This document shows positions 1-64,000 of a stretch of 64,000 bases of DNA, one piece after another. The position numbers were made by a program, and so were the translations under genes. The notes beneath the pieces were generated by a model. The model did not search any database and had not been told where the DNA came from. It saw nothing but the letters and a program-made list of their open reading frames with translations. Origin of the DNA: Acidimicrobiales bacterium. Its GTDB lineage: Bacteria; Actinomycetota; Acidimicrobiia; Acidimicrobiales; Bin134. Where the stretch lies: positions 1,664,897 to 1,728,896 of the forward strand of contig OZ246892.1 in NCBI GenBank assembly GCA_965231915.1, written 5' to 3'. How positions within the stretch are numbered: position 1 is the first letter of the stretch; the number at the start of each line of letters is the position of its first letter.

Positions 1-492
1 GTCCAAGTGGGGCTCATGGTGTTCGTCATCGGCCTGGGGCTGGGAATGACCATGCCCGTGCTGGTGTTGGTGGTGCAGAACGCCAGCCCCCATCGCGACA
101 TCGGCATGGTGAGCGCGGCCACCAATTTTGTGCGTTCGCTGGGCGGCACCATAGGGGCGGCGGTCATGGGCGCCATCTACGCTGCCGGGCTCAACTCCTC
201 CCTGGAGTCCAAGGTGACGCCTGACCAGTTGGCGACACTGCCCGATCCCGAGAAGCTGTTGGGCAGCCCCCAGCAGATCCGAGACATCCAGGATCCCTCC
301 ATCGTCGACGCCGTGCTGGAGTCCTTCTCGGTAGGGGTGCAGCGCTGCTTCACGGTGGGGGCGCCGGTTATCGCTATGGGCATTCTGGCCGCCCTGTTGA
401 TCCGACAGATCCCGCTGCGCCAACAGATCCGCTCCGAGGAGGAGCGCGCCGAGGCCGCCGCCAATCGGGAAACGCCTTCTTCTTCCCTGTGA
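1..492 (+). CDS. MFS-type efflux transporter, C-terminal part (5' end outside window)
   Basis: Frame open from base 1. Hydrophobic TM-like stretches (LMVFVIGLGLGMTMPVLVLVV, GGTIGAAVMGAIYAAGL, VGAPVIAMGILAALLI) resemble the last helices of EmrB/QacA-like MFS proteins. Stop overlaps next start (GTGA). Confidence 0.6.
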   Translation, partial: VQVGLMVFVIGLGLGMTMPVLVLVVQNASPHRDIGMVSAATNFVRSLGGTIGAAVMGAIYAAGLNSSLESKVTPDQLATLPDPEKLLGSPQQIRDIQDPSIVDAVLESFSVGVQRCFTVGAPVIAMGILAALLIRQIPLRQQIRSEEERAEAAANRETPSSSL

Positions 493-1946
493 CCAAAGCG
501 CTGATGCTCCAGGGGACGGCTTCGGGCGTCGGCAAGTCGCTGCTCACTGCTGGGCTGTGCCGCCTGTTGGCCCGCTCAGGTGTTTCCGTCGCCCCGTTCA
601 AGCCGCAGAACATGAGCAACGCCTCTGCTGCTTGTCCTTCGGGAGGCGAGATCGGCCGGGCCCAGGCCTTGCAGGCATTTGCCAGTGGCTTGGAACCGGC
701 TGTGGACATGAATCCGGTCTTGCTCAAACCCGAAGCCGACCATCGAGCTCAACTCGTGGTCTCTGGGCAGGTTCGGGGGACGCTGTTGGCCAACCGGTTT
801 CGCGAGGATCGAGCCGAGTTGTTGCCTGAGGTGCTGGCCGCCTTCGACCGTTTGAGCCAAGAACACGACTTCGTGTTGATCGAAGGGGCAGGATCACCGG
901 CGGAACCCAACTTGAGGGAAGGCGACATCGCCAACATGGGATTCGCCCAGGCGGCGAAGGCGCCGGTCTGGTTGGTGGGCGATATCGACAAGGGAGGCGT
1001 GTTTGCGTCCTTGCTAGGCACCATGGATGCGCTCGATCCGACAGATCGCCGGCTGGTCCAGGCTCTGGTCATCAATCGATTTCGGGGCGATGCCTCCCTG
1101 CTTGGCGACGCATGCGACTGGCTTACCGAGCGGACTCAGCGACCTCTGTTGGGCTGTGTGCCCTATGTTCACGATCTCGCCCTCCCGGAAGAAGATGCCC
1201 CTTATTCCTTTCTAGGGGGACGAGGCAGACATCACAGCGACGAGGCCTCTTCGAAGTTGAGGGTAGGGGGAGTCTTCTACCCGAGGGCCAGCAACACCTC
1301 CGACTTGGATCCGATTGCAGACGATCCCAGAATCGATTTCTGCTGGTTGGCCGATCCCGATTCTCTATCTGGACTCGACTTGGCGGTGCTGCCTGGCTCC
1401 AAGGCGGTGGCCGGCGATTTGTCGTGGCTTCGCCAGAACGGCTGGGTGGAGGCGCTAGAGCGCCATGTGCGCTACGGCGGTCGGGTCCTCGGTCTGTGCG
1501 GGGGATTGCAGATGCTCGGCCAGCGTATTCTCGACCCTCTTGGCATCGAGGGGCCCGCAAATACCGACGGGCTGGGTTGGCTGCCGGTGGAAGCCGAGCT
1601 CAAGCAGGAAAAACTCGTCCGCACTGTCTCCGGGCAGGCCCGGTGGCCAGATAAGTGTGAATTCGCCGGGTACGAGATTCGCCACGGCGAGAGCCCGCAA
1701 GATCCGATGCTCTATCCCTTCGCCGCCCGGTCGGAGGACGGCCGGGTGATGGGAACCTATGTGCACGGGCTCTTCGACCTAGCCGAATATCGCCACGCAG
1801 TGCTGGAGGAGTGGCTGGGATGGAAGGCAGACCCCGGTGAGGACCAGCAGGGCCGTTGGTTGCGCGACTTGGACCGGCTGGCCGACTCCCTACGCGAGAG
1901 CCTTGATCTCCGTATGCTTGAGGAGCAGGTTGGAAGGCTGTCCTGA
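489..1946 (+). CDS. cobQ: Cobyric acid synthase
   Basis: 485 aa. N-terminal nucleotide loop GTASGVGKS, CobQ/DTBS-like domain, C-terminal glutamine amidotransferase with GLCGGLQMLG and YVHGLF. Confidence 0.85.
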   Translation: MTKALMLQGTASGVGKSLLTAGLCRLLARSGVSVAPFKPQNMSNASAACPSGGEIGRAQALQAFASGLEPAVDMNPVLLKPEADHRAQLVVSGQVRGTLLANRFREDRAELLPEVLAAFDRLSQEHDFVLIEGAGSPAEPNLREGDIANMGFAQAAKAPVWLVGDIDKGGVFASLLGTMDALDPTDRRLVQALVINRFRGDASLLGDACDWLTERTQRPLLGCVPYVHDLALPEEDAPYSFLGGRGRHHSDEASSKLRVGGVFYPRASNTSDLDPIADDPRIDFCWLADPDSLSGLDLAVLPGSKAVAGDLSWLRQNGWVEALERHVRYGGRVLGLCGGLQMLGQRILDPLGIEGPANTDGLGWLPVEAELKQEKLVRTVSGQARWPDKCEFAGYEIRHGESPQDPMLYPFAARSEDGRVMGTYVHGLFDLAEYRHAVLEEWLGWKADPGEDQQGRWLRDLDRLADSLRESLDLRMLEEQVGRLS

Positions 1947-1965
1947 CTGCTCTGGCCACATCTCT

Positions 1966-2115
1966 CTACTTGATGGCCACCGGGTTGACGGGTGATCCCA
2001 GGCCGCCGACGAAAGGCTGGGGCGAGGCTTCCAAGAAGAAGTCGTATTGGCCGTCGTCTGCGCAGTCCGCGGCCAGTTCTTCCAAGTCCCAGTTCTGGCC
2101 CTGGGTGAGGCCCAT
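1966..2115 (-). CDS. Small hypothetical protein (49 aa)
   Basis: Internal ATG of track ORF 1966..2295. High third-position GC. Lies 50 nt downstream of the DUF2784 gene. The upstream part of the track ORF overlaps that gene. No family recognised. Confidence 0.3.
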   Translation of the reverse strand: MGLTQGQNWDLEELAADCADDGQYDFFLEASPQPFVGGLGSPVNPVAIK

Positions 2116-2164
2116 GTCCACTATAGCGGTCCGTCTGCGAGTTGGTCGGGTGCGGGACAGTGGG

Positions 2165-2539
2165 TCAGCCGGTCCGCAGTCGTAGGCGCACGATTGCGGA
2201 GTACCCCAGCCAGAATAGGCACCACACCACCACGGCGACCAGCAGAATGGTCTCGTCGCCGGGCCGCAGTCCGGGGGCGAAGAAGGGCTCCACAAAATAC
2301 TGGGAGATGAAGCCCCCTCGGTACGGTGTCTCGCCGGCGAGGCGCCAGAAATGCTTCTCCCAAACGGTGAGCGGACATGGCTGTCCGGTGAGGTTCACTA
2401 CGCCGGTGGGCACCAGCGCGACCAGATACCACTTCATCAACCGGGGCTTGCGTGCGGCCAGCGGGGCGCCCAAAATGAGGAATCCGCACAGCAGCCCGTG
2501 GGCGAGTGCGATGGCGATTGCCAGCAGCCATGCCACCAC
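2165..2539 (-). CDS. DUF2784-like small membrane protein
   Basis: 124 aa with about 4 hydrophobic helices. The central GQPCPLTVWEKHFWRLAG segment matches my memory of DUF2784. Confidence 0.55.
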   Translation of the reverse strand: MVAWLLAIAIALAHGLLCGFLILGAPLAARKPRLMKWYLVALVPTGVVNLTGQPCPLTVWEKHFWRLAGETPYRGGFISQYFVEPFFAPGLRPGDETILLVAVVVWCLFWLGYSAIVRLRLRTG

Positions 2540-2611
2540 AGCCCCACTCTATCGGCCATACCCATGACTGCTTGTCAGTACTACCGGTCACATGTGGGCT
2601 AGAACGTCGGC

Positions 2612-3367
2612 ATGGGATGTCTTGATGGACGAGTAGCGATTGTGACTGGAGCGGCCCGGGGCCAGGGCGAGGCCGAGGCCCGAAAGTTCGTTGCCGAGGG
2701 CGCATTCGTGGTGATGGGCGATGTGCTCGACGAGCAGGGGGAGGCGGTGGCTGTTGATCTGGGGGACCAGGCCGTGTACCTGCACCACGACGTGACCTCG
2801 CCCGATGACTGGGCCCAGGTGGTGGCCGCCGCGGTGGAGCGGGGACCGCTGCGGGCATTGGTGAACAACGCCGCCATTCACTGGACCGCCCCTATTGCTG
2901 ACGAGACCCCTGAGAGCCTGCGCCGAATCTGGGAAGTTAACTATCTGGGCACCTTCCTGGGCATCCAATGCGTGGCCGATCCCATGGCCGAAGCCGGGGG
3001 TGGGGGGATCGTCAACGTCTCATCTATCGCCGGCATGAACGGAATCCCCCACCACTCGGCGTATGGAGGCACCAAGTGGGCAGTGCGGGGGCTGACCAAA
3101 GTGGCGGCTGTTGAGTTGGGTCCCAGGGGGATCAGGGTGAACTCGATCCACCCCGGCCCCATCGAGACCGCCATGCTGTCGGCCGACCGCCACGGCCGCC
3201 CCGAGCTGTTCGGCCATGTGCCGCTGCGACGGGCCGGAGTGGCCGCCGAGGTGGCCGATCTGGCCTGCTATCTGGTGTCGGACGCGGCGTCGTACCAAAC
3301 GGGCCACGAGTACATCATCGACGGGGGCTCCACCGCGGGCATCCCCTTGCGAACGGAGACAACATGA
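2612..3367 (+). CDS. Short-chain dehydrogenase/reductase (SDR)
   Basis: TGAARGQGEA Rossmann loop, NNAA, S...YGGTKWAV (YxxxK) catalytic motif. 251 aa. Confidence 0.9.
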   Translation: MGCLDGRVAIVTGAARGQGEAEARKFVAEGAFVVMGDVLDEQGEAVAVDLGDQAVYLHHDVTSPDDWAQVVAAAVERGPLRALVNNAAIHWTAPIADETPESLRRIWEVNYLGTFLGIQCVADPMAEAGGGGIVNVSSIAGMNGIPHHSAYGGTKWAVRGLTKVAAVELGPRGIRVNSIHPGPIETAMLSADRHGRPELFGHVPLRRAGVAAEVADLACYLVSDAASYQTGHEYIIDGGSTAGIPLRTETT

Positions 3368-3768
3368 GCGTTGAGGGATTCGACCATCTGGCCATCACCG
3401 TGGCCGACGTTGAGGCCACCGTGGCCTTCTACGGCGAGGTACTAGGGGCCGAACCCATGTACCTAGAGGAGTTCCGGGCCGACAAGATGCCGATCGTGAT
3501 GATGCAGGTGGGGGCCAATCGCATCAACGTGCATCCCGGTGCCGCCCCGGCCTCTCCCCACGCCCGACTGCCCACCCCCGGCTCGGTAGACCTGTGCTTC
3601 CGCTGGGGCGCAACCATTGCCGAAGCCCAAGCCCACCTTGTCGAACACGGCATCGAGGTCATCGAAGGCCCCGCCCCCCGCCCCGCCAGCAACGGCGAGC
3701 GCGGCCAGTCCGTCTACTTCCGCGACCCCGACGGCAACCTCCTGGAGCTCCTCACCATAAAGGGCTGA
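3364..3768 (+). CDS. VOC/glyoxalase-family protein
   Basis: FDHLAITVADVEATVAFY ... SVYFRDPDGNLLEL, typical paired beta-alpha-beta-beta-beta VOC signature. ATGA overlap with the upstream SDR. Confidence 0.8.
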   Translation: MSVEGFDHLAITVADVEATVAFYGEVLGAEPMYLEEFRADKMPIVMMQVGANRINVHPGAAPASPHARLPTPGSVDLCFRWGATIAEAQAHLVEHGIEVIEGPAPRPASNGERGQSVYFRDPDGNLLELLTIKG

Positions 3769-3827
3769 AGAACATCGAAAAGGGTGAGAAAAAGTAGTCT
3801 AAGTGAGAATTGGCAGTGATCCGAGGT

Positions 3828-4868
3828 CTACCAAGCGCTTACGGTCTCCCGTAGGGAGGCGACGTCTAATTCCCGGTCGTGACACCACCACCAGGCGTAG
3901 CTGCGGCAGGCGGCGTCGGCAAGGTCGTAAGCGTCGGTGGCTTGCCTCAGATGGTGGACAGAGAGAAATGCCTCGGTATGGGCGTAGACGACGACCCCGA
4001 GATCCCAGCGATCTTGATCGGAGCTGGCCCACTCCCAGGCATGGGCATAGGCTGCTGCTGCGAGGCCTCTCGCCGCGGGAATGACGCTCTCGTTCCAGTC
4101 GCGCAGGGCGGCAGACACTTGGTCGACCTCCGCCACGGTCGGGTCGGGGAGATTCGGGTTGTCACGAGCAGATAGGAAGGCATGCAGCTTGGCGGTGTAT
4201 TCGTCCTGACTCACCGTCACGGCCTCAAGTGCCCCGCTCAGGGCGCGTCGGGCCGAGGCCAAGGTCAGGGGAGCGTCAGGAGGCGGCCATAGCACCGAGA
4301 CCGGAGCAGCGTGGGCCAATCCGAGGCCAGTAGAGCTGTAGGCCGAGGCATGGTGGGCGAACTCCATCACCGCGTGGCTGGCGTAATGCAGTCCTGAGGG
4401 CCAAGGGGGTCCGTTCTTGCAGGCCTCGGACAATTGAATGCTGTGGTCGTACAGAATTGGGTCTGGGGGTTCAGGCATATCGGGGTCGTTGGCGCATTCA
4501 TCAAGAGCCATGTCCCACAAGACTGGATATGCGTCACGGCACAGTTCGTCGCGCCCGAACGAGAATGCCAATCTGCCGACCATCTCTCCTAGCAGCTCCC
4601 CGGCCAAGGCCACGCTGAACTCACTGCCCGCTGTTCTCGGCTCCGTCATGCAGGCAGCTTTCGGGTCACGAATCGGAGGAGGGTAGACAGACCCTTCACC
4701 CGTCAGCGCCAGCATCTCGTCGCAGGCGTAGGCAATCTTGTCGGGCCACTCGGTCCGGCTGTAGTCGGCGAATGAAGCAGAGGCGGCTACCTTCGCAGCC
4801 TCGACCAACCACTTGGGCCGAGATGGCGAGTCAAAAACAGGGAGGATTCTTGGTGCGGTCTTAATCAT
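3828..4868 (-). CDS. Hypothetical protein (346 aa), partner of Dam-like methylase islet
   Basis: Long ORF with coding-like codon usage. No recognisable motif (no P-loop, HExxH or nuclease signature seen). Shares an upstream promoter-like motif with the methylase gene. Confidence 0.6.
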   Translation of the reverse strand: MIKTAPRILPVFDSPSRPKWLVEAAKVAASASFADYSRTEWPDKIAYACDEMLALTGEGSVYPPPIRDPKAACMTEPRTAGSEFSVALAGELLGEMVGRLAFSFGRDELCRDAYPVLWDMALDECANDPDMPEPPDPILYDHSIQLSEACKNGPPWPSGLHYASHAVMEFAHHASAYSSTGLGLAHAAPVSVLWPPPDAPLTLASARRALSGALEAVTVSQDEYTAKLHAFLSARDNPNLPDPTVAEVDQVSAALRDWNESVIPAARGLAAAAYAHAWEWASSDQDRWDLGVVVYAHTEAFLSVHHLRQATDAYDLADAACRSYAWWWCHDRELDVASLRETVSAW

Positions 4869-4874
4869 GCCCTC

Positions 4875-4901
4875 ACCATAAGCAGAGGGAGTGACAGTTT
4901 C
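4875..4901 (-). promoter_or_regulatory. Putative leaderless promoter: GAAACTGTCAC box + TATGGT (-10), 6 nt before ATG
   Basis: Minus-strand reading is GAAACTGTCAC-TCCCTCTGCT-TATGGT-GAGGGC-ATG. The same architecture recurs at 6185-6210. Confidence 0.45.
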
Positions 4902-4934
4902 TGCTGGAGCAGCCTCAGCAGCTACTCCACCACC

Positions 4935-5081
4935 TCAGAGAGGTCGGAGCCGTGATCGCAGTGCCGTCTCGAAGCTCTCTCGACTAACGGTCTCGGCGGC
5001 TTGGAGGCGTTTATGGGAGTCTTCCAGGGTGAGCACCTCCCACTCGGCAATCCCATAGCGGGTCTTCAATTCGTTGGGCAT
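4935..5081 (-). CDS. Small hypothetical protein (48 aa)
   Basis: Hand-translated ATG ORF below the track cut-off: MPNELKTRYGIAEWEVLTLEDSHKRLQAAETVSRESFETALRSRLRPL. Lies 18 nt after the methylase stop. GC-rich third positions, but no clear RBS. Confidence 0.3.
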   Translation of the reverse strand: MPNELKTRYGIAEWEVLTLEDSHKRLQAAETVSRESFETALRSRLRPL

Positions 5082-5098
5082 CGGGAGGATCGCTGGTT

Positions 5099-6178
5099 TT
5101 AATTGAAGACGGCTCGTCGGGTGATGACGAGTTCGGAGATGTGGGCGTGATGGGTGTTCTTCATGACAACTTCGACAGCATGGAATCCATACTCTGCAAT
5201 GAGTTCGGCTATCTCCGGCGAGCGGTCGTAGGTCATCAGAAAGTCCACCGGGGTCTGTGCCAGGATCTTGAAGAGTCGTCGGTGGTCCATCTGGTTGTGG
5301 CTGTATAGGCGCCTGCCCGCTCGCTTGCCGCCGGCAGTGTACGGAGGATCGATGAAGGCGACTGTGCCGGGAACCTCGGCAATGACCTCTAGGAGGGCAA
5401 GCCCATCGGCTTCACAGAAGTTGATCTGTGAAGCATGGGCTTCGATGTTTTGCAACCGGTGGATGATGGTGTCGGGATACCAGCGAGATGCAAGACCCTT
5501 GTTGTTTTCCCCCGACTTCGTTAAAGCAGCCCCAGGGGCGAGGATGCCGCCACGTCGGGTTCGGTTGAGGACCAAGGTGCGGAACCCGTGCTCTAGCAGG
5601 TCTCGAGGGGCTTGGTCGGCCAGAGTCGAAACAGACTCGCGTGTCGGTTCGAACTCGGAGACGAGGTGACACAACTCGGAGTTGTGGCGCAGCGCCGCAT
5701 GCCGGAACGCAGCCACGTCGTGGTCTAGTTCGGCCATGAAGCACTGTTCGACCAAGCTTTCGCATACCGCCGTGAGAGCAACTATGCCTCCGCCGCAGAA
5801 TGGCTCAATAAGCGCTCTTGGTCTGGGTTGCATGGGCGCGAGCCAAGCCCTTACATGGGGAATGAGCCAGGTCTTGCCGCCTGGGTACCGCAGAGGTGAG
5901 CGCTGGGGCACCGAGGCGACGTTGACGGCAGGGATAGGGGAGACAGGGAAGTCTGGGCCGTAGTCGGGCACAGTCGATTCGGTCTCGGTTGGCTCCCTGT
6001 GCGCCATCATGGCGTTCGCGGCCTTGAATGAGTCGCCCTTAGCCTTTGCACCGCCAACAAGCATGTCACGAGGGCAATCCTCGTCGGTGGACCTTCCAGG
6101 GGTGTGGCGAGCATTGCGATGTGCCTCTCGAGCCCCAGTCGAAAGCTGCATTTGTTTGATTCTCGGTTCCTTGGCCAT
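5099..6178 (-). CDS. Dam-family (D12 class) N6-adenine DNA methyltransferase with about 95-aa N-terminal extension
   Basis: PLRYPGGKTWL, EPFCGGGIVAL (FxGxG SAM loop), FIDPPYTAGG (DPPY catalytic motif). No adjacent recognisable restriction endonuclease. Confidence 0.85.
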   Translation of the reverse strand: MAKEPRIKQMQLSTGAREAHRNARHTPGRSTDEDCPRDMLVGGAKAKGDSFKAANAMMAHREPTETESTVPDYGPDFPVSPIPAVNVASVPQRSPLRYPGGKTWLIPHVRAWLAPMQPRPRALIEPFCGGGIVALTAVCESLVEQCFMAELDHDVAAFRHAALRHNSELCHLVSEFEPTRESVSTLADQAPRDLLEHGFRTLVLNRTRRGGILAPGAALTKSGENNKGLASRWYPDTIIHRLQNIEAHASQINFCEADGLALLEVIAEVPGTVAFIDPPYTAGGKRAGRRLYSHNQMDHRRLFKILAQTPVDFLMTYDRSPEIAELIAEYGFHAVEVVMKNTHHAHISELVITRRAVFN

Positions 6179-6184
6179 GACTTG

Positions 6185-6210
6185 AGAATAAGAATGGGTG
6201 TGACAGTTTC
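6185..6210 (-). promoter_or_regulatory. Putative leaderless promoter: GAAACTGTCAC box + TATTCT (-10), 6 nt before ATG
   Basis: Minus-strand reading is GAAACTGTCAC-ACCCATTCT-TATTCT-CAAGTC-ATG. Second copy of the motif seen at 4875-4901. Overlaps the stop of the upstream methyltransferase gene. Confidence 0.45.
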
Positions 6211-7030
6211 AGTCGAGAGGGCTGGCGCCGATCACCTCGCCGTTGACCCAGGCCCAGAAGCCGTCGGGCTGGGCGGCCCACTGGCGGAAGGCGTCGGAGA
6301 TATCTTGCAGTTCGGCTCGGGTGGCGAATCCGTTGTCTACCGCGTGGTCGGCGAAGTCGCTGTCGATCACTCGCACTGCCCACATCTCGCCCCAGGCGGT
6401 TCGACCCTCGTGGTCGGTGTGGGCGGTGGTGCTGGTGGTGGTTTCGGTATCGACGAAGCCGGCCTCCATTACCCACGAGAGCAGGAATCGACCGGCGTCG
6501 GCTTCCCCGCCATTGGCGGTCGCAACCTGGTGGTAGAGGTCTCGCCAGCGCTCGATGGCCGGGTAGACCGGGGCGTGGACCATGGTTTCGTAATCGGAGT
6601 CCCTCACCGCCACGATTCCGTCCGGCCGCAGTACTCGCCGGGCCTCCCGCAAGGCCCGGACCGGATCAGAGAGGTGCTGGAGCACTTGATGGGCGTATAC
6701 CACGTCGAAACGGTTGTCGTCCCACGGCAATTCGTAGACCGAGCCGACCTCAAACGATGCATTGGCTAGCCCGCACTCGGCAGCGTGGTTGCGGGCCTCC
6801 TCCACCATCTCGACCGACTTGTCCAGGCCCACCACCTTCCCGGCATGGCGGGCCAAGCCGGCGGTGATGGTGCCGGGGCCGCAGCCGACGTCGAGGACCA
6901 CGGAGTCAGTGCGCAGCCGAGGCAGCAGAAAAGCGGCGCACACTTCGGCGGTGCGCCGGGTGTACGACCCCACGATCACCCGGTGGTAGCCGTGGGTGTA
7001 CTTCTCGCCCTCGGGCGGTTGGTCAGCCAA
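6209..7030 (-). CDS. Class I SAM-dependent methyltransferase (UbiE/type 11-like)
   Basis: VLDVGCGPGTIT motif I, VVYAHQVLQHL, LRPDG. Track ORF trimmed to the TTG at 7030, which overlaps the P450 stop (TTGGCTGA). The upstream part of the track ORF overlaps the P450 coding region. Confidence 0.75.
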   Translation of the reverse strand: MADQPPEGEKYTHGYHRVIVGSYTRRTAEVCAAFLLPRLRTDSVVLDVGCGPGTITAGLARHAGKVVGLDKSVEMVEEARNHAAECGLANASFEVGSVYELPWDDNRFDVVYAHQVLQHLSDPVRALREARRVLRPDGIVAVRDSDYETMVHAPVYPAIERWRDLYHQVATANGGEADAGRFLLSWVMEAGFVDTETTTSTTAHTDHEGRTAWGEMWAVRVIDSDFADHAVDNGFATRAELQDISDAFRQWAAQPDGFWAWVNGEVIGASPLD

Positions 7031-8249
7031 CTGGTTCGGGGGCCAAGAAGGCGTCGAGGCGGTCGGGTCCGTTGGCCCAGAACACCGGGGTCTTCTTGCG
7101 GACGCAGCCGGGAGCCAGTTCGGCGGTCGCCACCCGGTCCAAGAACACCTCGAGCGCCACTCGGCCCTCGAGGCGGGCCAGGCTGGCTCCCGGACAGATG
7201 TGGGGGCCGCCGCCGAAGGCGATGTGGTCTTTGGGGCGGTCCCGATCGAGCCGGAACTCATCGGGGTCTTCGAAATAGTCCTCGTCCCGGTTGGCCGACG
7301 ACACGCCGAACACGATCTTGTCGCCAGCCTGCATTGGTGCGCCGAACACGTCGGTGTCGGCGGTGCAGTCCCGGATGAGCATGTGGGCCGGAGAGTCGAC
7401 CCGAAGGGACTCTTCCACCGCCCGCTCGCTCAGGCTGCGGTCGGCCTTGAGCGTGGAGAAGAGATCGGGGTCGCCGATGATGCGCCACAGCAGGTTGCCG
7501 ATCAGATGCCGGGTGGTCTCGTTGCCCGACATGATGAGGAAAGCCAGCTGGGTGCGGATCTCCACGTCGGTGAGCCGGTGGCCCTCGATCTCGGTGGTAA
7601 TCAGCCGGGTGACCAGGTCGTCGGGGGCCTCCTCGCTGGCCCTTCGCTCGGCGATCAGGGCGTCGATGTAGGCGCAGAACTCGGGATGGGCCCCGACCAG
7701 GCCCTCGCCCCGCTCGTTGCGGTTGGTGCGGGGGTAGTCGCCTAGCACCACCTCGTCGGTCCAGGCGTGGAACTGCTCCCAGTCCTCGGCGGGCACCCCG
7801 ATGAGGTGGGAGATCACGTTGATGGGTACCGGGGTGATGAACTCGGCCACCAACTCGCCCTGGCCTCGCTCCAAGATGGGATCGAGGTGCTGATGGCACA
7901 GATGCCGCACGAACGGCTCGGCCCGCATCGACTTGTGATGCGCCACGGTGGCGTTGATGATCCGCCGCACTTTGCCGTGGCGCGGTTCGGGGATCTCGCT
8001 GATGAGCTTCTCCTCCTCGGGCACCACCACGCCGGGATCGCGGAAGCTGGACACAAAGGTCTCCACGTCTCTGGTGGCGGCCAGCACATCGTCGAATTTG
8101 GTCAGATACCAGCCGGTGGGGGTGCGGGCCACCGGGCACTCGGACCGCAACTCGGCCAGCATGTCGATGGGCACTTCTTCGGGATAGGCGAAGGGATCGA
8201 ACGCGTTGTCCTCTTCGGTGCCAGGAAGCGGGTCGGACGTCAAGCTCAT
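7023..8249 (-). CDS. Cytochrome P450
   Basis: 408 aa. Heme-binding FGGGPHICPGASLAR, I-helix-like MSGNETT, ExxR (EESLR). Confidence 0.9.
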   Translation of the reverse strand: MSLTSDPLPGTEEDNAFDPFAYPEEVPIDMLAELRSECPVARTPTGWYLTKFDDVLAATRDVETFVSSFRDPGVVVPEEEKLISEIPEPRHGKVRRIINATVAHHKSMRAEPFVRHLCHQHLDPILERGQGELVAEFITPVPINVISHLIGVPAEDWEQFHAWTDEVVLGDYPRTNRNERGEGLVGAHPEFCAYIDALIAERRASEEAPDDLVTRLITTEIEGHRLTDVEIRTQLAFLIMSGNETTRHLIGNLLWRIIGDPDLFSTLKADRSLSERAVEESLRVDSPAHMLIRDCTADTDVFGAPMQAGDKIVFGVSSANRDEDYFEDPDEFRLDRDRPKDHIAFGGGPHICPGASLARLEGRVALEVFLDRVATAELAPGCVRKKTPVFWANGPDRLDAFLAPEPVG

Positions 8250-8303
8250 GGCCCTATGGTGCCACGTTGCCGTTAGCCGGGTTGAAGTGTCCGACAGCTC
8301 CGC

Positions 8304-8987
8304 TCACGCGGCGGCGAATACGGCGATGCGGGTCCACTGGTCGGGGTCGGTCTCGTCTGCCTCGCCGTAGATCGGCCGCAACTTGAAATCAAGCTCCGCG
8401 ATATGGCCGTCTGACCGCTGCTGCTCCAACCAGTGGTCGAAGCCGAACTCCTCGAAGTGAGCCGAGTTGATCCCCAGCACGAAGCGAGCACCGGGGCTGG
8501 CCGCCCGAAGCAGTTCTGAAATCGTCCCTGGTCCGAGGATTCCATGGGTGAACGCTCCCGAGCTAACGATGCCGGCGTAGGCGCTATCGGCCAGATCGGT
8601 CCGAGCGGTGAGGTCGGCTTCGATGAGCTGCCGGTACACAGGGCGTCCGTGGTGAGTCTTGGCCGCGGCCTCGGCCAGCATTTCCGGCGAGATGTCGATG
8701 CCGTCGATATCTGGAACGCCCAACTTGGCCAACTCGGCGCCGACCACTCCGGTTCCGCATCCCACATCCAGTACCGGCCCGCTGAGCTCAGGGAAGCTGT
8801 CGCAGAAGACCTTGACCACCTCTTGGTGGTACACGTAACCGCTGTCGACGATGAAGCCCGACTCATAGGTGGCCGCCCACGATGCGTACAGCTCGCGATT
8901 GCCCTCTGGCCCTTCGACCGCATAGGCCTTTTCGAGCGCGAGATCCCTTTTCCGAGCATCCGACCGTGCTGGCGTCTGTTTCGTCAT
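8304..8987 (-). CDS. Class I SAM-dependent methyltransferase
   Basis: VLDVGCGTGVVGAEL motif I. 227 aa. Confidence 0.8.
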   Translation of the reverse strand: MTKQTPARSDARKRDLALEKAYAVEGPEGNRELYASWAATYESGFIVDSGYVYHQEVVKVFCDSFPELSGPVLDVGCGTGVVGAELAKLGVPDIDGIDISPEMLAEAAAKTHHGRPVYRQLIEADLTARTDLADSAYAGIVSSGAFTHGILGPGTISELLRAASPGARFVLGINSAHFEEFGFDHWLEQQRSDGHIAELDFKLRPIYGEADETDPDQWTRIAVFAAA

Positions 8988-9059
8988 TCTTCATCGAAGC
9001 TAGTGGTCGCAGTGAGCACAGGCCGGATCGGCGCCAGTCGCCCGGTATTGTGCCCGGCG

Positions 9060-10547
9060 ATGGAGTTGGTGATCGGCTCGGTATTCGACAATGCGGCCGC
9101 GACGGTGCCGTCTCGTCCGGCGGCGGTGCTGGGAGGGCAAACGATCTCCTACGGGGAGCTCAGCCGGCGGGCCAACCAGATGGGCCAAGTGCTGGCCGGG
9201 ATTGGGGTGAGCCGGGGCGACAGGGTGGTGACATGGAGCGACAACAACCTGGAGTCGGTGGCCCTGTTCGTAGCCCTGGCCCGTATGGGGGCGGTGTTCG
9301 CTCCGGCCAACGCCCGGCTCTCGTCTGATGAGGCGGCCGAGATGGTGGGGCTGGCCCGTCCCAAGCTGCTGGTGACCGGTCCCGGTCACGCCGAGGCCGG
9401 CCATGGTGTAGCCGAGGCAGTGGGAGTGCCGCTGGTGCGGTTGGGGGGGACCGGGCCTGATCTCGACTTGGTGGCCGAGGCCGAGTTGGCGTCGGCCACG
9501 GCACCAGTGCCGTCGCAGGTGGGGGAGACCGACCCCCATGTGGTGTTCTTCACCAGCGGCAGCACCGGGAAGTCGAAGGGTGTGGTGCTATCGCACCGGT
9601 GCAACTGGCTGCGCACCCGCACGCCTGCCCTGCTCGAACCCCGAAGGGCCACGGTGTGCATGTACCCGATGTTCCACATGGGGGCGTGGACCATCGCCCT
9701 TCAGGCCTGGCAGGCCCGGGGGGCGGTGGTGTTCACCGACCGGGCCGAGGCCGACGTGCTGATCGACGCCGTTCAGGACCACCAGGCCGCCTACATGAAC
9801 TGCATCCCCGCGGTGTGGCGCCGGGTGCTGGAGGCCAACCGGCACCATGACTTGGCCTCGCTGCGGTTCGCCACTTCAGGCACCTCGGCCACCCCGCCGG
9901 AGTTGCTGGCCGACTTGAAGGCCGCGTTTCCCCACGCTCATAGACGGGTGTTCTACGGATCCACCGAAGCCGGCTCGGTGACCATGCTGGACGACGCCGA
10001 TATGGAGTCTCGACCGGGAAGCTGCGGCCAGGCCCATACCGGTGCCGAGGTGCGGCTCGACCGGGGCGAGTTGCAGACCCGATCCCCGTTCATGTTCGAC
10101 GGCTACTTCGACAATCCCGAGGCCACCGCGGAGGCGTTCACCGACGACGGCTGGTTCCGCACCGGCGATCTGGCCGAGGTGGACGGCGACGGCTTCTACT
10201 CCATAACCAGCCGGGTCAAAGACGTGATCCGCACCGGCGGTGAGACGGTCTCGCCCGCCGAGGTCGAGGGCCACCTGGCCGACTTCCCCGGTGCGGCCGA
10301 AGTGGCCGTGGTGGGCATCCCCGACGACCGCTGGGGCGAGGTGGTGTGTGCCGTCTTCGTGCTGTCACCGGGCTCGGCTCTGCCCACTCCCGACGATGTG
10401 CAGGCCCACCTGAGCGATCGACTTGCCCGGTACAAGCACCCCCGCCGCATCGAAGCCATGAACACCATCCCCCGAACCCCCGCCACCAACCAAATCCGCC
10501 GCCGCGACGTGATAGCGGCCATCTTGGCGACCGGCATCCCGCAGTAG
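9060..10547 (+). CDS. AMP-dependent acyl-CoA synthetase/ligase
   Basis: FFTSGSTGKSKGV AMP-binding motif, YGSTEAG, GWFRTGD, KHPRRI. Start set at ATG 9060 (MELVIGS...). The track ORF's 5' extension is antisense to the 8304-8987 gene. Confidence 0.85.
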   Translation: MELVIGSVFDNAAATVPSRPAAVLGGQTISYGELSRRANQMGQVLAGIGVSRGDRVVTWSDNNLESVALFVALARMGAVFAPANARLSSDEAAEMVGLARPKLLVTGPGHAEAGHGVAEAVGVPLVRLGGTGPDLDLVAEAELASATAPVPSQVGETDPHVVFFTSGSTGKSKGVVLSHRCNWLRTRTPALLEPRRATVCMYPMFHMGAWTIALQAWQARGAVVFTDRAEADVLIDAVQDHQAAYMNCIPAVWRRVLEANRHHDLASLRFATSGTSATPPELLADLKAAFPHAHRRVFYGSTEAGSVTMLDDADMESRPGSCGQAHTGAEVRLDRGELQTRSPFMFDGYFDNPEATAEAFTDDGWFRTGDLAEVDGDGFYSITSRVKDVIRTGGETVSPAEVEGHLADFPGAAEVAVVGIPDDRWGEVVCAVFVLSPGSALPTPDDVQAHLSDRLARYKHPRRIEAMNTIPRTPATNQIRRRDVIAAILATGIPQ

Positions 10548-10558
10548 CTCCATTATCA

Positions 10559-10584
10559 TGTCGTCCGACAAGTGACAGACGACA
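10559..10584. promoter_or_regulatory. Inverted repeat TGTCGTC-N12-GACGACA upstream of higB (candidate operator)
   Basis: Perfect 7-bp arms at 10559-10565 and 10578-10584, 15 nt before the GTG of higB. Confidence 0.4.
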
Positions 10585-10599
10585 CTGTAGGCTGGAGTC

Positions 10600-10878
10600 G
10601 TGATCCAATCCTTCAAGCATCGGGGCCTGAGGGAACTCTATGAGGGCAAAGGTGGTCGGCGGGTCATACCTGAGCATGTCCAAAAGCTGCGCCGCATCCT
10701 TGCCGTCCTCGACCAGAGTCGAAATCCGATGGACATGGATCTGCCTGGATTTCGATTGCATGCACTGTCGGGTCGGCTGAAAGGCCACTACGCCGTGACG
10801 GTTTCGGCAAACTGGCGTGTGGTCTTCAGGTTCGAAGACGGACATGCAACAGACGTCGACTACGCCGACTACCACTAG
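10600..10878 (+). CDS. higB: HigB-type toxin (RelE/ParE superfamily, plasmid maintenance killer-like)
   Basis: MIQSFKHRGLRELYEGK...HALSGRLKGHYAVTVSANWRVVFRFEDG..DVDYADYH, a classic HigB sequence pattern. Toxin-first gene order. Confidence 0.85.
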   Translation: MIQSFKHRGLRELYEGKGGRRVIPEHVQKLRRILAVLDQSRNPMDMDLPGFRLHALSGRLKGHYAVTVSANWRVVFRFEDGHATDVDYADYH

Positions 10879-10890
10879 GAGAGTGAACAG

Positions 10891-11187
10891 ATGCCTATGA
10901 ACAACCCTCCACATCCAGGAGAGATCATCAAGTCGGAGTGCTTGGAAGCTCTAGGGTTGTCGATTACCCGAGCAGCCCAGGGTTTGGGAGTAACCCGTCA
11001 GGCGCTCTCCGATCTTGTCAACCAGAAGGCTGGCATTTCGATTGAGATGTCGTTTCGATTGTCACAGGCGTTCGGCTCCACTCCAGAGACATGGCTGGGA
11101 ATGCAACTGGCGTATGACCTTTGGCAGGCGCGGGAGCAGGCCGAGACGATCGAGGTCGAGAGTTTCGCTACTCCCAGCAAGGTATAG
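10891..11187 (+). CDS. higA: HigA-type XRE-family antitoxin
   Basis: HPGEIIKSECLEALGLSITRAAQGLGVTRQALSDLVNQKAGIS HTH. Immediately downstream of higB. Confidence 0.85.
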   Translation: MPMNNPPHPGEIIKSECLEALGLSITRAAQGLGVTRQALSDLVNQKAGISIEMSFRLSQAFGSTPETWLGMQLAYDLWQAREQAETIEVESFATPSKV

Positions 11188-11218
11188 GCCAACGGGCAGC
11201 CATTTCTGGCATCGCGCC

Positions 11219-12145
11219 CTAATAGCCCTCGTCGGGATTGACGATCCCATAGAGGGGGAGGCCGGAGAGGCGGCGCTGAATGTTGTCGGCGAAGGGGGCC
11301 ATGAGCAGGTCCCAGGAGTCGGGCATACACCAGGAGACATGGGCGCTGACCCGCACCTGGGTGTGGCTATAGAGCCAGTGGCCCTCCGGCAAGGGCTCGG
11401 GCTCCACGGTGTCCAGAGAGGCCCGGGCGATGTGGCCGCTGTCGAGTGCGGCCCGCAGGGCGTCTTGGTCGATGAGGTCGCCCCGGGCGATGTTGACAAT
11501 GTGGGCCCCCGGTTTGGCCGCGGCCAGTGCGTTGGCGTCCAGCAGATGGCGGGTTGCCGCAGTGGCCGGCGCGGCCACCACGATGTGGTCGGAGCGGGCC
11601 AGCAACTCGGTAAGCGAGCCGACAATCTCCACACCCTCCATTGGGGAGGGCGCCGCGGTGCGGCGAATGGCTAGCACCGACATGTCGAAGGCCAGGGCCC
11701 GGCGGGCCACCGCGGTGCCGATGCCGCCCAGCCCGATAAGCCCCAGCGTCTTGCCGTATAGCGCTCCCAGATCGGCGGTGAACCACCGCTCGGGCGGACG
11801 GTCCAGCCACACGCCGGGCAGGTCCTTCTCGAAGGCCAGCATCATGGTCAGGCACCATTCCGATATGGCGATGGCCCCGGCTCCCCGGGAGCAGGTCATC
11901 ACCCGGTCGCCCAACAGCTCTAGTGGGAACCCGTCGATCCCAGTGCTGGTCACATGGACCCAATCCACGCCTCGGTCCAACAATTCGGCCAGATTGGGGT
12001 AGTCCCGGGGGATGGTCAGCAACACGTCGCCGGACGCATCCTCGGGGATATCGCCCTGGCGGGGTACATACACGAAATCCACGTCATCGAATTGGTCGAT
12101 CAGTGGGCCAAGCCGTTCGTCTTCCATGTGGTGTAGTACTCGCAC
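11219..12145 (-). CDS. D-isomer-specific 2-hydroxyacid dehydrogenase family protein
   Basis: GKTLGLIGLGGIGTAVARRA NAD loop, NIARG, catalytic-domain layout. 308 aa. Confidence 0.8.
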   Translation of the reverse strand: MRVLHHMEDERLGPLIDQFDDVDFVYVPRQGDIPEDASGDVLLTIPRDYPNLAELLDRGVDWVHVTSTGIDGFPLELLGDRVMTCSRGAGAIAISEWCLTMMLAFEKDLPGVWLDRPPERWFTADLGALYGKTLGLIGLGGIGTAVARRALAFDMSVLAIRRTAAPSPMEGVEIVGSLTELLARSDHIVVAAPATAATRHLLDANALAAAKPGAHIVNIARGDLIDQDALRAALDSGHIARASLDTVEPEPLPEGHWLYSHTQVRVSAHVSWCMPDSWDLLMAPFADNIQRRLSGLPLYGIVNPDEGY

Positions 12146-12192
12146 GGCCAGAAGCCTATGGATTGGGGAGCGGGGCCGCGTAAGGTCGAGCC

Positions 12193-13422
12193 GTGAAATC
12201 TGAGGCTTTGTCCCATATCCGCATCTGCGATTTCACCGGACAGCTGGCCGGAGCGGGTGCCACCCGGTGGATGGCCGCCTTCGGCGCTGAGGTCATCCGT
12301 ATCGAGGATCCGGTGCGCCTGGGCAAATGGGATGTGCTCCGGGGAACGTCCCCGTTCGTGGACGAGCGCCGGGGCCACGAGTTCGGCGGCTGCTTCAACA
12401 ACCACAACGTGGAGAAGCTGGGGGTCACGCTCAACCTCCGCACCGACCGGGGCAAAGAGCTGCTGACCGAGATCATCGCGGTGAGCGATGCGGTGACCGA
12501 GAACTTTGCCGCTGGGGTGCTGGAGCGACTGGGCTTCGGATACGACCGCCTGAAGGAGATCAAGCCCGACATCTTGTACGTGTCCAACTGCGGATTCGGC
12601 CACGTCGGCCCCTACCGCAAGTACAAGACCTGGGGGCCGATCGTGCAGGCCTGCTGCGGACTGACGTTCACCTCCGGGCTGCCCGACATGCCCTCAGCCG
12701 GGTGGGGCTACTCCTACATGGACCACCACGGCGGGAACTTCATGGCCATGGCCATCATGGCCGGGCTCGTCCACCGCAACCGCACCGGCGAGGGCCAGTG
12801 GATCGACATGTCGTGTACCGACGCCGGGGCCACCATGCTCGGCCCAGCGGTGCTGGACTACACCGCGAACGGCCGTCCGCTGCGGCGCGACGGAATGCCG
12901 TACTCCAACCGCAGCCAGTTTCCGGCCATGGCCCCCCACGGCATCTACGAGGCCGACGGCCACGACGCCTGGCTGGCCCTGGCCGCCCGAGACGACCACG
13001 ACTGGCAGGCCATCGCCGAGCTCATGGACATCGACGACAGCCGGTTCGACGACCTGGCCGGACGGCTGGCCCACGAGGACGAGCTGGACGACGCCGTTCA
13101 GGCGTGGACGTCGGGCCGGGATCGGTTCAAGGCGGCCGCCGAGCTGCAAGCGCTGGGAGTGGCCGCTGCCGGGGTGGCCAAGCCGGTGGACCGGATCGAC
13201 AACGACCCCAATACCGAGGCCTGGGGCTTGTGGCCCACTGTCACCCACGGGGAGATGGGTCGTGTCAAGGTCGACGGGATTCCCGCCCATTTCTCGGAAA
13301 CCGACTGGGTTCTCGAGCGTGGTGGCCCTCTGTTGGGCCAGCACAACCGCCAGATCTTCGGGGGTCTGCTCGGCTATTCGGACGCTGAGCTGGCCGACTT
13401 GGTTGCCGAGGAGGTGATCTGA
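12193..13422 (+). CDS. Family III CoA-transferase (CaiB/BaiF-like)
   Basis: IRICDFTGQLAGAGATRWMAAFGAEVIRIEDP N-terminal signature. 409 aa. Confidence 0.85.
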   Translation: MKSEALSHIRICDFTGQLAGAGATRWMAAFGAEVIRIEDPVRLGKWDVLRGTSPFVDERRGHEFGGCFNNHNVEKLGVTLNLRTDRGKELLTEIIAVSDAVTENFAAGVLERLGFGYDRLKEIKPDILYVSNCGFGHVGPYRKYKTWGPIVQACCGLTFTSGLPDMPSAGWGYSYMDHHGGNFMAMAIMAGLVHRNRTGEGQWIDMSCTDAGATMLGPAVLDYTANGRPLRRDGMPYSNRSQFPAMAPHGIYEADGHDAWLALAARDDHDWQAIAELMDIDDSRFDDLAGRLAHEDELDDAVQAWTSGRDRFKAAAELQALGVAAAGVAKPVDRIDNDPNTEAWGLWPTVTHGEMGRVKVDGIPAHFSETDWVLERGGPLLGQHNRQIFGGLLGYSDAELADLVAEEVI

Positions 13423-14663
13423 TGTCTGCCAATGAACTTCCCGGCGCGCTGGCAGGAATCCGAGTGGTGGAGCTGGCCGGAGAGGCTTCGGCCTACGCGG
13501 GACTGCTGCTGGCCGGAATGGGCGCCGAGGTCATTGTGGTTGAGCCTCCCGACGGTCATCGCACCCGGGGCTTCGAGCCGTTTCTGGACGACGTCCCCGA
13601 TCCCGAACGCAGCCTGTGGTGGTGGCACTACAACGCATCCAAGCTGGGAGTGGCTCTGGATCTTGGGAAGGAAGACGATCGAGACCGATTCCGTTCGCTG
13701 GTTGCCACCGCCGATGTGGTGCTGGAGTCGGAGCGTCCCGGCCGATTGGCCGACTTGGGCGTCGACCATGGCACGTTGCGAGCCGATCATCCTGAATTGA
13801 TCTGGGTGTCGCTGACCCCGTTCGGCCGCAGCGGGCCGCGGTCTCAAGAGGAGAGCATCGACCTCACCGTGCTGGCCGCGGGCGGGCCGGCGTGGAGCTG
13901 CGGTTACGACGACCATGCCATCCCGCCTCAGCGCGGCGGTGGCAACCAGGGTTACCAAACCGGTTCGGTGTTCGCGGTGCTCTCCGCCCAGACCGCGCTG
14001 TTGGCTCGAGACCGCACCGGCCAAGGGCAGTTCGTGGATGTGAACATGCATGCCGCGGCCAACGTGACCACCGAATTCGGCTCGGTGCAGTGGCTGGTGG
14101 CCGGCGACGAGGTGCAGCGCCAGACTGGGCGCCACGCGGCGGTCGAGCCCACCACGTTTACCCGGGCGCTGTCGGTGGACGGCATCGACGTGAACACCGG
14201 TTTTCCTCCCCGATCGGCCCGGGACTTCTCCGTGGTGGTGGAGTGGATGGAAAGCCTGGGGTTGAAGGACCAGTTTGAGGAGTTCTTCTTCTTGGAGATG
14301 GGTGCCCAACTCGAAGAAGACCTGCACCTGTCCCAGGTGGGCCAGGATCCCGAGGTGACCGCCATGTTCGGCGCCGCCCGGGAGGCAGTCCGGTTCATCG
14401 CCCAGAACATCACCGCCCATGAGTTCTTTATCGGCGCCCAGGAGCGGGGCCTGGCGGTGGGCGTCATCTACTCGCCCGAAGAGGTGCTGGCCGACCCCCA
14501 TTTCAAAGAGCGGGGCTTCCCTGTGGAGGTGGAGCACGAGGATCTGGGCCGCAGCTTCACCTATCTAGGAGCGCCGTACATTGCCCCCAAGTCCCCCTAT
14601 CGCATCCGCCACCGGGCCCCTCACGTGGGCGAGCACAACCACATCCTCGAGGCTCCCAGCTGA
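13422..14663 (+). CDS. Family III CoA-transferase (CaiB/BaiF-like)
   Basis: IRVVELAGEASAYAGLLLAGMGAEVIVVEPP signature. Start abuts the previous stop (TGATG). Confidence 0.85.
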   Translation: MSANELPGALAGIRVVELAGEASAYAGLLLAGMGAEVIVVEPPDGHRTRGFEPFLDDVPDPERSLWWWHYNASKLGVALDLGKEDDRDRFRSLVATADVVLESERPGRLADLGVDHGTLRADHPELIWVSLTPFGRSGPRSQEESIDLTVLAAGGPAWSCGYDDHAIPPQRGGGNQGYQTGSVFAVLSAQTALLARDRTGQGQFVDVNMHAAANVTTEFGSVQWLVAGDEVQRQTGRHAAVEPTTFTRALSVDGIDVNTGFPPRSARDFSVVVEWMESLGLKDQFEEFFFLEMGAQLEEDLHLSQVGQDPEVTAMFGAAREAVRFIAQNITAHEFFIGAQERGLAVGVIYSPEEVLADPHFKERGFPVEVEHEDLGRSFTYLGAPYIAPKSPYRIRHRAPHVGEHNHILEAPS

Positions 14664-15841
14664 TGGCTTCCCGACACCCGGTCATCTGCGGCATCGGCCT
14701 CAGCGACTATCCGGTGGTTCCCCACCTGAACTCGGTGCAGCACCATGCGCTGGCCGCCCGCCGAGCCATCGCCGACTGCGGCATCGCCAAGTCGGCCATC
14801 GACGGATACGTCAGCACCAGCGGCGGCGGTCCGGGAGCTGGCGATGATGCTGTCTCTATGGCCGAGTACCTGGGGGTGAACCACCGCTACATCGACGGGA
14901 CCATGGTGGGCGGCTCGTCGTTCGAGTTCCATGTTCAGCACGCTGCCGCCGCCATCCGGGAGGGACTGTGCGACACCGTGCTGATCACCTACGGCTCCGA
15001 CCAGCTCACCCGTATGGGCCGGGTGCTGGGCACCGGCGGCTTTCAGCGCGACGCCCAGCCGGTGGCCGGAGCCATGCAGATGGCCACGCCCTACGGCCTG
15101 CCCCTGGTGGGGTCCTACGCCCTGGCCGCCCGCCGCCACATGCACGAGTTCGGCACCACCTCGGAGCAGTTGGCTGAGATCGCGGTGGGGATCCGGGAGT
15201 TCGCCGGCCTCAACCCCGATGCCCGCTACCGCGACCCGATCACGGTGGACGACGTGGTGAACAGCCGCATGATCGCCGATCCGCTGCACAAGCTGGACTG
15301 TTGTGTGATCACCGATGGCGGCGGGGCGCTGGTGATGACCACCGCGGAGATAGCCCGCGACCTGCGCCAGCCCCCGGCCTATGTGCTGGGGGCGGCGGGC
15401 ACCCAGACCCACTGGAACATCCACCAGATGCCCGACTTCACCGAGATGGGCGCCGCAGTTTGCGGACCGGAGGCGATGGGCCAGGCCGGGGTTACACCGG
15501 CCGATATCGATATCGCCCAGCTCTACGACAGCTTCACCATCACCGTGCTGTTGATGCTTGAGGGTCTGGGATTCTGCGGGCGGGGCGAGGGCGGCGCCTA
15601 CGTCGAGGAGGGCCACTTGCGCCGGGGCGGGTCGATGCCCACCAACACCGACGGCGGGGGACTGTCGTCCAACCATCCGGGGATGCGGGGCATCTTCTTG
15701 CTGATCGAGGCGGTGCGCCAGCTCCGGGGCGATGCCGGTGAGGCCCAGGTCCCCGACGCCGAGTTGGCGTTGGCCTGCGGTTCCGGAGGCTGGCTGTCAG
15801 CCATCGGCACCGTCATCTTGGGTAAGGACCGGCCGTCATGA
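14663..15841 (+). CDS. Thiolase-like / lipid-transfer (Ltp-type) protein
   Basis: 392 aa thiolase-fold pattern (GGGLSSNHPGMRGIF, ALACGSGG). Paired with a downstream DUF35 OB-fold protein, as in Ltp-type aldolase/thiolase systems. Confidence 0.75.
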   Translation: MASRHPVICGIGLSDYPVVPHLNSVQHHALAARRAIADCGIAKSAIDGYVSTSGGGPGAGDDAVSMAEYLGVNHRYIDGTMVGGSSFEFHVQHAAAAIREGLCDTVLITYGSDQLTRMGRVLGTGGFQRDAQPVAGAMQMATPYGLPLVGSYALAARRHMHEFGTTSEQLAEIAVGIREFAGLNPDARYRDPITVDDVVNSRMIADPLHKLDCCVITDGGGALVMTTAEIARDLRQPPAYVLGAAGTQTHWNIHQMPDFTEMGAAVCGPEAMGQAGVTPADIDIAQLYDSFTITVLLMLEGLGFCGRGEGGAYVEEGHLRRGGSMPTNTDGGGLSSNHPGMRGIFLLIEAVRQLRGDAGEAQVPDAELALACGSGGWLSAIGTVILGKDRPS

Positions 15842-16254
15842 GGGTTGTCCGCGATCTCGACTGGCAGGGGCCGGTCCCCGCCGGCGAAGGGGAGTATGGC
15901 GAGTTCTTTGCCGCCGCGGCCGAGGGCCGCCTGCTCATCCAGCAGTGCCCCGAATGCGGCCACCGCCAGCACTACCCCCGAGCGCTATGCACGGCCTGCG
16001 TCGCTGTGCCCGAGTGGATGGAGGCCGCTGGCACCGGCAACGTCTACACCTACACCGTGGTCCGCCAATACGGGGTACCGGCCTTCGCCGAGTTGCCCTA
16101 CGTTCTGGCCATGATCGACCTCCCCGAGGGAGTGAGAATGTTCGGCGGCCTCACCGGCATCGCCCCCGAAGTCGTAGAAATCGGCATGCCCGTCACCGCC
16201 TACGCCCGCACCTACGACGACACCCACGCCATGGTCTTCTGGGAACCGGCCTAG
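15838..16254 (+). CDS. DUF35 OB-fold/zinc-ribbon acyl-CoA-associated protein
   Basis: Zinc ribbon CPECGHRQHYPRALCTAC followed by an OB-fold-like region. ATGA overlap with the thiolase-like gene. Confidence 0.8.
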   Translation: MRVVRDLDWQGPVPAGEGEYGEFFAAAAEGRLLIQQCPECGHRQHYPRALCTACVAVPEWMEAAGTGNVYTYTVVRQYGVPAFAELPYVLAMIDLPEGVRMFGGLTGIAPEVVEIGMPVTAYARTYDDTHAMVFWEPA

Positions 16255-16276
16255 TGATCAACAACCTGCACGGCTG

Positions 16277-16936
16277 TCAGCGGAGCGAGTTCTTAAGGTC
16301 TGCAAGGGAACTAAGCGATCCCCAACCAGGTGCAAGTTCGTCAAGACTGTCAAGGTACAGGGCTTTAGGTCCAGTCCCATCGTCTAGCCAGAACATATCT
16401 GTGAATGGGAAGAATACCGATTTGACAAGCGAACCGCTCTCGGTCTTTAGTGAGATGCCGCCCAGATCAGTGGCTGAGACCATATCGAGTGCCACAATCA
16501 CTTCAGGCCGGGTGTTAAGTCTAGCCAGTTCAGCGGCGCTAACTTGAGTGTTGGATAGGACTTGTACTTCGATCTCATCCGGAACAGTGACTGTGCTCTT
16601 GTTAGATAATCTCTCGCTCACGTCGATCACGTAGGCCACGTAGTACGAGGCGACTTCGCGATTGTCATTGAACCGTGGATCGGTAGTCTCGCTTTCAGAA
16701 ACGCGAATTCCTGGTCGGATATCGATCAGGATTCCGCCGATTATCGCGTCAGCGGAGTTAATCGCATTCGTTGGATTATCGAGAGGTGTGTAGTCAACCC
16801 CAGTGCCATGAGTAGTAGCAGCAATCAGCGCGGCGAGACTTTGGCTTGTGTCATCGTCATTTCCGCAGCCCAACATGAGCAGTGCTGGTACAAGGCAGGT
16901 CCACAAGCACCTGAATAGGGTGAGTCTTAAGATCAT
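16277..16936 (-). CDS. Lipoprotein of unknown function (low-GC islet)
   Basis: Start moved to ATG 16936, preceded by GGAGGA. Signal/lipobox LVPALLMLGC. The gene sits in a 43-53% GC stretch (hand counts of 60-nt lines). Confidence 0.6.
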   Translation of the reverse strand: MILRLTLFRCLWTCLVPALLMLGCGNDDDTSQSLAALIAATTHGTGVDYTPLDNPTNAINSADAIIGGILIDIRPGIRVSESETTDPRFNDNREVASYYVAYVIDVSERLSNKSTVTVPDEIEVQVLSNTQVSAAELARLNTRPEVIVALDMVSATDLGGISLKTESGSLVKSVFFPFTDMFWLDDGTGPKALYLDSLDELAPGWGSLSSLADLKNSLR

Positions 16937-16946
16937 TTCATCCTCC

Positions 16947-17243
16947 CTAGTAATTGTCATTGATGTGGTTGATGTCATGGGAGCTGAAGCGCCTCCATGC
17001 GATGTTCGATGCACTCGGGATTTCGCCGGAGATCATGGCGCTAATGCTGTCATGATTTGCTCCAACAGAATGTCCGATCTCATGCACTGAGGTTTTTCGA
17101 CGGTCCTCCCAATCATGTGAGCCTATGTCCAATTGATCAAAGTCAAGCGTTATATTAGAGCTATCACAGTCATCCTCTGAATATGTGATGCACTGGTACT
17201 GACCACGTCGTGAGCCAGGAAGGTCTTCATCTCGCCAAAACAC
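16947..17243 (-). CDS. Truncated snapalysin-like (M7/metzincin) zinc metalloprotease, 98 aa
   Basis: HEIGHSVGANH fits HExxHxxGxxH, followed by SAMISG (Met-turn-like, compare snapalysin ..SELMSGG). GTG start with an in-frame TAA 9 codons upstream, no signal peptide, N-terminal third missing. Confidence 0.5.
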   Translation of the reverse strand: MFWRDEDLPGSRRGQYQCITYSEDDCDSSNITLDFDQLDIGSHDWEDRRKTSVHEIGHSVGANHDSISAMISGEIPSASNIAWRRFSSHDINHINDNY

Positions 17244-17324
17244 ATCTGTGGATGTAACACAATTGAGTATTTATTCACCCTGTTCGGTGGGGCTTGAGGG
17301 CTGTGCAGCGGCCATGATGGGGCC

Positions 17325-18125
17325 ATGCATGACGACATCTTGGCGGCGTTTGACATTTCCGACCGGGTGGCGGTGGTCACCGGGGCGGCCTCGGGGATTG
17401 GGCGGGGGACGGCGGTGACGCTGGCCAAGGCCGGGGCCTCGGTGGTGCTGGGCGACGTGGACGCTGACGGGATGGGCGAGACCGGCGGCGAGCTGGATGC
17501 ACTGGGAGCGTCATGGTCGGCAGTGCCCACCGATGTGAGCGACAAGGCGGCGGTGGATGCGCTGGTGGCCGATGCGGTGAACCGGCACGGACGGCTCGAC
17601 ATCATGGTCAACAACGCCGGGATCATCACCGACAGCCTCATCGTGGACACCACCCCCGAGCAGCTCGACCGGGTGATGAACGTGAACATAAAGGGTGTCT
17701 ATTGGGGCACCGCGGCGGCGGGCCGGGCCATGGCCGATCAGAAGTCGGGGTCCATTGTCAACCTGTCGTCGGCCGGGGCCGACATGCCCGCCCCGATGAT
17801 CTCGGTCTACGCCCTCACCAAGGCGGCAGTGAAGATGATCACCCGCACCGCCGCAGTGGAGATGGCCCCTATCCGGGTGAACGCGGTGGCTCCCGGGTCT
17901 ATCGAGACGCCCATCTATGACCGCCACTTCCTCAACGACGACGGCAAGGTCGACCCTGAGCGCCAGAGGAACCACTTCGACACCATCGCCCAGATGAACC
18001 CGCTGGGCTATGTGGGAAACCCCAACGACATCGCCTACGCCATCTTGTATCTGTGTTCCGAGGCCGGGCGGTTCGTCACTGGCCAAACCATGCGGCCCAA
18101 TGGCGGCGTGGTGATGCCGCTGTAG
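17325..18125 (+). CDS. SDR family oxidoreductase
   Basis: VVTGAASGIGRG, NNAG, S...YALTKAAV (YxxxK). Confidence 0.9.
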   Translation: MHDDILAAFDISDRVAVVTGAASGIGRGTAVTLAKAGASVVLGDVDADGMGETGGELDALGASWSAVPTDVSDKAAVDALVADAVNRHGRLDIMVNNAGIITDSLIVDTTPEQLDRVMNVNIKGVYWGTAAAGRAMADQKSGSIVNLSSAGADMPAPMISVYALTKAAVKMITRTAAVEMAPIRVNAVAPGSIETPIYDRHFLNDDGKVDPERQRNHFDTIAQMNPLGYVGNPNDIAYAILYLCSEAGRFVTGQTMRPNGGVVMPL

Positions 18126-18139
18126 CTAGCCCGTAGCCT

Positions 18140-18880
18140 GTGGTTATGAATTCAAAGCGCACCGTTCGCCGAGTTGTAGCGCTTATTGCCGCTGTCCTGC
18201 TGTTGGCGGCTGCCTGTGGAGGCGACGACGATACGGCCCCGGATCCGACCTCGGTCGCTTCGCAAACAGCCACCGAGCAGCCCACACCATTGGAGACATC
18301 CACGGCCACTGAGCAGCCCACACTTGCCGCAACACCCACAGCTACCGAAGTTCCCACCGCGGTCGAGGTTGCCCCGGTGCAGGTGGTCGGACAACCACTT
18401 GGTCCGATTGGGGATTCACCTGATGCCGATCCAGCATTCCGCCAACCGGTGCCCGCCCTATATGGCACCGCCATAGACGGCTCGCCGCTGGAATGGACAC
18501 CAGGAGAGCGGCCAGCTGCCATCGTGTTCCTGGCTCACTGGTGCCCGGCTTGCCAGGCTGAGGTTGTCGAGCTCACCAACTGGCTGGCCGAGGGCAACAG
18601 CTTGCCTGAAGGGGTTGACCTTCTCAGCGTGGTCACCTTGGTGGACTCCAGTAGGGACAACTATCCGCCCAGCGAATGGTTGGCCGACGAGGGTTGGCCA
18701 TTCCCTATTCTGGTGGACAGCTCCGACAACGAGGTGGCCGTCGCCTTTGGTCAGGCGGGCACCCCGTTCTGGGTTTTCGTATTTGGAGATGGGACGTTGG
18801 CCCTCAGAGGAAGCGGCCGAATTCCCCCAGAGGGATTGGCCGAGCTCTTCGACCAACTACTGGCTCCAGGCGACGGGTAG
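18140..18880 (+). CDS. TlpA/ResA-like thiol-disulfide oxidoreductase lipoprotein
   Basis: Lipobox LLAAAC, thioredoxin motif WCPACQ, T/P/E-rich linker with imperfect TATEQPT repeats. Confidence 0.8.
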   Translation: MVMNSKRTVRRVVALIAAVLLLAAACGGDDDTAPDPTSVASQTATEQPTPLETSTATEQPTLAATPTATEVPTAVEVAPVQVVGQPLGPIGDSPDADPAFRQPVPALYGTAIDGSPLEWTPGERPAAIVFLAHWCPACQAEVVELTNWLAEGNSLPEGVDLLSVVTLVDSSRDNYPPSEWLADEGWPFPILVDSSDNEVAVAFGQAGTPFWVFVFGDGTLALRGSGRIPPEGLAELFDQLLAPGDG

Positions 18881-18891
18881 GGTTTTCGCCC

Positions 18892-19794
18892 GTGACTGGA
18901 TATCTAGAAGGCAAGAACATTGTCGTCACCGGCGCGGGCAACGGAATTGGCCGCGCCATCGCCATGGGCTGCGCCGCCGCCGGCGCCAACGTGGTGGTGG
19001 CCGACTACGGCGTGTCGCTGGCGGGCGCTGATCCCTCCTCGGAAGTGGCCGATGCGGTGGTGGCTGAGATCGAGGCGGCTGGTGGGACCGCCCTGGCACT
19101 GGCCTCCGACATCAGCACCATGGAGGGCGGCTCGGCCGCCGTTCAGGCCGCAGTGGACACTTGGGGTTCCATCGACGGCGCGGTGTGCGTGGCCGGCATC
19201 CTGCGGGAGCGGATGATCTTCAACATGACCGAGGAAGAGTTCGACGACGTGATCCGGGTACACCTAAAGGGCCACTTCACCGTGTACAAGCACGCCTCGG
19301 CCATCATGCGCAAGCAGGACACCGGCGGATCGCTGGTGGGTATCACCTCGGGGGCATTCACCGGATCGACCTCCCAGTGCAACTACTCGGCGGCGAAGGG
19401 GGGAATCATCTCGCTCACCAAGAGCGCCGCTCTGGCCCTGAAGCGCTACGGCATCAATGCCAACTGCATCGCCCCCAGCGCCAAGACCCGCATGTCGGAG
19501 AACGTGCCGTTCGAGATAGAGGCCGGTGAGCCCGAGGACGTGGCGCCCTTGGCCGTTTACTTGCTCAGCGATCAGGCTCGGGACATCACCGCCCAGGTGT
19601 ACACCGTGGTCGGCCCCCGCATTTCGGTGTGGGCCCAGTTCGGTGAGATTCGCTCCATGTTCGCCCCCGGCAGCAGTTGGACACCAGAGGGCATCGAAGA
19701 AGCGCTGCCCCGCACCGTCGGCATTGAAGAGCACCCCACCATGGCCATGCTGGCCGCGCAGGCTGCTCAGCGCCAGGCAGCCCAAGGCAGCTGA
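18892..19794 (+). CDS. SDR family oxidoreductase (about 300 aa, C-terminally extended)
   Basis: VVTGAGNGIGRA, YSAAKGG. Start set at GTG 18892, since the track ORF's 5' part overlaps the previous gene. Confidence 0.8.
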   Translation: MTGYLEGKNIVVTGAGNGIGRAIAMGCAAAGANVVVADYGVSLAGADPSSEVADAVVAEIEAAGGTALALASDISTMEGGSAAVQAAVDTWGSIDGAVCVAGILRERMIFNMTEEEFDDVIRVHLKGHFTVYKHASAIMRKQDTGGSLVGITSGAFTGSTSQCNYSAAKGGIISLTKSAALALKRYGINANCIAPSAKTRMSENVPFEIEAGEPEDVAPLAVYLLSDQARDITAQVYTVVGPRISVWAQFGEIRSMFAPGSSWTPEGIEEALPRTVGIEEHPTMAMLAAQAAQRQAAQGS

Positions 19795-20687
19795 TGCCCA
19801 GCGGCGCACTTGAGGGGCGGATCGCCGTCATCACCGGCGCTGGTCGGGGGATAGGCCGCCACTACGCCCTGCTGTTTGCCGCCGAGGGCGCCAAGGTGGT
19901 GGTCAACGATTTGGGCTGCGAAGCCGACGGCACTGGTGCCGACCCGGCTGTGGCCCAGGCGGTGGTAGACGAGATCGCCGCTGCCGACGGAACCGTGGTG
20001 GCCAACGGCGACGACGTGGCCGAGATGGCCGGAGCCGAGTCGCTGCTGACCCAGACGCTGGACGCCTTCGGGGGAGTGGATGTGCTGGTGAACAACGCCG
20101 GCATCCTGCGGGACAAGATGTTCGCCTCCATGAGCGAGGACGACTGGGACTCAGTGATCCGCGGCCACCTCAAGACCACGTTCTGCATGACCCGGGTGTG
20201 CGCTGGCTGGTGGCGCGACCAGACCAAGGCCGGAGAGGCGGTAAACGCCTCGGTGGTCAACATCAGCTCCACATCGGGGCTGATCGGCCAGGTGGGACAG
20301 TCCAACTACGGGGCGGCCAAGTCGGCCATTGCCGGGATGACGGTGATCATCGCCCAAGAGCTGGGGCGCTACGGCGTGCGGGTGAACTGCGTCACGCCCG
20401 CGGGCCGCACCCGCATGACCGAGGGGGCGCCCGGTGTGGCCGAGATGGTGGCCAAACCCGCCGAGGGCTTTGATGTGTTCCATCCCTTCCATCCCGCTCC
20501 GGTGGTGGGCTGGCTGGCCACGGCCGAATGCGACGTGACCGGACGAGTGTTCATGGCCAAAGGGGGCGACGTCCGCTGGTACACCCCGTGGTTGCGCCAG
20601 GACTTCCTTGACGATGAGCGGGAGTGGACCATTGCCGATTTGGCCGAGGCCATGAAGGATCTGCCTTCCGCTCCGGTATCGCCATGA
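19794..20687 (+). CDS. SDR family oxidoreductase
   Basis: VITGAGRGIGRH, NNAG, YGAAKSA. Confidence 0.85.
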   Translation: MPSGALEGRIAVITGAGRGIGRHYALLFAAEGAKVVVNDLGCEADGTGADPAVAQAVVDEIAAADGTVVANGDDVAEMAGAESLLTQTLDAFGGVDVLVNNAGILRDKMFASMSEDDWDSVIRGHLKTTFCMTRVCAGWWRDQTKAGEAVNASVVNISSTSGLIGQVGQSNYGAAKSAIAGMTVIIAQELGRYGVRVNCVTPAGRTRMTEGAPGVAEMVAKPAEGFDVFHPFHPAPVVGWLATAECDVTGRVFMAKGGDVRWYTPWLRQDFLDDEREWTIADLAEAMKDLPSAPVSP

Positions 20688-21466
20688 GCCGGGAAGTTCC
20701 CACTGAGCCGCCGGGCCGGGGGCTGCTAGATGGCAAGACAGTGGTGGTGACCGCCGCGGCGGGCACCGGCCTCGGCTTCGCTGCTGCTCGGCGATGCATG
20801 GCGGAGGGGGCCCGGGTGCTCATCAGCGACATCCACGAGCGCCGTCTGAGTGAGGCCGCCGATCGCTTGGCCGAGGAGTTCGGCGCGCGCCCTGCGACCC
20901 AGCTGTGCAACGTCACGGTCGAGGAGGAGGTCCAGGCCCTGATCGATGCCGCGGTAGCCGAGCTGGGCCACGTTGACGTGATGATCAACAACGCCGGTTT
21001 GGGAGGCACTGCCAATCTGGTGGACATGACAGACGACCAGTGGCATGTGGTGGTGGATGTGACCCTCAACGGCACCATGCGAACTACCCGGGCCGCCCTG
21101 CGACACATGATGCCGCGGGGTTCGGGGGTCATCGTCAACAATGCTTCGGTCATGGGATGGCGGGCCCAGGCGGGCCAGAGCCACTACGCCGCGGCCAAAG
21201 CGGGGGTGATGGCCCTGACCCGCTGCGCGGCAATGGAGGCGGCCGAGACCGGCGTGCGGGTCAACTGCGTGGCCCCCAGCCTGGCCATGCACCCGTTTTT
21301 GGCCAAGGTTTCCAGCCAAGAGTTCCTCGACGACCTGATCTCGTTGGAGGCCTTCGACCGGGCCGCAGAACCGTGGGAAGTGGCCAACGTGATGGTCTTT
21401 CTGGCTAGCGACTACTCCACCTACATGACCGGCGAGATCGTCGCAGTTAGCTCCCAACACCCCTAG
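20684..21466 (+). CDS. SDR family oxidoreductase
   Basis: VVTAAAGTGLGF, NNAG, YAAAKAG. ATGA overlap with the upstream SDR. Confidence 0.85.
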   Translation: MSREVPTEPPGRGLLDGKTVVVTAAAGTGLGFAAARRCMAEGARVLISDIHERRLSEAADRLAEEFGARPATQLCNVTVEEEVQALIDAAVAELGHVDVMINNAGLGGTANLVDMTDDQWHVVVDVTLNGTMRTTRAALRHMMPRGSGVIVNNASVMGWRAQAGQSHYAAAKAGVMALTRCAAMEAAETGVRVNCVAPSLAMHPFLAKVSSQEFLDDLISLEAFDRAAEPWEVANVMVFLASDYSTYMTGEIVAVSSQHP

Positions 21467-21528
21467 CTTGACCCTGCACCCGACCTAAACCATATAAGTA
21501 GTCATAAAATTATGGCTATAGTGGTCGT

Positions 21529-21828
21529 ATGGAAGCACCTATACAAGCGTCGTCGGAGCGTTTCGTGCCCGCGGGTGAGTTCAAGACAAACTGCCTGCGC
21601 CTGATGGACGAAGTGCAGGAGACCGGTTCGGAGATCGTCGTCACCAAGTACCGCCGACCGGTGGTGCGGGTCAGCCCGTTCCGACAGGACCAGCCCAAAC
21701 TGGTGGGATCGTGCAAGGGCCAGCTTCGAATCCTTACCGACATTGACGCCGAACCGGCTATTCCTTTGGAGGACTGGGACGTAATCGCCCGCCCCGAGCG
21801 AGTCCTCGATCCTGAGGGCGAAGCGTGA
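21529..21828 (+). CDS. Phd/YefM-family antitoxin
   Basis: VPAGEFKTNCLRLMDEVQETGSEIVVTKYRRPVVRVSP pattern. GTGA overlap with the downstream PIN toxin. Confidence 0.8.
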   Translation: MEAPIQASSERFVPAGEFKTNCLRLMDEVQETGSEIVVTKYRRPVVRVSPFRQDQPKLVGSCKGQLRILTDIDAEPAIPLEDWDVIARPERVLDPEGEA

Positions 21829-22244
21829 CCCTCCTGTTGGACACCAACGTCTTGTTGAGGTTGGTGGATGACAACCCAGAAATCAGCGAGTCGTTCAAAG
21901 GTGAGGTGGAGTTGGCTCTCGGTGTTGGTGATGTAACCGTTTCGACTGTCACATTCTTGGAGACCACGCGCCTTCATCACCATGAGCGAATCGACTTGGG
22001 CTGCCACCCCGCCGTTTGGCGCCGACAGCGTTTGCAGTCGGGGCTGAGGGAGATTCCCATCGACGGCGAGGTTGCGGTGGAGTCAGTGCTGCTGATGAAC
22101 TCAGGATTTCACCGAGACCCGGCCGATCAGTTGATCGTCGCCACAGCGATGCTCGGGGGCATGACCCTGGCAACCATGGATGCCAAGATCATCGACTGGG
22201 CCAACCAAACCCGCCTAGTTCCTCTGGCGGACCCTTGTGCCTAG
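21825..22244 (+). CDS. vapC: PIN-domain toxin (VapC family)
   Basis: LLLDTNVLL N-terminal Asp, later acidic residues (DPADQLIVATA). 139 aa. Confidence 0.8.
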   Translation: MTLLLDTNVLLRLVDDNPEISESFKGEVELALGVGDVTVSTVTFLETTRLHHHERIDLGCHPAVWRRQRLQSGLREIPIDGEVAVESVLLMNSGFHRDPADQLIVATAMLGGMTLATMDAKIIDWANQTRLVPLADPCA

Positions 22245-22278
22245 CGGGTCCGTCTGGGGAGCATAGGGAGGAGGAGCA

Positions 22279-23025
22279 ATGAACCATCAGCGTCGCATTC
22301 CACTGGACGGGTGCGTGAACTTCCGAGACTTGGGCGGTTACGCCAGCACATTGGGCGGCACTACCAAATGGGGCGTGCTGTTTCGGGCTGACTCGATGCA
22401 CCGCCTGAGCCCCGCTGATGGCGCAGTGGTCACCGGTCGATTGGGCATCCGCACCGCGGTGGACTTGCGGGCAAACGACGAGCGTGAGCGGGTTGGAGTG
22501 CTTGATCCATCACTGGGCATTGTCGAGCACCACATAGGCACGACCGATCGGACCATGCACACTTATGTGCGCCCCGATCCCGATCTGCTGAGCCGCTCCT
22601 TCGGACAGCTCTACGAGAACATGATCAGCAGCGGGGGAGAGCGGTTTGCCGCCGCCATCGAGCTGGTGGCCGATTCCGATCGGTGGCCGACAGCCTTTTT
22701 CTGCATGGCCGGAAAGGACCGCACCGGCTGTCTGGCCGCACTGATTTTGGGATTGGTCGGAGTAGGCCGCCAAGACATCGTGGGCGACTATGCGGCCACC
22801 GCTCCTGCGGCTCCCCTTATCCGGGAACGGGGGCTAGCCGAGCTGCCCGACATGGCCAAAGTTTGGGAAAAGCTGCCCGACGACATAACCACGGCCCCCA
22901 TTAGCGCCATGTCCGAGCTGTTGGACATCGTCGATGTTCGTTGGGGCGGCCCCGAGGGCTACGCCCTGGAATATGGCGTCAAACCCCGAACCATTGAGCG
23001 CCTCCGAGAGACGTTCTTGGTCTGA
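22279..23025 (+). CDS. Protein tyrosine/serine phosphatase (Y_phosphatase3-like)
   Basis: CX5R P-loop CMAGKDRTG. N-terminal NFRDLGG. Confidence 0.8.
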   Translation: MNHQRRIPLDGCVNFRDLGGYASTLGGTTKWGVLFRADSMHRLSPADGAVVTGRLGIRTAVDLRANDERERVGVLDPSLGIVEHHIGTTDRTMHTYVRPDPDLLSRSFGQLYENMISSGGERFAAAIELVADSDRWPTAFFCMAGKDRTGCLAALILGLVGVGRQDIVGDYAATAPAAPLIRERGLAELPDMAKVWEKLPDDITTAPISAMSELLDIVDVRWGGPEGYALEYGVKPRTIERLRETFLV

Positions 23026-23031
23026 TCCGAG

Positions 23032-23988
23032 CTAGGGCTCGACGACCACCTTCAGCGTGGGGGTGTCGCTGGCGGCCAACGCGAATGCCTCGCCGGCGCC
23101 GTCGAGAGGGAATCGCTGGGTGACCATGGCCTCGGCGATCTCGGGGCGGTGGGCCAACAAAGCGGCGGCGGAGTCGAAGGCTCGGCCGGCTCCGTGGTGG
23201 CCATAGAACGTCCCCCACACCGCAGTCAGCTCCTTCAGCACCCAGGGCAGCACCTCGAACAGCTTGTTCTGGTAGTAGCCGGCCACCAGCAGCACCGTCC
23301 CTCCAGGACGAGCCACCTCGGCCGAGCGGGTGATGGAGCGCTCCGAGCCGTCACCTTCGATGACCATGTCGTAGGTGCCCGACAGGCCCACGCCGAGGCC
23401 CATCTGCTCGGCCGCCGCCGCGTGAATATCATGATCAGGCTCCACGTCCACCACGCAGCCCCGCCAGCGGGCCGCGGCCCCGCCCAACAAGCCGAATCCG
23501 GTGATGCCGGGGCCCACCACCGCCACCCGGTGGCGGCTCTCCAGCCGCCCCAGCATCAGGCTGTGGATGTTCACGGCTAGCGGCTCGCACAAGCAGGCGT
23601 TGGCCACATCCAAGCCGTGAGGAAGACGCACCAGGCACCGCTCCGGCAGCAGGATCTCGTCGGCCATGCCCCCGTCGAAGGCCACCCCTGCGATCATTTC
23701 GTGCGACTTCTCGCACCAGTGGTAGTCGCCCATTGCGCAGAACTCGCACACCTCGCAGGGCACCATCGGCTCAATCGCCACCGGGGTTCCGTCGTCCAGC
23801 ACACCGGCGAACTCGTGGCCGAACGTCATCTCCCTCGGTCCGAAGCCCACCATGTTCAGGTCGGTCTGGCAGATGCCCACCGAGCGGGGCCGTATCCGCA
23901 CCCCTTCGGAGTTTCCCACCCCCACCGTGGTAGGAATCGGCACCTCTACCGGTCGGATGCCCTCGGGGGTGTGGCGCACCGCCCTCAC
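23032..23988 (-). CDS. Zinc-dependent alcohol dehydrogenase (MDR family)
   Basis: GICQTDL, GHEFAGV, GPGITG NAD loop. Start set at GTG 23988, overlapping the upstream SDR stop (GTGA). Confidence 0.8.
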   Translation of the reverse strand: MRAVRHTPEGIRPVEVPIPTTVGVGNSEGVRIRPRSVGICQTDLNMVGFGPREMTFGHEFAGVLDDGTPVAIEPMVPCEVCEFCAMGDYHWCEKSHEMIAGVAFDGGMADEILLPERCLVRLPHGLDVANACLCEPLAVNIHSLMLGRLESRHRVAVVGPGITGFGLLGGAAARWRGCVVDVEPDHDIHAAAAEQMGLGVGLSGTYDMVIEGDGSERSITRSAEVARPGGTVLLVAGYYQNKLFEVLPWVLKELTAVWGTFYGHHGAGRAFDSAAALLAHRPEIAEAMVTQRFPLDGAGEAFALAASDTPTLKVVVEP

Positions 23989-24803
23989 GCCGACAGGCCT
24001 CGCTTTTTGAACTCGCTTTGGGCGTACACAATGCCGCCCAAGTGCTCGTCGGCGTCGGGCGACGTGGCCAGCCAAGCCACCACCGCTCCGATGGTGGCCG
24101 GCTCGCCGCCGGGGTAGGGGAACGACCCGGCGGTGTTTCGGGCCCGGGCGGCCTCGGTGATCACATAGCCAGGATCGATGCTGAAGCAGCGGATGCCATC
24201 GGGGCCGTGCTCCACATGGATGTGGGGGGTCATGCGGGTGAACGCCCCTTTGCTCATGGCGTAGGCCATGCCCCAGCCTCCCTTTCCGATGGGGCCGGGC
24301 GGGTCGGTGTAGGCCGAGGCCGAGATCATGTTCACGATGGTGCCCGAGCCCTGCTCGACCATGGCGGTCAGCACCCGCTCGGTGATCGCCATTTGGGCGA
24401 ACACATTCCCTTCGAACAGCTTGTGAACCTCGGGCTCTTCTAGCTCCAGAATCGGGGTCATGCTTACTTTGGCCTGGTAGATGGCGTTGTTCACCAGCAC
24501 ATCAAGTTGGCCGAAATGATCCAGAGCGCCATCAATGCACGCCGTCACGCTTCCTCGGTCCAACAAGTCCATGGTGAATGCCACCCCCTGCTGTCCCGCG
24601 GCTTCGATGGCGGCCACGGTGGTGTCGAGCCCGCCGGGAATGGCGAGATCGGGGTTGTACATGTCCCGGCCTGCTCCGTCCACCAGGGTGCGGGCCGACA
24701 CGGCTACGTCGAACCCGGCTTGGGCCAGGGCGATGGCGCTGGCCTTTCCGATGCCCCGGCTGGCTCCGGTGACCAGGGCTGTCTTCCGTTCTTCGGCGCT
24801 CAT
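23985..24803 (-). CDS. SDR family oxidoreductase
   Basis: Start at ATG 24803 (MSAEERKTALVTGASRGIGKA). NNAI, YAMSKGA. The upstream part of the track ORF is antisense to the MCR-like gene. Confidence 0.85.
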   Translation of the reverse strand: MSAEERKTALVTGASRGIGKASAIALAQAGFDVAVSARTLVDGAGRDMYNPDLAIPGGLDTTVAAIEAAGQQGVAFTMDLLDRGSVTACIDGALDHFGQLDVLVNNAIYQAKVSMTPILELEEPEVHKLFEGNVFAQMAITERVLTAMVEQGSGTIVNMISASAYTDPPGPIGKGGWGMAYAMSKGAFTRMTPHIHVEHGPDGIRCFSIDPGYVITEAARARNTAGSFPYPGGEPATIGAVVAWLATSPDADEHLGGIVYAQSEFKKRGLSA

Positions 24804-24855
24804 CGGTGTCGCTCCGCCTTTCGGTTGCATTGGGTGGCAGGCATACCGTAGGGCC

Positions 24856-25995
24856 ATGGGTCCGCTGAGGGGAATGCGCATCGTGGAGTTGGCCGGGATC
24901 GGGCCGACCCCGTTCGCCGGAATGATGTTGTCGGACATGGGCGCCGAGGTCATCCGGGTCGATCGGGTGGGCGGCTCGGGCAACCCGGTGGCCTCGCAAT
25001 CGGGTCCCATGGAGCGGGGCAAGCGGACCGTGGCCTTCAACCTCAAGCAGCCCGAGGGAGTGGAAGCGGTGCTCCGGCTGGTCGAGGTGTCCGACGGCCT
25101 GTTCGAGGGCTTCCGGGCCGGAGTGGCCGAGCGCCTCGGGGTCGGTCCCGACGCTTGTCTGGCCCGCAATCCCAAGCTGGTCTACGGGCGCATGACCGGC
25201 TGGGGCCAGTCTGGACCGCTGGCCGACCGGGCCGGCCACGATATCAACTACATCTCCCTGGCCGGACCGCTGGCCCACATCGGTCGGACCGGGCAGCCCC
25301 CCTCGGTGCCGCTCAACCTCATCGGCGATTTCGGGGGCGGCTCGGTGTTTTTGGTGCTGGGCATGGTGGCCGCCCTCTTGGAGGTGGTTCGGGGCGGCGA
25401 CGGCCAGGTGGTGGATGCGGCCATGGTGGACGGCGCGGCCTACCTGCTGTCGCCGCTGTATGCCGCCCATGCCAGCGGATTCTGGACCGACGACTACGGG
25501 GCCAATTTCTTGGACTCCGGGGCGTATTTCTACGAGGTATACGGCACTTCCGACGGCAAGTGGCTGGCGGTGGGGGCCATCGAGCCCCAGTTCCACGCCG
25601 AGTTCATGGCCGGCATCGGCCTGGCCGGAGCCGAAGATTTGCCCGACCAGATGGACCGGGGTCGGTGGCCGGAGATGAAGCAGCGGGTGGGCGAGATCAT
25701 CGCCCAGCGCACCCTGGATGAGTGGGTGGCCGTGTTCGACGGCACCGACGCCTGCGTCAGCCCTGTTCTCACCATGGGGCAAACCCCGTCGCATCCTCAT
25801 GCCCAGGCCCGTGATTCATTTTTCGAATTCGGCGGGGTCACCCAGCCCCGGCCCGCTCCCCGTTTCGAGGGGACGCCATCTGAGCCAGCGGTGACGTCAC
25901 ATCCTCCAGGAGCCGATACCGACTCGGTGCTCACAGAGCTGGGCTACTCCGCCGAGCAGGTGGAAGGGCTCCGTTCGTCTGGCGCGGTGGCCTGA
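24856..25995 (+). CDS. mcr: Alpha-methylacyl-CoA racemase-like family III CoA-transferase
   Basis: MRIVELAGIGPTPFAGMMLSDMGAEVIRVDR closely resembles the mycobacterial MCR N-terminus. 379 aa from ATG 24856. Confidence 0.7.
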   Translation: MGPLRGMRIVELAGIGPTPFAGMMLSDMGAEVIRVDRVGGSGNPVASQSGPMERGKRTVAFNLKQPEGVEAVLRLVEVSDGLFEGFRAGVAERLGVGPDACLARNPKLVYGRMTGWGQSGPLADRAGHDINYISLAGPLAHIGRTGQPPSVPLNLIGDFGGGSVFLVLGMVAALLEVVRGGDGQVVDAAMVDGAAYLLSPLYAAHASGFWTDDYGANFLDSGAYFYEVYGTSDGKWLAVGAIEPQFHAEFMAGIGLAGAEDLPDQMDRGRWPEMKQRVGEIIAQRTLDEWVAVFDGTDACVSPVLTMGQTPSHPHAQARDSFFEFGGVTQPRPAPRFEGTPSEPAVTSHPPGADTDSVLTELGYSAEQVEGLRSSGAVA

Positions 25996-26076
25996 GGTCC
26001 GCCGAAGTCGTTGGAACCTCGCATAGGTTTGAGCCGTCGTAGAGGCTGAGACCATCGGCTGAATCGGAGGTGCCAT

Positions 26077-27585
26077 ATGCGCAAGACAATTCTGAACGGG
26101 GTGATTGCGCTCATGGTGTTGATCGGCGCCGCCTGCTCCAGCGACAGCAATGACGACGGCTCAGCGGCATCGACCGGCGACTCTGCGACTCAAACATCCC
26201 CCCAGGCCGCTGAGTCCACCGAGGCCCCCTCGTCTGCTCAAGACGAAGAGGCACAGCCAGCCCAGAAGGCATTGGCCGACGCGGTCCTGTCGATCCTGTT
26301 GTCTGATCCCGAGAGGCCGGGTTTCATAACCGATGAGCAGCTTGGCTGTGTGGCCAACAGCGTGGCGTCGGCGTTCTCCGACGAGCGAATCAGCGAGTTG
26401 GGCCTAGACGAGGCGTCGCTCGGCTCAGCCTATGCCGACAGGGGTTCATTTCTGCTGGGGGATCGCTTCGGGGCAAGCCAGTCTGAGATCGAAAATCTGG
26501 TGGACATGGCGGTTGGCTGCACCGACTGGCGGCAGGTTATGGCTTTGACCTTGGAAGATGATGGCATGTCCGCTGAACAGGCCGCGTGCTTCAGCTCGGA
26601 GATATCTGACGAGGGATTGAAAAGCCAGGTTGCCGGACTTCTGGTGTCTCCTGAAGTGTCGCTTGACGGCGATGGCGAACAGGCCGGCCAGGAGCTTGTG
26701 CGACTCATGAGTGTTTGTATCGACCTCCGTTCGGTGGTGTTCGACGGCCTTGTGCAGGGCAGTGGCGTCTCAGTGGAGAGCGCCCAATGCGTGGTGGACA
26801 ATATGTCTGACGAACTGGTTGACGGGTACTTCCAGGCGATCTCCGGAGGCGAAGAGGCCGAGGCGGAAGCGGTCTTCGCCGAACTTCTGGAGATCCAAAA
26901 CCGGTGTCTGACTCCTGAGGAAATCCAGATGACGGGAGGGTTTGGGGGCGGAGACGATGATTTCGCTGAAGCAATCGATTTTGGGGAGAGCTTTGGTTCG
27001 GGCCCGTGTCCACCCGCCGATGGATCGGGTCCGACGGTGCTTTATTTCGACGGTCCCCAGCCCCTGTGTTTGGATCCGGCCAAGCAGTACATAGCAGTGT
27101 TCGACACCACTGCGGGGGAGATGCGAATAGAACTCGACACGTTCAACACCCCGGTCACGGCCAACAACTTCGTTGTGCTGGCCCGAAACCACTACTACGA
27201 CGACACGCTGTTGTTCCGCACCGATCCGAGCATCGGGATCATCCAGGGCGGGGCGCCCCATACCAACTCCCCGTCTGATCCCGGCCCGGGCTACACCATT
27301 CCCGATGAGGGCTTTGGATTTGCCTACGAGCCGGGCCAGATCGTGATGGCCCGCACCGCCGCGCCCAACAGCGCCAGCGCCCAGTTCTTCTTCGCCGTCA
27401 ACGAGAACACCGCCCTGCTCAACAGCCAGGGCACCTATGTGGTGTTCGGCCAGATGGACGACGACAGCCTGGCTGTGGCCGAGGCCATTTTGGTCAGCCA
27501 CGTCGACCAGCCCGACAACCCACTGGGCGGAGGCCCCGAACCCCCGGTAACCGTCAACTCGGTCACCATTGAAGAAATCGGCTAA
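26077..27585 (+). CDS. Lipoprotein: Cys-containing repeat domain fused to cyclophilin-type peptidyl-prolyl isomerase
   Basis: Lipobox LIGAAC. C-terminal cyclophilin pattern (TANNFVVLARNHYYDDTLLFR...GQIVMARTAAPNSASAQFFF). The N-terminal half is paralogous to the next gene. Confidence 0.8.
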   Translation: MRKTILNGVIALMVLIGAACSSDSNDDGSAASTGDSATQTSPQAAESTEAPSSAQDEEAQPAQKALADAVLSILLSDPERPGFITDEQLGCVANSVASAFSDERISELGLDEASLGSAYADRGSFLLGDRFGASQSEIENLVDMAVGCTDWRQVMALTLEDDGMSAEQAACFSSEISDEGLKSQVAGLLVSPEVSLDGDGEQAGQELVRLMSVCIDLRSVVFDGLVQGSGVSVESAQCVVDNMSDELVDGYFQAISGGEEAEAEAVFAELLEIQNRCLTPEEIQMTGGFGGGDDDFAEAIDFGESFGSGPCPPADGSGPTVLYFDGPQPLCLDPAKQYIAVFDTTAGEMRIELDTFNTPVTANNFVVLARNHYYDDTLLFRTDPSIGIIQGGAPHTNSPSDPGPGYTIPDEGFGFAYEPGQIVMARTAAPNSASAQFFFAVNENTALLNSQGTYVVFGQMDDDSLAVAEAILVSHVDQPDNPLGGGPEPPVTVNSVTIEEIG

Positions 27586-27600
27586 CCCTGGGGTTGACCT

Positions 27601-28314
27601 ATGCGCAGCGGCTGGTTCATCCCTCTATTGCTTGTAGCCCTCTTGGCAGCAGCCTGTTCGAGCGAGAGCGAGAGCAGCGCACCGTCTGTCCCCGCAACCC
27701 AGGCTCCCGCCGTCCAACCCACTGAGACGGTCGAAGCCCCCAGTTCGTCGCCTACCGACGCCGCTGTCCCCGAAAATGGCGACCAGGCTGAAAATGGCGA
27801 CCAGGTTGATAATGGCGATTCAACCGGCCCCATTAGGCAAGAGCTGACCGTCACCTTTTTAGAGCTGGTTATGGGAGACGAACTGGTCACCACGTTCATG
27901 ACGCCACAGGAGATCAATTGTCTGGCCGAGGAGGCATTTGCCGTGTTCACCGACGAACGCTTGGGCGAACTGGGACTCAACTCGGATTCGTTTGCTGAGG
28001 CATATCGGCAGCCAGGATTGTTTGTGTTTGGGGACTGGTTCGACATTTCCGATCGAGAGGCGTTTGATCTTGAGAATCTGGCCTTGGGTTGCGTTGACTG
28101 GCGGAACTTCGTGGTCCAGGTCTTGGTCTCAGAGGGTGAACCCATTGATCGAGCCGAATGCATCGCCACCCAGATCTCGGTTGACGGATTGCGGGATGTA
28201 GTAAGGGACGCCATGGTGGTCGACTCGGGAGAGGGCTTCGGAGAGGCACAGGACGAGGTGTTGTCAGCCCTGACCTCCTGTTACTTGAACGCGTCTCCGG
28301 CAACGGTCTCGTAG
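27601..28314 (+). CDS. Lipoprotein, paralogue of the N-terminal domain of the upstream PPIase protein
   Basis: Lipobox LLAAAC. CLAEEAFAVFTDERLGELGL...LGCVDWR aligns with CVANSVASAFSDERISELGL...VGCTDWR. ENGDQ repeats in the linker. Confidence 0.7.
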   Translation: MRSGWFIPLLLVALLAAACSSESESSAPSVPATQAPAVQPTETVEAPSSSPTDAAVPENGDQAENGDQVDNGDSTGPIRQELTVTFLELVMGDELVTTFMTPQEINCLAEEAFAVFTDERLGELGLNSDSFAEAYRQPGLFVFGDWFDISDREAFDLENLALGCVDWRNFVVQVLVSEGEPIDRAECIATQISVDGLRDVVRDAMVVDSGEGFGEAQDEVLSALTSCYLNASPATVS

Positions 28315-28355
28315 TTGAACAGCAGGGCGAGGCGGGCGGCAGCCCGCACCGCTTG

Positions 28356-29258
28356 CTACTCCCGGAAGTACACCGCCTCGGCGGTCGCTTCGCCGTCTGT
28401 GCCTACACGGCCGTCGCCAACCATGGCGATGAGGTGGGCCAGCACGGAGCGGGCCGCGGGCTCATGCAGTTCCGAGGCCACGTCGGCGTACATCACCTCC
28501 ACCATCTCGGCGATGGTCTGCGGCCCGGTGGCCAGGCACTCCAGGATCTGGCGCTCTCGATCTAGACGGTGGGCGTACAGGGCTTCCACCAGAGCCAGGG
28601 GTTCGGTGACCGGCGGGCCGTGAGTGGGCCAATAAACGCGGTCGCCGGGGGAATCGGCCAATAACCGCAGGCTGGCTAGGTAGTCGGTCATGTTGCCGTC
28701 GGGCGGGGGGATGACGGTGGTGGACCATCCCATGATGTGGTCGCCGGTGAACACCCCAGCCGCCTCCCGCCAGCGGTAGGCGATGTGGTTGGAGATGTGG
28801 CCCGGGGTGTACAGGCACTCGAAGCTCCACCCCGGCCCCTCGACCACATCGCCGTGGACCACCGTGGCATCGGGGGCGAAGTCAGTGTCGCCCCGCTCCT
28901 CGCTCTTGCCATCGTCGGTGTCAGCCGCCGGGTGGGGGCCGAATCCGTAGGCCGGTGCCCCGGTGGCCTTGGCCACTGCCCGGGAGGCGGGGGAGTGGTC
29001 GCGGTGCGTGTGGGTGACGAGCAGGGCCTCCACCTGCTCGCCGTCGACCGCGGCCAGCACCGCGGCGATGTGGTCGGCGTCGTCGGGGCCGGGGTCGACG
29101 ATGGCCACCCGGCCCTGTCCCACGATGTAGGTCCCGGTGCCCCGGTAGGTGAACTTGCTGGGATTGTTGGCCATCACCCTGCGTAGGCCGGGGGCCATCT
29201 CCACCACCGCGCCGTAGTTCACCGCCGACTCGGTCAGAAAGGGGATGCTCACCGCCAT
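28356..29258 (-). CDS. MBL-fold metallo-hydrolase
   Basis: THTHRDH metal motif. 300 aa. Confidence 0.85.
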   Translation of the reverse strand: MAVSIPFLTESAVNYGAVVEMAPGLRRVMANNPSKFTYRGTGTYIVGQGRVAIVDPGPDDADHIAAVLAAVDGEQVEALLVTHTHRDHSPASRAVAKATGAPAYGFGPHPAADTDDGKSEERGDTDFAPDATVVHGDVVEGPGWSFECLYTPGHISNHIAYRWREAAGVFTGDHIMGWSTTVIPPPDGNMTDYLASLRLLADSPGDRVYWPTHGPPVTEPLALVEALYAHRLDRERQILECLATGPQTIAEMVEVMYADVASELHEPAARSVLAHLIAMVGDGRVGTDGEATAEAVYFRE

Positions 29259-29268
29259 CGTGGGGCGA

Positions 29269-30057
29269 TCAGCTTTCTTCGGCGGCCACCTCGCCGGTGG
29301 AGACGCCCAAATAGGCCGGCTTCTCCCCGCCGCCGTGGACCTTGATGTTGGCCCCCGACATCCACCGGGCCATGGGTGACGCCAAGAACAGGCACACGTC
29401 GGCCACGTCGTCCGGTTGGCCCATGCGGCCCAGGGCGATGGTCTCTCCCACCGCGGCGATGCCGGCGTCGTCTCCGTAGTACAAATAGGCGTCCTCGGTC
29501 ACGATCAGCCCGACCGTCACGGTAAGCACCCGTATCTTCGGTCCCCACTCCACCGCCAGGGTCTCGCTTAGGTTCAACAAGCCAGCTTTGGCCGCCCCGT
29601 AGGCGATGCCCATCGGGTTGGGCCGGATGCCCGAAACCGAGGAGATGTTCAGGATCACGCCGCCGCTGTCCTGGTTCTGCATTACCGGGTACACCGCCTG
29701 GCTGAACGCCATGGGGGCCATCAGGTTGAGGGCCACGATCTTCTCGTTGAACCGGGGCGACACCGTGGCCGAGTCGGCCGGGGGGGCACCACCCGCGTTG
29801 TTGATGAGGGTGTCCACCCGCCCGGTGTTCTCCACCGCGACCTCCACTACCCCGGCGACCTGCTCAGGGTCTCGCACGTCGGCGGCCACGAACACGGCCT
29901 CCCGGCCGTTGGCGGCCACCGGCTCTTCGGGCGGGCGGCGGGCGCAGATCACCACATCGGCGCCCGCGGTCAGGAAACGGGTGGCCATGCCCCGGCCCAG
30001 TCCCTTGGTGCCGCCGGTGATGATGGCGGTCTTGCCGGTGAAATCGAGGTCTTCCAT
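29269..30057 (-). CDS. SDR family oxidoreductase
   Basis: Start ATG 30057 (MEDLDFTGKTAIITGGTKGLGRG). NNAG, YGAAKAG. Confidence 0.85.
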   Translation of the reverse strand: MEDLDFTGKTAIITGGTKGLGRGMATRFLTAGADVVICARRPPEEPVAANGREAVFVAADVRDPEQVAGVVEVAVENTGRVDTLINNAGGAPPADSATVSPRFNEKIVALNLMAPMAFSQAVYPVMQNQDSGGVILNISSVSGIRPNPMGIAYGAAKAGLLNLSETLAVEWGPKIRVLTVTVGLIVTEDAYLYYGDDAGIAAVGETIALGRMGQPDDVADVCLFLASPMARWMSGANIKVHGGGEKPAYLGVSTGEVAAEES

Positions 30058-30163
30058 TGCTGCCAGTGTGCCCCATGAGGGCTGTGGCGGGCACCCCACC
30101 GGTTCACAGAGACCATTGCTGCCAGTGTGGGGCGGGTCTCAGGCGCGGGCTATCGTCGCCGCC

Positions 30164-31018
30164 ATGGTCGACAAGCGGATGACCGAAGACGAAGTTGTCG
30201 CCGAATTGAAGGACGGCATGACCATCGGCATCGGAGGCTGGGGATCGCGCCGCAAACCCATGTCGCTGGTGCGGGCCATACTGCGCTCTGATCTCAAGGA
30301 TCTGACCGTGGTGGCCTACGGCGGTCCCGACATCGGGCTGTTGTGCGCCGCTGGCAAACTTCGCCGGGCGGTGTACGGGTTCGTCTCCCTCGACTCGATC
30401 CCGTTGGAGCCCCACTTCCGCCGAGCCCGCCAGAGCGGTGCCATAGAGTTCACCGAGCTCGACGAGGGAGCCTTCTACCTGGGGCTCTTGGCTGCCGCCC
30501 ACCGGGTGCCGTTCTATCCCACCCGGGCCGGTTTGGGCTCCGACATGCTGACCATGAACCCCGACCTGCGCACGGTGACCTCGCCGTATGAAGACGGGGA
30601 GGAGCTGGTGGCCATCCCCGCCTTCAAACTGGACGCCGCGCTGATCCATATGAATCGGGCCGATGCGGCCGGCAACGGCCAATTCCTGGGTCCCGATCTC
30701 TATTTCGACGACCTGTTTGCCATGGCTGCCGACAAGACCTTTCTGAGCACCGAAAAAATCGTGCCCACCGAGAGCCTGCTGGACGAGGGATCGGTGCACA
30801 CTCTGCGCATCCAGCGCATCTTCACCGACGGCGTGGTGGAGGCGCCCCAGGGAGCGCACTTCACCGAGTGCCCGCCCGATTACGGGCGCGACGAGGCTTT
30901 CCAACGGGAGTACGCGGCCACCGCCCGCGACCCGGAAGCGTGGGAGGCCTTCCGCGAGACCTACCTCGAAGCTCCCTCCCATGCCGAGTATCTCAAAGCG
31001 CTGGAGGCCCGATCATGA
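30164..31018 (+). CDS. CoA-transferase subunit A (family I, IpdA/glutaconate-CoA-transferase-like)
   Basis: DGMTIGIGGWGSRRKPMSLVRAI pattern. Start ATG 30164, because the track ORF's 5' part is antisense to the SDR. Confidence 0.75.
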   Translation: MVDKRMTEDEVVAELKDGMTIGIGGWGSRRKPMSLVRAILRSDLKDLTVVAYGGPDIGLLCAAGKLRRAVYGFVSLDSIPLEPHFRRARQSGAIEFTELDEGAFYLGLLAAAHRVPFYPTRAGLGSDMLTMNPDLRTVTSPYEDGEELVAIPAFKLDAALIHMNRADAAGNGQFLGPDLYFDDLFAMAADKTFLSTEKIVPTESLLDEGSVHTLRIQRIFTDGVVEAPQGAHFTECPPDYGRDEAFQREYAATARDPEAWEAFRETYLEAPSHAEYLKALEARS

Positions 31019-31779
31019 GCACCGCCGACGCCACCATCGACGAGATCTGTGTGGTGGCCTGCGCCGAGGCCTTCCGGGGCGACGGAGAGCTCTTGTGCAA
31101 TCCCATCGGCACCGTGCCCATCGTGGGCGGCCGGCTGGCCCGGGCCACCTTCGAGCCCGACTTGGTGTACACCGACACCGTGTCGGTGCTGCCGGCCAAC
31201 GACTTCCCGGTGGGCGATCCCGACGCCCCCAGGGTGGTGGAGTCGTGGGTGCCGTATCGCACCGTGTTCGACATTGTGTGGTCGGGCAAGCGCCACGTGA
31301 TGATGGGGGCCAGCCAGATCGACCAATGGGGCAACCAGAACATCGCCGCCATCGGCGACTTCCGCCAACCGAAGGCCCAGCTCCTCGGTCTGCGGGGCGC
31401 CCCCGGCAACCTGATCAACCACTCCACCAGCTACTGGGTACCCAACCACTCCACTCGCTCCTTTGTGGCCTCGGTGGATGTGGTGTCGGGGCCGGGATAC
31501 GACCGGATGCGTGAGCTGGGAGCGCCGGGAAACCGATTCCATGAGGTGCGCCGGGTGGTGTCCAACCTGGGAGTGTTCGATTTCCAGACCGACGACAACC
31601 GCATGAGGATCGCCTCGGTCCACCCCGGAGTGACGGTGGAGCAGGTGGCGGAGTCCACTGCATTCGAACTGGCCGGCACCGACGACGTGGCCGAAACCCG
31701 GCTGCCCACCGATGAAGAGTTGCGCTTGATCCGCGAGGTGCTCGACCCGGGCGGCGCCCGCAAAGCCGAGTTCCGCTGA
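31015..31779 (+). CDS. CoA-transferase subunit B (IpdB-like)
   Basis: ATGA overlap with subunit A. 254 aa, typical beta-subunit size and context. Confidence 0.7.
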   Translation: MSTADATIDEICVVACAEAFRGDGELLCNPIGTVPIVGGRLARATFEPDLVYTDTVSVLPANDFPVGDPDAPRVVESWVPYRTVFDIVWSGKRHVMMGASQIDQWGNQNIAAIGDFRQPKAQLLGLRGAPGNLINHSTSYWVPNHSTRSFVASVDVVSGPGYDRMRELGAPGNRFHEVRRVVSNLGVFDFQTDDNRMRIASVHPGVTVEQVAESTAFELAGTDDVAETRLPTDEELRLIREVLDPGGARKAEFR

Positions 31780-31824
31780 GCTCCAGATGAGCGCCGATCC
31801 CCGTATTCAATTCAAGGGGTTTCC

Positions 31825-32889
31825 ATGGTGACAGCCGACCCCCGCCTTCGGACTAGGGCGTGCGAGTTGTTCGGGGTGGATCACCCCATCGTGCAGACCG
31901 GCATGGGCTGGGTTTCCGGGGCCCGGCTGACCGCGGCCACGTCCAACGCCGGCGGACTTGGCATCATTGCGGCCGCGCCCCTGACGTTCGGCCAGATGGT
32001 GAAGACCATCAACGAGGTGGCCGCCGCCACCGACCGGCCTTTTGGGGTGAATCTCCGCACAGATGCCGCTGACATCGACCAACGGGTAGACCACATCATC
32101 GCCGCGGGGATTCCGGTGGCCAGTTTCGCCCAGGCCCCCGGCGAAGCCATCGTCAAGAAGCTGAAGGACGCCGGGGTGGTGGTGGTTCCCACAATCGGCG
32201 CTCCCCGCCACGCCGAGAAGGTGGCCGAGTGGGGGGTCGACGCGGTAATCGCCCAAGGCGCCGAGGGTGGAGGCCACACCGGCCCCATCGCCACGTCCCT
32301 GCTTTTGCCCGCGGTCGTCGACACGGTGGATATCCCGGTCATCGCCGCCGGGGGCATGGTGGACGGGCGCTCGCTGGCCGCCGCCCTGGCCTTCGGGGCC
32401 GACGGAGTCGCCATGGGCACCCGATTCCTCTTGTCGTCCGACAGCGACGTCCCCGACCACGTGAAGGCCGTCTATCTGGACACCAAGCTCACCGGCACGG
32501 TGGTCACCACCGCAGTCGATGGCGTGCCCCAGAGGGTGATCAACACCGACGTGGTCTCCCGGCTGGAGCGCTCGGGACCGCTGTCGTTTATCCGGGCCGC
32601 CCGCAACGCGCTCAAGTTCCGGGCCCTCACCGGAGTGGGCTACCGCCAGCTCTTGTCCGAGGGCTTGGCCATGCGCCGCAGCCTCAATCTCACCTGGGCT
32701 CAGATGGCCATGGCAGCCAATGCCCCCATGATGACCAAGGCCGCCATGGTGGACGGCCACCCCGAAGTCGGCATCCTGCCCACCGGCCAGGTAGTGGGCA
32801 ATATCGATGCCCTTCCCAGCTGCCGGGAGATCATCGACTCGATCATTGCCGAGGCCATCGAGGTCTTGGACCGCCTGGCCACCCATTAG
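31825..32889 (+). CDS. Nitronate monooxygenase / enoyl-reductase-like FMN protein
   Basis: IVQTGMGWVSGARLTAATSNAGGLGII, AQGAEGGGH, AAGGMVDGRSLAAALAFGADGVAMGTRF. Confidence 0.85.
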   Translation: MVTADPRLRTRACELFGVDHPIVQTGMGWVSGARLTAATSNAGGLGIIAAAPLTFGQMVKTINEVAAATDRPFGVNLRTDAADIDQRVDHIIAAGIPVASFAQAPGEAIVKKLKDAGVVVVPTIGAPRHAEKVAEWGVDAVIAQGAEGGGHTGPIATSLLLPAVVDTVDIPVIAAGGMVDGRSLAAALAFGADGVAMGTRFLLSSDSDVPDHVKAVYLDTKLTGTVVTTAVDGVPQRVINTDVVSRLERSGPLSFIRAARNALKFRALTGVGYRQLLSEGLAMRRSLNLTWAQMAMAANAPMMTKAAMVDGHPEVGILPTGQVVGNIDALPSCREIIDSIIAEAIEVLDRLATH

Positions 32890-33137
32890 CCCTGACTTGT
32901 CGCAATTATTGGAGGGTGTCGCGGACCGAGTGAGGTACGCACCGACGTGGGCTCAAGCTCAGATTGAATCTTCGGGCTGCTTCACCATGACGGTCGACTC
33001 GTCGTCGACCCATGCCTCGCCGAATGGCTCCGCCGCCGATACCCCCTGTGAGCCAACTCAGCATTGGAGCGAAAACTGAAGTCATCCCCAGTCAGCCTAG
33101 AAGAGTCCTGTCATGCTCAAGGGCTAGTCTCCCTCGG

Positions 33138-36100
33138 GTGAATCGCCGTGAAACAGTAGAGCGGGCTACGACGCAGTGGGCTAGAGACCTCACCGACGAG
33201 TCCGGGCGTAACCGGCTGCTCTACTACCGAGACCTTAAGATTGGGACGCTGGATTTGGCCGAAGCTGATCCCAGGGCTGTGGACAGGCTGCGGAATGGGA
33301 GGAAAGTTCTACTGAGCCAGTTGTTTCCCGCGCCAGTCGATGACGACTACTTGACCCTAGAGTTTGAAGACCAGACTGACAACGGTGACCAGGATCTAGT
33401 GGCCGAAGCCATCAAACGAGCCCGATCCATCAGTCGCAAGGCACAGGAGTACTTCGAAGAAAAGGGCATCCAAACGCTTTTCCTTGGATGGGGCATGGCC
33501 ACTTGGACTGCCCAGTCAACCAGGGCCACTCCTGCCGCACCGGTGCTGCTATGCCCAATCGGTTTGCATCGCAAGGGCTCAGCGGAAACCGACTATGACT
33601 TCGAGTTGACCGGAGAATGGACCCTCAACGATGCCCTTCTCCAGCATCTGGCCAATGAATTCCAAGTGGACGTGTCCGGGGAAGACCTCATGGACCCCTA
33701 CAGGGACGGAGAGCAGATCAGCCCAGACGAGGAACAAGCCATTTTCGCGGAACTCTCCAGGCGGGCTGGGAATGTCCCCGATTTTGCAATTGCTGAGCGT
33801 CTCATCGCTGGCAACTTCATGTACAAGAAGATGCCGATGGTGAATGACATCAAGAACAACTTGGACGCGCTTACCAGTCACGATCTGATTGCGGCCTTGG
33901 CCGGGGACGAAGCGGCTGTCGAATCCGTGCGCTTGCATTCGGACCATCCCATTGACTCGTCATTGCCTGACGCTTTACCGCCTGCTGATGAATTCTTGGT
34001 GCTCAATGCCGACTTCTCGCAGAACGCAGCCATTAACGCCGCACTTTCTGGTCATTCGTTCGTACTCCAGGGACCACCGGGAACCGGCAAGAGTCAGACG
34101 ATCTCCAATCTCATCGCCACGTTGATGGCTCAGGGCAAGCGAGTCCTGTTCGTGGCCGAGAAGCGGGCAGCAATCGACGCGGTGGTCAAGCGGCTGACCC
34201 ATGTAGGGCTTGACCGGTTCGTGATGGACCTCCACGGCGGGGTGTCCTCCCGCAGGAAACTGGCCCAACAACTCAAACAGTCACTCACCGACATAGCCGG
34301 GACCCATGCCGTCAACCAGCAAGAACTCCACCAGCACTTGCAGAAGTCCCGTCAAGAGCTTTCGGGTTACGTCGAGGCACTGCACCAAGAGCGCGAGCCG
34401 TGGGGGCTGTCGTATTTCGAGGTGCTGTCAGGACTGTTGCAACTGGAAACGTCAGAGTCTCCCGCCGAGGTCAAGCCTCAGCCGTCGATGAGGTTCTCAT
34501 CTTCGGCTCTGGCCGAGTTGGACGAGGCCACCACCCACCAGGTGCGACGAGACCTCAAAGACTGGGTCGACCTATCCGAGCCTCTCCGCTCCGGCCGCTC
34601 GCCATGGGCAGGTTCCCACGTTTCTTCCGAGGAAGAGGCTCGGAGCGCACTCGACGCGTGTTCTGGGTTGGCTGGCGAACTCACATCCAGCTGGCAGGCT
34701 CAGGAGGAGTTGCTAGTAGGCAAACTGGGAATTGACGACCCAGGATCGGTTGCCAATTGGGGCAATGTGATTTCCGAGATTCCGGAACTTGCACGCGCCG
34801 TCGCGAAGACCGAGGCCGCCCTCACCCTTGAAATCTTCAACGCTGACCTCGACAAACTGGTCCAACACCTGGACCCCGGGACAGGTAACGGGCTCAGCCG
34901 ATTGTTCAACAAACTCTTCAACAAGGAATATAAATCGGCGCTGTCGGAACTTGAGAGCCTCAAGCCAGGTTTGTCCACGCGCAACGTCCGCGACCTGTTT
35001 GAAGAGGTCGAAGCAGCCCACACCTTGACCCACCGCTGGACTGATCTGGGCTGCTCAGGATCGCCCCAAGTGCTAGTTAACGCGGACAGTGCATTCGAGG
35101 CGTTCGGCAAAATGAAGGAAGCTGTAGACAAGCTGACCGTGCTGATGGCCGAAGACGAGTTCGCAGGCAAAACCACCGAGGAAATCTCCAGCCTGACCCA
35201 AGAGCTGCTCAACGATCAGCACACGCTGTTCCAGCTGCCCCGATTGCATGATGTCGAGCATCGTTTGCGAGCTGTACACGTCGGCCCATTGCTAGACAAG
35301 GTGACCAATGGCGCAATGAGCGACGATGCCCTTGAGACGGCCTTCGACCACTCCAGGCTGCGGTCAATTCAGCGAGAAGTGCTGCTTGTAGACAGCCGAT
35401 TGTCGGGGTTCCAGGGAAGCCGGCAGAGCCGCTATGTAAGAGAGTTCCAACAGGCTGACACCAAGCACCTCCAGGGCAACCCGGCCCGGGTGGCCCGGCG
35501 CATCGCCGAGCACGCAGTGACCGCGCTCAGCCAGAATCCCGGCCAAGACCAGCTGATTCGCAAAGAAGCTGGAAAGAAAACTCGCCACTTGCCGCTGAGG
35601 AGTTTGTTCGAGCAAGCCCCTGAGGCACTGGCCGCGGTTCGCCCCTGCTGGGCCATGTCGCCCCTCGACGTGGCCCAAACGCTGCCGCCCCGGCCACTTT
35701 TCGACCTAGTGGTGTTCGACGAGGCCAGCCAGGTGCTCCCGTGCGACGCCATTCCTGCCCTGCTCCGAGGGCAGCGGGCCATGGTGGCGGGAGACTCCCG
35801 TCAGCTTCCCCCAACCACTTTCTTCGACAGTTCCGGGGGCGACGACGACCTCGACGAAGAAGATGAGTCCATGGCGGACTACGAGTCAATCTTGGACGTG
35901 ATGGATGCCCGGCTGTCCCGTCGCCCGCTCACCTGGCACTACCGCTCCCAGGATGAACGTCTAATCGCCTACTCCAATCAGGAGATCTACCACGGCAGCC
36001 TGACCACCTTTCCCGGCACCAACTCTGATAAGTGTCTAAGTTGGGTACTGGTGCCACACAGGACGGGCGTTGCTACCAAGAAGGGGAGCAACTCCGACGA

Positions 36101-37244
36101 GGTGCTGCAAGTGGTGGATCTGATGATCGATAACGCCCGGGCACGGCCCGACGAAACCCTTGGTGTAATCGCCATGGGCATCAACCACGCCAACCGCATC
36201 GAGGAAGTACTGCGCCAGCGGCTAGGAGAGGAGAGCGACCCCGACCTCGAAGACTTCTTCAATGAGGCGAACGAGGAGCGGGTCTTCGTGAAGAACCTTG
36301 AGCGGGTGCAGGGCGATGAGCGCGATGCCATCATCTTGAGCATCGGCTACGGCAAGAACGCCGACGGCAGGATGCTGCACAACTTCGGGCCGCTGAACCG
36401 GGAAGGCGGCGAGCGGCGGCTGAATGTGGCCATCACCAGAGCCCGCAAGCGCATGACGCTGGTGTCATCGTTCGACTACGCCGACATGGACCCTGAGAAA
36501 ACCCGATCCACTGGGGCCAAGATGCTTCGGGGCTTCCTGAAATTCGCGCAATCAGGCGGCACCGAGCTGGACGGCGCCGATGCCGCCGAGCCCCTCAACC
36601 CCTTCGAGATCGACATCCGCGACAAGCTCACCGCCGCTGGCCTCGCTGTGGTGCCCCAATACGGTTGCTCGGGCTATCGGATCGACTTCGCGGTGCGCCA
36701 CCCCAGCAAACCCGGCCAATTTGCCCTGGCAGTGGAAGCCGACGGGGCCAGCTACCGCTCATCACACACCGCCCGAGACCGCGACCGGCTGCGACAAGAG
36801 CACCTTGAACGCCTCGGTTGGAGGTTCTGCCGCATCTGGTCCACCGACTGGTACAACGACCACCGCCGAGAGGTCGATCGCGTGCTGGCTGCCTACGAGA
36901 AAGCCGTGAGCGAAATCGACTCCGGCCGGGTGACTCCCCCAAATGCCGCCGCTGGTCGGGCAGATCTGTCCGAGGCACCAGACTTGGGCACTCCTGCAGA
37001 AACGAGCGAAGCTCCCCCACGACGAGGGACCCGTCCCTGGATACGGCGATACGCATCTTCCATTGACGAATACTCGCAAGCAGAACTGGTCGCATTGGGT
37101 ATGTGGATTGAATCCGACCATTTGCCCCGTACGGATGCGCAACTGTTCGAGGAAATCTTCGACGAACTCCCTTTCAACCGCCGCGGTGCAAAGATCAAGG
37201 CAGCCATAGATGAGGCAATCGCGGCAATGAAACAGAACGGCTGA
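33138..37244 (+). CDS. DUF4011-type Upf1-like SF1 helicase fused to DUF559/Vsr-like endonuclease and DUF3320-like tail (HheA-like)
   Basis: Walker A LQGPPGTGKSQT, VVFDEASQV, GDSRQLPPT, VQGDERDAIILS. C-terminal GYRIDFAV...AVEADGASYRSSHTARDRDRLRQEHLERLGWRFCRIWSTDWY. Start uncertain: GTG 33138 chosen, track start is 33012. Confidence 0.8.
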   Translation: MNRRETVERATTQWARDLTDESGRNRLLYYRDLKIGTLDLAEADPRAVDRLRNGRKVLLSQLFPAPVDDDYLTLEFEDQTDNGDQDLVAEAIKRARSISRKAQEYFEEKGIQTLFLGWGMATWTAQSTRATPAAPVLLCPIGLHRKGSAETDYDFELTGEWTLNDALLQHLANEFQVDVSGEDLMDPYRDGEQISPDEEQAIFAELSRRAGNVPDFAIAERLIAGNFMYKKMPMVNDIKNNLDALTSHDLIAALAGDEAAVESVRLHSDHPIDSSLPDALPPADEFLVLNADFSQNAAINAALSGHSFVLQGPPGTGKSQTISNLIATLMAQGKRVLFVAEKRAAIDAVVKRLTHVGLDRFVMDLHGGVSSRRKLAQQLKQSLTDIAGTHAVNQQELHQHLQKSRQELSGYVEALHQEREPWGLSYFEVLSGLLQLETSESPAEVKPQPSMRFSSSALAELDEATTHQVRRDLKDWVDLSEPLRSGRSPWAGSHVSSEEEARSALDACSGLAGELTSSWQAQEELLVGKLGIDDPGSVANWGNVISEIPELARAVAKTEAALTLEIFNADLDKLVQHLDPGTGNGLSRLFNKLFNKEYKSALSELESLKPGLSTRNVRDLFEEVEAAHTLTHRWTDLGCSGSPQVLVNADSAFEAFGKMKEAVDKLTVLMAEDEFAGKTTEEISSLTQELLNDQHTLFQLPRLHDVEHRLRAVHVGPLLDKVTNGAMSDDALETAFDHSRLRSIQREVLLVDSRLSGFQGSRQSRYVREFQQADTKHLQGNPARVARRIAEHAVTALSQNPGQDQLIRKEAGKKTRHLPLRSLFEQAPEALAAVRPCWAMSPLDVAQTLPPRPLFDLVVFDEASQVLPCDAIPALLRGQRAMVAGDSRQLPPTTFFDSSGGDDDLDEEDESMADYESILDVMDARLSRRPLTWHYRSQDERLIAYSNQEIYHGSLTTFPGTNSDKCLSWVLVPHRTGVATKKGSNSDEVLQVVDLMIDNARARPDETLGVIAMGINHANRIEEVLRQRLGEESDPDLEDFFNEANEERVFVKNLERVQGDERDAIILSIGYGKNADGRMLHNFGPLNREGGERRLNVAITRARKRMTLVSSFDYADMDPEKTRSTGAKMLRGFLKFAQSGGTELDGADAAEPLNPFEIDIRDKLTAAGLAVVPQYGCSGYRIDFAVRHPSKPGQFALAVEADGASYRSSHTARDRDRLRQEHLERLGWRFCRIWSTDWYNDHRREVDRVLAAYEKAVSEIDSGRVTPPNAAAGRADLSEAPDLGTPAETSEAPPRRGTRPWIRRYASSIDEYSQAELVALGMWIESDHLPRTDAQLFEEIFDELPFNRRGAKIKAAIDEAIAAMKQNG

Positions 37245-37277
37245 ACCCCAAGCCGGTGCCATCGCCAACCGAATCTT

Positions 37278-37308
37278 GTGTACAGAGCACTCGCTGCAAG
37301 TTGTACAC
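37278..37308. promoter_or_regulatory. Inverted repeat GTGTACA-N17-TGTACAC upstream of Phd antitoxin (candidate operator)
   Basis: Perfect 7-bp arms at 37278-37284 and 37302-37308, 8 nt before ATG 37317. Confidence 0.45.
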
Positions 37309-37316
37309 TTCCGAAC

Positions 37317-37580
37317 ATGGATGTAGCAGTTGCTGAGCTTCGGGCCAATCTGAGGCACTGGCTGAGTCGGGCTCGAGATGGTGACGAGGTTGTCGTGACT
37401 GAGCGGGGGATACCGGTGGTCAAGATCGTCGGGTTGGAGACCGCCTCTGCAATTGAGTCTCTCGTCCAGCAGGGGGTCATTGCCCGGCCATCCTCACAGA
37501 ATCGTCCCGTGGCCACCGGCCGCCAGCGACCTCGGTCCCATAGTCCGGTCTCCGATCTGGTTGCTGAACAGCGCGATTGA
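37317..37580 (+). CDS. Phd/YefM-family antitoxin
   Basis: MDVAVAELRANLRHWLSRARDGDEVVVTERGIPVVKIVG. Start moved to ATG 37317, downstream of the operator-like repeat. Confidence 0.75.
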   Translation: MDVAVAELRANLRHWLSRARDGDEVVVTERGIPVVKIVGLETASAIESLVQQGVIARPSSQNRPVATGRQRPRSHSPVSDLVAEQRD

Positions 37581-37583
37581 TCT

Positions 37584-38012
37584 GTGGCTGTCGTCTATTT
37601 TGATGCCAGCGCCCTGGTGAAACTTGTGGTCGAGGAGTCGGGGAGTGACATCGCGGCCGCGCTGTGGGATGGATGTGATGCGGCCATGTCGAGTCGCCTT
37701 GCCTATCCGGAGGTACGGGCGGCATTGGCCGCGGCGGGGCGCAACCACGTCTTAGACGAAGCCAGCCTTGAAAGGTGTGAGAATGACTGGGAAGGGTTCT
37801 GGGCCGCAATGCGCCCGGTTGAGCTCACTCGCAACGTGCAGATGGCCGCTGGCCAGCTGGCCAAGAGGCACAGCCTACGCGGTGCCGATGCCGTCCACCT
37901 GGCCAGCGCCGTGGAGCTGGGCGTTTCTGATCTCGTGATGGCCGTGTGGGATCGCCGACTTCATGACGGTGCGGTGGCTGAGAATCTGGCCGTTGCCCCA
38001 TCAAGCCTATGA
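37584..38012 (+). CDS. vapC: PIN-domain toxin (VapC family)
   Basis: VVYFDASALVKLV N-terminal Asp, later GADAVHLASA. 142 aa. Lies 3 nt after the antitoxin stop. Confidence 0.8.
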   Translation: MAVVYFDASALVKLVVEESGSDIAAALWDGCDAAMSSRLAYPEVRAALAAAGRNHVLDEASLERCENDWEGFWAAMRPVELTRNVQMAAGQLAKRHSLRGADAVHLASAVELGVSDLVMAVWDRRLHDGAVAENLAVAPSSL

Positions 38013-38066
38013 GGGGGCAACCAGGCATCGCCTCAACCGGCCTTTTGGCCCTAGAGTGCTGCGCTG

Positions 38067-39209
38067 ATGGATTTGTCGTTCACTCCGGCAGAGGAGGCCT
38101 TCCGAGAAGAGGCCCGCACATGGCTGGCCGAGAATGTGCCCGCCGATCCTCTGGCGTCGATGGACACTCCCGGTGGTTTTGAGGAGCACCGGGCGTGGGA
38201 GCACATCTTGTTCGACGCCGGGTGGGCGGTGGTGTCGTGGCCCGAGCGCTTCGGCGGCCGGGAGGCGTCGCTGGTGGAGTGGCTTATCTTCGAGGAGGAG
38301 TACTGGGCGTCGGGTGCACCGGGACGGGTTTCGTCCAATGGGGTGAGCCTGCTGGCCCCTACCATCTTCGACTTCGGCACTCCTGAGCAGCAGGACCGTT
38401 TTCTGCTGCCCATGGCCCGGGGCGACGAAGTCTGGGCCCAGGGCTGGTCGGAACCCGATGCCGGGTCGGACTTAGCGGGGATCAAAACCAAGGCTCAGCG
38501 CGACGGCGACCACTTCGTGATCGACGGCCAGAAGACTTGGTGCTCGCGGGGGGCGTTTGCCGACTGGTTCTTCTGCCTGGTGCGCACCGACCCCGACTCC
38601 GAGCGCCACGCCGGGCTGAGCTATCTGCTGGTTCCTGGCGACACCGAGGGCCTAGAAGCCCGGGCCATCGGCCGTTTGGACGGCGAGCCCGGCTTTGCCG
38701 AGCTGTTCTTCGACGGTGCTCGGGTGCATGAGCGCTATCTGCTGGGTGGCGAGGGCGAGGGCTGGGCGGTGGCCATGGCCACCACCGGCAGCGAGCGAGG
38801 GCTGAATCTGCGGGCACCAGGCCGGTTCATGGCCGCCGCCGACCGGTTGGTGGGCCTGTACCAGGAGCTGGCCGAGGCCCGGGGACCCGATCTGGACCGG
38901 CGAGACCAAGTGGTGAGCGCCTGGATGGGAGCCCAGGCATACCGTTGGCAGACCTACGCCACCGAAGCCCGCCTGCGGGGCGGCGCCCCCATCGGCTCAG
39001 AGGCCAGTTTCATGAAGGTGCTCTGGTCGGAGCTCGATGTGGAACTGCACGCCACCGCCCTGCGGCTGTTGGGCCGCGACGGGGAGCGGGCCGACAGCTC
39101 GTGGATGGACGGCTATGTGTTCGCCCTGTCAGGCCCGATATATGCCGGCACCAATGAGATCCAGAGGAACATCATCTCTGAGCGAGTTCTTGGGCTTCCG
39201 AGGCGGTAG
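38067..39209 (+). CDS. Acyl-CoA dehydrogenase (large subunit of a pair)
   Basis: ACAD pattern (WAQGWSEPDAGSDLAG, DGQKTWCS, YAGTNEIQRNIISERVLGLPR). Confidence 0.85.
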   Translation: MDLSFTPAEEAFREEARTWLAENVPADPLASMDTPGGFEEHRAWEHILFDAGWAVVSWPERFGGREASLVEWLIFEEEYWASGAPGRVSSNGVSLLAPTIFDFGTPEQQDRFLLPMARGDEVWAQGWSEPDAGSDLAGIKTKAQRDGDHFVIDGQKTWCSRGAFADWFFCLVRTDPDSERHAGLSYLLVPGDTEGLEARAIGRLDGEPGFAELFFDGARVHERYLLGGEGEGWAVAMATTGSERGLNLRAPGRFMAAADRLVGLYQELAEARGPDLDRRDQVVSAWMGAQAYRWQTYATEARLRGGAPIGSEASFMKVLWSELDVELHATALRLLGRDGERADSSWMDGYVFALSGPIYAGTNEIQRNIISERVLGLPRR

Positions 39210-39211
39210 GC

Positions 39212-40192
39212 GTGGATTTCTCGTTCAGCGACGACCAGATCATGTTCCAAGAGGCAGTGCGAGACCTTCTGGCCAACGAGTGCCCCCCCGAAGTGGTAAG
39301 AGCCGCCTGGGAGAACGAAACCGGACGAACCGATGGCCTGTGGACTGCCCTTGCCGAGATGGGTGTTGTGGGCATGACCGCCCCCGAATCGGCGGGTGGG
39401 CTCGGCATGGATGAGACCGACTTGGTGCTGCTGTTGGAGGAGGCGGGTCGGGCAGCGCTGCCCGAGCCCTTGCTGGAGCACACCGCGGTGGGAATTCCCA
39501 CACTGGCCGAAGCGGGCGGACCGGTCGCCGACGCCTGGTTGGAACGGGCCGCATCCGGGGAGGCAACCCTGGGCGCGGCCCCCGACGAGGGCTACGCGGT
39601 TGGGGCGGCAACGTGCGACGTTGTGTTCGTCATCGGCGAGCAAGTTCGGGTTGTGTCGATAGATGAAGCAACGCTGGTCGAGCACCGCTCAGTGGACGGT
39701 TCTCGACGACTGTTTGAGGTGGAGGGAGAGGCCGTCGTTATCGACGCCGATCCCGCGCTGGCCTTCGACCGTGCCGCCGCCGCGGCCGCCGCCCAGTGCG
39801 TCGGGGTGGCCCAACATCTGCTGGACGCCACCGTGGAGTACGTGGCCCAGCGCTACCAGTTCGGCAAGCCGGTGGGCAGCTACCAGGCGGTAAAACACCA
39901 TCTGGCTAACGCTGCTCTCAAGATCGAGTTCGCCCGCCCCGCGGCCCGCCATGCCGCCTGGTGCATCGCTACCGGCGACCCCGACCGCAGCCGAGACGTT
40001 TCGCTGGCCAAGGCCCTGGCCTCCGAATCGGTTGACTTGGCCGCCCGAACCGCCCTCCAGTGCCACGGCGCCATCGGCTACACCTACGAATACGACCTGC
40101 ACCTGTGGATGAAGCGGGGCTGGGCCCTGTCGGCCGCCTGGGGCGACGCCGCCTGGCACCGGAACCGAATCGCCGGCGCCCTGGGAATCTGA
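39212..40192 (+). CDS. Acyl-CoA dehydrogenase family protein (small partner subunit)
   Basis: ACAD C-terminal pattern (RYQFGKPVGSYQAVKHHLA, QCHGAIGYTYEYDLHLWMKR). Lies 2 nt after the preceding ACAD, an arrangement like the alpha2beta2 FadE pairs. Confidence 0.8.
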   Translation: MDFSFSDDQIMFQEAVRDLLANECPPEVVRAAWENETGRTDGLWTALAEMGVVGMTAPESAGGLGMDETDLVLLLEEAGRAALPEPLLEHTAVGIPTLAEAGGPVADAWLERAASGEATLGAAPDEGYAVGAATCDVVFVIGEQVRVVSIDEATLVEHRSVDGSRRLFEVEGEAVVIDADPALAFDRAAAAAAAQCVGVAQHLLDATVEYVAQRYQFGKPVGSYQAVKHHLANAALKIEFARPAARHAAWCIATGDPDRSRDVSLAKALASESVDLAARTALQCHGAIGYTYEYDLHLWMKRGWALSAAWGDAAWHRNRIAGALGI

Positions 40193-40250
40193 CCTCCCGG
40201 CGCCTAGCTCAACCGGTTGCATCGGTATGCGGTGGACTAGCGTGGCCGAG

Positions 40251-41060
40251 ATGAGCACAGAGGGCGCCACCGCGGTGGCTGAGCGGCCCGCCGGTTCGGA
40301 TCAGCCCCTCTTGGCCGTTGAGGGGGTCACCGTGCGCTTCGGCGGAGTGGTGGCGGTGGACGACGTGTCCATGTCGGTGCCGTCGGGCCAAATCAGGGGT
40401 CTCATCGGGCCCAACGGAGCGGGCAAGACCACCCTGTTCGACAGCATCACCGGGGTGAACACCCCCGCAGCCGGATCCATCCGGTTGGAGGGCGAGGAGT
40501 TGACCGGGCGCCCGGCCACTTGGCGGGCCCGCCGGGGCATCCGGCGCACCTTCCAGCGCCAGCAGCCCTTCGGCTGGCTGTCGGTAGCCGACAACGTGCT
40601 GTCGGCGCTGGAATGGGAGGGAGGCGGAGGGGGGATCGCCGCCGATCTGATCGCTTGGCCCACCCGACGCCGCATCGAGGCGCAGCGGCGCCAGCGGGTC
40701 GACGAGGTGCTGGAACTGTGCGGGCTCACCGACATCCGCGACACTCCGGCAGGGGAGCTGCCCATCGCCCGGGCTCGCATGGTGGAGTTGGGCCGGGCCA
40801 TCGTGTCCCGCCCCAAGCTCCTGTTGTTGGACGAGCCCACATCGGGCATCGAGCACGAAGAGGCCGAACAGCTCGGCGAGATCATCCAGACCATACGGGC
40901 CGAAGACCAGTGCTCGGTGCTGCTGGTGGAACACGACGTGGCCTTCGTCATGGCCCAGTGCAACCTCATCACCGTGCTGAACCTGGGCCAAGTCATCGGC
41001 GAGGGCTCGCCTGAAGAAGTCCGCAACAACTCGGCCGTGCGCGACGCCTACCTGGGATAG
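40251..41060 (+). CDS. ABC transporter ATP-binding protein (LivG-like)
   Basis: Walker A GPNGAGKTT, signature region, LLLLDEPTSG Walker B. Start ATG 40251. Confidence 0.85.
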   Translation: MSTEGATAVAERPAGSDQPLLAVEGVTVRFGGVVAVDDVSMSVPSGQIRGLIGPNGAGKTTLFDSITGVNTPAAGSIRLEGEELTGRPATWRARRGIRRTFQRQQPFGWLSVADNVLSALEWEGGGGGIAADLIAWPTRRRIEAQRRQRVDEVLELCGLTDIRDTPAGELPIARARMVELGRAIVSRPKLLLLDEPTSGIEHEEAEQLGEIIQTIRAEDQCSVLLVEHDVAFVMAQCNLITVLNLGQVIGEGSPEEVRNNSAVRDAYLG

Positions 41061-41072
41061 CAGCCTCCTCTC

Positions 41073-41522
41073 ATGCACACCCTCTCCTCCTCCACTGCGA
41101 TCGCGGCCCCCCAGGAGATCGCCTGGGAAGTGATGACCGACCACGAGCTCTATGCCCGGTGGGTCCCCCGTTCCCAGGTATATCTGGAGACCGAGGGCAC
41201 CCTGGAGCGAAACGGCGTCGGGGCGGTTCGGGTGTTCCGCATCGGCCCGGTGGGCACCTGTGAGGAGATCACCGCCTTCGAACCGCCCCACCGCATGACT
41301 TATCGGGTGCTCAAGATCCCGCTGCCGGTGCGCAACCTGCGCTCCGAACTGGTCCTTGTGGGCCGCGAAGACAACAGGAGCTGCGACTTGCACTGGGATT
41401 CCTGGTTCGAGCCGGTCATCCCGTTCACCGGCGGAGTCCTGCGCCGGGTCTTGGCCTCCGCAGTGGCCAAAATGGCCGTCGGCATCGCCGAGGAGGCGCA
41501 GAGCCGAGCCCAATCGGCGTGA
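41073..41522 (+). CDS. SRPBCC (START/cyclase-like) family protein
   Basis: 149 aa. IAAPQEIAWEVMTDHELYARW N-terminus, typical of SRPBCC ligand-binding proteins. Confidence 0.65.
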   Translation: MHTLSSSTAIAAPQEIAWEVMTDHELYARWVPRSQVYLETEGTLERNGVGAVRVFRIGPVGTCEEITAFEPPHRMTYRVLKIPLPVRNLRSELVLVGREDNRSCDLHWDSWFEPVIPFTGGVLRRVLASAVAKMAVGIAEEAQSRAQSA

Positions 41523-41538
41523 AGAGTCCACCGGCGTC

Positions 41539-41967
41539 GTGGTCGGTCCGGGAAGCGGCGTGAGCGAGTCGGGGCGGCTGGACGCGCCCAAACTGCTTCC
41601 ACCGGCTTTGGAAGTGAGCTACGGCGCCGACGATCTCGGCCATCCCACCGTGACCGCGCTGGTGTGTTTGGGCGAGGCCTACGAAGGCCCGCCCGGCTGC
41701 GTGCATGGCGGCTATCTGGCGGCAATGTTCGACAACCTGCTCGGGGTGCTGCCCTACCGCCTGACCGGGCAAAAGGGAGCATTCACCGGCCGGCTCACCG
41801 TGCGATACCGGGCGCTCACCCCGCTCAACACCGAACTGGTGCTCGCCGGCCGGTTGACCGGCGCCCGCAGCCGGCGGGTTACCGCCGCGGGCCAATGCCA
41901 TGCCGGGGGCGTGCTCACCGCTGAGGCTGATGCCCTGTTTGTGCGCCCCGCCTCCGATCGCCCATGA
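41539..41967 (+). CDS. Hotdog-fold thioesterase (PaaI-like)
   Basis: GCVHGGYLAAMFDNLLG motif. Start uncertain (GTG 41539 or 41560), since the track ORF's 5' part overlaps the previous gene. Confidence 0.6.
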   Translation: MVGPGSGVSESGRLDAPKLLPPALEVSYGADDLGHPTVTALVCLGEAYEGPPGCVHGGYLAAMFDNLLGVLPYRLTGQKGAFTGRLTVRYRALTPLNTELVLAGRLTGARSRRVTAAGQCHAGGVLTAEADALFVRPASDRP

Positions 41968-42482
41968 CTGCTTCTGAACCCCGCCCAGTGGTGGTGATGC
42001 TGTGTACCGGCAACGCGGCCCGCTCGGTGATGGCCACCGTCATCGGCCGCGCCCGTACCGACGCGGTGAGATTTGTCGGGGCGGGCACCCACAGCATTGA
42101 AGGACTGCCCATGAGCGGCCGGACTCGCCGGGCTCTGGAGGGATTGGGCCTGGCCGACGGAACCCACCGCAGCCATCAGCTCACCGCCGCCGATGCTCAA
42201 GGGGCCGACCTCATCGTGGCCTTCGCCCCCGAGCACGTGGACTACGTGCGCCGGGTCCATCCCGAGGCCGCGGCCCGCACCGCCACCATAAAGCGCCTGG
42301 TGGCCGAGCTGAGGCCTGGCCCCGAGCCGCTGGCCCGGCGGGTGGCCGCGCTCAACCTGGCCGACGCCAAGGTGCCCCGCGACGAGGAGGTGGTCGATCC
42401 CGGTGGCGGCGAGGACGAGGAATTCATCGCCTGCGCCCGCGAGATCGACTCGCTGATGGCCCAACTAATGCTCCTGTTGTAG
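41964..42482 (+). CDS. Low-molecular-weight phosphotyrosine phosphatase / ArsC-like
   Basis: VVVMLCTGNAARSVMA (CX5RS P-loop). 172 aa. Confidence 0.8.
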   Translation: MTASEPRPVVVMLCTGNAARSVMATVIGRARTDAVRFVGAGTHSIEGLPMSGRTRRALEGLGLADGTHRSHQLTAADAQGADLIVAFAPEHVDYVRRVHPEAAARTATIKRLVAELRPGPEPLARRVAALNLADAKVPRDEEVVDPGGGEDEEFIACAREIDSLMAQLMLLL

Positions 42483-42494
42483 AGCTATGTACCA

Positions 42495-43697
42495 TTGTTG
42501 CCGATGGATATCCGATTCACTGCGGACGAACTGGCATTCCGCTACGAGCTGCGCGACTGGCTCGGCACCGTGCTGCCCACGCTGGGCGATCCTCCAGACA
42601 GCGACGACTGGTCGGTGCGCCGGGAATGGGACACGGGGTGGCAGCGGATGCTGTACGACGCCGGTTATGCGGGCATCAATTGGCCCTCGGAGTTCGGCGG
42701 GCGGGGCTCCACCCCCACTGAGCATCTGATCTTTCTGGAGGAAACCACCCGCATGGGCGCTCCCCATGTGGGGATGAACTTCGTGGGCCAACTCCATGCC
42801 GGCCCCACCCTGATTCTCGAGGCCACCCCGGCTCAGCAGGCTTACCACCTGCCCGCAATCTTGAAGGGTGAGCAGGTGTGGTGCCAAGGCTTCTCCGAGC
42901 CCAATGCCGGATCCGATTTGGCCTCGCTGTCCACTCGGGCGATCCGCGACGGCGACCACTACGTGGTGACCGGCCAGAAGATCTGGACGTCGTACGGCCA
43001 CGTAGCCGACTATTGCGAGATGCTGGTGCGCACCGACACCGAGGCGCCGAAGCACCGGGGCATCACCTGGCTGATCTGTCCCATGAACCTGCCGGGCATC
43101 GAAGTGAGGCCCATCACCACCGTGGGCGGGTCCAGCGAGTTCTGCGAGGTGTTCTTCGACGAGGTCCGCATCCCGGTGGAGAACCGGGTGGGTGACGAGA
43201 ACGACGGCTGGCGGGTGGCCATGGTCACCTTCAGCTTCGAGCGGGGCACGTCCTTTATCAGCGAGCTGCTGGCCACGATGGCCCAGCTGGCCAAGATGGC
43301 CGGCACGGCCCGGCGCATTCCCCGCAACGGGTCAACCGCCTGGGACGATCCCGGAGTGCGCCGGGAGATCGGTCGCCTCCAAGCCGAGTACGACGCCCTG
43401 TGGGCCCTGACCAAGCGGGTGGTGTCACAGGCCCAGCGCACCGGGATGCCCGGCCCCGGCGGCTCGGTTTTCAAGCTCTACTACGCCGAGGTGAGAAAGC
43501 GCATGACCGATTTGGCCCAACGAATGCTGGAGCGGGAGGCCCTGGTGTTAGCCGACAACGTCGACGACGAGCGGTTCGGCGGCGACATGATGGACAGCCG
43601 GCTTTACGTGCTCAGCCTCTCCATTGCCGCGGGCACCTCCGAGATTCAACGGAACATCATCGGCGAGCGCATCCTGGGCTTGCCCAAGGAGCGGTAG
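42495..43697 (+). CDS. Acyl-CoA dehydrogenase (large subunit of a pair)
   Basis: WCQGFSEPNAGSDLAS, TGQKIWTS, AAGTSEIQRNIIGERILGLPK. Confidence 0.85.
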   Translation: MLPMDIRFTADELAFRYELRDWLGTVLPTLGDPPDSDDWSVRREWDTGWQRMLYDAGYAGINWPSEFGGRGSTPTEHLIFLEETTRMGAPHVGMNFVGQLHAGPTLILEATPAQQAYHLPAILKGEQVWCQGFSEPNAGSDLASLSTRAIRDGDHYVVTGQKIWTSYGHVADYCEMLVRTDTEAPKHRGITWLICPMNLPGIEVRPITTVGGSSEFCEVFFDEVRIPVENRVGDENDGWRVAMVTFSFERGTSFISELLATMAQLAKMAGTARRIPRNGSTAWDDPGVRREIGRLQAEYDALWALTKRVVSQAQRTGMPGPGGSVFKLYYAEVRKRMTDLAQRMLEREALVLADNVDDERFGGDMMDSRLYVLSLSIAAGTSEIQRNIIGERILGLPKER

Positions 43698-44633
43698 ATG
43701 GATTTCGATCTGACCGACGACCAGGTCGCGCTGTGCGACGGCATCTGGGATCTGTGCCAGGGTCGATTCGACATCGACACCGTGCGGGGCTTGGCCGACT
43801 GCGGCGGTGTGGATGGCCAACTGTGGGCTGAGCTGGCCGAAACCGGCGTGTTCTCGCTGTTGGTGCCCGAGGAAGACGACGGAGTTGGACTGGGCTGGGC
43901 CGAGGCTGGATTGGTGTTCGAGCAACTGGGCCGGGCCCTGGTGCCCGGGCCACTGGTAGGAACGCTCTTGGCTGCTGGAGTGGTGGATGACGAGGTGGTC
44001 GGCCTCGTCGAGCGCCCCGATGGCCCCGCCTGGGTGGAGTACCCCGACGTGCTCGACGCCCTGTTGGTGCTCGACGATGGCGGCGTGTGGCGGGTGAGCG
44101 CCTCCGATCTGTCGTTCGAGGCAGCTGATTCGATGGATCCGCTCACTCCGGTGGGACGGGTGGCCGAGCTGCCCCAGGGGGAGCGGGTGGACGACCCCCT
44201 CGGCTGGGCCGACCGGGCGGCGTTCTTGTGCTCGGCCCTCCAGGTGGGCCTGGCCACCGGGGCGCGAGAGCTGGCCGTGGCATACGCCCAGGAGCGCCGG
44301 CAGTTCGGCAAGCCCATAGGCCAGTTCCAGGCGGTCAAGCACATGTGCGCCGAGATGTACAGCCGGGAAGAGGTAGCCCGGGCCGCGCTGTACTACGCGG
44401 GCTGCATGCTCGACGTCCCAGATTTTGGCGACACGTCCCGCGCGGTGTCGGGGGCCCGCATCCTGGCCGCCGAGGCCGCCGACCACAATGCCAAAGACTG
44501 CGTGCAGGTCCACGGCGGCATGGGCTTCACCTGGGAGATCGACGCCCACCTGTACCTCAAGCGGGCCTGGGCGCTCACCCCGTGCTTCGGATCGCTCGAC
44601 GAGCACGCCGAGCGCATCGCCGCCATTGTCTAG
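43698..44633 (+). CDS. Acyl-CoA dehydrogenase family protein (small partner subunit)
   Basis: RRQFGKPIGQFQAVKHMCA, QVHGGMGFTWEIDAHLYLKR. Starts directly after the preceding stop. Confidence 0.8.
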   Translation: MDFDLTDDQVALCDGIWDLCQGRFDIDTVRGLADCGGVDGQLWAELAETGVFSLLVPEEDDGVGLGWAEAGLVFEQLGRALVPGPLVGTLLAAGVVDDEVVGLVERPDGPAWVEYPDVLDALLVLDDGGVWRVSASDLSFEAADSMDPLTPVGRVAELPQGERVDDPLGWADRAAFLCSALQVGLATGARELAVAYAQERRQFGKPIGQFQAVKHMCAEMYSREEVARAALYYAGCMLDVPDFGDTSRAVSGARILAAEAADHNAKDCVQVHGGMGFTWEIDAHLYLKRAWALTPCFGSLDEHAERIAAIV

Positions 44634-45921
44634 TGGTCGGTCGGCGCGGGCGACTGCGGTGAGAACCGGTAGACGACGTTTTCCCGGGAGGCTTCGGGAT
44701 TCCGGGATCGAGGTGCTCGATGATGGAGATCTTCCCCGTTCCGCAGTCGCCGAAGCCGTCGCAGGTGATCTCTCCGATGATGCCCTGGTAGTCGGCAACC
44801 TGGTCGAGGTACTGGCGGATTCCCGCCCGGTAGATCACCAGATCACCGCCCTCGACGTGAGAGGCAGCGGTCACAGCATCCAGCAGCAGCGTGGTGGCGT
44901 CATACGCGTGGGCCCAGAATGCCCGGACGGGAGGCGCCCCCGTCTTGTCGGTGAAGCGCTCAACCACTAGCGCGGCATTCATGCCGGTGGCTTGGTTGGA
45001 TTGGTTGCCGAAATCAAGGTCTGGCCCGGCGATGTAGATCCCCGCGGTTGCAGCCAGACCCAAAAACGTGTTGTAGAGCACTGCATCGGCCGAAACGAGC
45101 ACCGCGTCGTCGAAGGCCCCGTGTTGTCTCACGCCTTGGACGAACTCGGCAGCGGTCTCCTGGCCCAGCGGGAAAAACAGCGCATCGGGATCCTCGGCGG
45201 CTATTCGGCCCAGAATCTCGTCCAAATCCGCGGTGTCAAAGTCGATCTCAATGAAGTTGGTGATGGTACCGCCGTGGCGCTCGAACGCATCTCGGAACGC
45301 CTGGGCCAGCCCCAGTGTGTAGGCGTCGCCCTCGTGGACGACTGCCACATCCTGAGGGTCGAGTGAGTCGTGCAGGAAGGCCGACACCGCCTCTCCCTGG
45401 TAGAGGTCGTTGTGGGCCGTGCGGTAGTACCCCGGCTGGTAGTGCTCGCTGGGCGTGCCTGACAGATCGGAGGTGAGCAGCGGCGATGTGTTGGAAAACG
45501 AGATCATCGCCAGCCCGGCTGTGGTCACCGGCTCGGAGATGGCCGCAGCAGTTGCCGAACAAGACGGTCCGATCACGCCCACCGCGCCCTTGTCGGCCAG
45601 CACGGCCTCGGCCATCTGCGGGCCGTGTTCAGCGTCGCACAGGTCTTCGATCATCTCGCCGGCTTCAAAGGCGAAGCTGCCGTGGATCAGCCCATAGTCC
45701 TCGATGGCCAGGTCGACGATGTGGGTGTAGTCCAGCGCCTCGGGGCCGACATCTTGGATCAAGCTCATCTTGAGGATCCTGATGGGGTTGCCCTGCTCGA
45801 CGGTCACAACTCCCAGCGAGGCGTCGCTCAGCGGGTTTCCATCGTCATCGCTGCACGCTGACGCCACTAGGGCCGCAACCAGCAGGATCGAGACGACTGC
45901 GAAGCGTTGGCGTATCTTCAT
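44575..45921 (-). CDS. ABC transporter substrate-binding lipoprotein (LivJ/type I PBP-like); 3' end doubtful
   Basis: Lipobox LVASAC, PBP-like body. The last ~45 codons are Arg-rich and overlap the convergent ACAD by 59 nt. An alternative frame ends cleanly at 44630 (see finding). Confidence 0.7.
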   Translation of the reverse strand: MKIRQRFAVVSILLVAALVASACSDDDGNPLSDASLGVVTVEQGNPIRILKMSLIQDVGPEALDYTHIVDLAIEDYGLIHGSFAFEAGEMIEDLCDAEHGPQMAEAVLADKGAVGVIGPSCSATAAAISEPVTTAGLAMISFSNTSPLLTSDLSGTPSEHYQPGYYRTAHNDLYQGEAVSAFLHDSLDPQDVAVVHEGDAYTLGLAQAFRDAFERHGGTITNFIEIDFDTADLDEILGRIAAEDPDALFFPLGQETAAEFVQGVRQHGAFDDAVLVSADAVLYNTFLGLAATAGIYIAGPDLDFGNQSNQATGMNAALVVERFTDKTGAPPVRAFWAHAYDATTLLLDAVTAASHVEGGDLVIYRAGIRQYLDQVADYQGIIGEITCDGFGDCGTGKISIIEHLDPGIPKPPGKTSSTGSHRSRPRRPTTRQWRRCARRARRAIRSTG

Positions 45922-45926
45922 GCTCA

Positions 45927-46508
45927 GTGTCTAGCCGATGGATCGAGCGCCTCCCACCCCAATTCGACCCCGAGTTGGTACAGGGCGGTGACAGCCGAAA
46001 CGTGGTGGACGCCTACCGCTTCTGGCGCCACGAGGCCATCGTGGCCGACCTCGACTCCCGTCGCCACGGGTTCCATGTGGCGGTGGAGAACTGGCAGCAC
46101 GACCTCAACATCGGGACCATGGTCCGAAACGCCAACGCCTTCGGGGCCGCCGCAGTACACATAGTGGGCCGCCGGCGCTGGAACCGCCGGGGCGCCATGG
46201 TCACCGACCGCTACCTGCATGTGCTGCACCATCCCGGCTTGGGCGATCTGATCGCCTGGGCAGCCGAGGCCGATCTCCCGATCCTGGGCATCGACAACGG
46301 CCCCGGCACCGAGCCCATAGAGGGCTACTCGCTGCCCGAGCGCTGCGTGCTGCTCTTCGGCCAGGAGGGGCCGGGACTGTCGCCCGAGGCGGTGGTCGCC
46401 TGCGAGGCCGTGCTGGCCATCACCCAGTTCGGCTCCACCCGCTCCATCAACGCCGGCGTGGCCTCCGGCATCGCCATGCACCGCTGGGTCTGCCAGCACG
46501 CCCTCTGA
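45927..46508 (+). CDS. TrmH/SpoU-family RNA 2'-O-methyltransferase
   Basis: NIGTMVRNANAFGAAAVHIVG, LLFGQEGPGLS, SINAGVASGIAM SpoU motifs. Confidence 0.8.
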   Translation: MSSRWIERLPPQFDPELVQGGDSRNVVDAYRFWRHEAIVADLDSRRHGFHVAVENWQHDLNIGTMVRNANAFGAAAVHIVGRRRWNRRGAMVTDRYLHVLHHPGLGDLIAWAAEADLPILGIDNGPGTEPIEGYSLPERCVLLFGQEGPGLSPEAVVACEAVLAITQFGSTRSINAGVASGIAMHRWVCQHAL

Positions 46509-46532
46509 CTGCTGAGGCGACCCGGCCGGCCG

Positions 46533-47438
46533 TCAGGGCCGGGGCAGCAGGTTGCGGGGGAACAGGTGGTCGAGCTCGTCGAGGGTCCAGGGGTCGACCT
46601 GGGAGTGGTCGCCCCGATAGATGGCCCGCTCCTCCCGCAACTCGTTGAACACCGCCACCTGGCCGCCGGCGGCGTGGACCACATGGCCGCTGACGTAGTC
46701 GGCCGCGTCGGTACACAGCCACACCACCGCGGGGGCCACGTACTCGGGCGGGGGAGTGGTGAGGTAGCTCTGCCACATCTCGTCGTCGATGATGCCCTGC
46801 TCGTGCCAGGCCTTGAATTCGTCGTGCGACTTGGCGTGCAGCCGAGTGGCCGCCCCCGGTGCCAGGCAGTTCACGGTCACCCCGGTTCCCGCCGTCTCGG
46901 TGGCCAGAGCCTTGGTCATGGAGATCACCCCGCCCATGGCCGCGGCGAACGCCGGCTGGCCCAGATCGCCCAGCGCCCCGTGCGAGGTGGTGTTCACCAC
47001 CCGGCCCCACCCTTGCGCTGCCATCAGCGGCACGGCATGGCGGGCGATGTACCACTTCTGGGACATCTGCAAGGCGATGGTCTTGTGGTACAGCTCCGGC
47101 GCCATCTCATAGATCGACCCCCCGATGGCCGCCCCCGCGCAGTTCACCGCGATGTCGATCCGCCCATAGGCGTCCACCACCTGCTGCACCACCGCCCCGG
47201 CGCCCTCGAAGGTGGCCACGTCGCTGTGGTTGGCCACCGCCGTGCCCCCCGCCGCCTCGATGCCGGCCACCGTCCGGGCCGCATGGGAGGCATCAGCCCC
47301 GTCGCCCGCCTCGTCGGTCCCCAGATCGTTGACCACCACCTGCGCCCCATGCTCCGCCAACAGCAGCGCAATGGCCCGGCCGATCCCATTGCCCGCCCCG
47401 GTCACCATCGCCGCTTTGCCGTCAAGCCTCTTGCTCAT
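46533..47438 (-). CDS. SDR family oxidoreductase
   Basis: Start ATG 47438 (MSKRLDGKAAMVTGAGNGIGRA). About 300 aa, C-terminally extended like 18892-19794. Confidence 0.85.
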   Translation of the reverse strand: MSKRLDGKAAMVTGAGNGIGRAIALLLAEHGAQVVVNDLGTDEAGDGADASHAARTVAGIEAAGGTAVANHSDVATFEGAGAVVQQVVDAYGRIDIAVNCAGAAIGGSIYEMAPELYHKTIALQMSQKWYIARHAVPLMAAQGWGRVVNTTSHGALGDLGQPAFAAAMGGVISMTKALATETAGTGVTVNCLAPGAATRLHAKSHDEFKAWHEQGIIDDEMWQSYLTTPPPEYVAPAVVWLCTDAADYVSGHVVHAAGGQVAVFNELREERAIYRGDHSQVDPWTLDELDHLFPRNLLPRP

Positions 47439-47452
47439 GGCCGCAGGGTAGC

Positions 47453-50400
47453 GTGGCCCGGATGACTGGCCTGAAGTTCGATGACCTCGCCGCTGGCATG
47501 AGGCTGTCGGGCGTGGTGGCCGACGGTGACGTGACAGTGGTTGCTCTGGAAGTGCACGGGGCGGGATCGGCAACCCTCACCTACCGCTCGGCCAGCGGGA
47601 ACCTTGGCGAGCGCATCATCTCGCTCGACGATCTGGCCCGTATCCAAGCAGTCTCCGAGCAGCGGTGGAGCTTCGATGCCGACGGCGCCGCCTTCCGCCT
47701 TGCCTCTGAGGCCCGCCGCATGAAGTCGGCCCACCTGGCCGATCCGTACGCCGCGGTGGACACGTCCAACATCGAGCCCTACCCCCACCAGATCGACGCC
47801 GTCTACAACCGCTTCTTGGAGCAGCGTCCGCTCAAGTTCCTGCTGGCCGACGACCCCGGTGCGGGCAAGACCATCATGTCGGGACTGTTGATCCGAGAGC
47901 TGATGCTGCGGGGCGACGTGGCCCGATGCCTCATCGTCGCCCCCGGCAGCTTGGTGGAGCAGTGGCAAGACGAGCTGTGGGACAAGTTCGGCCTCAGCTT
48001 CGAGCTCATGTCCCGCTCCGCGGTGGAGGCGTCGCGTACCGGCAACCCGTTTCTGGAGAAGAACCTGCTGGTGGCCCGCATCGACCAGTTGTCGCGGGCC
48101 GAGGACCTCATCGAGAAGCTGATGGTGGCCGACTGGGATTTGGTGATCGTCGACGAGGCCCACAAGATGTCGGCCCACCTGTACGGCGACGAGTTGCGCA
48201 AGACCAAGCGCTTCGAGCTGGGCGAGGTGCTGCGGGAGCGCACCCGGCATTTTCTGTTGCTGTCGGCCACTCCCCACAACGGCAAGAACGAGGACTTCTT
48301 GGCCTTCATGACCCTCATCGACCCCGAGCGGTTCGCCGGGCGGCTGCGCGACGACGAGATGCCCGAAACCGACGACGTGATGCGCCGGAAGGTCAAGGAG
48401 AACTTGACCACCTTCGAGGGCCGGCGCCTGTTTCCCCAGCGGTTCGCCCACAGCCTCAATTTCGAGCTGTCGGAACCGGAGCAAGAGCTCTACGAAGCGG
48501 TCACCGAATACGTGCGCAGCGGTATGGACCGCGCCAGGAGAATGCAGGAAGAGGGGGACCGCCGACAAGGGATCATCTTCGGCTTTGCCCTCGCTGCGCT
48601 CCAGCGCCGCCTGGCTTCGTCACCGGCGGCCATCTACCACTCCCTGCGCCGCCGGAGGGACCGGCTGGCAGACCAAGCCGCCGAGTTGCGCCGCCTGACT
48701 GCGGGCGGCAAGCCCGTGTCGGTGGCAGACCTGCCCAAGGGAGTGCGGTTTGCCGATCTAGAAGATTTCGACTTCGACAACTTCGACGATGTGGAGTTGG
48801 AGGAGCTTGAGGACCACGTCATCGACGCCGCCACCGCGTCGGCTACCGCCGAGGAGGTCGAGGCCGAGGTGGTTGAGCTGGAAGGACTGGTCGAGCTGGC
48901 CGACGCTGTGCGCACCAGCGGTGACGACACCAAGTGGAACCAGCTTCGGGGCCTGCTGCGATCAGAGCAGTTCCGATCGGGCAAGGGAGAGAATCCCGAC
49001 GGCGACGACGCGCCATCCGGCCCAAGGAAGCTGATCGTGTTCTCCGAGCACAAGGACACGCTCGACTATGTGGCCGAACGGGTCACCGCCGAATTGGGTC
49101 GTCCCGAGGCGGTGGAGGTCATCCACGGCGGCATCAAGCGCCACGACCGCCGGGCCATCCAAGACCGATTCCGGGTGGACCCCGCGGTGCGGGTGCTGGT
49201 GGCCACCGATGCCGCAGGCGAGGGCGTGAACCTCCAGGTGGCCAACATGATGGTCAACTACGACCTGCCGTGGAATCCGAACCGCATCGAGCAGCGGTTC
49301 GGGCGCATCCACCGCATCGGCCAGCAGCGGCCCTGCCACCTGTGGAACATGGTCGCCCACGAGACCAGGGAGGGAGTGGTGTTCACCCGGCTGTTCGAGA
49401 AGATCGAGCAGCAGCGGGGCGTCTACGGCGATCAGGTGTACGACGTGCTGGGCGATTCCCACATCAACACTTCTCTCCAAGAACTGCTGCTCAAGGCCAT
49501 CACCGCCGACGAAGATCCCGCCCACCTCCAATACATGCAAGAAGTGATAGAGAGCGACATCGGCAAGCAGCTGGTGGATGTGCTGGAGGAGCGAGCCCTG
49601 GTCGGCGGTCTTGCCGATCCGGCGGCCAACGACAAGATCCGAGAGGACATGGAGCGGGCCCGGGCCCGCAAGCTGCAACCATGGTTCGTCCACGCCTTCT
49701 TCTCCGAGGCTCTTCGCCAGTGCGGCGGGCGCATCACCGGACGCGAGCAGGGCCGCTACGAGATCACCCGGATCCCCGCGGCGATCCGCTCTCATGCCGA
49801 TTCGGCGCTCGGCCCGGTGCATGACCGCTACGAGCGGGTGACCTTCGACAAAGCCTGCATCCAGATCGAAGGAGGCGACCGGGCCGAGCTGATCTCACCG
49901 GGCACGCCGCTGTTGACCGCGGTCATCAACAAGGTGCTTGCCGATCACGAGCATGCGCTCGTCCGGGGAGCCACCCTGATTGACCCCGAAGACCGCTCTA
50001 CCGATCCCCGCCTCTTGGTCTATCTGGACCACTCCGTCACCGACGGGCGACAAGTCCACGGCCATCGCCAGGTGGTGTCGCGGCGATTCCAGTACGTGGA
50101 GATCGACCGCCACGGCAACGCCAAGAACGCCGGCAACGAGCCCTACATCGGCTACGCCCCTCTGTCTGAGGAAGGCCGGGCTCTGCTAGAGGGCCACCTT
50201 GATTTGGACTGGGCCGACCATACCGCCGAGGAAACGGCCAAGAGCTGGGCCATAGAGCACCTCTCCCAGCCGCACTTCGAGGAGATCGTCCGGGTTACCG
50301 AAGCTCGAGTTGCCAAGGTCAAAGAGGCAGTACGGGAACGCCTCGAAGCCGAGATCCGCTACTGGGATCAGCGAGCCGAGGAGTTGAAGAGACAGGAGCT

Positions 50401-50998
50401 AGCCGGCCGAAAGCCCCGGCTCAATTCAGGCCGTGCCCGTGCCAGGGCCGATGATCTAGCTTCCCGACTGGCCCGCCGACGCCTTGAGCTGGATCGGGAA
50501 AACGATCTCCACAACAGCCCGCCCACCATCGTCGGCGCAGCCATCGTCGTCCCCCAGGGCTTTATAGACCAGCTCCGCGGCACACCACCCGACCCCGAAG
50601 AGACCGCCGACAAGATGGAGACCGACCGCCGAGCCGTCGCCGCCGTCCTAGAGGCCGAGCGAGCCATCGGACGCAACCCCGAGGCCCAGTCCCACAGCAA
50701 CCCCGGCTACGACGTGCTCTCTATCGACCCCGAAACCGGCACCCACTACTTCATCGAGGTCAAAGGCCACCTCCCCCGCACCACCGAGATCCACATCAGC
50801 GCCCAGCAGGTCAGCAAGGCCAAGTCCCTTCCCGACCACTGGCGCCTCGCCGTCGTCTCCGTCCCCGACGACCCCGCCGAGCCCCCCACAGTCCGCTACC
50901 TCCTCAACCCCTTCTCCGACTACACCCCCTACTTCGCCCAAACCGGCCTGCCCCTCAACGTCGCCGACCTCCTCACCGCCGCCCAAGCCCCCTGCTGA
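47453..50998 (+). CDS. SNF2-family helicase with C-terminal DUF3883-like (PD-(D/E)xK-type) domain
   Basis: LLADDPGAGKTIM (I), VIVDEAHKM (II), LSATPHNG (III), VLVATDAAGEGVNLQ, NPNRIEQRFGRIHRIGQ (VI). Long coiled-coil-like region. C-terminal NPGYDVLSIDPETGTHYFIEVKGH. Start only 14 nt from the divergent SDR start. Confidence 0.85.
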   Translation: MARMTGLKFDDLAAGMRLSGVVADGDVTVVALEVHGAGSATLTYRSASGNLGERIISLDDLARIQAVSEQRWSFDADGAAFRLASEARRMKSAHLADPYAAVDTSNIEPYPHQIDAVYNRFLEQRPLKFLLADDPGAGKTIMSGLLIRELMLRGDVARCLIVAPGSLVEQWQDELWDKFGLSFELMSRSAVEASRTGNPFLEKNLLVARIDQLSRAEDLIEKLMVADWDLVIVDEAHKMSAHLYGDELRKTKRFELGEVLRERTRHFLLLSATPHNGKNEDFLAFMTLIDPERFAGRLRDDEMPETDDVMRRKVKENLTTFEGRRLFPQRFAHSLNFELSEPEQELYEAVTEYVRSGMDRARRMQEEGDRRQGIIFGFALAALQRRLASSPAAIYHSLRRRRDRLADQAAELRRLTAGGKPVSVADLPKGVRFADLEDFDFDNFDDVELEELEDHVIDAATASATAEEVEAEVVELEGLVELADAVRTSGDDTKWNQLRGLLRSEQFRSGKGENPDGDDAPSGPRKLIVFSEHKDTLDYVAERVTAELGRPEAVEVIHGGIKRHDRRAIQDRFRVDPAVRVLVATDAAGEGVNLQVANMMVNYDLPWNPNRIEQRFGRIHRIGQQRPCHLWNMVAHETREGVVFTRLFEKIEQQRGVYGDQVYDVLGDSHINTSLQELLLKAITADEDPAHLQYMQEVIESDIGKQLVDVLEERALVGGLADPAANDKIREDMERARARKLQPWFVHAFFSEALRQCGGRITGREQGRYEITRIPAAIRSHADSALGPVHDRYERVTFDKACIQIEGGDRAELISPGTPLLTAVINKVLADHEHALVRGATLIDPEDRSTDPRLLVYLDHSVTDGRQVHGHRQVVSRRFQYVEIDRHGNAKNAGNEPYIGYAPLSEEGRALLEGHLDLDWADHTAEETAKSWAIEHLSQPHFEEIVRVTEARVAKVKEAVRERLEAEIRYWDQRAEELKRQELAGRKPRLNSGRARARADDLASRLARRRLELDRENDLHNSPPTIVGAAIVVPQGFIDQLRGTPPDPEETADKMETDRRAVAAVLEAERAIGRNPEAQSHSNPGYDVLSIDPETGTHYFIEVKGHLPRTTEIHISAQQVSKAKSLPDHWRLAVVSVPDDPAEPPTVRYLLNPFSDYTPYFAQTGLPLNVADLLTAAQAPC

Positions 50999-51076
50999 GC
51001 AGCGGCTAACCAGCTTTTGGGGCGCCTGGAAAAGAAAGACCCGGCACTCGAAAGCACCGGGTGGGTGTGAACACCC
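50999..51076. repeat. Element E copy 1 (GCAGCGGCTAACCAG...GAAAAGAAAGACCCGGCAC..CACCGGGT + GGGTGTGAACACCC hairpin)
   Basis: Begins right after the helicase stop. Roughly 80% identical, with indels, to 56227-56331 over the flanks by hand alignment. Confidence 0.7.
51029..51062 (-). terminator. Intrinsic terminator candidate for the 1470-aa operon
   Basis: Minus-strand RNA ACCCGGUGC-UUUCGA-GUGCCGGGU (9 bp including 2 G-U pairs) followed by CUUUCUUUUCC. On the plus strand the wobble pairs become mismatches, so it is oriented for the minus strand. Confidence 0.55.
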
Positions 51077-51196
51077 TATCGGGGGCAGCTATGTCGACGT
51101 CATTCTTTGACCCGCGGAGTGGAGCGGGGTGGTTTTGTGAATTTGTCGGTTGGTACCGCGGTATTCGCATAGGCCCGCGCGGGCCGCGCGGTGGAG

Positions 51197-54100
51197 CTAT
51201 GTCGGCAAGCCTCGGCGGATGGTTTCGGCATCGCGGTCGTGAAGGCTGGCCTCGTGTTCGTAGCTGCGGGCCAATCTGCTGAAGATGGCTGCTGTACGGG
51301 GCCATTCCTGGTAGCGGCGGCTCCGCTCTTTGTAGCTCTCAGCTAGCTCGCGCTCTTGCTCACCGCCGGCTGTCGAGGAGCGGGAGGTGGTGCCGCGTCG
51401 GTTCCTTACGGCGATGCGAAAACCGCTATCAACGCTGTCGCTTTGCAGTCGTTCCAGCAGATTGCGGACAGCAAGCCCGGGCCACTCGCCGCCTGGGTCT
51501 TCGGGAGACGCGGCGAGGGCGGCACCGATCATGTCATCGCCTACAACAGTTCGGTCGATTGCCGCCAAGAGCGCACGAGCGTTGTAAACCCAATCTTGGA
51601 GAGGGTCGGCGTCCAGCCTGCCATCGTCATCGAGTGCCGGAACGAACTGCGAGACTGGCCACTCCCGCAATACTTGGTAAGCGCTGAGCGCTACCTGATG
51701 TTGAGCCTCAGTCAACGGAAGCATCTCATCTGGTGTAGCGCTGGCTGGCTTGAAGGCCGACTCGACGAGTTGCACGAAGAGTTCGGGGTCACAAGCCAGT
51801 TCCCGGTACAGATTCGGGGCATAGAACTCTTGTGCGAGATGCAGGAGCGGGTGGTACTTCCACTCAAGGATGGCGACTCGACCAATGCCGAGATGGCCTC
51901 GGTGCTTGTCGAGCACTTTGAATAGGGAGACCAAATCCCAGTAGGCGATGTCACCGCGCCCGGGCACGGTGCTTGGCTGCTTGATCCACTGTTCAAGCCA
52001 TGTTGCGGCCTCTTCGGCGAATTCAGCATGGGCCTCGAGGTCACTTGGGCTAAGCGCGAGCAGCGTCCGGGCCAATTCGAGGCGTCCCGCCTTCCGCAGT
52101 CGGCGACATACTTCGAGCAGTTGGCTCAACTCCCGTAGAATCCCGAGGTCGTAGGAACTCACCCGACGCCAGTACTCGGTCGCCACTTCGTCACCCCAAG
52201 CGTCTACCCGCTTCCAAGACAACTCCATTGGAGGTGGCACGCGCAGTACATCAGCGGCGACTTGTGGTGAGACGTCATTCTCTGAGAGAAGCTTGTCCAC
52301 GCCTTCCCATTGCAGTTCGGTGAACCGGTGGCCGAAGTAGCCCAAGGCGACTTCCGTAACCGCTGTGGGCGCGTCTTCCATGACCTCAAGAATGTCTTTA
52401 TCTAGGGCCGGGTTGCAGTAGGCAAGGGCGGTGCCAACTTGTCGAGGCTGGTCCACCGACCCGGCAAAGTCGAATACCACCTTGAGTCCTCCGTCGGCCA
52501 AGATAGCCCCCACCGCTTCTGCCTGCTTTTGCCGCAAAGCCGCTTGGAACTCCTCATATCCATCTGTTGCGTGGGCGCCATCGATGTACAGCAGGCCCGG
52601 TGAGAACAGGTGGCTATAGGCGACAGCGGGGTCAGCCGGACGAAGACGGTCTTGTAGCTGTTCCAGCGCTTCCAGTTCAGTTTCTTCATGCGTCCAAGTG
52701 GCTCCTCTGTAGCGGCGGTGACTAGCCAAAAGGTCTCGCAGCAGCGGCCACACCCTCGACTTGAACGTCTCATCGGGACTGGTGTCCGTAAGTCTGCTGA
52801 TTGTCGAGATTGCCTTGCGGCGCGCGTTGTCGGGCAGATCGGCGACGCGCTCGATCAGAGCGGACCAGCGCTCAGAATCCTCACCGGCATCCTCAACAAG
52901 CATCTCTGCGATTGCGGTGGTTGTGTCGGCGAATTCTCGCTGTGCCACCACTGGCTTAGCCGGCCGCCAGTCGCGGTAGCGAGGCATTGCGCTTGGCCAC
53001 TGGACGCTGTGGGTGCTTGGCAGCATCGATAGCATCAATGTCCAAGCGATACTTGAGTGGGACTGTCGCAGCATTCGAACTGCTGCGAGACGATCAGCAG
53101 CGTCTGCCGATGTGTTGGGCAGCCACGGACACATGATCGAGGCGAGGCTCTTGGCCGGTCGGTTTGAGTACCGGCCACCGGGGTCGATCAGGGCAAGCCG
53201 GGCGAGCATATCAGCGGCGGCCAAGAGGTGCTCGGGCGACCATGCGATGACCTCCAGCGCATTCAGGATGCGAAAATGGGGCGACGAAGCGGCAAAGCCG
53301 AACCAGTCGGAGTCGCCATCTTTGAACATGGCTTGCGCGAAGACGTGCGACTCAGCGAGGCAGGTGCGCAGGGCTTCCAGCACGGCTTCGGGCGCGGCCT
53401 CGGCTAGAAGCGTCAACGTGTCGGAAACGGCATCCCAGGTTCTAGGGGATGCGTCGTCCATTGCTGATCTGAGCAGTCTTCGAGTGATGCCCTCAGCCAT
53501 TCCTGAGATCGACGTAGTGGCTCCGTCCGTCGCCGAAGGACTGCTGCCAGCCAGCGCTAGCGTGGTTGCGACTCCTTGTTTGAGCTGAGACGAGTACTTC
53601 GCATCTACCTCCTCAGCTTGGGCACCGAGCGCTTCCTCATAGGTCAGCTCCCGCAGTGGGTCGGCATCGGTGAGCACCTCGCGGGCGATCTTCGCGAATT
53701 CCGCCACATCGCTGGCAGAAAGCTGATCGTGCAGCAGCATCCAAGTGTCCGCCGGTGACACCACATGGGCCAGTTCGCCGGTCGTGGTCATGGGCGCGTC
53801 ACCGGCATCGAGCTGGCGCAACGCCTCGGCAACCGCATTGGATGAAAGGCCGGTGAATCTCTCCACAATCTGGAGATCACCCGTATATGCCTCATTCCAG
53901 CCGCCGAGCAGCAGGCTGCGCCGCAGCGTCTTGTCGACCTGCCCCTTCGCCCATTCCGGCGTGTGCAAGGCGGGGTCGATGCTGAGATGCCTTCTGAGCG
54001 CCATCAGGCTAATTCGAGCCATTCCGCCAAGCCGGTGTGCCGCATGAAGCTCCACCCGATTGTCCTGCAATCGTTGGGCCACTAGTTCTGAGTCAACTGC

Positions 54101-55609
54101 GCTGAGGACAATCTCGGCCTGTGTCGAGCCGGGGACCGGCACGATCATCCGATGCGGGCACCCTGCGGGCAGGTGGTCAGCATATTCTGCCGACGGCACG
54201 ACCACCGTCAGCGCAGTTGTCGTCCGTCTGTGCTCCCCATTGCCCGACAGCGCCTCAGCAGCGAACAGACGACGGGCGGCGTCTTGGGTGTCCACGTACA
54301 ACACGTCGCCGAACGGTGTCTCCGAGGTGTCGCCTGCGACGAGCGCAGCCGAAACGAACGCCAGGATCTCGTCGCGCTGGATATGGCCTCCAACGGTCAC
54401 GACTCCGCGACTTTGTCGGCAGCGGTCGCGCAAGCTCTCCGCGGCCTGTTCGCGCCCTGACAGCACAAACCCTTCGTCAAGGGGTGGCCTCGTCGATTCC
54501 AACCACTTCGTCCACCATGCCGAGAGCAGGCCGATTCCCGCCACCGGAGCCCCCATCTGCTCGCGCAGCCACACCGTGGTGGCGGGTGCGCACTCCAGCC
54601 AAGCCTCCAAGCTGTCGACATTCAGAGCCACCACCTGTTGAAAGTCGCCCTTGGCCGTGCGATCCCGCTCGAAGTCTCGTGCCTTGATCCATGGGGCGCA
54701 CACCACGGCGACATAAGCCGTATCGGCTCGTTCCTCGGGTGGTGTATCGGCGACCCGCTTGTCGTAGTCGCGGCCAGCCTTCTCATGCGAGCCGCTCTGC
54801 TTGGTTGACAGCTCCCAGACTGACTGACCGGCAGGCACGTAGCGATTGCCTCGATCGCATCGCACGATACCGTCCCAACCGGGTGATGCCACGCCGGTGC
54901 CCGCAGGCATATCGACCCACTCAGCGGACGGCTCAGTCTCAGCAATGAGGCTGCGAACCAGGCGCGGCAGCACTTGATCTGAGCCGGCCGCTTTCGCCCA
55001 TACCAGCAGATTGTCGCGAGTCACCCGCAGAGATTCAGGAACCGAGGGGACGAGCGGAACCGGAGGAATCAGTGCATTCGCGAGCTCGCGGGCGATCTTG
55101 AGGTCTTCGGCAGGCCCAAGGGCCAGCAGGCCGCTGCCGCTCAGCCCCTCAGCGATCCGCCCGAGGTCGCGGACTCGATCCGCAGCGAGGGGGCTTCGGA
55201 TAGCGAACTCCCGCAAGCTCTCCCCGGCAGCCACCCCTGTCCGCAGATCGGCAATCTCTGGGCGGGCGCGGGCAAAGGCCTCTCGGAGTTCATCTGCGGC
55301 CACTGCCGCAAGCTCTCCGCCCAGGGGTGCGTCGCCGCGCAGCCGCACCTCTTCGCTCACTTGGCGAAGCCAGTTCCGCCGTGGCACGTCGTCCGCTATC
55401 TCGTCGAACATACCGAGCCGCTTGCCAGCTTCAGCCAAGAGCATCTCTCTCATATCGCCGCCATTTGAAGCGGGTAGCCCGCGCAGTCCCTCGATCCATG
55501 CCTGCTCGAATTCGTAGAAGTCCATCGCCTCTGCGATGCGTTCCAGCGCGGAGTTGGCTATCTCTTGTGCCGGTTCGACCGACGGGTTCGGCGGGGCAGT
55601 GGCAGTCAT
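51197..55609 (-). CDS. Very large protein (1470 aa) of unrecognised family; no P-loop; probably all-helical
   Basis: Uninterrupted 4.4-kb ORF with coding-like codon usage. ATG overlaps the stop of the upstream small ORF (ATGA). No GxxxxGK[ST], DPPY, HExxH or helicase motifs found on reading. Confidence 0.8.
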   Translation of the reverse strand: MTATAPPNPSVEPAQEIANSALERIAEAMDFYEFEQAWIEGLRGLPASNGGDMREMLLAEAGKRLGMFDEIADDVPRRNWLRQVSEEVRLRGDAPLGGELAAVAADELREAFARARPEIADLRTGVAAGESLREFAIRSPLAADRVRDLGRIAEGLSGSGLLALGPAEDLKIARELANALIPPVPLVPSVPESLRVTRDNLLVWAKAAGSDQVLPRLVRSLIAETEPSAEWVDMPAGTGVASPGWDGIVRCDRGNRYVPAGQSVWELSTKQSGSHEKAGRDYDKRVADTPPEERADTAYVAVVCAPWIKARDFERDRTAKGDFQQVVALNVDSLEAWLECAPATTVWLREQMGAPVAGIGLLSAWWTKWLESTRPPLDEGFVLSGREQAAESLRDRCRQSRGVVTVGGHIQRDEILAFVSAALVAGDTSETPFGDVLYVDTQDAARRLFAAEALSGNGEHRRTTTALTVVVPSAEYADHLPAGCPHRMIVPVPGSTQAEIVLSAVDSELVAQRLQDNRVELHAAHRLGGMARISLMALRRHLSIDPALHTPEWAKGQVDKTLRRSLLLGGWNEAYTGDLQIVERFTGLSSNAVAEALRQLDAGDAPMTTTGELAHVVSPADTWMLLHDQLSASDVAEFAKIAREVLTDADPLRELTYEEALGAQAEEVDAKYSSQLKQGVATTLALAGSSPSATDGATTSISGMAEGITRRLLRSAMDDASPRTWDAVSDTLTLLAEAAPEAVLEALRTCLAESHVFAQAMFKDGDSDWFGFAASSPHFRILNALEVIAWSPEHLLAAADMLARLALIDPGGRYSNRPAKSLASIMCPWLPNTSADAADRLAAVRMLRQSHSSIAWTLMLSMLPSTHSVQWPSAMPRYRDWRPAKPVVAQREFADTTTAIAEMLVEDAGEDSERWSALIERVADLPDNARRKAISTISRLTDTSPDETFKSRVWPLLRDLLASHRRYRGATWTHEETELEALEQLQDRLRPADPAVAYSHLFSPGLLYIDGAHATDGYEEFQAALRQKQAEAVGAILADGGLKVVFDFAGSVDQPRQVGTALAYCNPALDKDILEVMEDAPTAVTEVALGYFGHRFTELQWEGVDKLLSENDVSPQVAADVLRVPPPMELSWKRVDAWGDEVATEYWRRVSSYDLGILRELSQLLEVCRRLRKAGRLELARTLLALSPSDLEAHAEFAEEAATWLEQWIKQPSTVPGRGDIAYWDLVSLFKVLDKHRGHLGIGRVAILEWKYHPLLHLAQEFYAPNLYRELACDPELFVQLVESAFKPASATPDEMLPLTEAQHQVALSAYQVLREWPVSQFVPALDDDGRLDADPLQDWVYNARALLAAIDRTVVGDDMIGAALAASPEDPGGEWPGLAVRNLLERLQSDSVDSGFRIAVRNRRGTTSRSSTAGGEQERELAESYKERSRRYQEWPRTAAIFSRLARSYEHEASLHDRDAETIRRGLPT

Positions 55610-55842
55610 GGTGCTCCAAAATCGTAGCTGCGAACAGCACCTGAACGGATGCGGATTCCAGCGGCCTCGAACGCTTCTCGGGCAACTTCGAGGCTTGCTG
55701 CGGCCGGCTGGTAGTGCCCGCTCATGTTGTCGAGTGCCGACACAACAAGCGCCCCTAGTTCTGCCAAGACTTCGAACTCACCGGCAGCTTGTACTGGGCC
55801 ACCGTAGGCGAGCACCGCATGGGAGATGTGCTCAACGCCCAC
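55606..55842 (-). CDS. Small protein (78 aa), translationally coupled to the 1470-aa gene; possibly the 3' half of a frameshifted gene
   Basis: GTG start inside the end of the previous ORF. Stop overlaps the ATG of the giant gene. Sequence HISHAVLAYGGPVQAAGEFEV...LDNMSGHYQP not assigned to a family. Confidence 0.5.
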   Translation of the reverse strand: MGVEHISHAVLAYGGPVQAAGEFEVLAELGALVVSALDNMSGHYQPAAASLEVAREAFEAAGIRIRSGAVRSYDFGAP

Positions 55843-56014
55843 TTGACGCCAGCAGCCGGCCGCCCGCTACGACGTAGATCATCCTCTCACCCTCGGCCGC
55901 CAAGGCGTCGAATGCTGTGCTGGGAATCCCGACAGGCATGAGGCCGACTCGGCGAGCCACATCCAACTCTTGCTGAAGCTGGGACGGCAAACGGTTGTAG
56001 TACGGGGGTGACAA
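55832..56014 (-). CDS. Small protein (60 aa), first ORF of the minus-strand operon; possibly the 5' half of a frameshifted gene
   Basis: TTG start 13 nt after GAGGA. Overlaps the next ORF by 11 nt in another frame. Confidence 0.4.
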   Translation of the reverse strand: MSPPYYNRLPSQLQQELDVARRVGLMPVGIPSTAFDALAAEGERMIYVVAGGRLLASSGR

Positions 56015-56029
56015 GGTGCCGCTTCTGTC

Positions 56030-56110
56030 CTCATGGCTAATAGATTCGTAAGCATCTTATAGTAAAGGAAATATAATAGAATACTATGATAAATTACAAA
56101 AGAGTTCAAT
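56030..56110. promoter_or_regulatory. Extremely AT-rich spacer, probable promoter region of the minus-strand operon and a recombination junction
   Basis: Hand count of 56041-56100 gives 13/60 G+C (22%) in a roughly 66% GC context. Contains TATAAT-like strings (ATATAATAGAATACTATGATAAAT). Confidence 0.5.
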
Positions 56111-56125
56111 ATCTCTGCCCAGCGC

Positions 56126-56240
56126 CATCTGTGGTGGGCTCGGCGGTCGTTGGCGGCGGCTCGGGCGGTGACTTGGGCGTCGCTGGTGGATGATCCTTCG
56201 GGGGATTTGTCGTTGACGCCGGAGGAGCAGCGGCTGACCA
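56126..56240 (+). pseudogene. 5' remnant of a second DUF1156-type methylase gene (codons ~46-88 only)
   Basis: Translates [37 protein letters not shown] versus the intact gene's [42 protein letters not shown]. There is a 34-nt identical run at 56173-56206 = 59654-59687. No start codon or downstream domains. Confidence 0.8.
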
Positions 56241-56331
56241 GTTGGGGGTGCCCAGAAAAGAAAGACCCGGCACACCCTAGGCGAGCTTTCGACTCCCTAG
56301 GTGAGCACCGGGTGGGTACGGCAAATGTACC
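56227..56331. repeat. Element E copy 2 (expanded hairpin version)
   Basis: Same flanks as copy 1 (GCAGCGGCTGACCAG..AGAAAAGAAAGACCCGGCAC...CACCGGGT) with an inner CCTAGG...CCTAGG extension. The second hairpin GGTAC-GGCAAAT-GTACC replaces GGGTG-TGAA-CACCC. Confidence 0.7.
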
Positions 56332-56412
56332 GGGGCGGCGGCGGTGTTGCAAGCACCTATTGGCGGGTGCTTGTTCCGCGAGCTGGCTACTAGCCTGGCG
56401 GTCTGCGGTGCC

Positions 56413-56456
56413 CGCCGACGATCTTGGGGAGTTGGCAGGCGAAAAAATCGTCGGCG
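56413..56456. promoter_or_regulatory. Perfect 10-bp inverted repeat CGCCGACGAT-N24-ATCGTCGGCG just upstream of the XRE gene RBS
   Basis: Arms at 56413-56422 and 56447-56456. The RBS GAAGGAGG and GTG 56472 follow. Confidence 0.4.
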
Positions 56457-56471
56457 GTGAAGGAGGACACC

Positions 56472-56792
56472 GTGGCCAACTACTCGCGATGGGAGAGCAT
56501 CAAGAAACAGCGCGGCGAACCATCAGAGGAGACCCGTGCTGGCATCGAGCAGGACTTGGCCCTGGGACAGTTGATCTATGACATGCACCGCGGGGCCAAC
56601 CTCAGCCAGAGGGAACTGGCTCAGCGCATGGGCACCACTCAGTCGGTCATATCCCGACTCGAAGAGGGCGGTGGCGCACGGAACCGGATCGACACCCTTG
56701 CCCGGGTCGCCACGGCCTTGGGTCGACACTTGGTGGTCTCGTTTCCCACGGAGGTCCCTGACTCCCTCGAAGACGCAGTGCAAGTCGCATGA
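56472..56792 (+). CDS. XRE-family HTH protein (HigA2-like antitoxin/regulator)
   Basis: GTG 56472 preceded by [35 protein letters not shown]. 106 aa. Confidence 0.8.
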
Positions 56793-56864
56793 GCGCCCTA
56801 GAGAGTTGCTCTTCTTGCGACTCTCCATTGTCTGATCTTTTGAGCCTTCTGCGATACTGGCGGC

Positions 56865-57503
56865 GTGTTGGACCCCGTGACGCAGGCTCGCGAGCTCATC
56901 AGAATCGTGTCCCGCGATACGAGGTTGCCTAGGTATGTCCGCAGAAGCGCGGCCAGCCTTCAGGCGCTGGCTGCTGTCCAACCTCCGCTAGTTCTTGATG
57001 GTCTCGAGGCACTTCGACAGAGGGTTATTCCCGACCTGGCTTTGCAGCAGCCAACTTGTGATTACGCACGGTGTGTCTCTGTTGACGCATTCTGGGAGCA
57101 CAACCTGCACTCGGAGCGCCGTGCTGCCTTCGTGACCTCGAAGGATTATCTCCATTGGCTGAGACTTCAGGCTGATCCTGCGACATCTGCCCTCAATGAC
57201 ATCTCGACTGGCAACATCGTGCCTGCTGCCCACTCTTGGATGGTGCCCGCGGCCAACATCGCTGGGTTGAATGGCCGCAGCCTGAAAGTCCGGCTGAAGC
57301 TCAGCAATAGCGAGCCTCCCTATCTGATTTTCATATTTCCCGTGGCGAAGCTGCAAGCAGCCGGTGTGCAAGTGCGCGAGCCACGTGGGGTGGACGCAGT
57401 GCCCGCTCGACATGTGCAGTGGTCGCCAGGGGGCGTACCCGATGAGCGGATCGATCAGGATATTCCGTATGCCGCTCTGGGAGGAATACAATGGCGGCCA
57501 TAG
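56865..57503 (+). CDS. Hypothetical protein (212 aa)
   Basis: ORF with GTG start, 72 nt after the XRE gene, overlapping the next gene by 13 nt. No family recognised. Confidence 0.55.
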   Translation: MLDPVTQARELIRIVSRDTRLPRYVRRSAASLQALAAVQPPLVLDGLEALRQRVIPDLALQQPTCDYARCVSVDAFWEHNLHSERRAAFVTSKDYLHWLRLQADPATSALNDISTGNIVPAAHSWMVPAANIAGLNGRSLKVRLKLSNSEPPYLIFIFPVAKLQAAGVQVREPRGVDAVPARHVQWSPGGVPDERIDQDIPYAALGGIQWRP

Positions 57504-58936
57504 AGCAGCCCTCACCCGCCCTGTACAGTGCGGTGCTCCACATTTTGGGCAACACCGATTCCCACACACGGTCGATGTCGGTCACGATGTCCGATCTGGT
57601 AGAGCATCTCAACGCTGAGCAGGCTGCCCGCTTGCCGGATGCAATCGGCCAAGTCCTCCCGCTGCTGGGCAATGACCCGGAGCGGCTGCGATTCGCGGCA
57701 CATCTTGCCGTTCGATTCGACCTTTTTGAAGCGGCTGCTGAATTGGCGGAGATTGCTTTAGCTGTCGACGATCGCGATCTGAAGCTTGCCGCGGCGATGC
57801 TCTGCGGGAATCCGGCTGTCGAAGCCCCAGTCCGCCAGCGAGTTGCCAAGGCAGTGGCCGATGACCCGTTCGGCCTGATAAGGCTGGATCGCGGCTTTGT
57901 TCCTGGAACAGAAGACGAGCAGCGTCTGTATGCGCAGTGCTGGCCGGGTGTCCGCACCGAGTCCTCGCATTTGCCGCAGACTCCGGCAGTAGTGCTGGAT
58001 GGGAACTACCCGGCTGATGCAGCCCTTCGCTTGGCTGTTCGCCTCGACAAGGCCGGTGCATCAGTACGTCGGCTCTCACCGGGGGCTCGAATCCCGTATT
58101 GGTTCGGTGCCCAGACCGTGCTCGTCTGCCAGGCGCCTACCAGAAGCCGAGTTTTGAACAGCTATCCGCAGTTTCCCGAGCGCCAGATACTGGTTGTGGA
58201 TATGCCTGCGGGTAATCGGGAGGCCGACGGGCTGCTGCGCCGAGTAAACGGCGCGCTGGCCGGGCCGCACAGACTCGCACTCGGTGGATTGGGGTCGGAG
58301 GTTGGATACGCTGTTTGGGCGCCTGAAGTGTTCACCGCTGGGGCTTACACCACCAAGGATGCGGCGTTTTTGGCCGGGACCACGTCTTCCTCGCTCAACC
58401 GCCTTCGCACCCGGGGAGTTCTCGAACCACGCAATGCGGGGATTTTCCTCTGGACGTTTCGAGACGTGGTAGCGGTTCGCACTTGGGCATATCTGAAGTC
58501 GGTGACGAGAAAACGGATTCCAAGCAAGGTTGTCGAGGAACTGGCCCGGTTTGCCGGTGACTCCGAGGCAGTACGGCTTGGAGCCACATCCGAGGGGAGG
58601 GTGCTGGTAGACCAGGGAGACGGATGGGATGACGTGGTGAGCGGCCAGAGGGTGATGGGGATCCCCATCACCGACATCGACGAAGTCTTTCGTCCGTTTG
58701 ACTACGGAGGCGGCACCACGCTTGACCTGCTTCAAGCCAGCGCAAACACCGAGCTACACCCAACAGTCCTCAGCGGCACTCCCTACCTTCACGGCCATCG
58801 GATTAGCGCCAAGGCATTGGCAAGCGTCGACACCCTCTGTCGGCGAGAGGCCATTGAAGCTGCCTACCCCGAGTTGGCGGGCAAGTCGTTCGAAGACACG
58901 GTGTCGGTTGGCAAGCAGCTCTTGAGCGCTTTCTAA
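57491..58936 (+). CDS. Fusion protein: unknown about 280-aa N-terminal domain + MerR-like HTH/DUF433 (VapB45-like) C-terminal half
   Basis: C-terminal YTTKDAAFLAGTTSSSLNRLRTRGVLEP...WTFRDVVAVRTWAYLK ... HPTVLSGTPYLHGHRISAKAL matches the DUF433 antitoxin-type layout. Confidence 0.65.
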   Translation: MAAIEQPSPALYSAVLHILGNTDSHTRSMSVTMSDLVEHLNAEQAARLPDAIGQVLPLLGNDPERLRFAAHLAVRFDLFEAAAELAEIALAVDDRDLKLAAAMLCGNPAVEAPVRQRVAKAVADDPFGLIRLDRGFVPGTEDEQRLYAQCWPGVRTESSHLPQTPAVVLDGNYPADAALRLAVRLDKAGASVRRLSPGARIPYWFGAQTVLVCQAPTRSRVLNSYPQFPERQILVVDMPAGNREADGLLRRVNGALAGPHRLALGGLGSEVGYAVWAPEVFTAGAYTTKDAAFLAGTTSSSLNRLRTRGVLEPRNAGIFLWTFRDVVAVRTWAYLKSVTRKRIPSKVVEELARFAGDSEAVRLGATSEGRVLVDQGDGWDDVVSGQRVMGIPITDIDEVFRPFDYGGGTTLDLLQASANTELHPTVLSGTPYLHGHRISAKALASVDTLCRREAIEAAYPELAGKSFEDTVSVGKQLLSAF

Positions 58937-58938
58937 CC

Positions 58939-59301
58939 GTGCGGTTTCTCTACGACGCTGTCCTGCCCCAGAGCCTTTCTCTCGAAGCGCCGACAGGAGT
59001 GACGTTTGACCGCTGGGATGGTTCTGCTGTTTCAGACGCCGAGCTCGTCCGCGCCTCTGCGGAGCGAGGATGCCGCGGCGTGATCCTCTGGGGCCGTGAC
59101 TCACTTCAACAAGCAGACCTTCGAGACACCGCCCAAGAAGCAGGCGTGGCTCTCGTGGCGGTAGAAGCCGACAACCCCGTTGAAGCCAAGCAGCGAATCC
59201 TGAGGAATTTATCTTTGTTGCGCCGGAAGTTGGCGGAGCATGACTGCCTGCTCGTGCTAGCCAGCGAAGTCCGCCCCATGGAGAGCGCCAGTTCGCTGTA
59301 G
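58939..59301 (+). CDS. DUF5615-like (PIN-like, VapC45-type) protein
   Basis: MRFLYDAVLPQSL...SDAELVRASAERGCRGVILWGRDS resembles DUF5615, the usual partner of DUF433. Lies 2 nt after the upstream stop. Confidence 0.6.
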   Translation: MRFLYDAVLPQSLSLEAPTGVTFDRWDGSAVSDAELVRASAERGCRGVILWGRDSLQQADLRDTAQEAGVALVAVEADNPVEAKQRILRNLSLLRRKLAEHDCLLVLASEVRPMESASSL

Positions 59302-59462
59302 AAGCCATCTGTACCGTTGTTCCCGCTTCCCCGACCGGGGTCAGCAACCTCCGTCAGTTTTAGATGCATGCGAGAGGCGGGTGTCCGTAGATGGCGGTGA
59401 GGTGACGTTTCGGATTGGCGAACTCGCGAGGCCCTTGAGAATCGAGGACGGCGGGAGGGAGA

Positions 59463-62255
59463 TTGTGGCTGGCTGGGGTAGCGTGGCTCGCTGTGAGTGA
59501 GGGGGGCTATCGGCCGAAGCTGATTGAGGTGGCTTTGCCTTTGGCGGTGATCAATGCGGAGGCGGCGAGGGAGAAGTCGATTCGGCATGGGCATCCTTCG
59601 ACTTTGCACCTTTGGTGGGCGCGGCGGCCGCTGGCGGCGGCGAGGGCAGTGATTTGGGCGTCGCTGGTGGATGATCCTTCGGGGGATGAGTCGCTGACTT
59701 CGGAGGAGCAGGAGGCTGAGCGGCAGCGGCTGTTTGGCATCTTGGAGCGGCTGGTGAAGTGGGAGAACTCCAACAATCCTGAGGTGTTGGGTGAGGCCCG
59801 GGCGGAGATCGACCGCTGCTTCCCGGAGGGGCCGCCGCCGATCCTCGATCCGTTCGCCGGGGGTGGGGCCATTCCGCTGGAGGCACAGCGGTTGGGGCTC
59901 AAGGCGCTGGCTGGAGACTTGAATCCGGTGGCGGTGCTGATCAACAAGGCGATGATCGAGATACCGCCGCGTTTCGCCGGGATGCCGCCAGTGCATCCGG
60001 ATATCGACAAGAGCCTCACGACGTGGGATCGGGCGCAGGGGTTGGCTGCGGACGTGGAGGCGTATGGGCGGTGGATGCGTGATGAGGCCAAGCAGCGCAT
60101 CGGGCACCTGTACCCGGATGCGACAGGGCCTAACGGTGAGAAGCTGACGCCGATTGCCTGGATATGGGCGCGGACAGTGGAGTCTCCTGATCCGAGTTGG
60201 TCGGGGCATGTGCCGTTGGTGGCGTCATGGACGCTCGTCAACAAGCCGGGCAAGCCGAAAGTATGGATTGAGCCGATCATTGATCGGGATGCACAGACAA
60301 TCAGTTACGAGGTTCGTGAGGGCGGGGAGCCTTCGCGCGAAAGGACCGTGAAACGGGGCAACGGCACCTGCATCGCCACCGGTGCAGCGATCTCCGGTGA
60401 CTACATAAAGTCCGAAAGCCGTGCCGGGCGCATGAGCCAGCAACTCATGGCTGTTGTCGCGGAAGGCGTTGGCGGGCGTAGCTACCTCCCTGTCATGGCT
60501 CAAGAAATTGAAGCTGCCAAGTGCAAAGAACCTGAATGGAAACCCGAGGGCAAGAACCCCGAGAAGCTGACTGGCGGCACCGTCTACATCTATGGCTTTG
60601 ACGAGTGGTGGAAGTTGTTCACACAGAGACAGTTAGTAGCGTTGACCACATTCTCAGACCTCATTGCCGAAGTTGCGGAGCGAGTGGCTGGGGATGCCGT
60701 TGCTGCGGGTGTTTTCGACGACGGCGGGCGGCTTCGCGACGGCGGGCGAGGTGCAACGGCCTATGCCGATGCTGTCGTCACATACCTAGCCTTGGGCCTT
60801 AGCAGGCTTACTGACATGTGCAATGCCTTCTGCAGATGGGAATCTTCTAGAACGCAGGTGCGTAACTTGTTCAGCCGACAAGCTATTCCAATGACGTGGG
60901 ACTTTGCGGAGAATAACGTGTTTAACAAAGCTGGAGGCGACTTCCAAACTTCCCTTGGAAGCCTAGTACGGGCATTGGAGCAACTTCCTGCTAGCGGCAG
61001 CGGCGAAGTTGTCCAGCGAGATGCTCGAGCTCGAATTCAAGAGCATGAGGGAGCAATTATTTCTACTGATCCGCCTTACTACGACAACATTTCCTATGCA
61101 GACCTCTCTGATTTCTTCTTCGTCTGGTTGCGAAAGAATGTCGCGGAGATTTGGCCAGATGAGTGCTCCACGCTCCTAACACCGAAAGCCGATGAGCTGA
61201 TTGCCAATAGGTATCGAGCTGGTTCGAGAGAACAAGCAGAAGAACATTTTGAGTCAGGCATGGCAGAATTCATGTCTCAAGTAGCTCAGTATCAATCAGT
61301 TGGAGTCCCTGCCACGGTCTACTACGCATACAAGGCAACAGAGACAAAGGAGGGGAATGTCCGTGTCACCGGCTGGGATACATTTCTCCAGGCTGTTCTA
61401 GACGCGGGTTTGCAAGTGAATGCCACCTGGCCGATGAGAACCGAGCTGGGTAACCGCTTGCTGGCTTCAAGGAGCAATGCTTTGGCATCTTCCATCGTGC
61501 TGGCTTGTCGTCCACGAGCAGTATCGGCATCCCTTGCTACTCGCGGAGAGTTCATCGCAGCACTTCGAGCGGAACTCCCCGAGGCGGTACGCATCCTGCA
61601 AACGGGGAACATCGCCCCGGTTGATATGGCCCAGTCCACCATTGGGCCGGGGATCAAGGTGTTCTCGCGGTACGCTAAGGTGGTTGAGGCTGATGGGTCG
61701 TCGATGCCGGTGTCGGCGGCGTTGGCGATCATCAACGATGTGCTGGGCGAGGTGCTTGACGGGGAGGAAGCGGAGTTAGACCGTGACACCCGGTTTGCCC
61801 TGACCTGGTTTTCTGAGCATGGCTACAGCCCTGGTTCCGCCGGAGACGCTGACAGCGTGGCCAATGCCAAGAACACATCGTTGGCAGGAATTGAAGAATC
61901 AGGCATTGGTGAGGCTCGTGCTGGCAAGTTCCGGCTGTATGAGCGTTCGGAACTTGCCGAGGGCTGGTTGCCCGCCGAGGATTTGCGGCTGACGGTGTGG
62001 GAGGCACTCCAGTATCTGATTGCCGCCTTGGAGCGGTCGGAGTCGGAGGCGGCTGAGCTGTTGCACACCCTGGGCGGCTACGGCGAGCGGGCCCGCCAAC
62101 TGGCCTATTTGCTCTACCAGAAGGCCAACGACAAGGGATGGGCCGCCGAAGCCGGCGCCTACAACACCCTCATCACCGCCTGGCCCAGCCTTCGGACCGG
62201 GGCCGACGCCTCCGCCGCCGCAGCCTCGGCCCCCGTCCAAGACGCGATGCTCTGA
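59463..62255 (+). CDS. DUF1156-domain (COG1743-type) N6-adenine DNA methyltransferase
   Basis: KLIEVALPLAVINAEAAREKSIRHGHPSTLHLWWARRPLAAARA (DUF1156 hallmark), DPFAGGGAIPLEAQRLG SAM loop, STDPPYYDNISYADLSDFF catalytic motif. True start may be GTG 59493. Confidence 0.85.
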   Translation: MWLAGVAWLAVSEGGYRPKLIEVALPLAVINAEAAREKSIRHGHPSTLHLWWARRPLAAARAVIWASLVDDPSGDESLTSEEQEAERQRLFGILERLVKWENSNNPEVLGEARAEIDRCFPEGPPPILDPFAGGGAIPLEAQRLGLKALAGDLNPVAVLINKAMIEIPPRFAGMPPVHPDIDKSLTTWDRAQGLAADVEAYGRWMRDEAKQRIGHLYPDATGPNGEKLTPIAWIWARTVESPDPSWSGHVPLVASWTLVNKPGKPKVWIEPIIDRDAQTISYEVREGGEPSRERTVKRGNGTCIATGAAISGDYIKSESRAGRMSQQLMAVVAEGVGGRSYLPVMAQEIEAAKCKEPEWKPEGKNPEKLTGGTVYIYGFDEWWKLFTQRQLVALTTFSDLIAEVAERVAGDAVAAGVFDDGGRLRDGGRGATAYADAVVTYLALGLSRLTDMCNAFCRWESSRTQVRNLFSRQAIPMTWDFAENNVFNKAGGDFQTSLGSLVRALEQLPASGSGEVVQRDARARIQEHEGAIISTDPPYYDNISYADLSDFFFVWLRKNVAEIWPDECSTLLTPKADELIANRYRAGSREQAEEHFESGMAEFMSQVAQYQSVGVPATVYYAYKATETKEGNVRVTGWDTFLQAVLDAGLQVNATWPMRTELGNRLLASRSNALASSIVLACRPRAVSASLATRGEFIAALRAELPEAVRILQTGNIAPVDMAQSTIGPGIKVFSRYAKVVEADGSSMPVSAALAIINDVLGEVLDGEEAELDRDTRFALTWFSEHGYSPGSAGDADSVANAKNTSLAGIEESGIGEARAGKFRLYERSELAEGWLPAEDLRLTVWEALQYLIAALERSESEAAELLHTLGGYGERARQLAYLLYQKANDKGWAAEAGAYNTLITAWPSLRTGADASAAAASAPVQDAML

Positions 62256-62263
62256 CGGCACTT

Positions 62264-62466
62264 GGGCTGATCGCGGAAAGCGGGCACCTGTTGCGGCGCG
62301 ATGAGACCGAGCAGCAGATGTCCAACCGGCGATCGGCAAGGCGACCGCCGATACTGGTGCGCAAGGCCGGTTACCGCCCCAGAGTCCAGGATGAGGGTTC
62401 AACCTTCTGCTCACTGTTCTCAGTTGTAGTAGTTCCTGCCCCAGAGTCCAGGATGAGTGCCCTCAC
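62264..62466 (-). pseudogene. Decayed PIN-toxin gene (module A), internally duplicated and cut off by the methylase 3' end
   Basis: GTG 62466 overlaps the antitoxin-A stop (GTGA). VRALILDSGA is followed by junk, then a second out-of-frame LILDSGAVTGLA. Homology to PIN B (LVLDSGAVTALA) fades before 62260. Confidence 0.65.
62377..62457. repeat. Direct duplication of the 19-mer CCCCAGAGTCCAGGATGAG (62-nt period)
   Basis: Copies at 62377-62395 and 62439-62457. A diverged third copy (CTCCAGAGTCCAGAACGAG) lies at 63415-63433 inside the intact PIN gene. Confidence 0.85.
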
Positions 62467-62740
62467 TGACGGATGTCTTTTGTCAGATGCTCTTCTATGG
62501 GGCGCCACCAGGCTTCGGCGCTCGCCATCTCCTCTTCTGAGGGTTCTCCTATCTCCTCGAAGAGCTCAGCGATGCACCGCTCATGTTTCTCGCGGAGCTT
62601 TTGTTTATGGGCTTCCGAGATGATGATGGGGTCGGGCACCTAGTCGGCCCACTCATCTCAGATCTCGTTCTTTTCCTCTTCGGTAAGCGCCTGGATGTCG
62701 CTCATCGGGCTTTTGCGGTCCAACACGAGCCCACTTCTAT
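62463..62740 (-). pseudogene. Decayed antitoxin gene (module A), paralogue of 63439-63738
   Basis: Translation ..RSGLVLDRKSPMSDIQALTEEEKNEI*DEWAD*VPDPIIISEAHKQKLRE...EEMASAEAWWRPIEEHL has in-frame TGA (62658-62660) and TAG (62640-62642). The 22-nt run 62719-62740 is identical to 63695-63716. Confidence 0.7.
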
Positions 62741-63049
62741 TTCCAGAGCCCCCACGGTCTCTTCGAGTGCGCCAGATTCTCACTACAACGGTCACCAGCC
62801 GACCGAGAATCAGAATAGCGAAAATCGAGCCCGGCATCGATAGCAGTACATACCCGGCGTTAGGAAGCCGAGAATCGAAATGCCGAATCAGATAGCCCCC
62901 GCCAAACGCGCCGACAAATGCGAGAAGCGGCACCTGGAGCTTTTCCCAACGCCAGCGCCGATCCCGAAACCGGTCCCGAACTGCGAGCTGCCCACCCCTT
63001 CCACCACAGTACAGGGCTAGTGCCCCCTTGTTTGAAGCCGGTCGAATCT

Positions 63050-63442
63050 CTACTTCGACATACCAAAAACGCTTACGTCTTGGGCGTGGGAGGCCAGCGC
63101 TGTGAGGTCTTTGATGTCGCTGGTAATGACGGTGCCTCCAGGTTCAGCCATGGCGACTACTACCGCGTCAACGGCAGAGCCGCGACCAGCCTTAGCCCTC
63201 AGGGAACCCGCTCGACGCGCCAGCCTTTCGTGGGGGCCGTCAACCACCACGCAAGTCTTCAGGAAGCGGTTGACCACTGCGTCTGTGTGCTGACGGCCTG
63301 ACAGGCATTCTACAAGGACAATGGAAGGCACGAATGCAGGCAAGGAGTCGTGTATTTCGGTTAGGGGAGCTCCTGCTGCCAATCGCCCACCTCGGCGAGC
63401 TAAAGCGGTGACTGCTCCAGAGTCCAGAACGAGGTTGTTCAA
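63050..63442 (-). CDS. PIN-domain toxin (module B, intact)
   Basis: TTG 63442 overlaps the antitoxin stop (TTGA). LVLDSGAV, VLVEC, DAVVVAMA, ITSDIKD acidic PIN residues. Confidence 0.75.
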   Translation of the reverse strand: MNNLVLDSGAVTALARRGGRLAAGAPLTEIHDSLPAFVPSIVLVECLSGRQHTDAVVNRFLKTCVVVDGPHERLARRAGSLRAKAGRGSAVDAVVVAMAEPGGTVITSDIKDLTALASHAQDVSVFGMSK

Positions 63443-63738
63443 CGTCTGTTCGTCTTCTTCAGGTGTTCCTCGATGGGACGCCAAAAGGCTAGGGATTGGG
63501 CCATCTCCTCAGGGGATGGTTCCCCAAATTCTTCGAACTGCTCAGCGAGGTACCGGTCGAATTCTTCGCGGAGCTCTTGTCTGCGGGCCTCTGAGATGAT
63601 GATGGGGTCAGGTACGTAGTCGGCCCACTCGTCTTCGAACTCGCCATCGTCGGGTTTGGTGCCGGCCCAGTCGGTGGACGTCAGGTCGCTGCGATCCAAC
63701 ACGAGCCCACTTCTATCAGCTCTGAGCATGAAAATCAA
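63439..63738 (-). CDS. Putative antitoxin of PIN module B (family not recognised)
   Basis: 99-aa acidic protein, translationally coupled to the PIN gene. Start could be 63738 or 63729. Confidence 0.6.
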   Translation of the reverse strand: MIFMLRADRSGLVLDRSDLTSTDWAGTKPDDGEFEDEWADYVPDPIIISEARRQELREEFDRYLAEQFEEFGEPSPEEMAQSLAFWRPIEEHLKKTNRR

Positions 63739-63747
63739 TGAAAATAC

Positions 63748-64000
63748 CTAGACATGAATGCCCAGGCGGACTGCTTGCTCCCTCAGCAGGTGGGCCTCCT
63801 CTGGGTCTACGCGGCTGAGGAGGTCGGGGATCATCTCGCTTAGGGCCTTGCCTTCCAGTGCCTGTCGCTGGAACGAGGTTGTCTCGGTGTTGGAGAGCAG
63901 GTTGGTCAAAAGTAGGGCCGTGTGCTCTGGGTGTTCTTCGAGGTGGTCAATTCGCTCTGGCTGATCGTTGGGGTGGCTCAGACTGATAATCACCCTCGAG
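63748..64000 (-). CDS. Hypothetical protein, probably 5'-truncated by window end
   Basis: Frame stays open to base 64000 upstream of the GTG at 63993. No family recognised. Confidence 0.35.
   Translation of the reverse strand, partial: SRVIISLSHPNDQPERIDHLEEHPEHTALLLTNLLSNTETTSFQRQALEGKALSEMIPDLLSRVDPEEAHLLREQAVRLGIHV

Follow-up and report, generated by a model that had tools for sequence, protein, structure and literature searches.

The stretch of DNA analysed here (the window, 64 kb from an Acidimicrobiales bacterium) carries what its PADLOC HmaA and HmaB scores predict to be a Hma (helicase–methylase–ATPase) defence system (Table 1). The hmaA product combines the Pfam domains SNF2-rel_dom and Helicase_C with a C-terminal NOV_C domain, and, as in the Hma systems described before (Payne et al., 2021, PMC8565338; Halomonas study, PMC11232893), hmaA (SNF2 plus NOV_C) and hmaB (DUF1156) are split by unrelated, probably defensive genes. 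The start of hmaB is probably the GTG at 59493. The third component, the DUF499 ATPase HmaC, is carried by relatives at 1-6 kb beyond hmaB (L027 and L029-L032; L numbers denote related loci); none was found here at 62255-64000, and the gene may be located past the end of the window. Insertions between hmaA, hmaB and hmaC occur in ~66.5% of hma systems, and the region has been called a defence hotspot (PMC11232893). The inserts in Halomonas are Septu, PARIS, Ppl and AAA_21 pairs, whereas those found here are a giant ORF of 1470 aa, a NYN-domain gene and a trio of genes for 212, 481 and 120 aa.

Table 1. Features between hmaA and hmaB, in positions of the window.
Feature	Position	Strand	Description
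hmaA	47453..50998	+	SNF2/DEAD helicase; PADLOC HmaA 1312.9 bits, profile positions 2-1171 of 1176
E copy 1 (E1)	50999..51066	-	Short-loop form directly 3' of the hmaA stop; hairpin 51039-51062, U-tract 51029-51038; terminator scan
Small-gene remnant (small')	51081..51110	+	Last 9 codons (GGSYVDVIL) and stop of a 56-aa gene, weakly DUF2188-like
T	51111..51138	+	Terminator-like hairpin, CCCGCGGAGTGGAGCGGG then GTGGTTTTGT; terminator scan
Giant ORF	51197..55609	-	1470 aa; 161 homologues, none with a family match
78-aa ORF	55606..55842	-	Upstream of the giant ORF and overlapping it; 5'-shortened form of the relatives' 94-139-aa gene
Lower-G+C spacer	55843..56117	.	G+C 0.57; collinear with L014 and L025
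hmaB' remnant	56118..56230	+	Codons ~45-83 of the DUF1156 methylase; start gone by a 152-nt deletion
hmaB'/E2 joint (illegitimate)	56225..56236	.	GGAGGA/GCAGCGGCTG
E copy 2 (E2)	56227..56317	-	Long-hairpin form; hairpin 56265-56313, U-tract 56255-56264
NYN 3' UTR rest	56318..56389	-	Two small hairpins, 56315-56331 and 56351-56372
NYN' remnant	56390..56460	-	Last 22 codons and stop of the 216-aa NYN-domain gene; translation compared with L012
XRE-type HTH regulator	56472..56792	+	106 aa from GTG at 56472; Pfam HTH_3, HTH_37; in place of the NYN body
212-, 481-, 120-aa gene trio	56865..59301	+	No family matches; variable slot of the second unit
Intact hmaB	59463..62255	+	DUF1156 adenine methylase; PADLOC HmaB 1084.6 bits; Pfam DUF1156 E = 4e-28

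Several of these features are fragments of genes that relatives carry in full. In relatives, the NYN-domain gene (Pfam NYN 25.2 bits against a cut-off of 24.2) converges on hmaA and the small gene lies beyond it (comparison with L012, L014 and L002). The 56-aa product of L025 ends in ...GGGYVDVIL, and a weak DUF2188 match is on record for the homologue in L031/L032. By this comparison the small-gene remnant marks a predicted deletion of ~0.9 kb that comprised NYN and most of the small gene. The block common to the window, L025, L030 and L031 begins inside T, at about 51118/51119. On the other side of the giant ORF, the 78-aa ORF has 94% identity to the 94-aa gene of L025 and 67% to the 139-aa gene of L027, the N-terminal part of which is matched in another frame by window 55832-56014. 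In relatives the spacer corresponds to the intergenic region from which the giant-ORF operon and hmaB diverge, and the spacer contains a promoter-like site on the minus strand (56099-56070). The hmaB' remnant that follows has 99% identity to a remnant in L025, 93% to hmaB of L014 and 87% to window 59607-59711, which is the second copy of this hmaB repeat at the 5' end of the intact gene. We interpret hmaB' as what is left, still in place, of the hmaB gene usually found after the giant-ORF module. To its right, the flank of E2 (56314-56468) has 90-95% identity to its counterparts in L012, L011 and L014, the XRE regulator shares 92% protein identity with a gene that lies upstream of hmaA in L026, and the 212-481-120 trio occupies the E-T interval of L029/L030 and the E1-E2 interval of L011.

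The first-pass annotation of this DNA had described two direct copies of a hairpin element, E, around the 5.2-kb module with the giant ORF and had read them as the signature of an integrated cassette. Both copies are present, at 50999-51076 and 56227-56331, with the motifs that it quoted. Their homologous parts are 50999-51066 and 56227-56317, the homology ending after CACCGGGTGGGT (51066 / 56317), and their likeness is far above chance. The window has exactly two perfect matches to the 19-mer GAAAAGAAAGACCCGGCAC, and the count is still two when up to three mismatches are allowed, against a chance expectation of 0.02. Likewise, an nhmmer profile built from 11 copies of E finds only two sites in the window (E = 9.5e-28 and 6.3e-16; next match E > 1). 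Overall identity between E1 and E2 is only ~79%, and their longest common identical run is at most 19 bases. The inner CCTAGG/CCTAGG helix described for copy 2 is there and results from a 25-nt apical insertion; the loop TCGAAAG of copy 1 is, as described, the reverse complement of CTTTCGA in copy 2. Among the copies compared, the apex of the hairpin varies freely (7-nt, 31-32-nt and other forms), and the long form of E2 is the sole E copy after hmaA in L002, L010, L014 and L030. The apex differs by indel, possibly by inversion.

The annotation had also noted that copy 1 works as a minus-strand terminator, and the terminator scan is consistent with this: the stem at 51062-51039 is followed by CTTTCTTTTC, and copy 2 has the same layout of minus-strand hairpin and U-tract. 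The basal stem, read on the minus strand, is ACCCGGUGC/GUGCCGGGU, and in 11 out of 11 copies CUUUCUUUUC follows directly after the minus-strand stem, with none on the plus strand. The E1 hairpin has 10 pairs, six of which are G-C. Folding energies favour the same strand, with -16.0 kcal/mol (z = -2.65) for minus versus -10.9 (z = +0.17) for plus in E1, and -34.1 kcal/mol (z = -3.6) versus -27.4 in E2; the minus strand of both copies folds better because G.U pairs exist only there. Variants at one apical pair (U.G, C-G, U-A) and a G.U in L030 all keep the minus-strand pairing. The stop of the convergent NYN gene lies 70-130 nt from the E hairpin in L002, L010, L012 and L014 and at E2 of L011. 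In Poriferisodalis (L001, L027) a Macro-domain gene takes this minus-strand place, and basal stem and U-tract are the same in L001. In the window, E1 is now 135 nt past the stop of the giant-ORF operon (51197), and upstream of E2 on the minus strand only the 22-codon NYN remnant is left. E is thus predicted from its sequence to be a Rho-independent terminator for minus-strand transcription, placed in the convergent gap after hmaA. It resembles intrinsic terminators in convergent gaps by its G+C-rich hairpin with an immediate U-rich tract 70-135 nt past the stop of a co-oriented gene, and it is strand-specific through its G.U pairs. It differs from them by the unusually variable apex, and from a classical bidirectional terminator by the plus strand, which has no U-tract. 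Actinobacterial hairpins without a U-tract have been reported to stop transcription.

A structured regulatory RNA (an sRNA or a cis-regulatory leader) instead of a plain terminator could also account for a 19-mer that is strictly conserved across hmaA genes of only 70% identity. The minus strand of E1 has a weak Rfam match to suhB/mmgR (21.9 bits, E = 0.016 for 251 nt), but this score is far under the gathering score of 41, E2 has no such match, and at gathering thresholds Rfam gave no match for E. The conserved part is exactly the stem arm and the U-tract, the apex varies freely, and there is no covariation: in nine copies none of the pairs is altered at both positions, and shuffling gives indistinguishable counts. 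A regulatory RNA is therefore very unlikely. The same comparison bears on the proposal that structure is conserved more than sequence in E, which does not hold, since the sequence of the basal stem is invariant in the nine copies and two-sided pair changes are absent from them. That proposal had also drawn on a second small hairpin after each copy, thought to differ by compensatory changes. Both of these hairpins lie outside the E homology: GGTAC-GGCAAAT-GTACC is part of the conserved NYN 3' UTR and is also present in L012, L014, L011 and L025, and GGGTG-TGAA-CACCC sits on a deletion joint found, among the relatives compared, in the window only. They are non-homologous and therefore give no evidence of compensatory change.

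The distribution of E in other genomes ties it to hmaA. An exact scan for the 19-mer in 185,579 species genomes gave one match each in L001, L002, L010 and L012 and two in L011, and a metagenome scan added one further related match (L014). In the complete chromosomes of relatives (3.6-4.1 Mb) there is one exact copy, or two in L011, at the hmaA locus only; the second copy of L011 lies 5.3 kb further on within that locus. E stands directly after the hmaA stop in L001, L002, L010, L011, L012, L014, L030 and L031. The relatives with E are sponge-symbiont Acidimicrobiia, in which it faces the minus-strand NYN-domain gene. These counts bear on the suggestion that E is a MITE or REP-like dispersed repeat, present here in two copies by chance, which would fit a short palindromic element of ~70-95 nt found twice in 5.3 kb. 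With only one or two exact copies per chromosome, all at hmaA, and two profile matches in the window, this is extremely improbable. There is also no target-site duplication: E1 is flanked by the hmaA stop and the small-gene remnant, E2 by hmaB' and the NYN 3' UTR, and such fragments of neighbouring genes are what segmental duplication is expected to leave.

The cassette claim can be compared directly with related loci. In five relatives the module lies between hmaA and hmaB without a flanking pair of E copies, an arrangement that the annotation itself had named as refuting integration, so it does not appear as a cassette integrated through E. A single E accompanies the giant module in L014, L030/L029 and L031/L032, whereas L026 has the module without E and L027 has only a diverged E-like sequence after hmaA. 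In L014 the match is extensive (L014rc 6017-10969 to window 51184-56128, 90.6% identity) and a full hmaB follows directly; the module adjoins the hmaB region likewise in L030, L031, L026 and L027. The giant ORF itself adjoins hmaB in L014, L025, L026, L027 and L031, and a 3' fragment of hmaB in L029/L030. From its gene neighbourhood, the giant ORF in relatives appears to be a resident partner of hmaB and not an E-bounded cassette. The empty site that was predicted for related strains, helicase-E-XRE, was not found; genomes with a single E read helicase-E-NYN. Only L012 resembles an empty site, as it reads hmaA - E - E2-type right flank with nothing between.

L012 also speaks for Campbell-type integration. 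A circle with small', T, the giant ORF, the 94-aa gene, hmaB' and E would have recombined at E, or at E and NYN, with an L012-like hmaA-E-NYN chromosome, leaving the insert flanked by E. The short-loop E of L012, followed by an E2-type flank, looks as if E1 and E2 had collapsed; identity to the window is 92% for hmaA and 95% over the 155 nt that adjoin E2 on its right, and within the 2.1 kb seen past its small gene L012 has another large minus-strand ORF and not the giant ORF. In addition, the 212-481 module lies on opposite sides of E2 in the window and in L011, and a circle that enters at E or at the 5' end of hmaB gives both arrangements. Still, the circle itself needs the hmaB'/E joint, so that the same illegitimate event must have taken place in another Hma locus, and E would then serve merely as ~70 nt of homology and not as a dedicated site. 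A run of at most 19 identical bases makes E1 and E2 a poor substrate for homologous recombination, the module occurs in Hma loci of five relatives with one E or none, there is no recombinase among the ORFs scanned nearby, and the second unit (window 56227-59462) has no plasmid or phage match. We consider Campbell-type integration unlikely. As a pair, the copies of E do point to a genuine rearrangement; what finds no support is entry of a cassette through E. A related idea is that a circular intermediate, [E ... hmaB 5'], closed at the hmaB'/E joint and can re-enter Hma loci by homologous recombination at E or at the hmaB 5' end; this is unlikely as well. If it were true, the window and L011 would be two reciprocal products, and the Hma loci of sponge symbionts would be a platform by which defence cassettes pass from strain to strain without an integrase, the E hairpin being a preferred breakpoint.

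We also considered that E might be a dedicated site for site-specific recombination, a hairpin resembling attC or att sites by which defence cassettes are captured in the hmaA-hmaB interval. As a hairpin element, E lies where the variable region has its left edge, its apex varies by indel and possibly by inversion, and several breakpoints lie at or in the hairpin (E1/small' in the window, E1/XRE' in L011, and an IS in the apex of E in L025). However, recombinase, integrase and transposase domains were absent from the ORFs scanned at 45.9-62.3 kb, and IS transposases apart no integrase or recombinase was found in related loci. Most loci have one E whatever the number of cassettes (L030, L031), even with three to eight inserted genes, and the single cassettes do not each have E at their borders. 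Further breakpoints, at about 56335, 56424 and 56468, are scattered across ~400 nt on the right-hand side of E. Lastly, the basal stem and U-tract are what a terminator needs, and selection for a terminator explains why rearrangements spare them. With integron attC sites, phage or ICE att sites and MITEs the E pair shares a short imperfect palindrome on both sides of a gene block, but it differs from them by having no integrase, no repeat per cassette, no target-site duplication and no spread through the genomes searched. An attachment site is highly improbable.

We propose instead that the two copies of E are probably a by-product of segmental duplication, or of an equivalent unequal exchange between two Hma alleles. 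E2 is flanked by fragments of the normal neighbours of E, namely a shortened hmaB to its left and the final 22 NYN codons to its right, and would therefore have been carried along as part of a larger duplicated unit, [E...hmaB 5']. The ends of the units are repeated in the same order, E1 ... hmaB' (56118-56230) followed by E2 ... hmaB (59607-59711), with a single novel joint. The ancestor would have been L014-like, with the order hmaA - E - NYN(-) - small gene(+) - T - giant ORF(-) - 94-aa gene(-) - hmaB. One illegitimate recombination may then have joined codon ~83 of hmaB to the base that immediately follows the hmaA stop codon. The microhomology at this joint is either the 6-nt GAGCAG, which takes in the GA of that stop codon, or the 10-nt GCAGCGGCTG, and recombination would have proceeded through one of these; all intact hmaB alleles read GAGCAG-GAGGCnGAGCG-GCAGCGGCTG and the end of hmaA reads CTGCTGAGCAGCGGCT. 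The product would be a tandem array of two units, [E...hmaB'] [E...hmaB]. Later, unit 1 would have lost NYN and most of the small gene, giving the E1/small' joint, and unit 2 the NYN body and the second copy of the giant ORF, with XRE-212-481-120 now in their place. L025, the closest relative, has the same joint and the same 152-nt deletion in hmaB' (95% identity over window 51118-56477), and in this genome the full NYN gene and small gene still follow E2.

As in tandem duplication by homology-facilitated illegitimate recombination, there is one novel joint with 6-10 nt of microhomology, the ends are repeated and redundant genes are lost. Here, however, the units are very different in content and their repeated ends are only ~79-87% identical; the event is therefore either old or took place between two diverged alleles. 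Moreover, hmaB of L014 matches hmaB' more closely (93%) than does the intact hmaB in the same genome (87%), so that a simple recent duplication in cis is insufficient: the event must be old, or else recombination with another strain has since replaced one unit. The E2-type copy of L011 has a different left junction, consisting of the hmaB start plus 17 nt. This junction could have arisen independently as another joint at that E boundary, an outcome not expected if breaks were purely random. The route may have been in cis, through a circle or with incoming DNA. Taken with the predicted function of E, the pair is likely to be an ordinary terminator in duplicate, its second copy carried in an old duplication or recombination scar, and not the trace of a mobile cassette.

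When a gene block has direct repeats on either side, they can readily be misread as a signature of integration, and here they would be a duplicated terminator around a 'cassette' that is resident in the locus. The region may serve as a concrete example of turnover in a Hma hotspot by microhomology-mediated duplication of a unit, reciprocal loss, replacement of a slot and IS insertion; partial tandem duplication of the inter-gene unit, as seen here, was not described in the Halomonas study (PMC11232893). Of the features nearby, the 1470-aa protein family paired with hmaB is of more interest. The terminator on the hmaA side is spared in every rearrangement seen except that of L025, where the IS inserted in the apex of E splits it.

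The two copies of the hairpin element E, E1 and E2, lie in an Hma defence locus (a system defined by PADLOC; PMC8565338) whose genes hmaA, hmaB and hmaC encode a helicase, a methylase and an ATPase. A 2024 study reported foreign genes, most of them defensive, in the spaces between these three genes in roughly two thirds of hma systems, and it termed the region a hotspot (PMC11232893). The E repeat is genuine and has an ordinary explanation. It is best read as an intrinsic terminator present in duplicate, which marks the scar of an old duplication or recombination within this documented defence-gene hotspot; the pair is a new instance of types of element and process that are already known. The window contains no hmaC (DUF499 fused to HEPN_Swt1). 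In the related loci L027 and L029-L032 this gene is found 1-6 kb beyond hmaB, and here it may sit past position 64000. The gap between hmaB and hmaC in these relatives holds PIN/PhD or SIR2-DUF4020 genes and is a second insertion slot in the Hma system.

Features of the Hma locus, in order along the window
Feature	Position	Strand	Remarks
hmaA, SNF2 helicase with NOV_C domain	47453-50998		PADLOC, 1313 bits
E1	50999-51066		hairpin 51039-51062
Small-gene remnant	51081-51110		last nine codons, GGSYVDVIL and stop
T, terminator-like hairpin	51111-51138	+
Giant ORF	51197-55609	-	1470 aa
Small gene upstream of giant ORF	55606-55842; 55832-56014	-
Lower-G+C spacer
hmaB', hmaB 5' remnant	56126-56230		105 nt; copy of hmaB codons ~48-83; 87% identical to 59607-59711
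E2	56227-56317		hairpin 56265-56313
NYN remnant	56390-56460	-	last 22 codons
XRE regulator	56472-56792	+
212-, 481- and 120-aa genes	56865-59301	+
hmaB, DUF1156 methylase	59463-62255		PADLOC, 1085 bits
26-nt repeats	62370; 62432; 63408
185-nt direct repeat	62483-62667; 63459-63643		75% identity
Two small ORFs	63050-63484; 63439-63738	-

The first-pass annotation had reported two copies of E, and both are present where it placed them; pairwise alignment gives 79% identity with a 25-nt insertion in E2. Both copies share the 19-mer GAAAAGAAAGACCCGGCAC without a mismatch, and allowing up to three mismatches still yielded no third match in the 64 kb (0.02 expected by chance). A profile of 11 related E copies matched only two sites in the window (nhmmer, E = 9.5e-28 and 6.3e-16). 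Homology between the copies starts at the base after the helicase stop codon in E1 and at 56227 in E2, ends at CACCGGGTGGGT in both, and goes no further. The small second hairpins that had been taken for compensatory variants of each other are therefore rejected as such, as the two sequences are non-homologous. Comparison of the two main hairpins shows that a simple deletion from the long form of E2 does not account for the short-loop form of E1. The long-form apex GCTTTCGA, read as its reverse complement, gives the short-form loop TCGAAAGC; this could reflect a loop flip or a hairpin template switch within the palindrome, for which only four bases beyond the self-complementary TCGA speak. A 28-nt repeat family elsewhere in the window (D3; 38069 and 57967) was put down to chance, since a sequence of 64 kb should contain its exact 12-nt seed >100 times.

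Judged by its sequence, E is a predicted intrinsic terminator that is read on the minus strand. In E1, a simple terminator scan picked out ACCCGGTGCTTTCGAGTGCCGGGT with CTTTCTTTTC after it on the minus strand. The E1 core folds at -16.0 kcal/mol (z = -2.65) on the minus strand and -10.9 kcal/mol (z = +0.17) on the plus strand, and the E2 core at -34.1 kcal/mol (z = -3.6) and -27.4 kcal/mol, respectively. Two basal pairs account for this asymmetry: they are G.U on the minus strand but turn into A.C mismatches on the plus strand. Rfam gave no match and no family for E at gathering thresholds; a permissive search returned a sub-threshold suhB/mmgR match on E1 and none on E2, which was dismissed as a terminator look-alike. 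The proposal that structure is conserved more than sequence was not borne out: among nine E copies the stems are almost invariant, no pair is altered on both sides and covariation counts equal those of shuffles. The few one-sided changes preserve minus-strand pairing. Readings of E as an att/attC-like site, a MITE or an sRNA each fail their own defining tests.

An exact scan that took in one genome per species (185,579 species) gave 19-mer matches in five Acidimicrobiia, which are MAGs from several lineages of sponge symbionts, Ca. Poriferisodalis and Ca. Poriferisocius among them; a further seven matches, in unrelated organisms, are about as many as expected by chance. Complete chromosomes of 3.6-4.1 Mb contain one copy (L001, L010, L012) or two (L011), and E begins directly after the hmaA stop codon in every one of the five genomes. 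In L002, L010, L012 and L014, and to the right of the second copy in L011, a convergent minus-strand gene for a 216-aa NYN-domain protein faces E, and E is therefore predicted to be the terminator of that gene. In L001 a Macro-domain gene faces E, with basal stem and U-tract unchanged and a different apex. Both hairpin forms are found at the single orthologous site, the short loop in L012 and the long CCTAGG form in L002, L010, L014 and L030. In L025, an insertion sequence (DDE_Tnp_1_4 transposase; reverse complement, ~540-2330) interrupts the E that follows hmaA; it is inserted at the CTAG within the CCTAGG inner helix and is flanked on both sides by the duplicated CTAG.

E1 is the positional orthologue. 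After its CACCGGGTGGGT come ~14 nt of unassigned sequence, the last codons of the small gene and then T. Since E1 adjoins the end of the small gene, the NYN gene and most of the small gene have been deleted, ~0.9 kb in all. The hairpin GGGTG-TGAA-CACCC sits on this deletion joint and has no counterpart in the E1 of L011, where the remnant of an XRE 3' end comes next. The E1 of the window and that of L011 depart from the canonical E-NYN arrangement at the same base.

E2 has other neighbours. The 155 nt to its right match the NYN 3' UTR and the end of the NYN gene in L012, L011 and L014 (90-95% identity), after which the XRE gene starts. To its left, hmaB' continues directly into E (GGAGGA|GCAGCGGCTGACC). 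The corresponding point in all intact hmaB alleles reads GAGCAG-GAGGCnGAGCG-GCAGCGGCTG and the hmaA end reads CTGCTGAGCAGCGGCT, which places the joint within a microhomology of 6 nt (GAGCAG) or 10 nt (GCAGCGGCTG). The closest relative, L025 (95% identity over 51118-56477), shares both the hmaB'|E2 joint and a 152-nt deletion of the hmaB' start, and has a complete NYN gene, small gene, insertion sequence and hmaB to the right of E2. From the shared joint and flanks it follows that the repeated unit is [E ... hmaB 5' end]. As read from these sequences, E2 appears to have been carried along at the new joint of a tandem array of two units that is older than the split of the window lineage from L025. 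The left junction of the second E in L011 is different.

The giant-ORF module had been interpreted as a cassette integrated through E, but relatives carry the module without a flanking E pair, an outcome that the first-pass annotation had itself named as one that would speak against integration. L014, recovered by a metagenome scan (110-kb contig), has the order hmaA, one E, NYN(-), 56-aa gene(+), giant ORF(-), 94-aa gene(-), spacer and full hmaB; it is 90.6% identical to window 51184-56128. The window hmaB remnant is 93% identical to L014 hmaB at the equivalent position, and hmaB' is therefore an in-situ residue of a resident hmaB. L030 and L029 have hmaA, one E, the 212-481-120 genes, T, giant ORF(-), 94-aa gene(-), an hmaB 3' fragment and hmaC. 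L031 and L032 have hmaA, one E, small gene, AAA_21, RloB, SIR2, a 483-aa gene, T, giant ORF(-), 94-aa gene(-), hmaB and, further on, hmaC. In L026 the giant ORF lies between hmaA and hmaB with no E, and in L027 (Poriferisodalis) a diverged E-like sequence follows hmaA and the giant ORF adjoins hmaB, then hmaC. The content between E and T differs among these loci, and homology to L025, L030 and L031 starts from 51118/51119. In L029 (17436-20983) and L030 (14302-17849) hmaA is broken up into two ORFs of 796 and 393 aa, probably as a frameshifted pseudogene; the rest of the locus is intact.

We consider it quite probable that the E pair goes back to a single microhomology-mediated illegitimate recombination, which would have either duplicated a unit or fused two diverged Hma alleles, and which deletions and slot replacement would have followed. 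A strictly recent in-cis duplication is unlikely because E1 and E2 are only ~79% and hmaB' and hmaB 87% identical, and because hmaB' resembles the gene of L014 more closely than it does the intact hmaB in the same genome. A Campbell route via a circular [E...hmaB'] intermediate is formally equivalent to the recombination that we favour; L012 resembles an empty site and the 212-481 module lies on the other side of E2 in L011, but E would supply homology only and the circle would itself need an origin in an Hma locus, and we regard this route as improbable.

The giant-ORF family comprises at least 161 proteins (1206-1523 aa among the 120 matches listed, mostly from sponge-associated MAGs). In six of the seven contexts examined the giant ORF and hmaB form a divergent pair, with a gene of 94-139 aa ahead of the giant ORF. 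Because of this recurrent arrangement, the giant ORF is a candidate for an accessory of this Hma variant that has so far gone unrecognised. It had no match in Pfam (E <= 10), NCBIfam, PADLOC or, by sequence profile, PDB. In an AlphaFold (AF2) model of residues 1-480 the helical N-terminal domain alone was confident, and Foldseek with this model returned designed helical repeats only. An alpha-beta-beta-beta-alpha-beta stretch, in which D246, E266 and K277 are invariant, gives a hint of a PD-(D/E)xK-like core, but it is modelled too poorly for a nuclease call. The large minus-strand ORF of L012 was rejected as a homologue. The N-terminal part of the small gene upstream matches the 139-aa gene of L027 in a different frame, so that the gene appears frameshifted or 5'-truncated relative to it.

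The second unit (56227-59462) had no match in plasmid or phage collections, and its 212-, 481- and 120-aa genes had no family matches. The trio, which recurs in the E-T slot adjoining hmaA in L029/L030 (73% nt) and, in L011, between both copies of E (96% nt), may be a defence cassette. The 346- and 483-aa genes of L025 were rejected as homologues of the 212- and 481-aa genes. The XRE regulator is 87% (nt) and 92% (aa) identical to an L026 gene directly upstream of hmaA (20209-20529, minus strand). The regulator apparently changes position within Hma loci as a unit. Downstream of hmaB, next to the direct and 26-nt repeats, the two small minus-strand ORFs match the 129- and 96-aa genes located after hmaB in L025.
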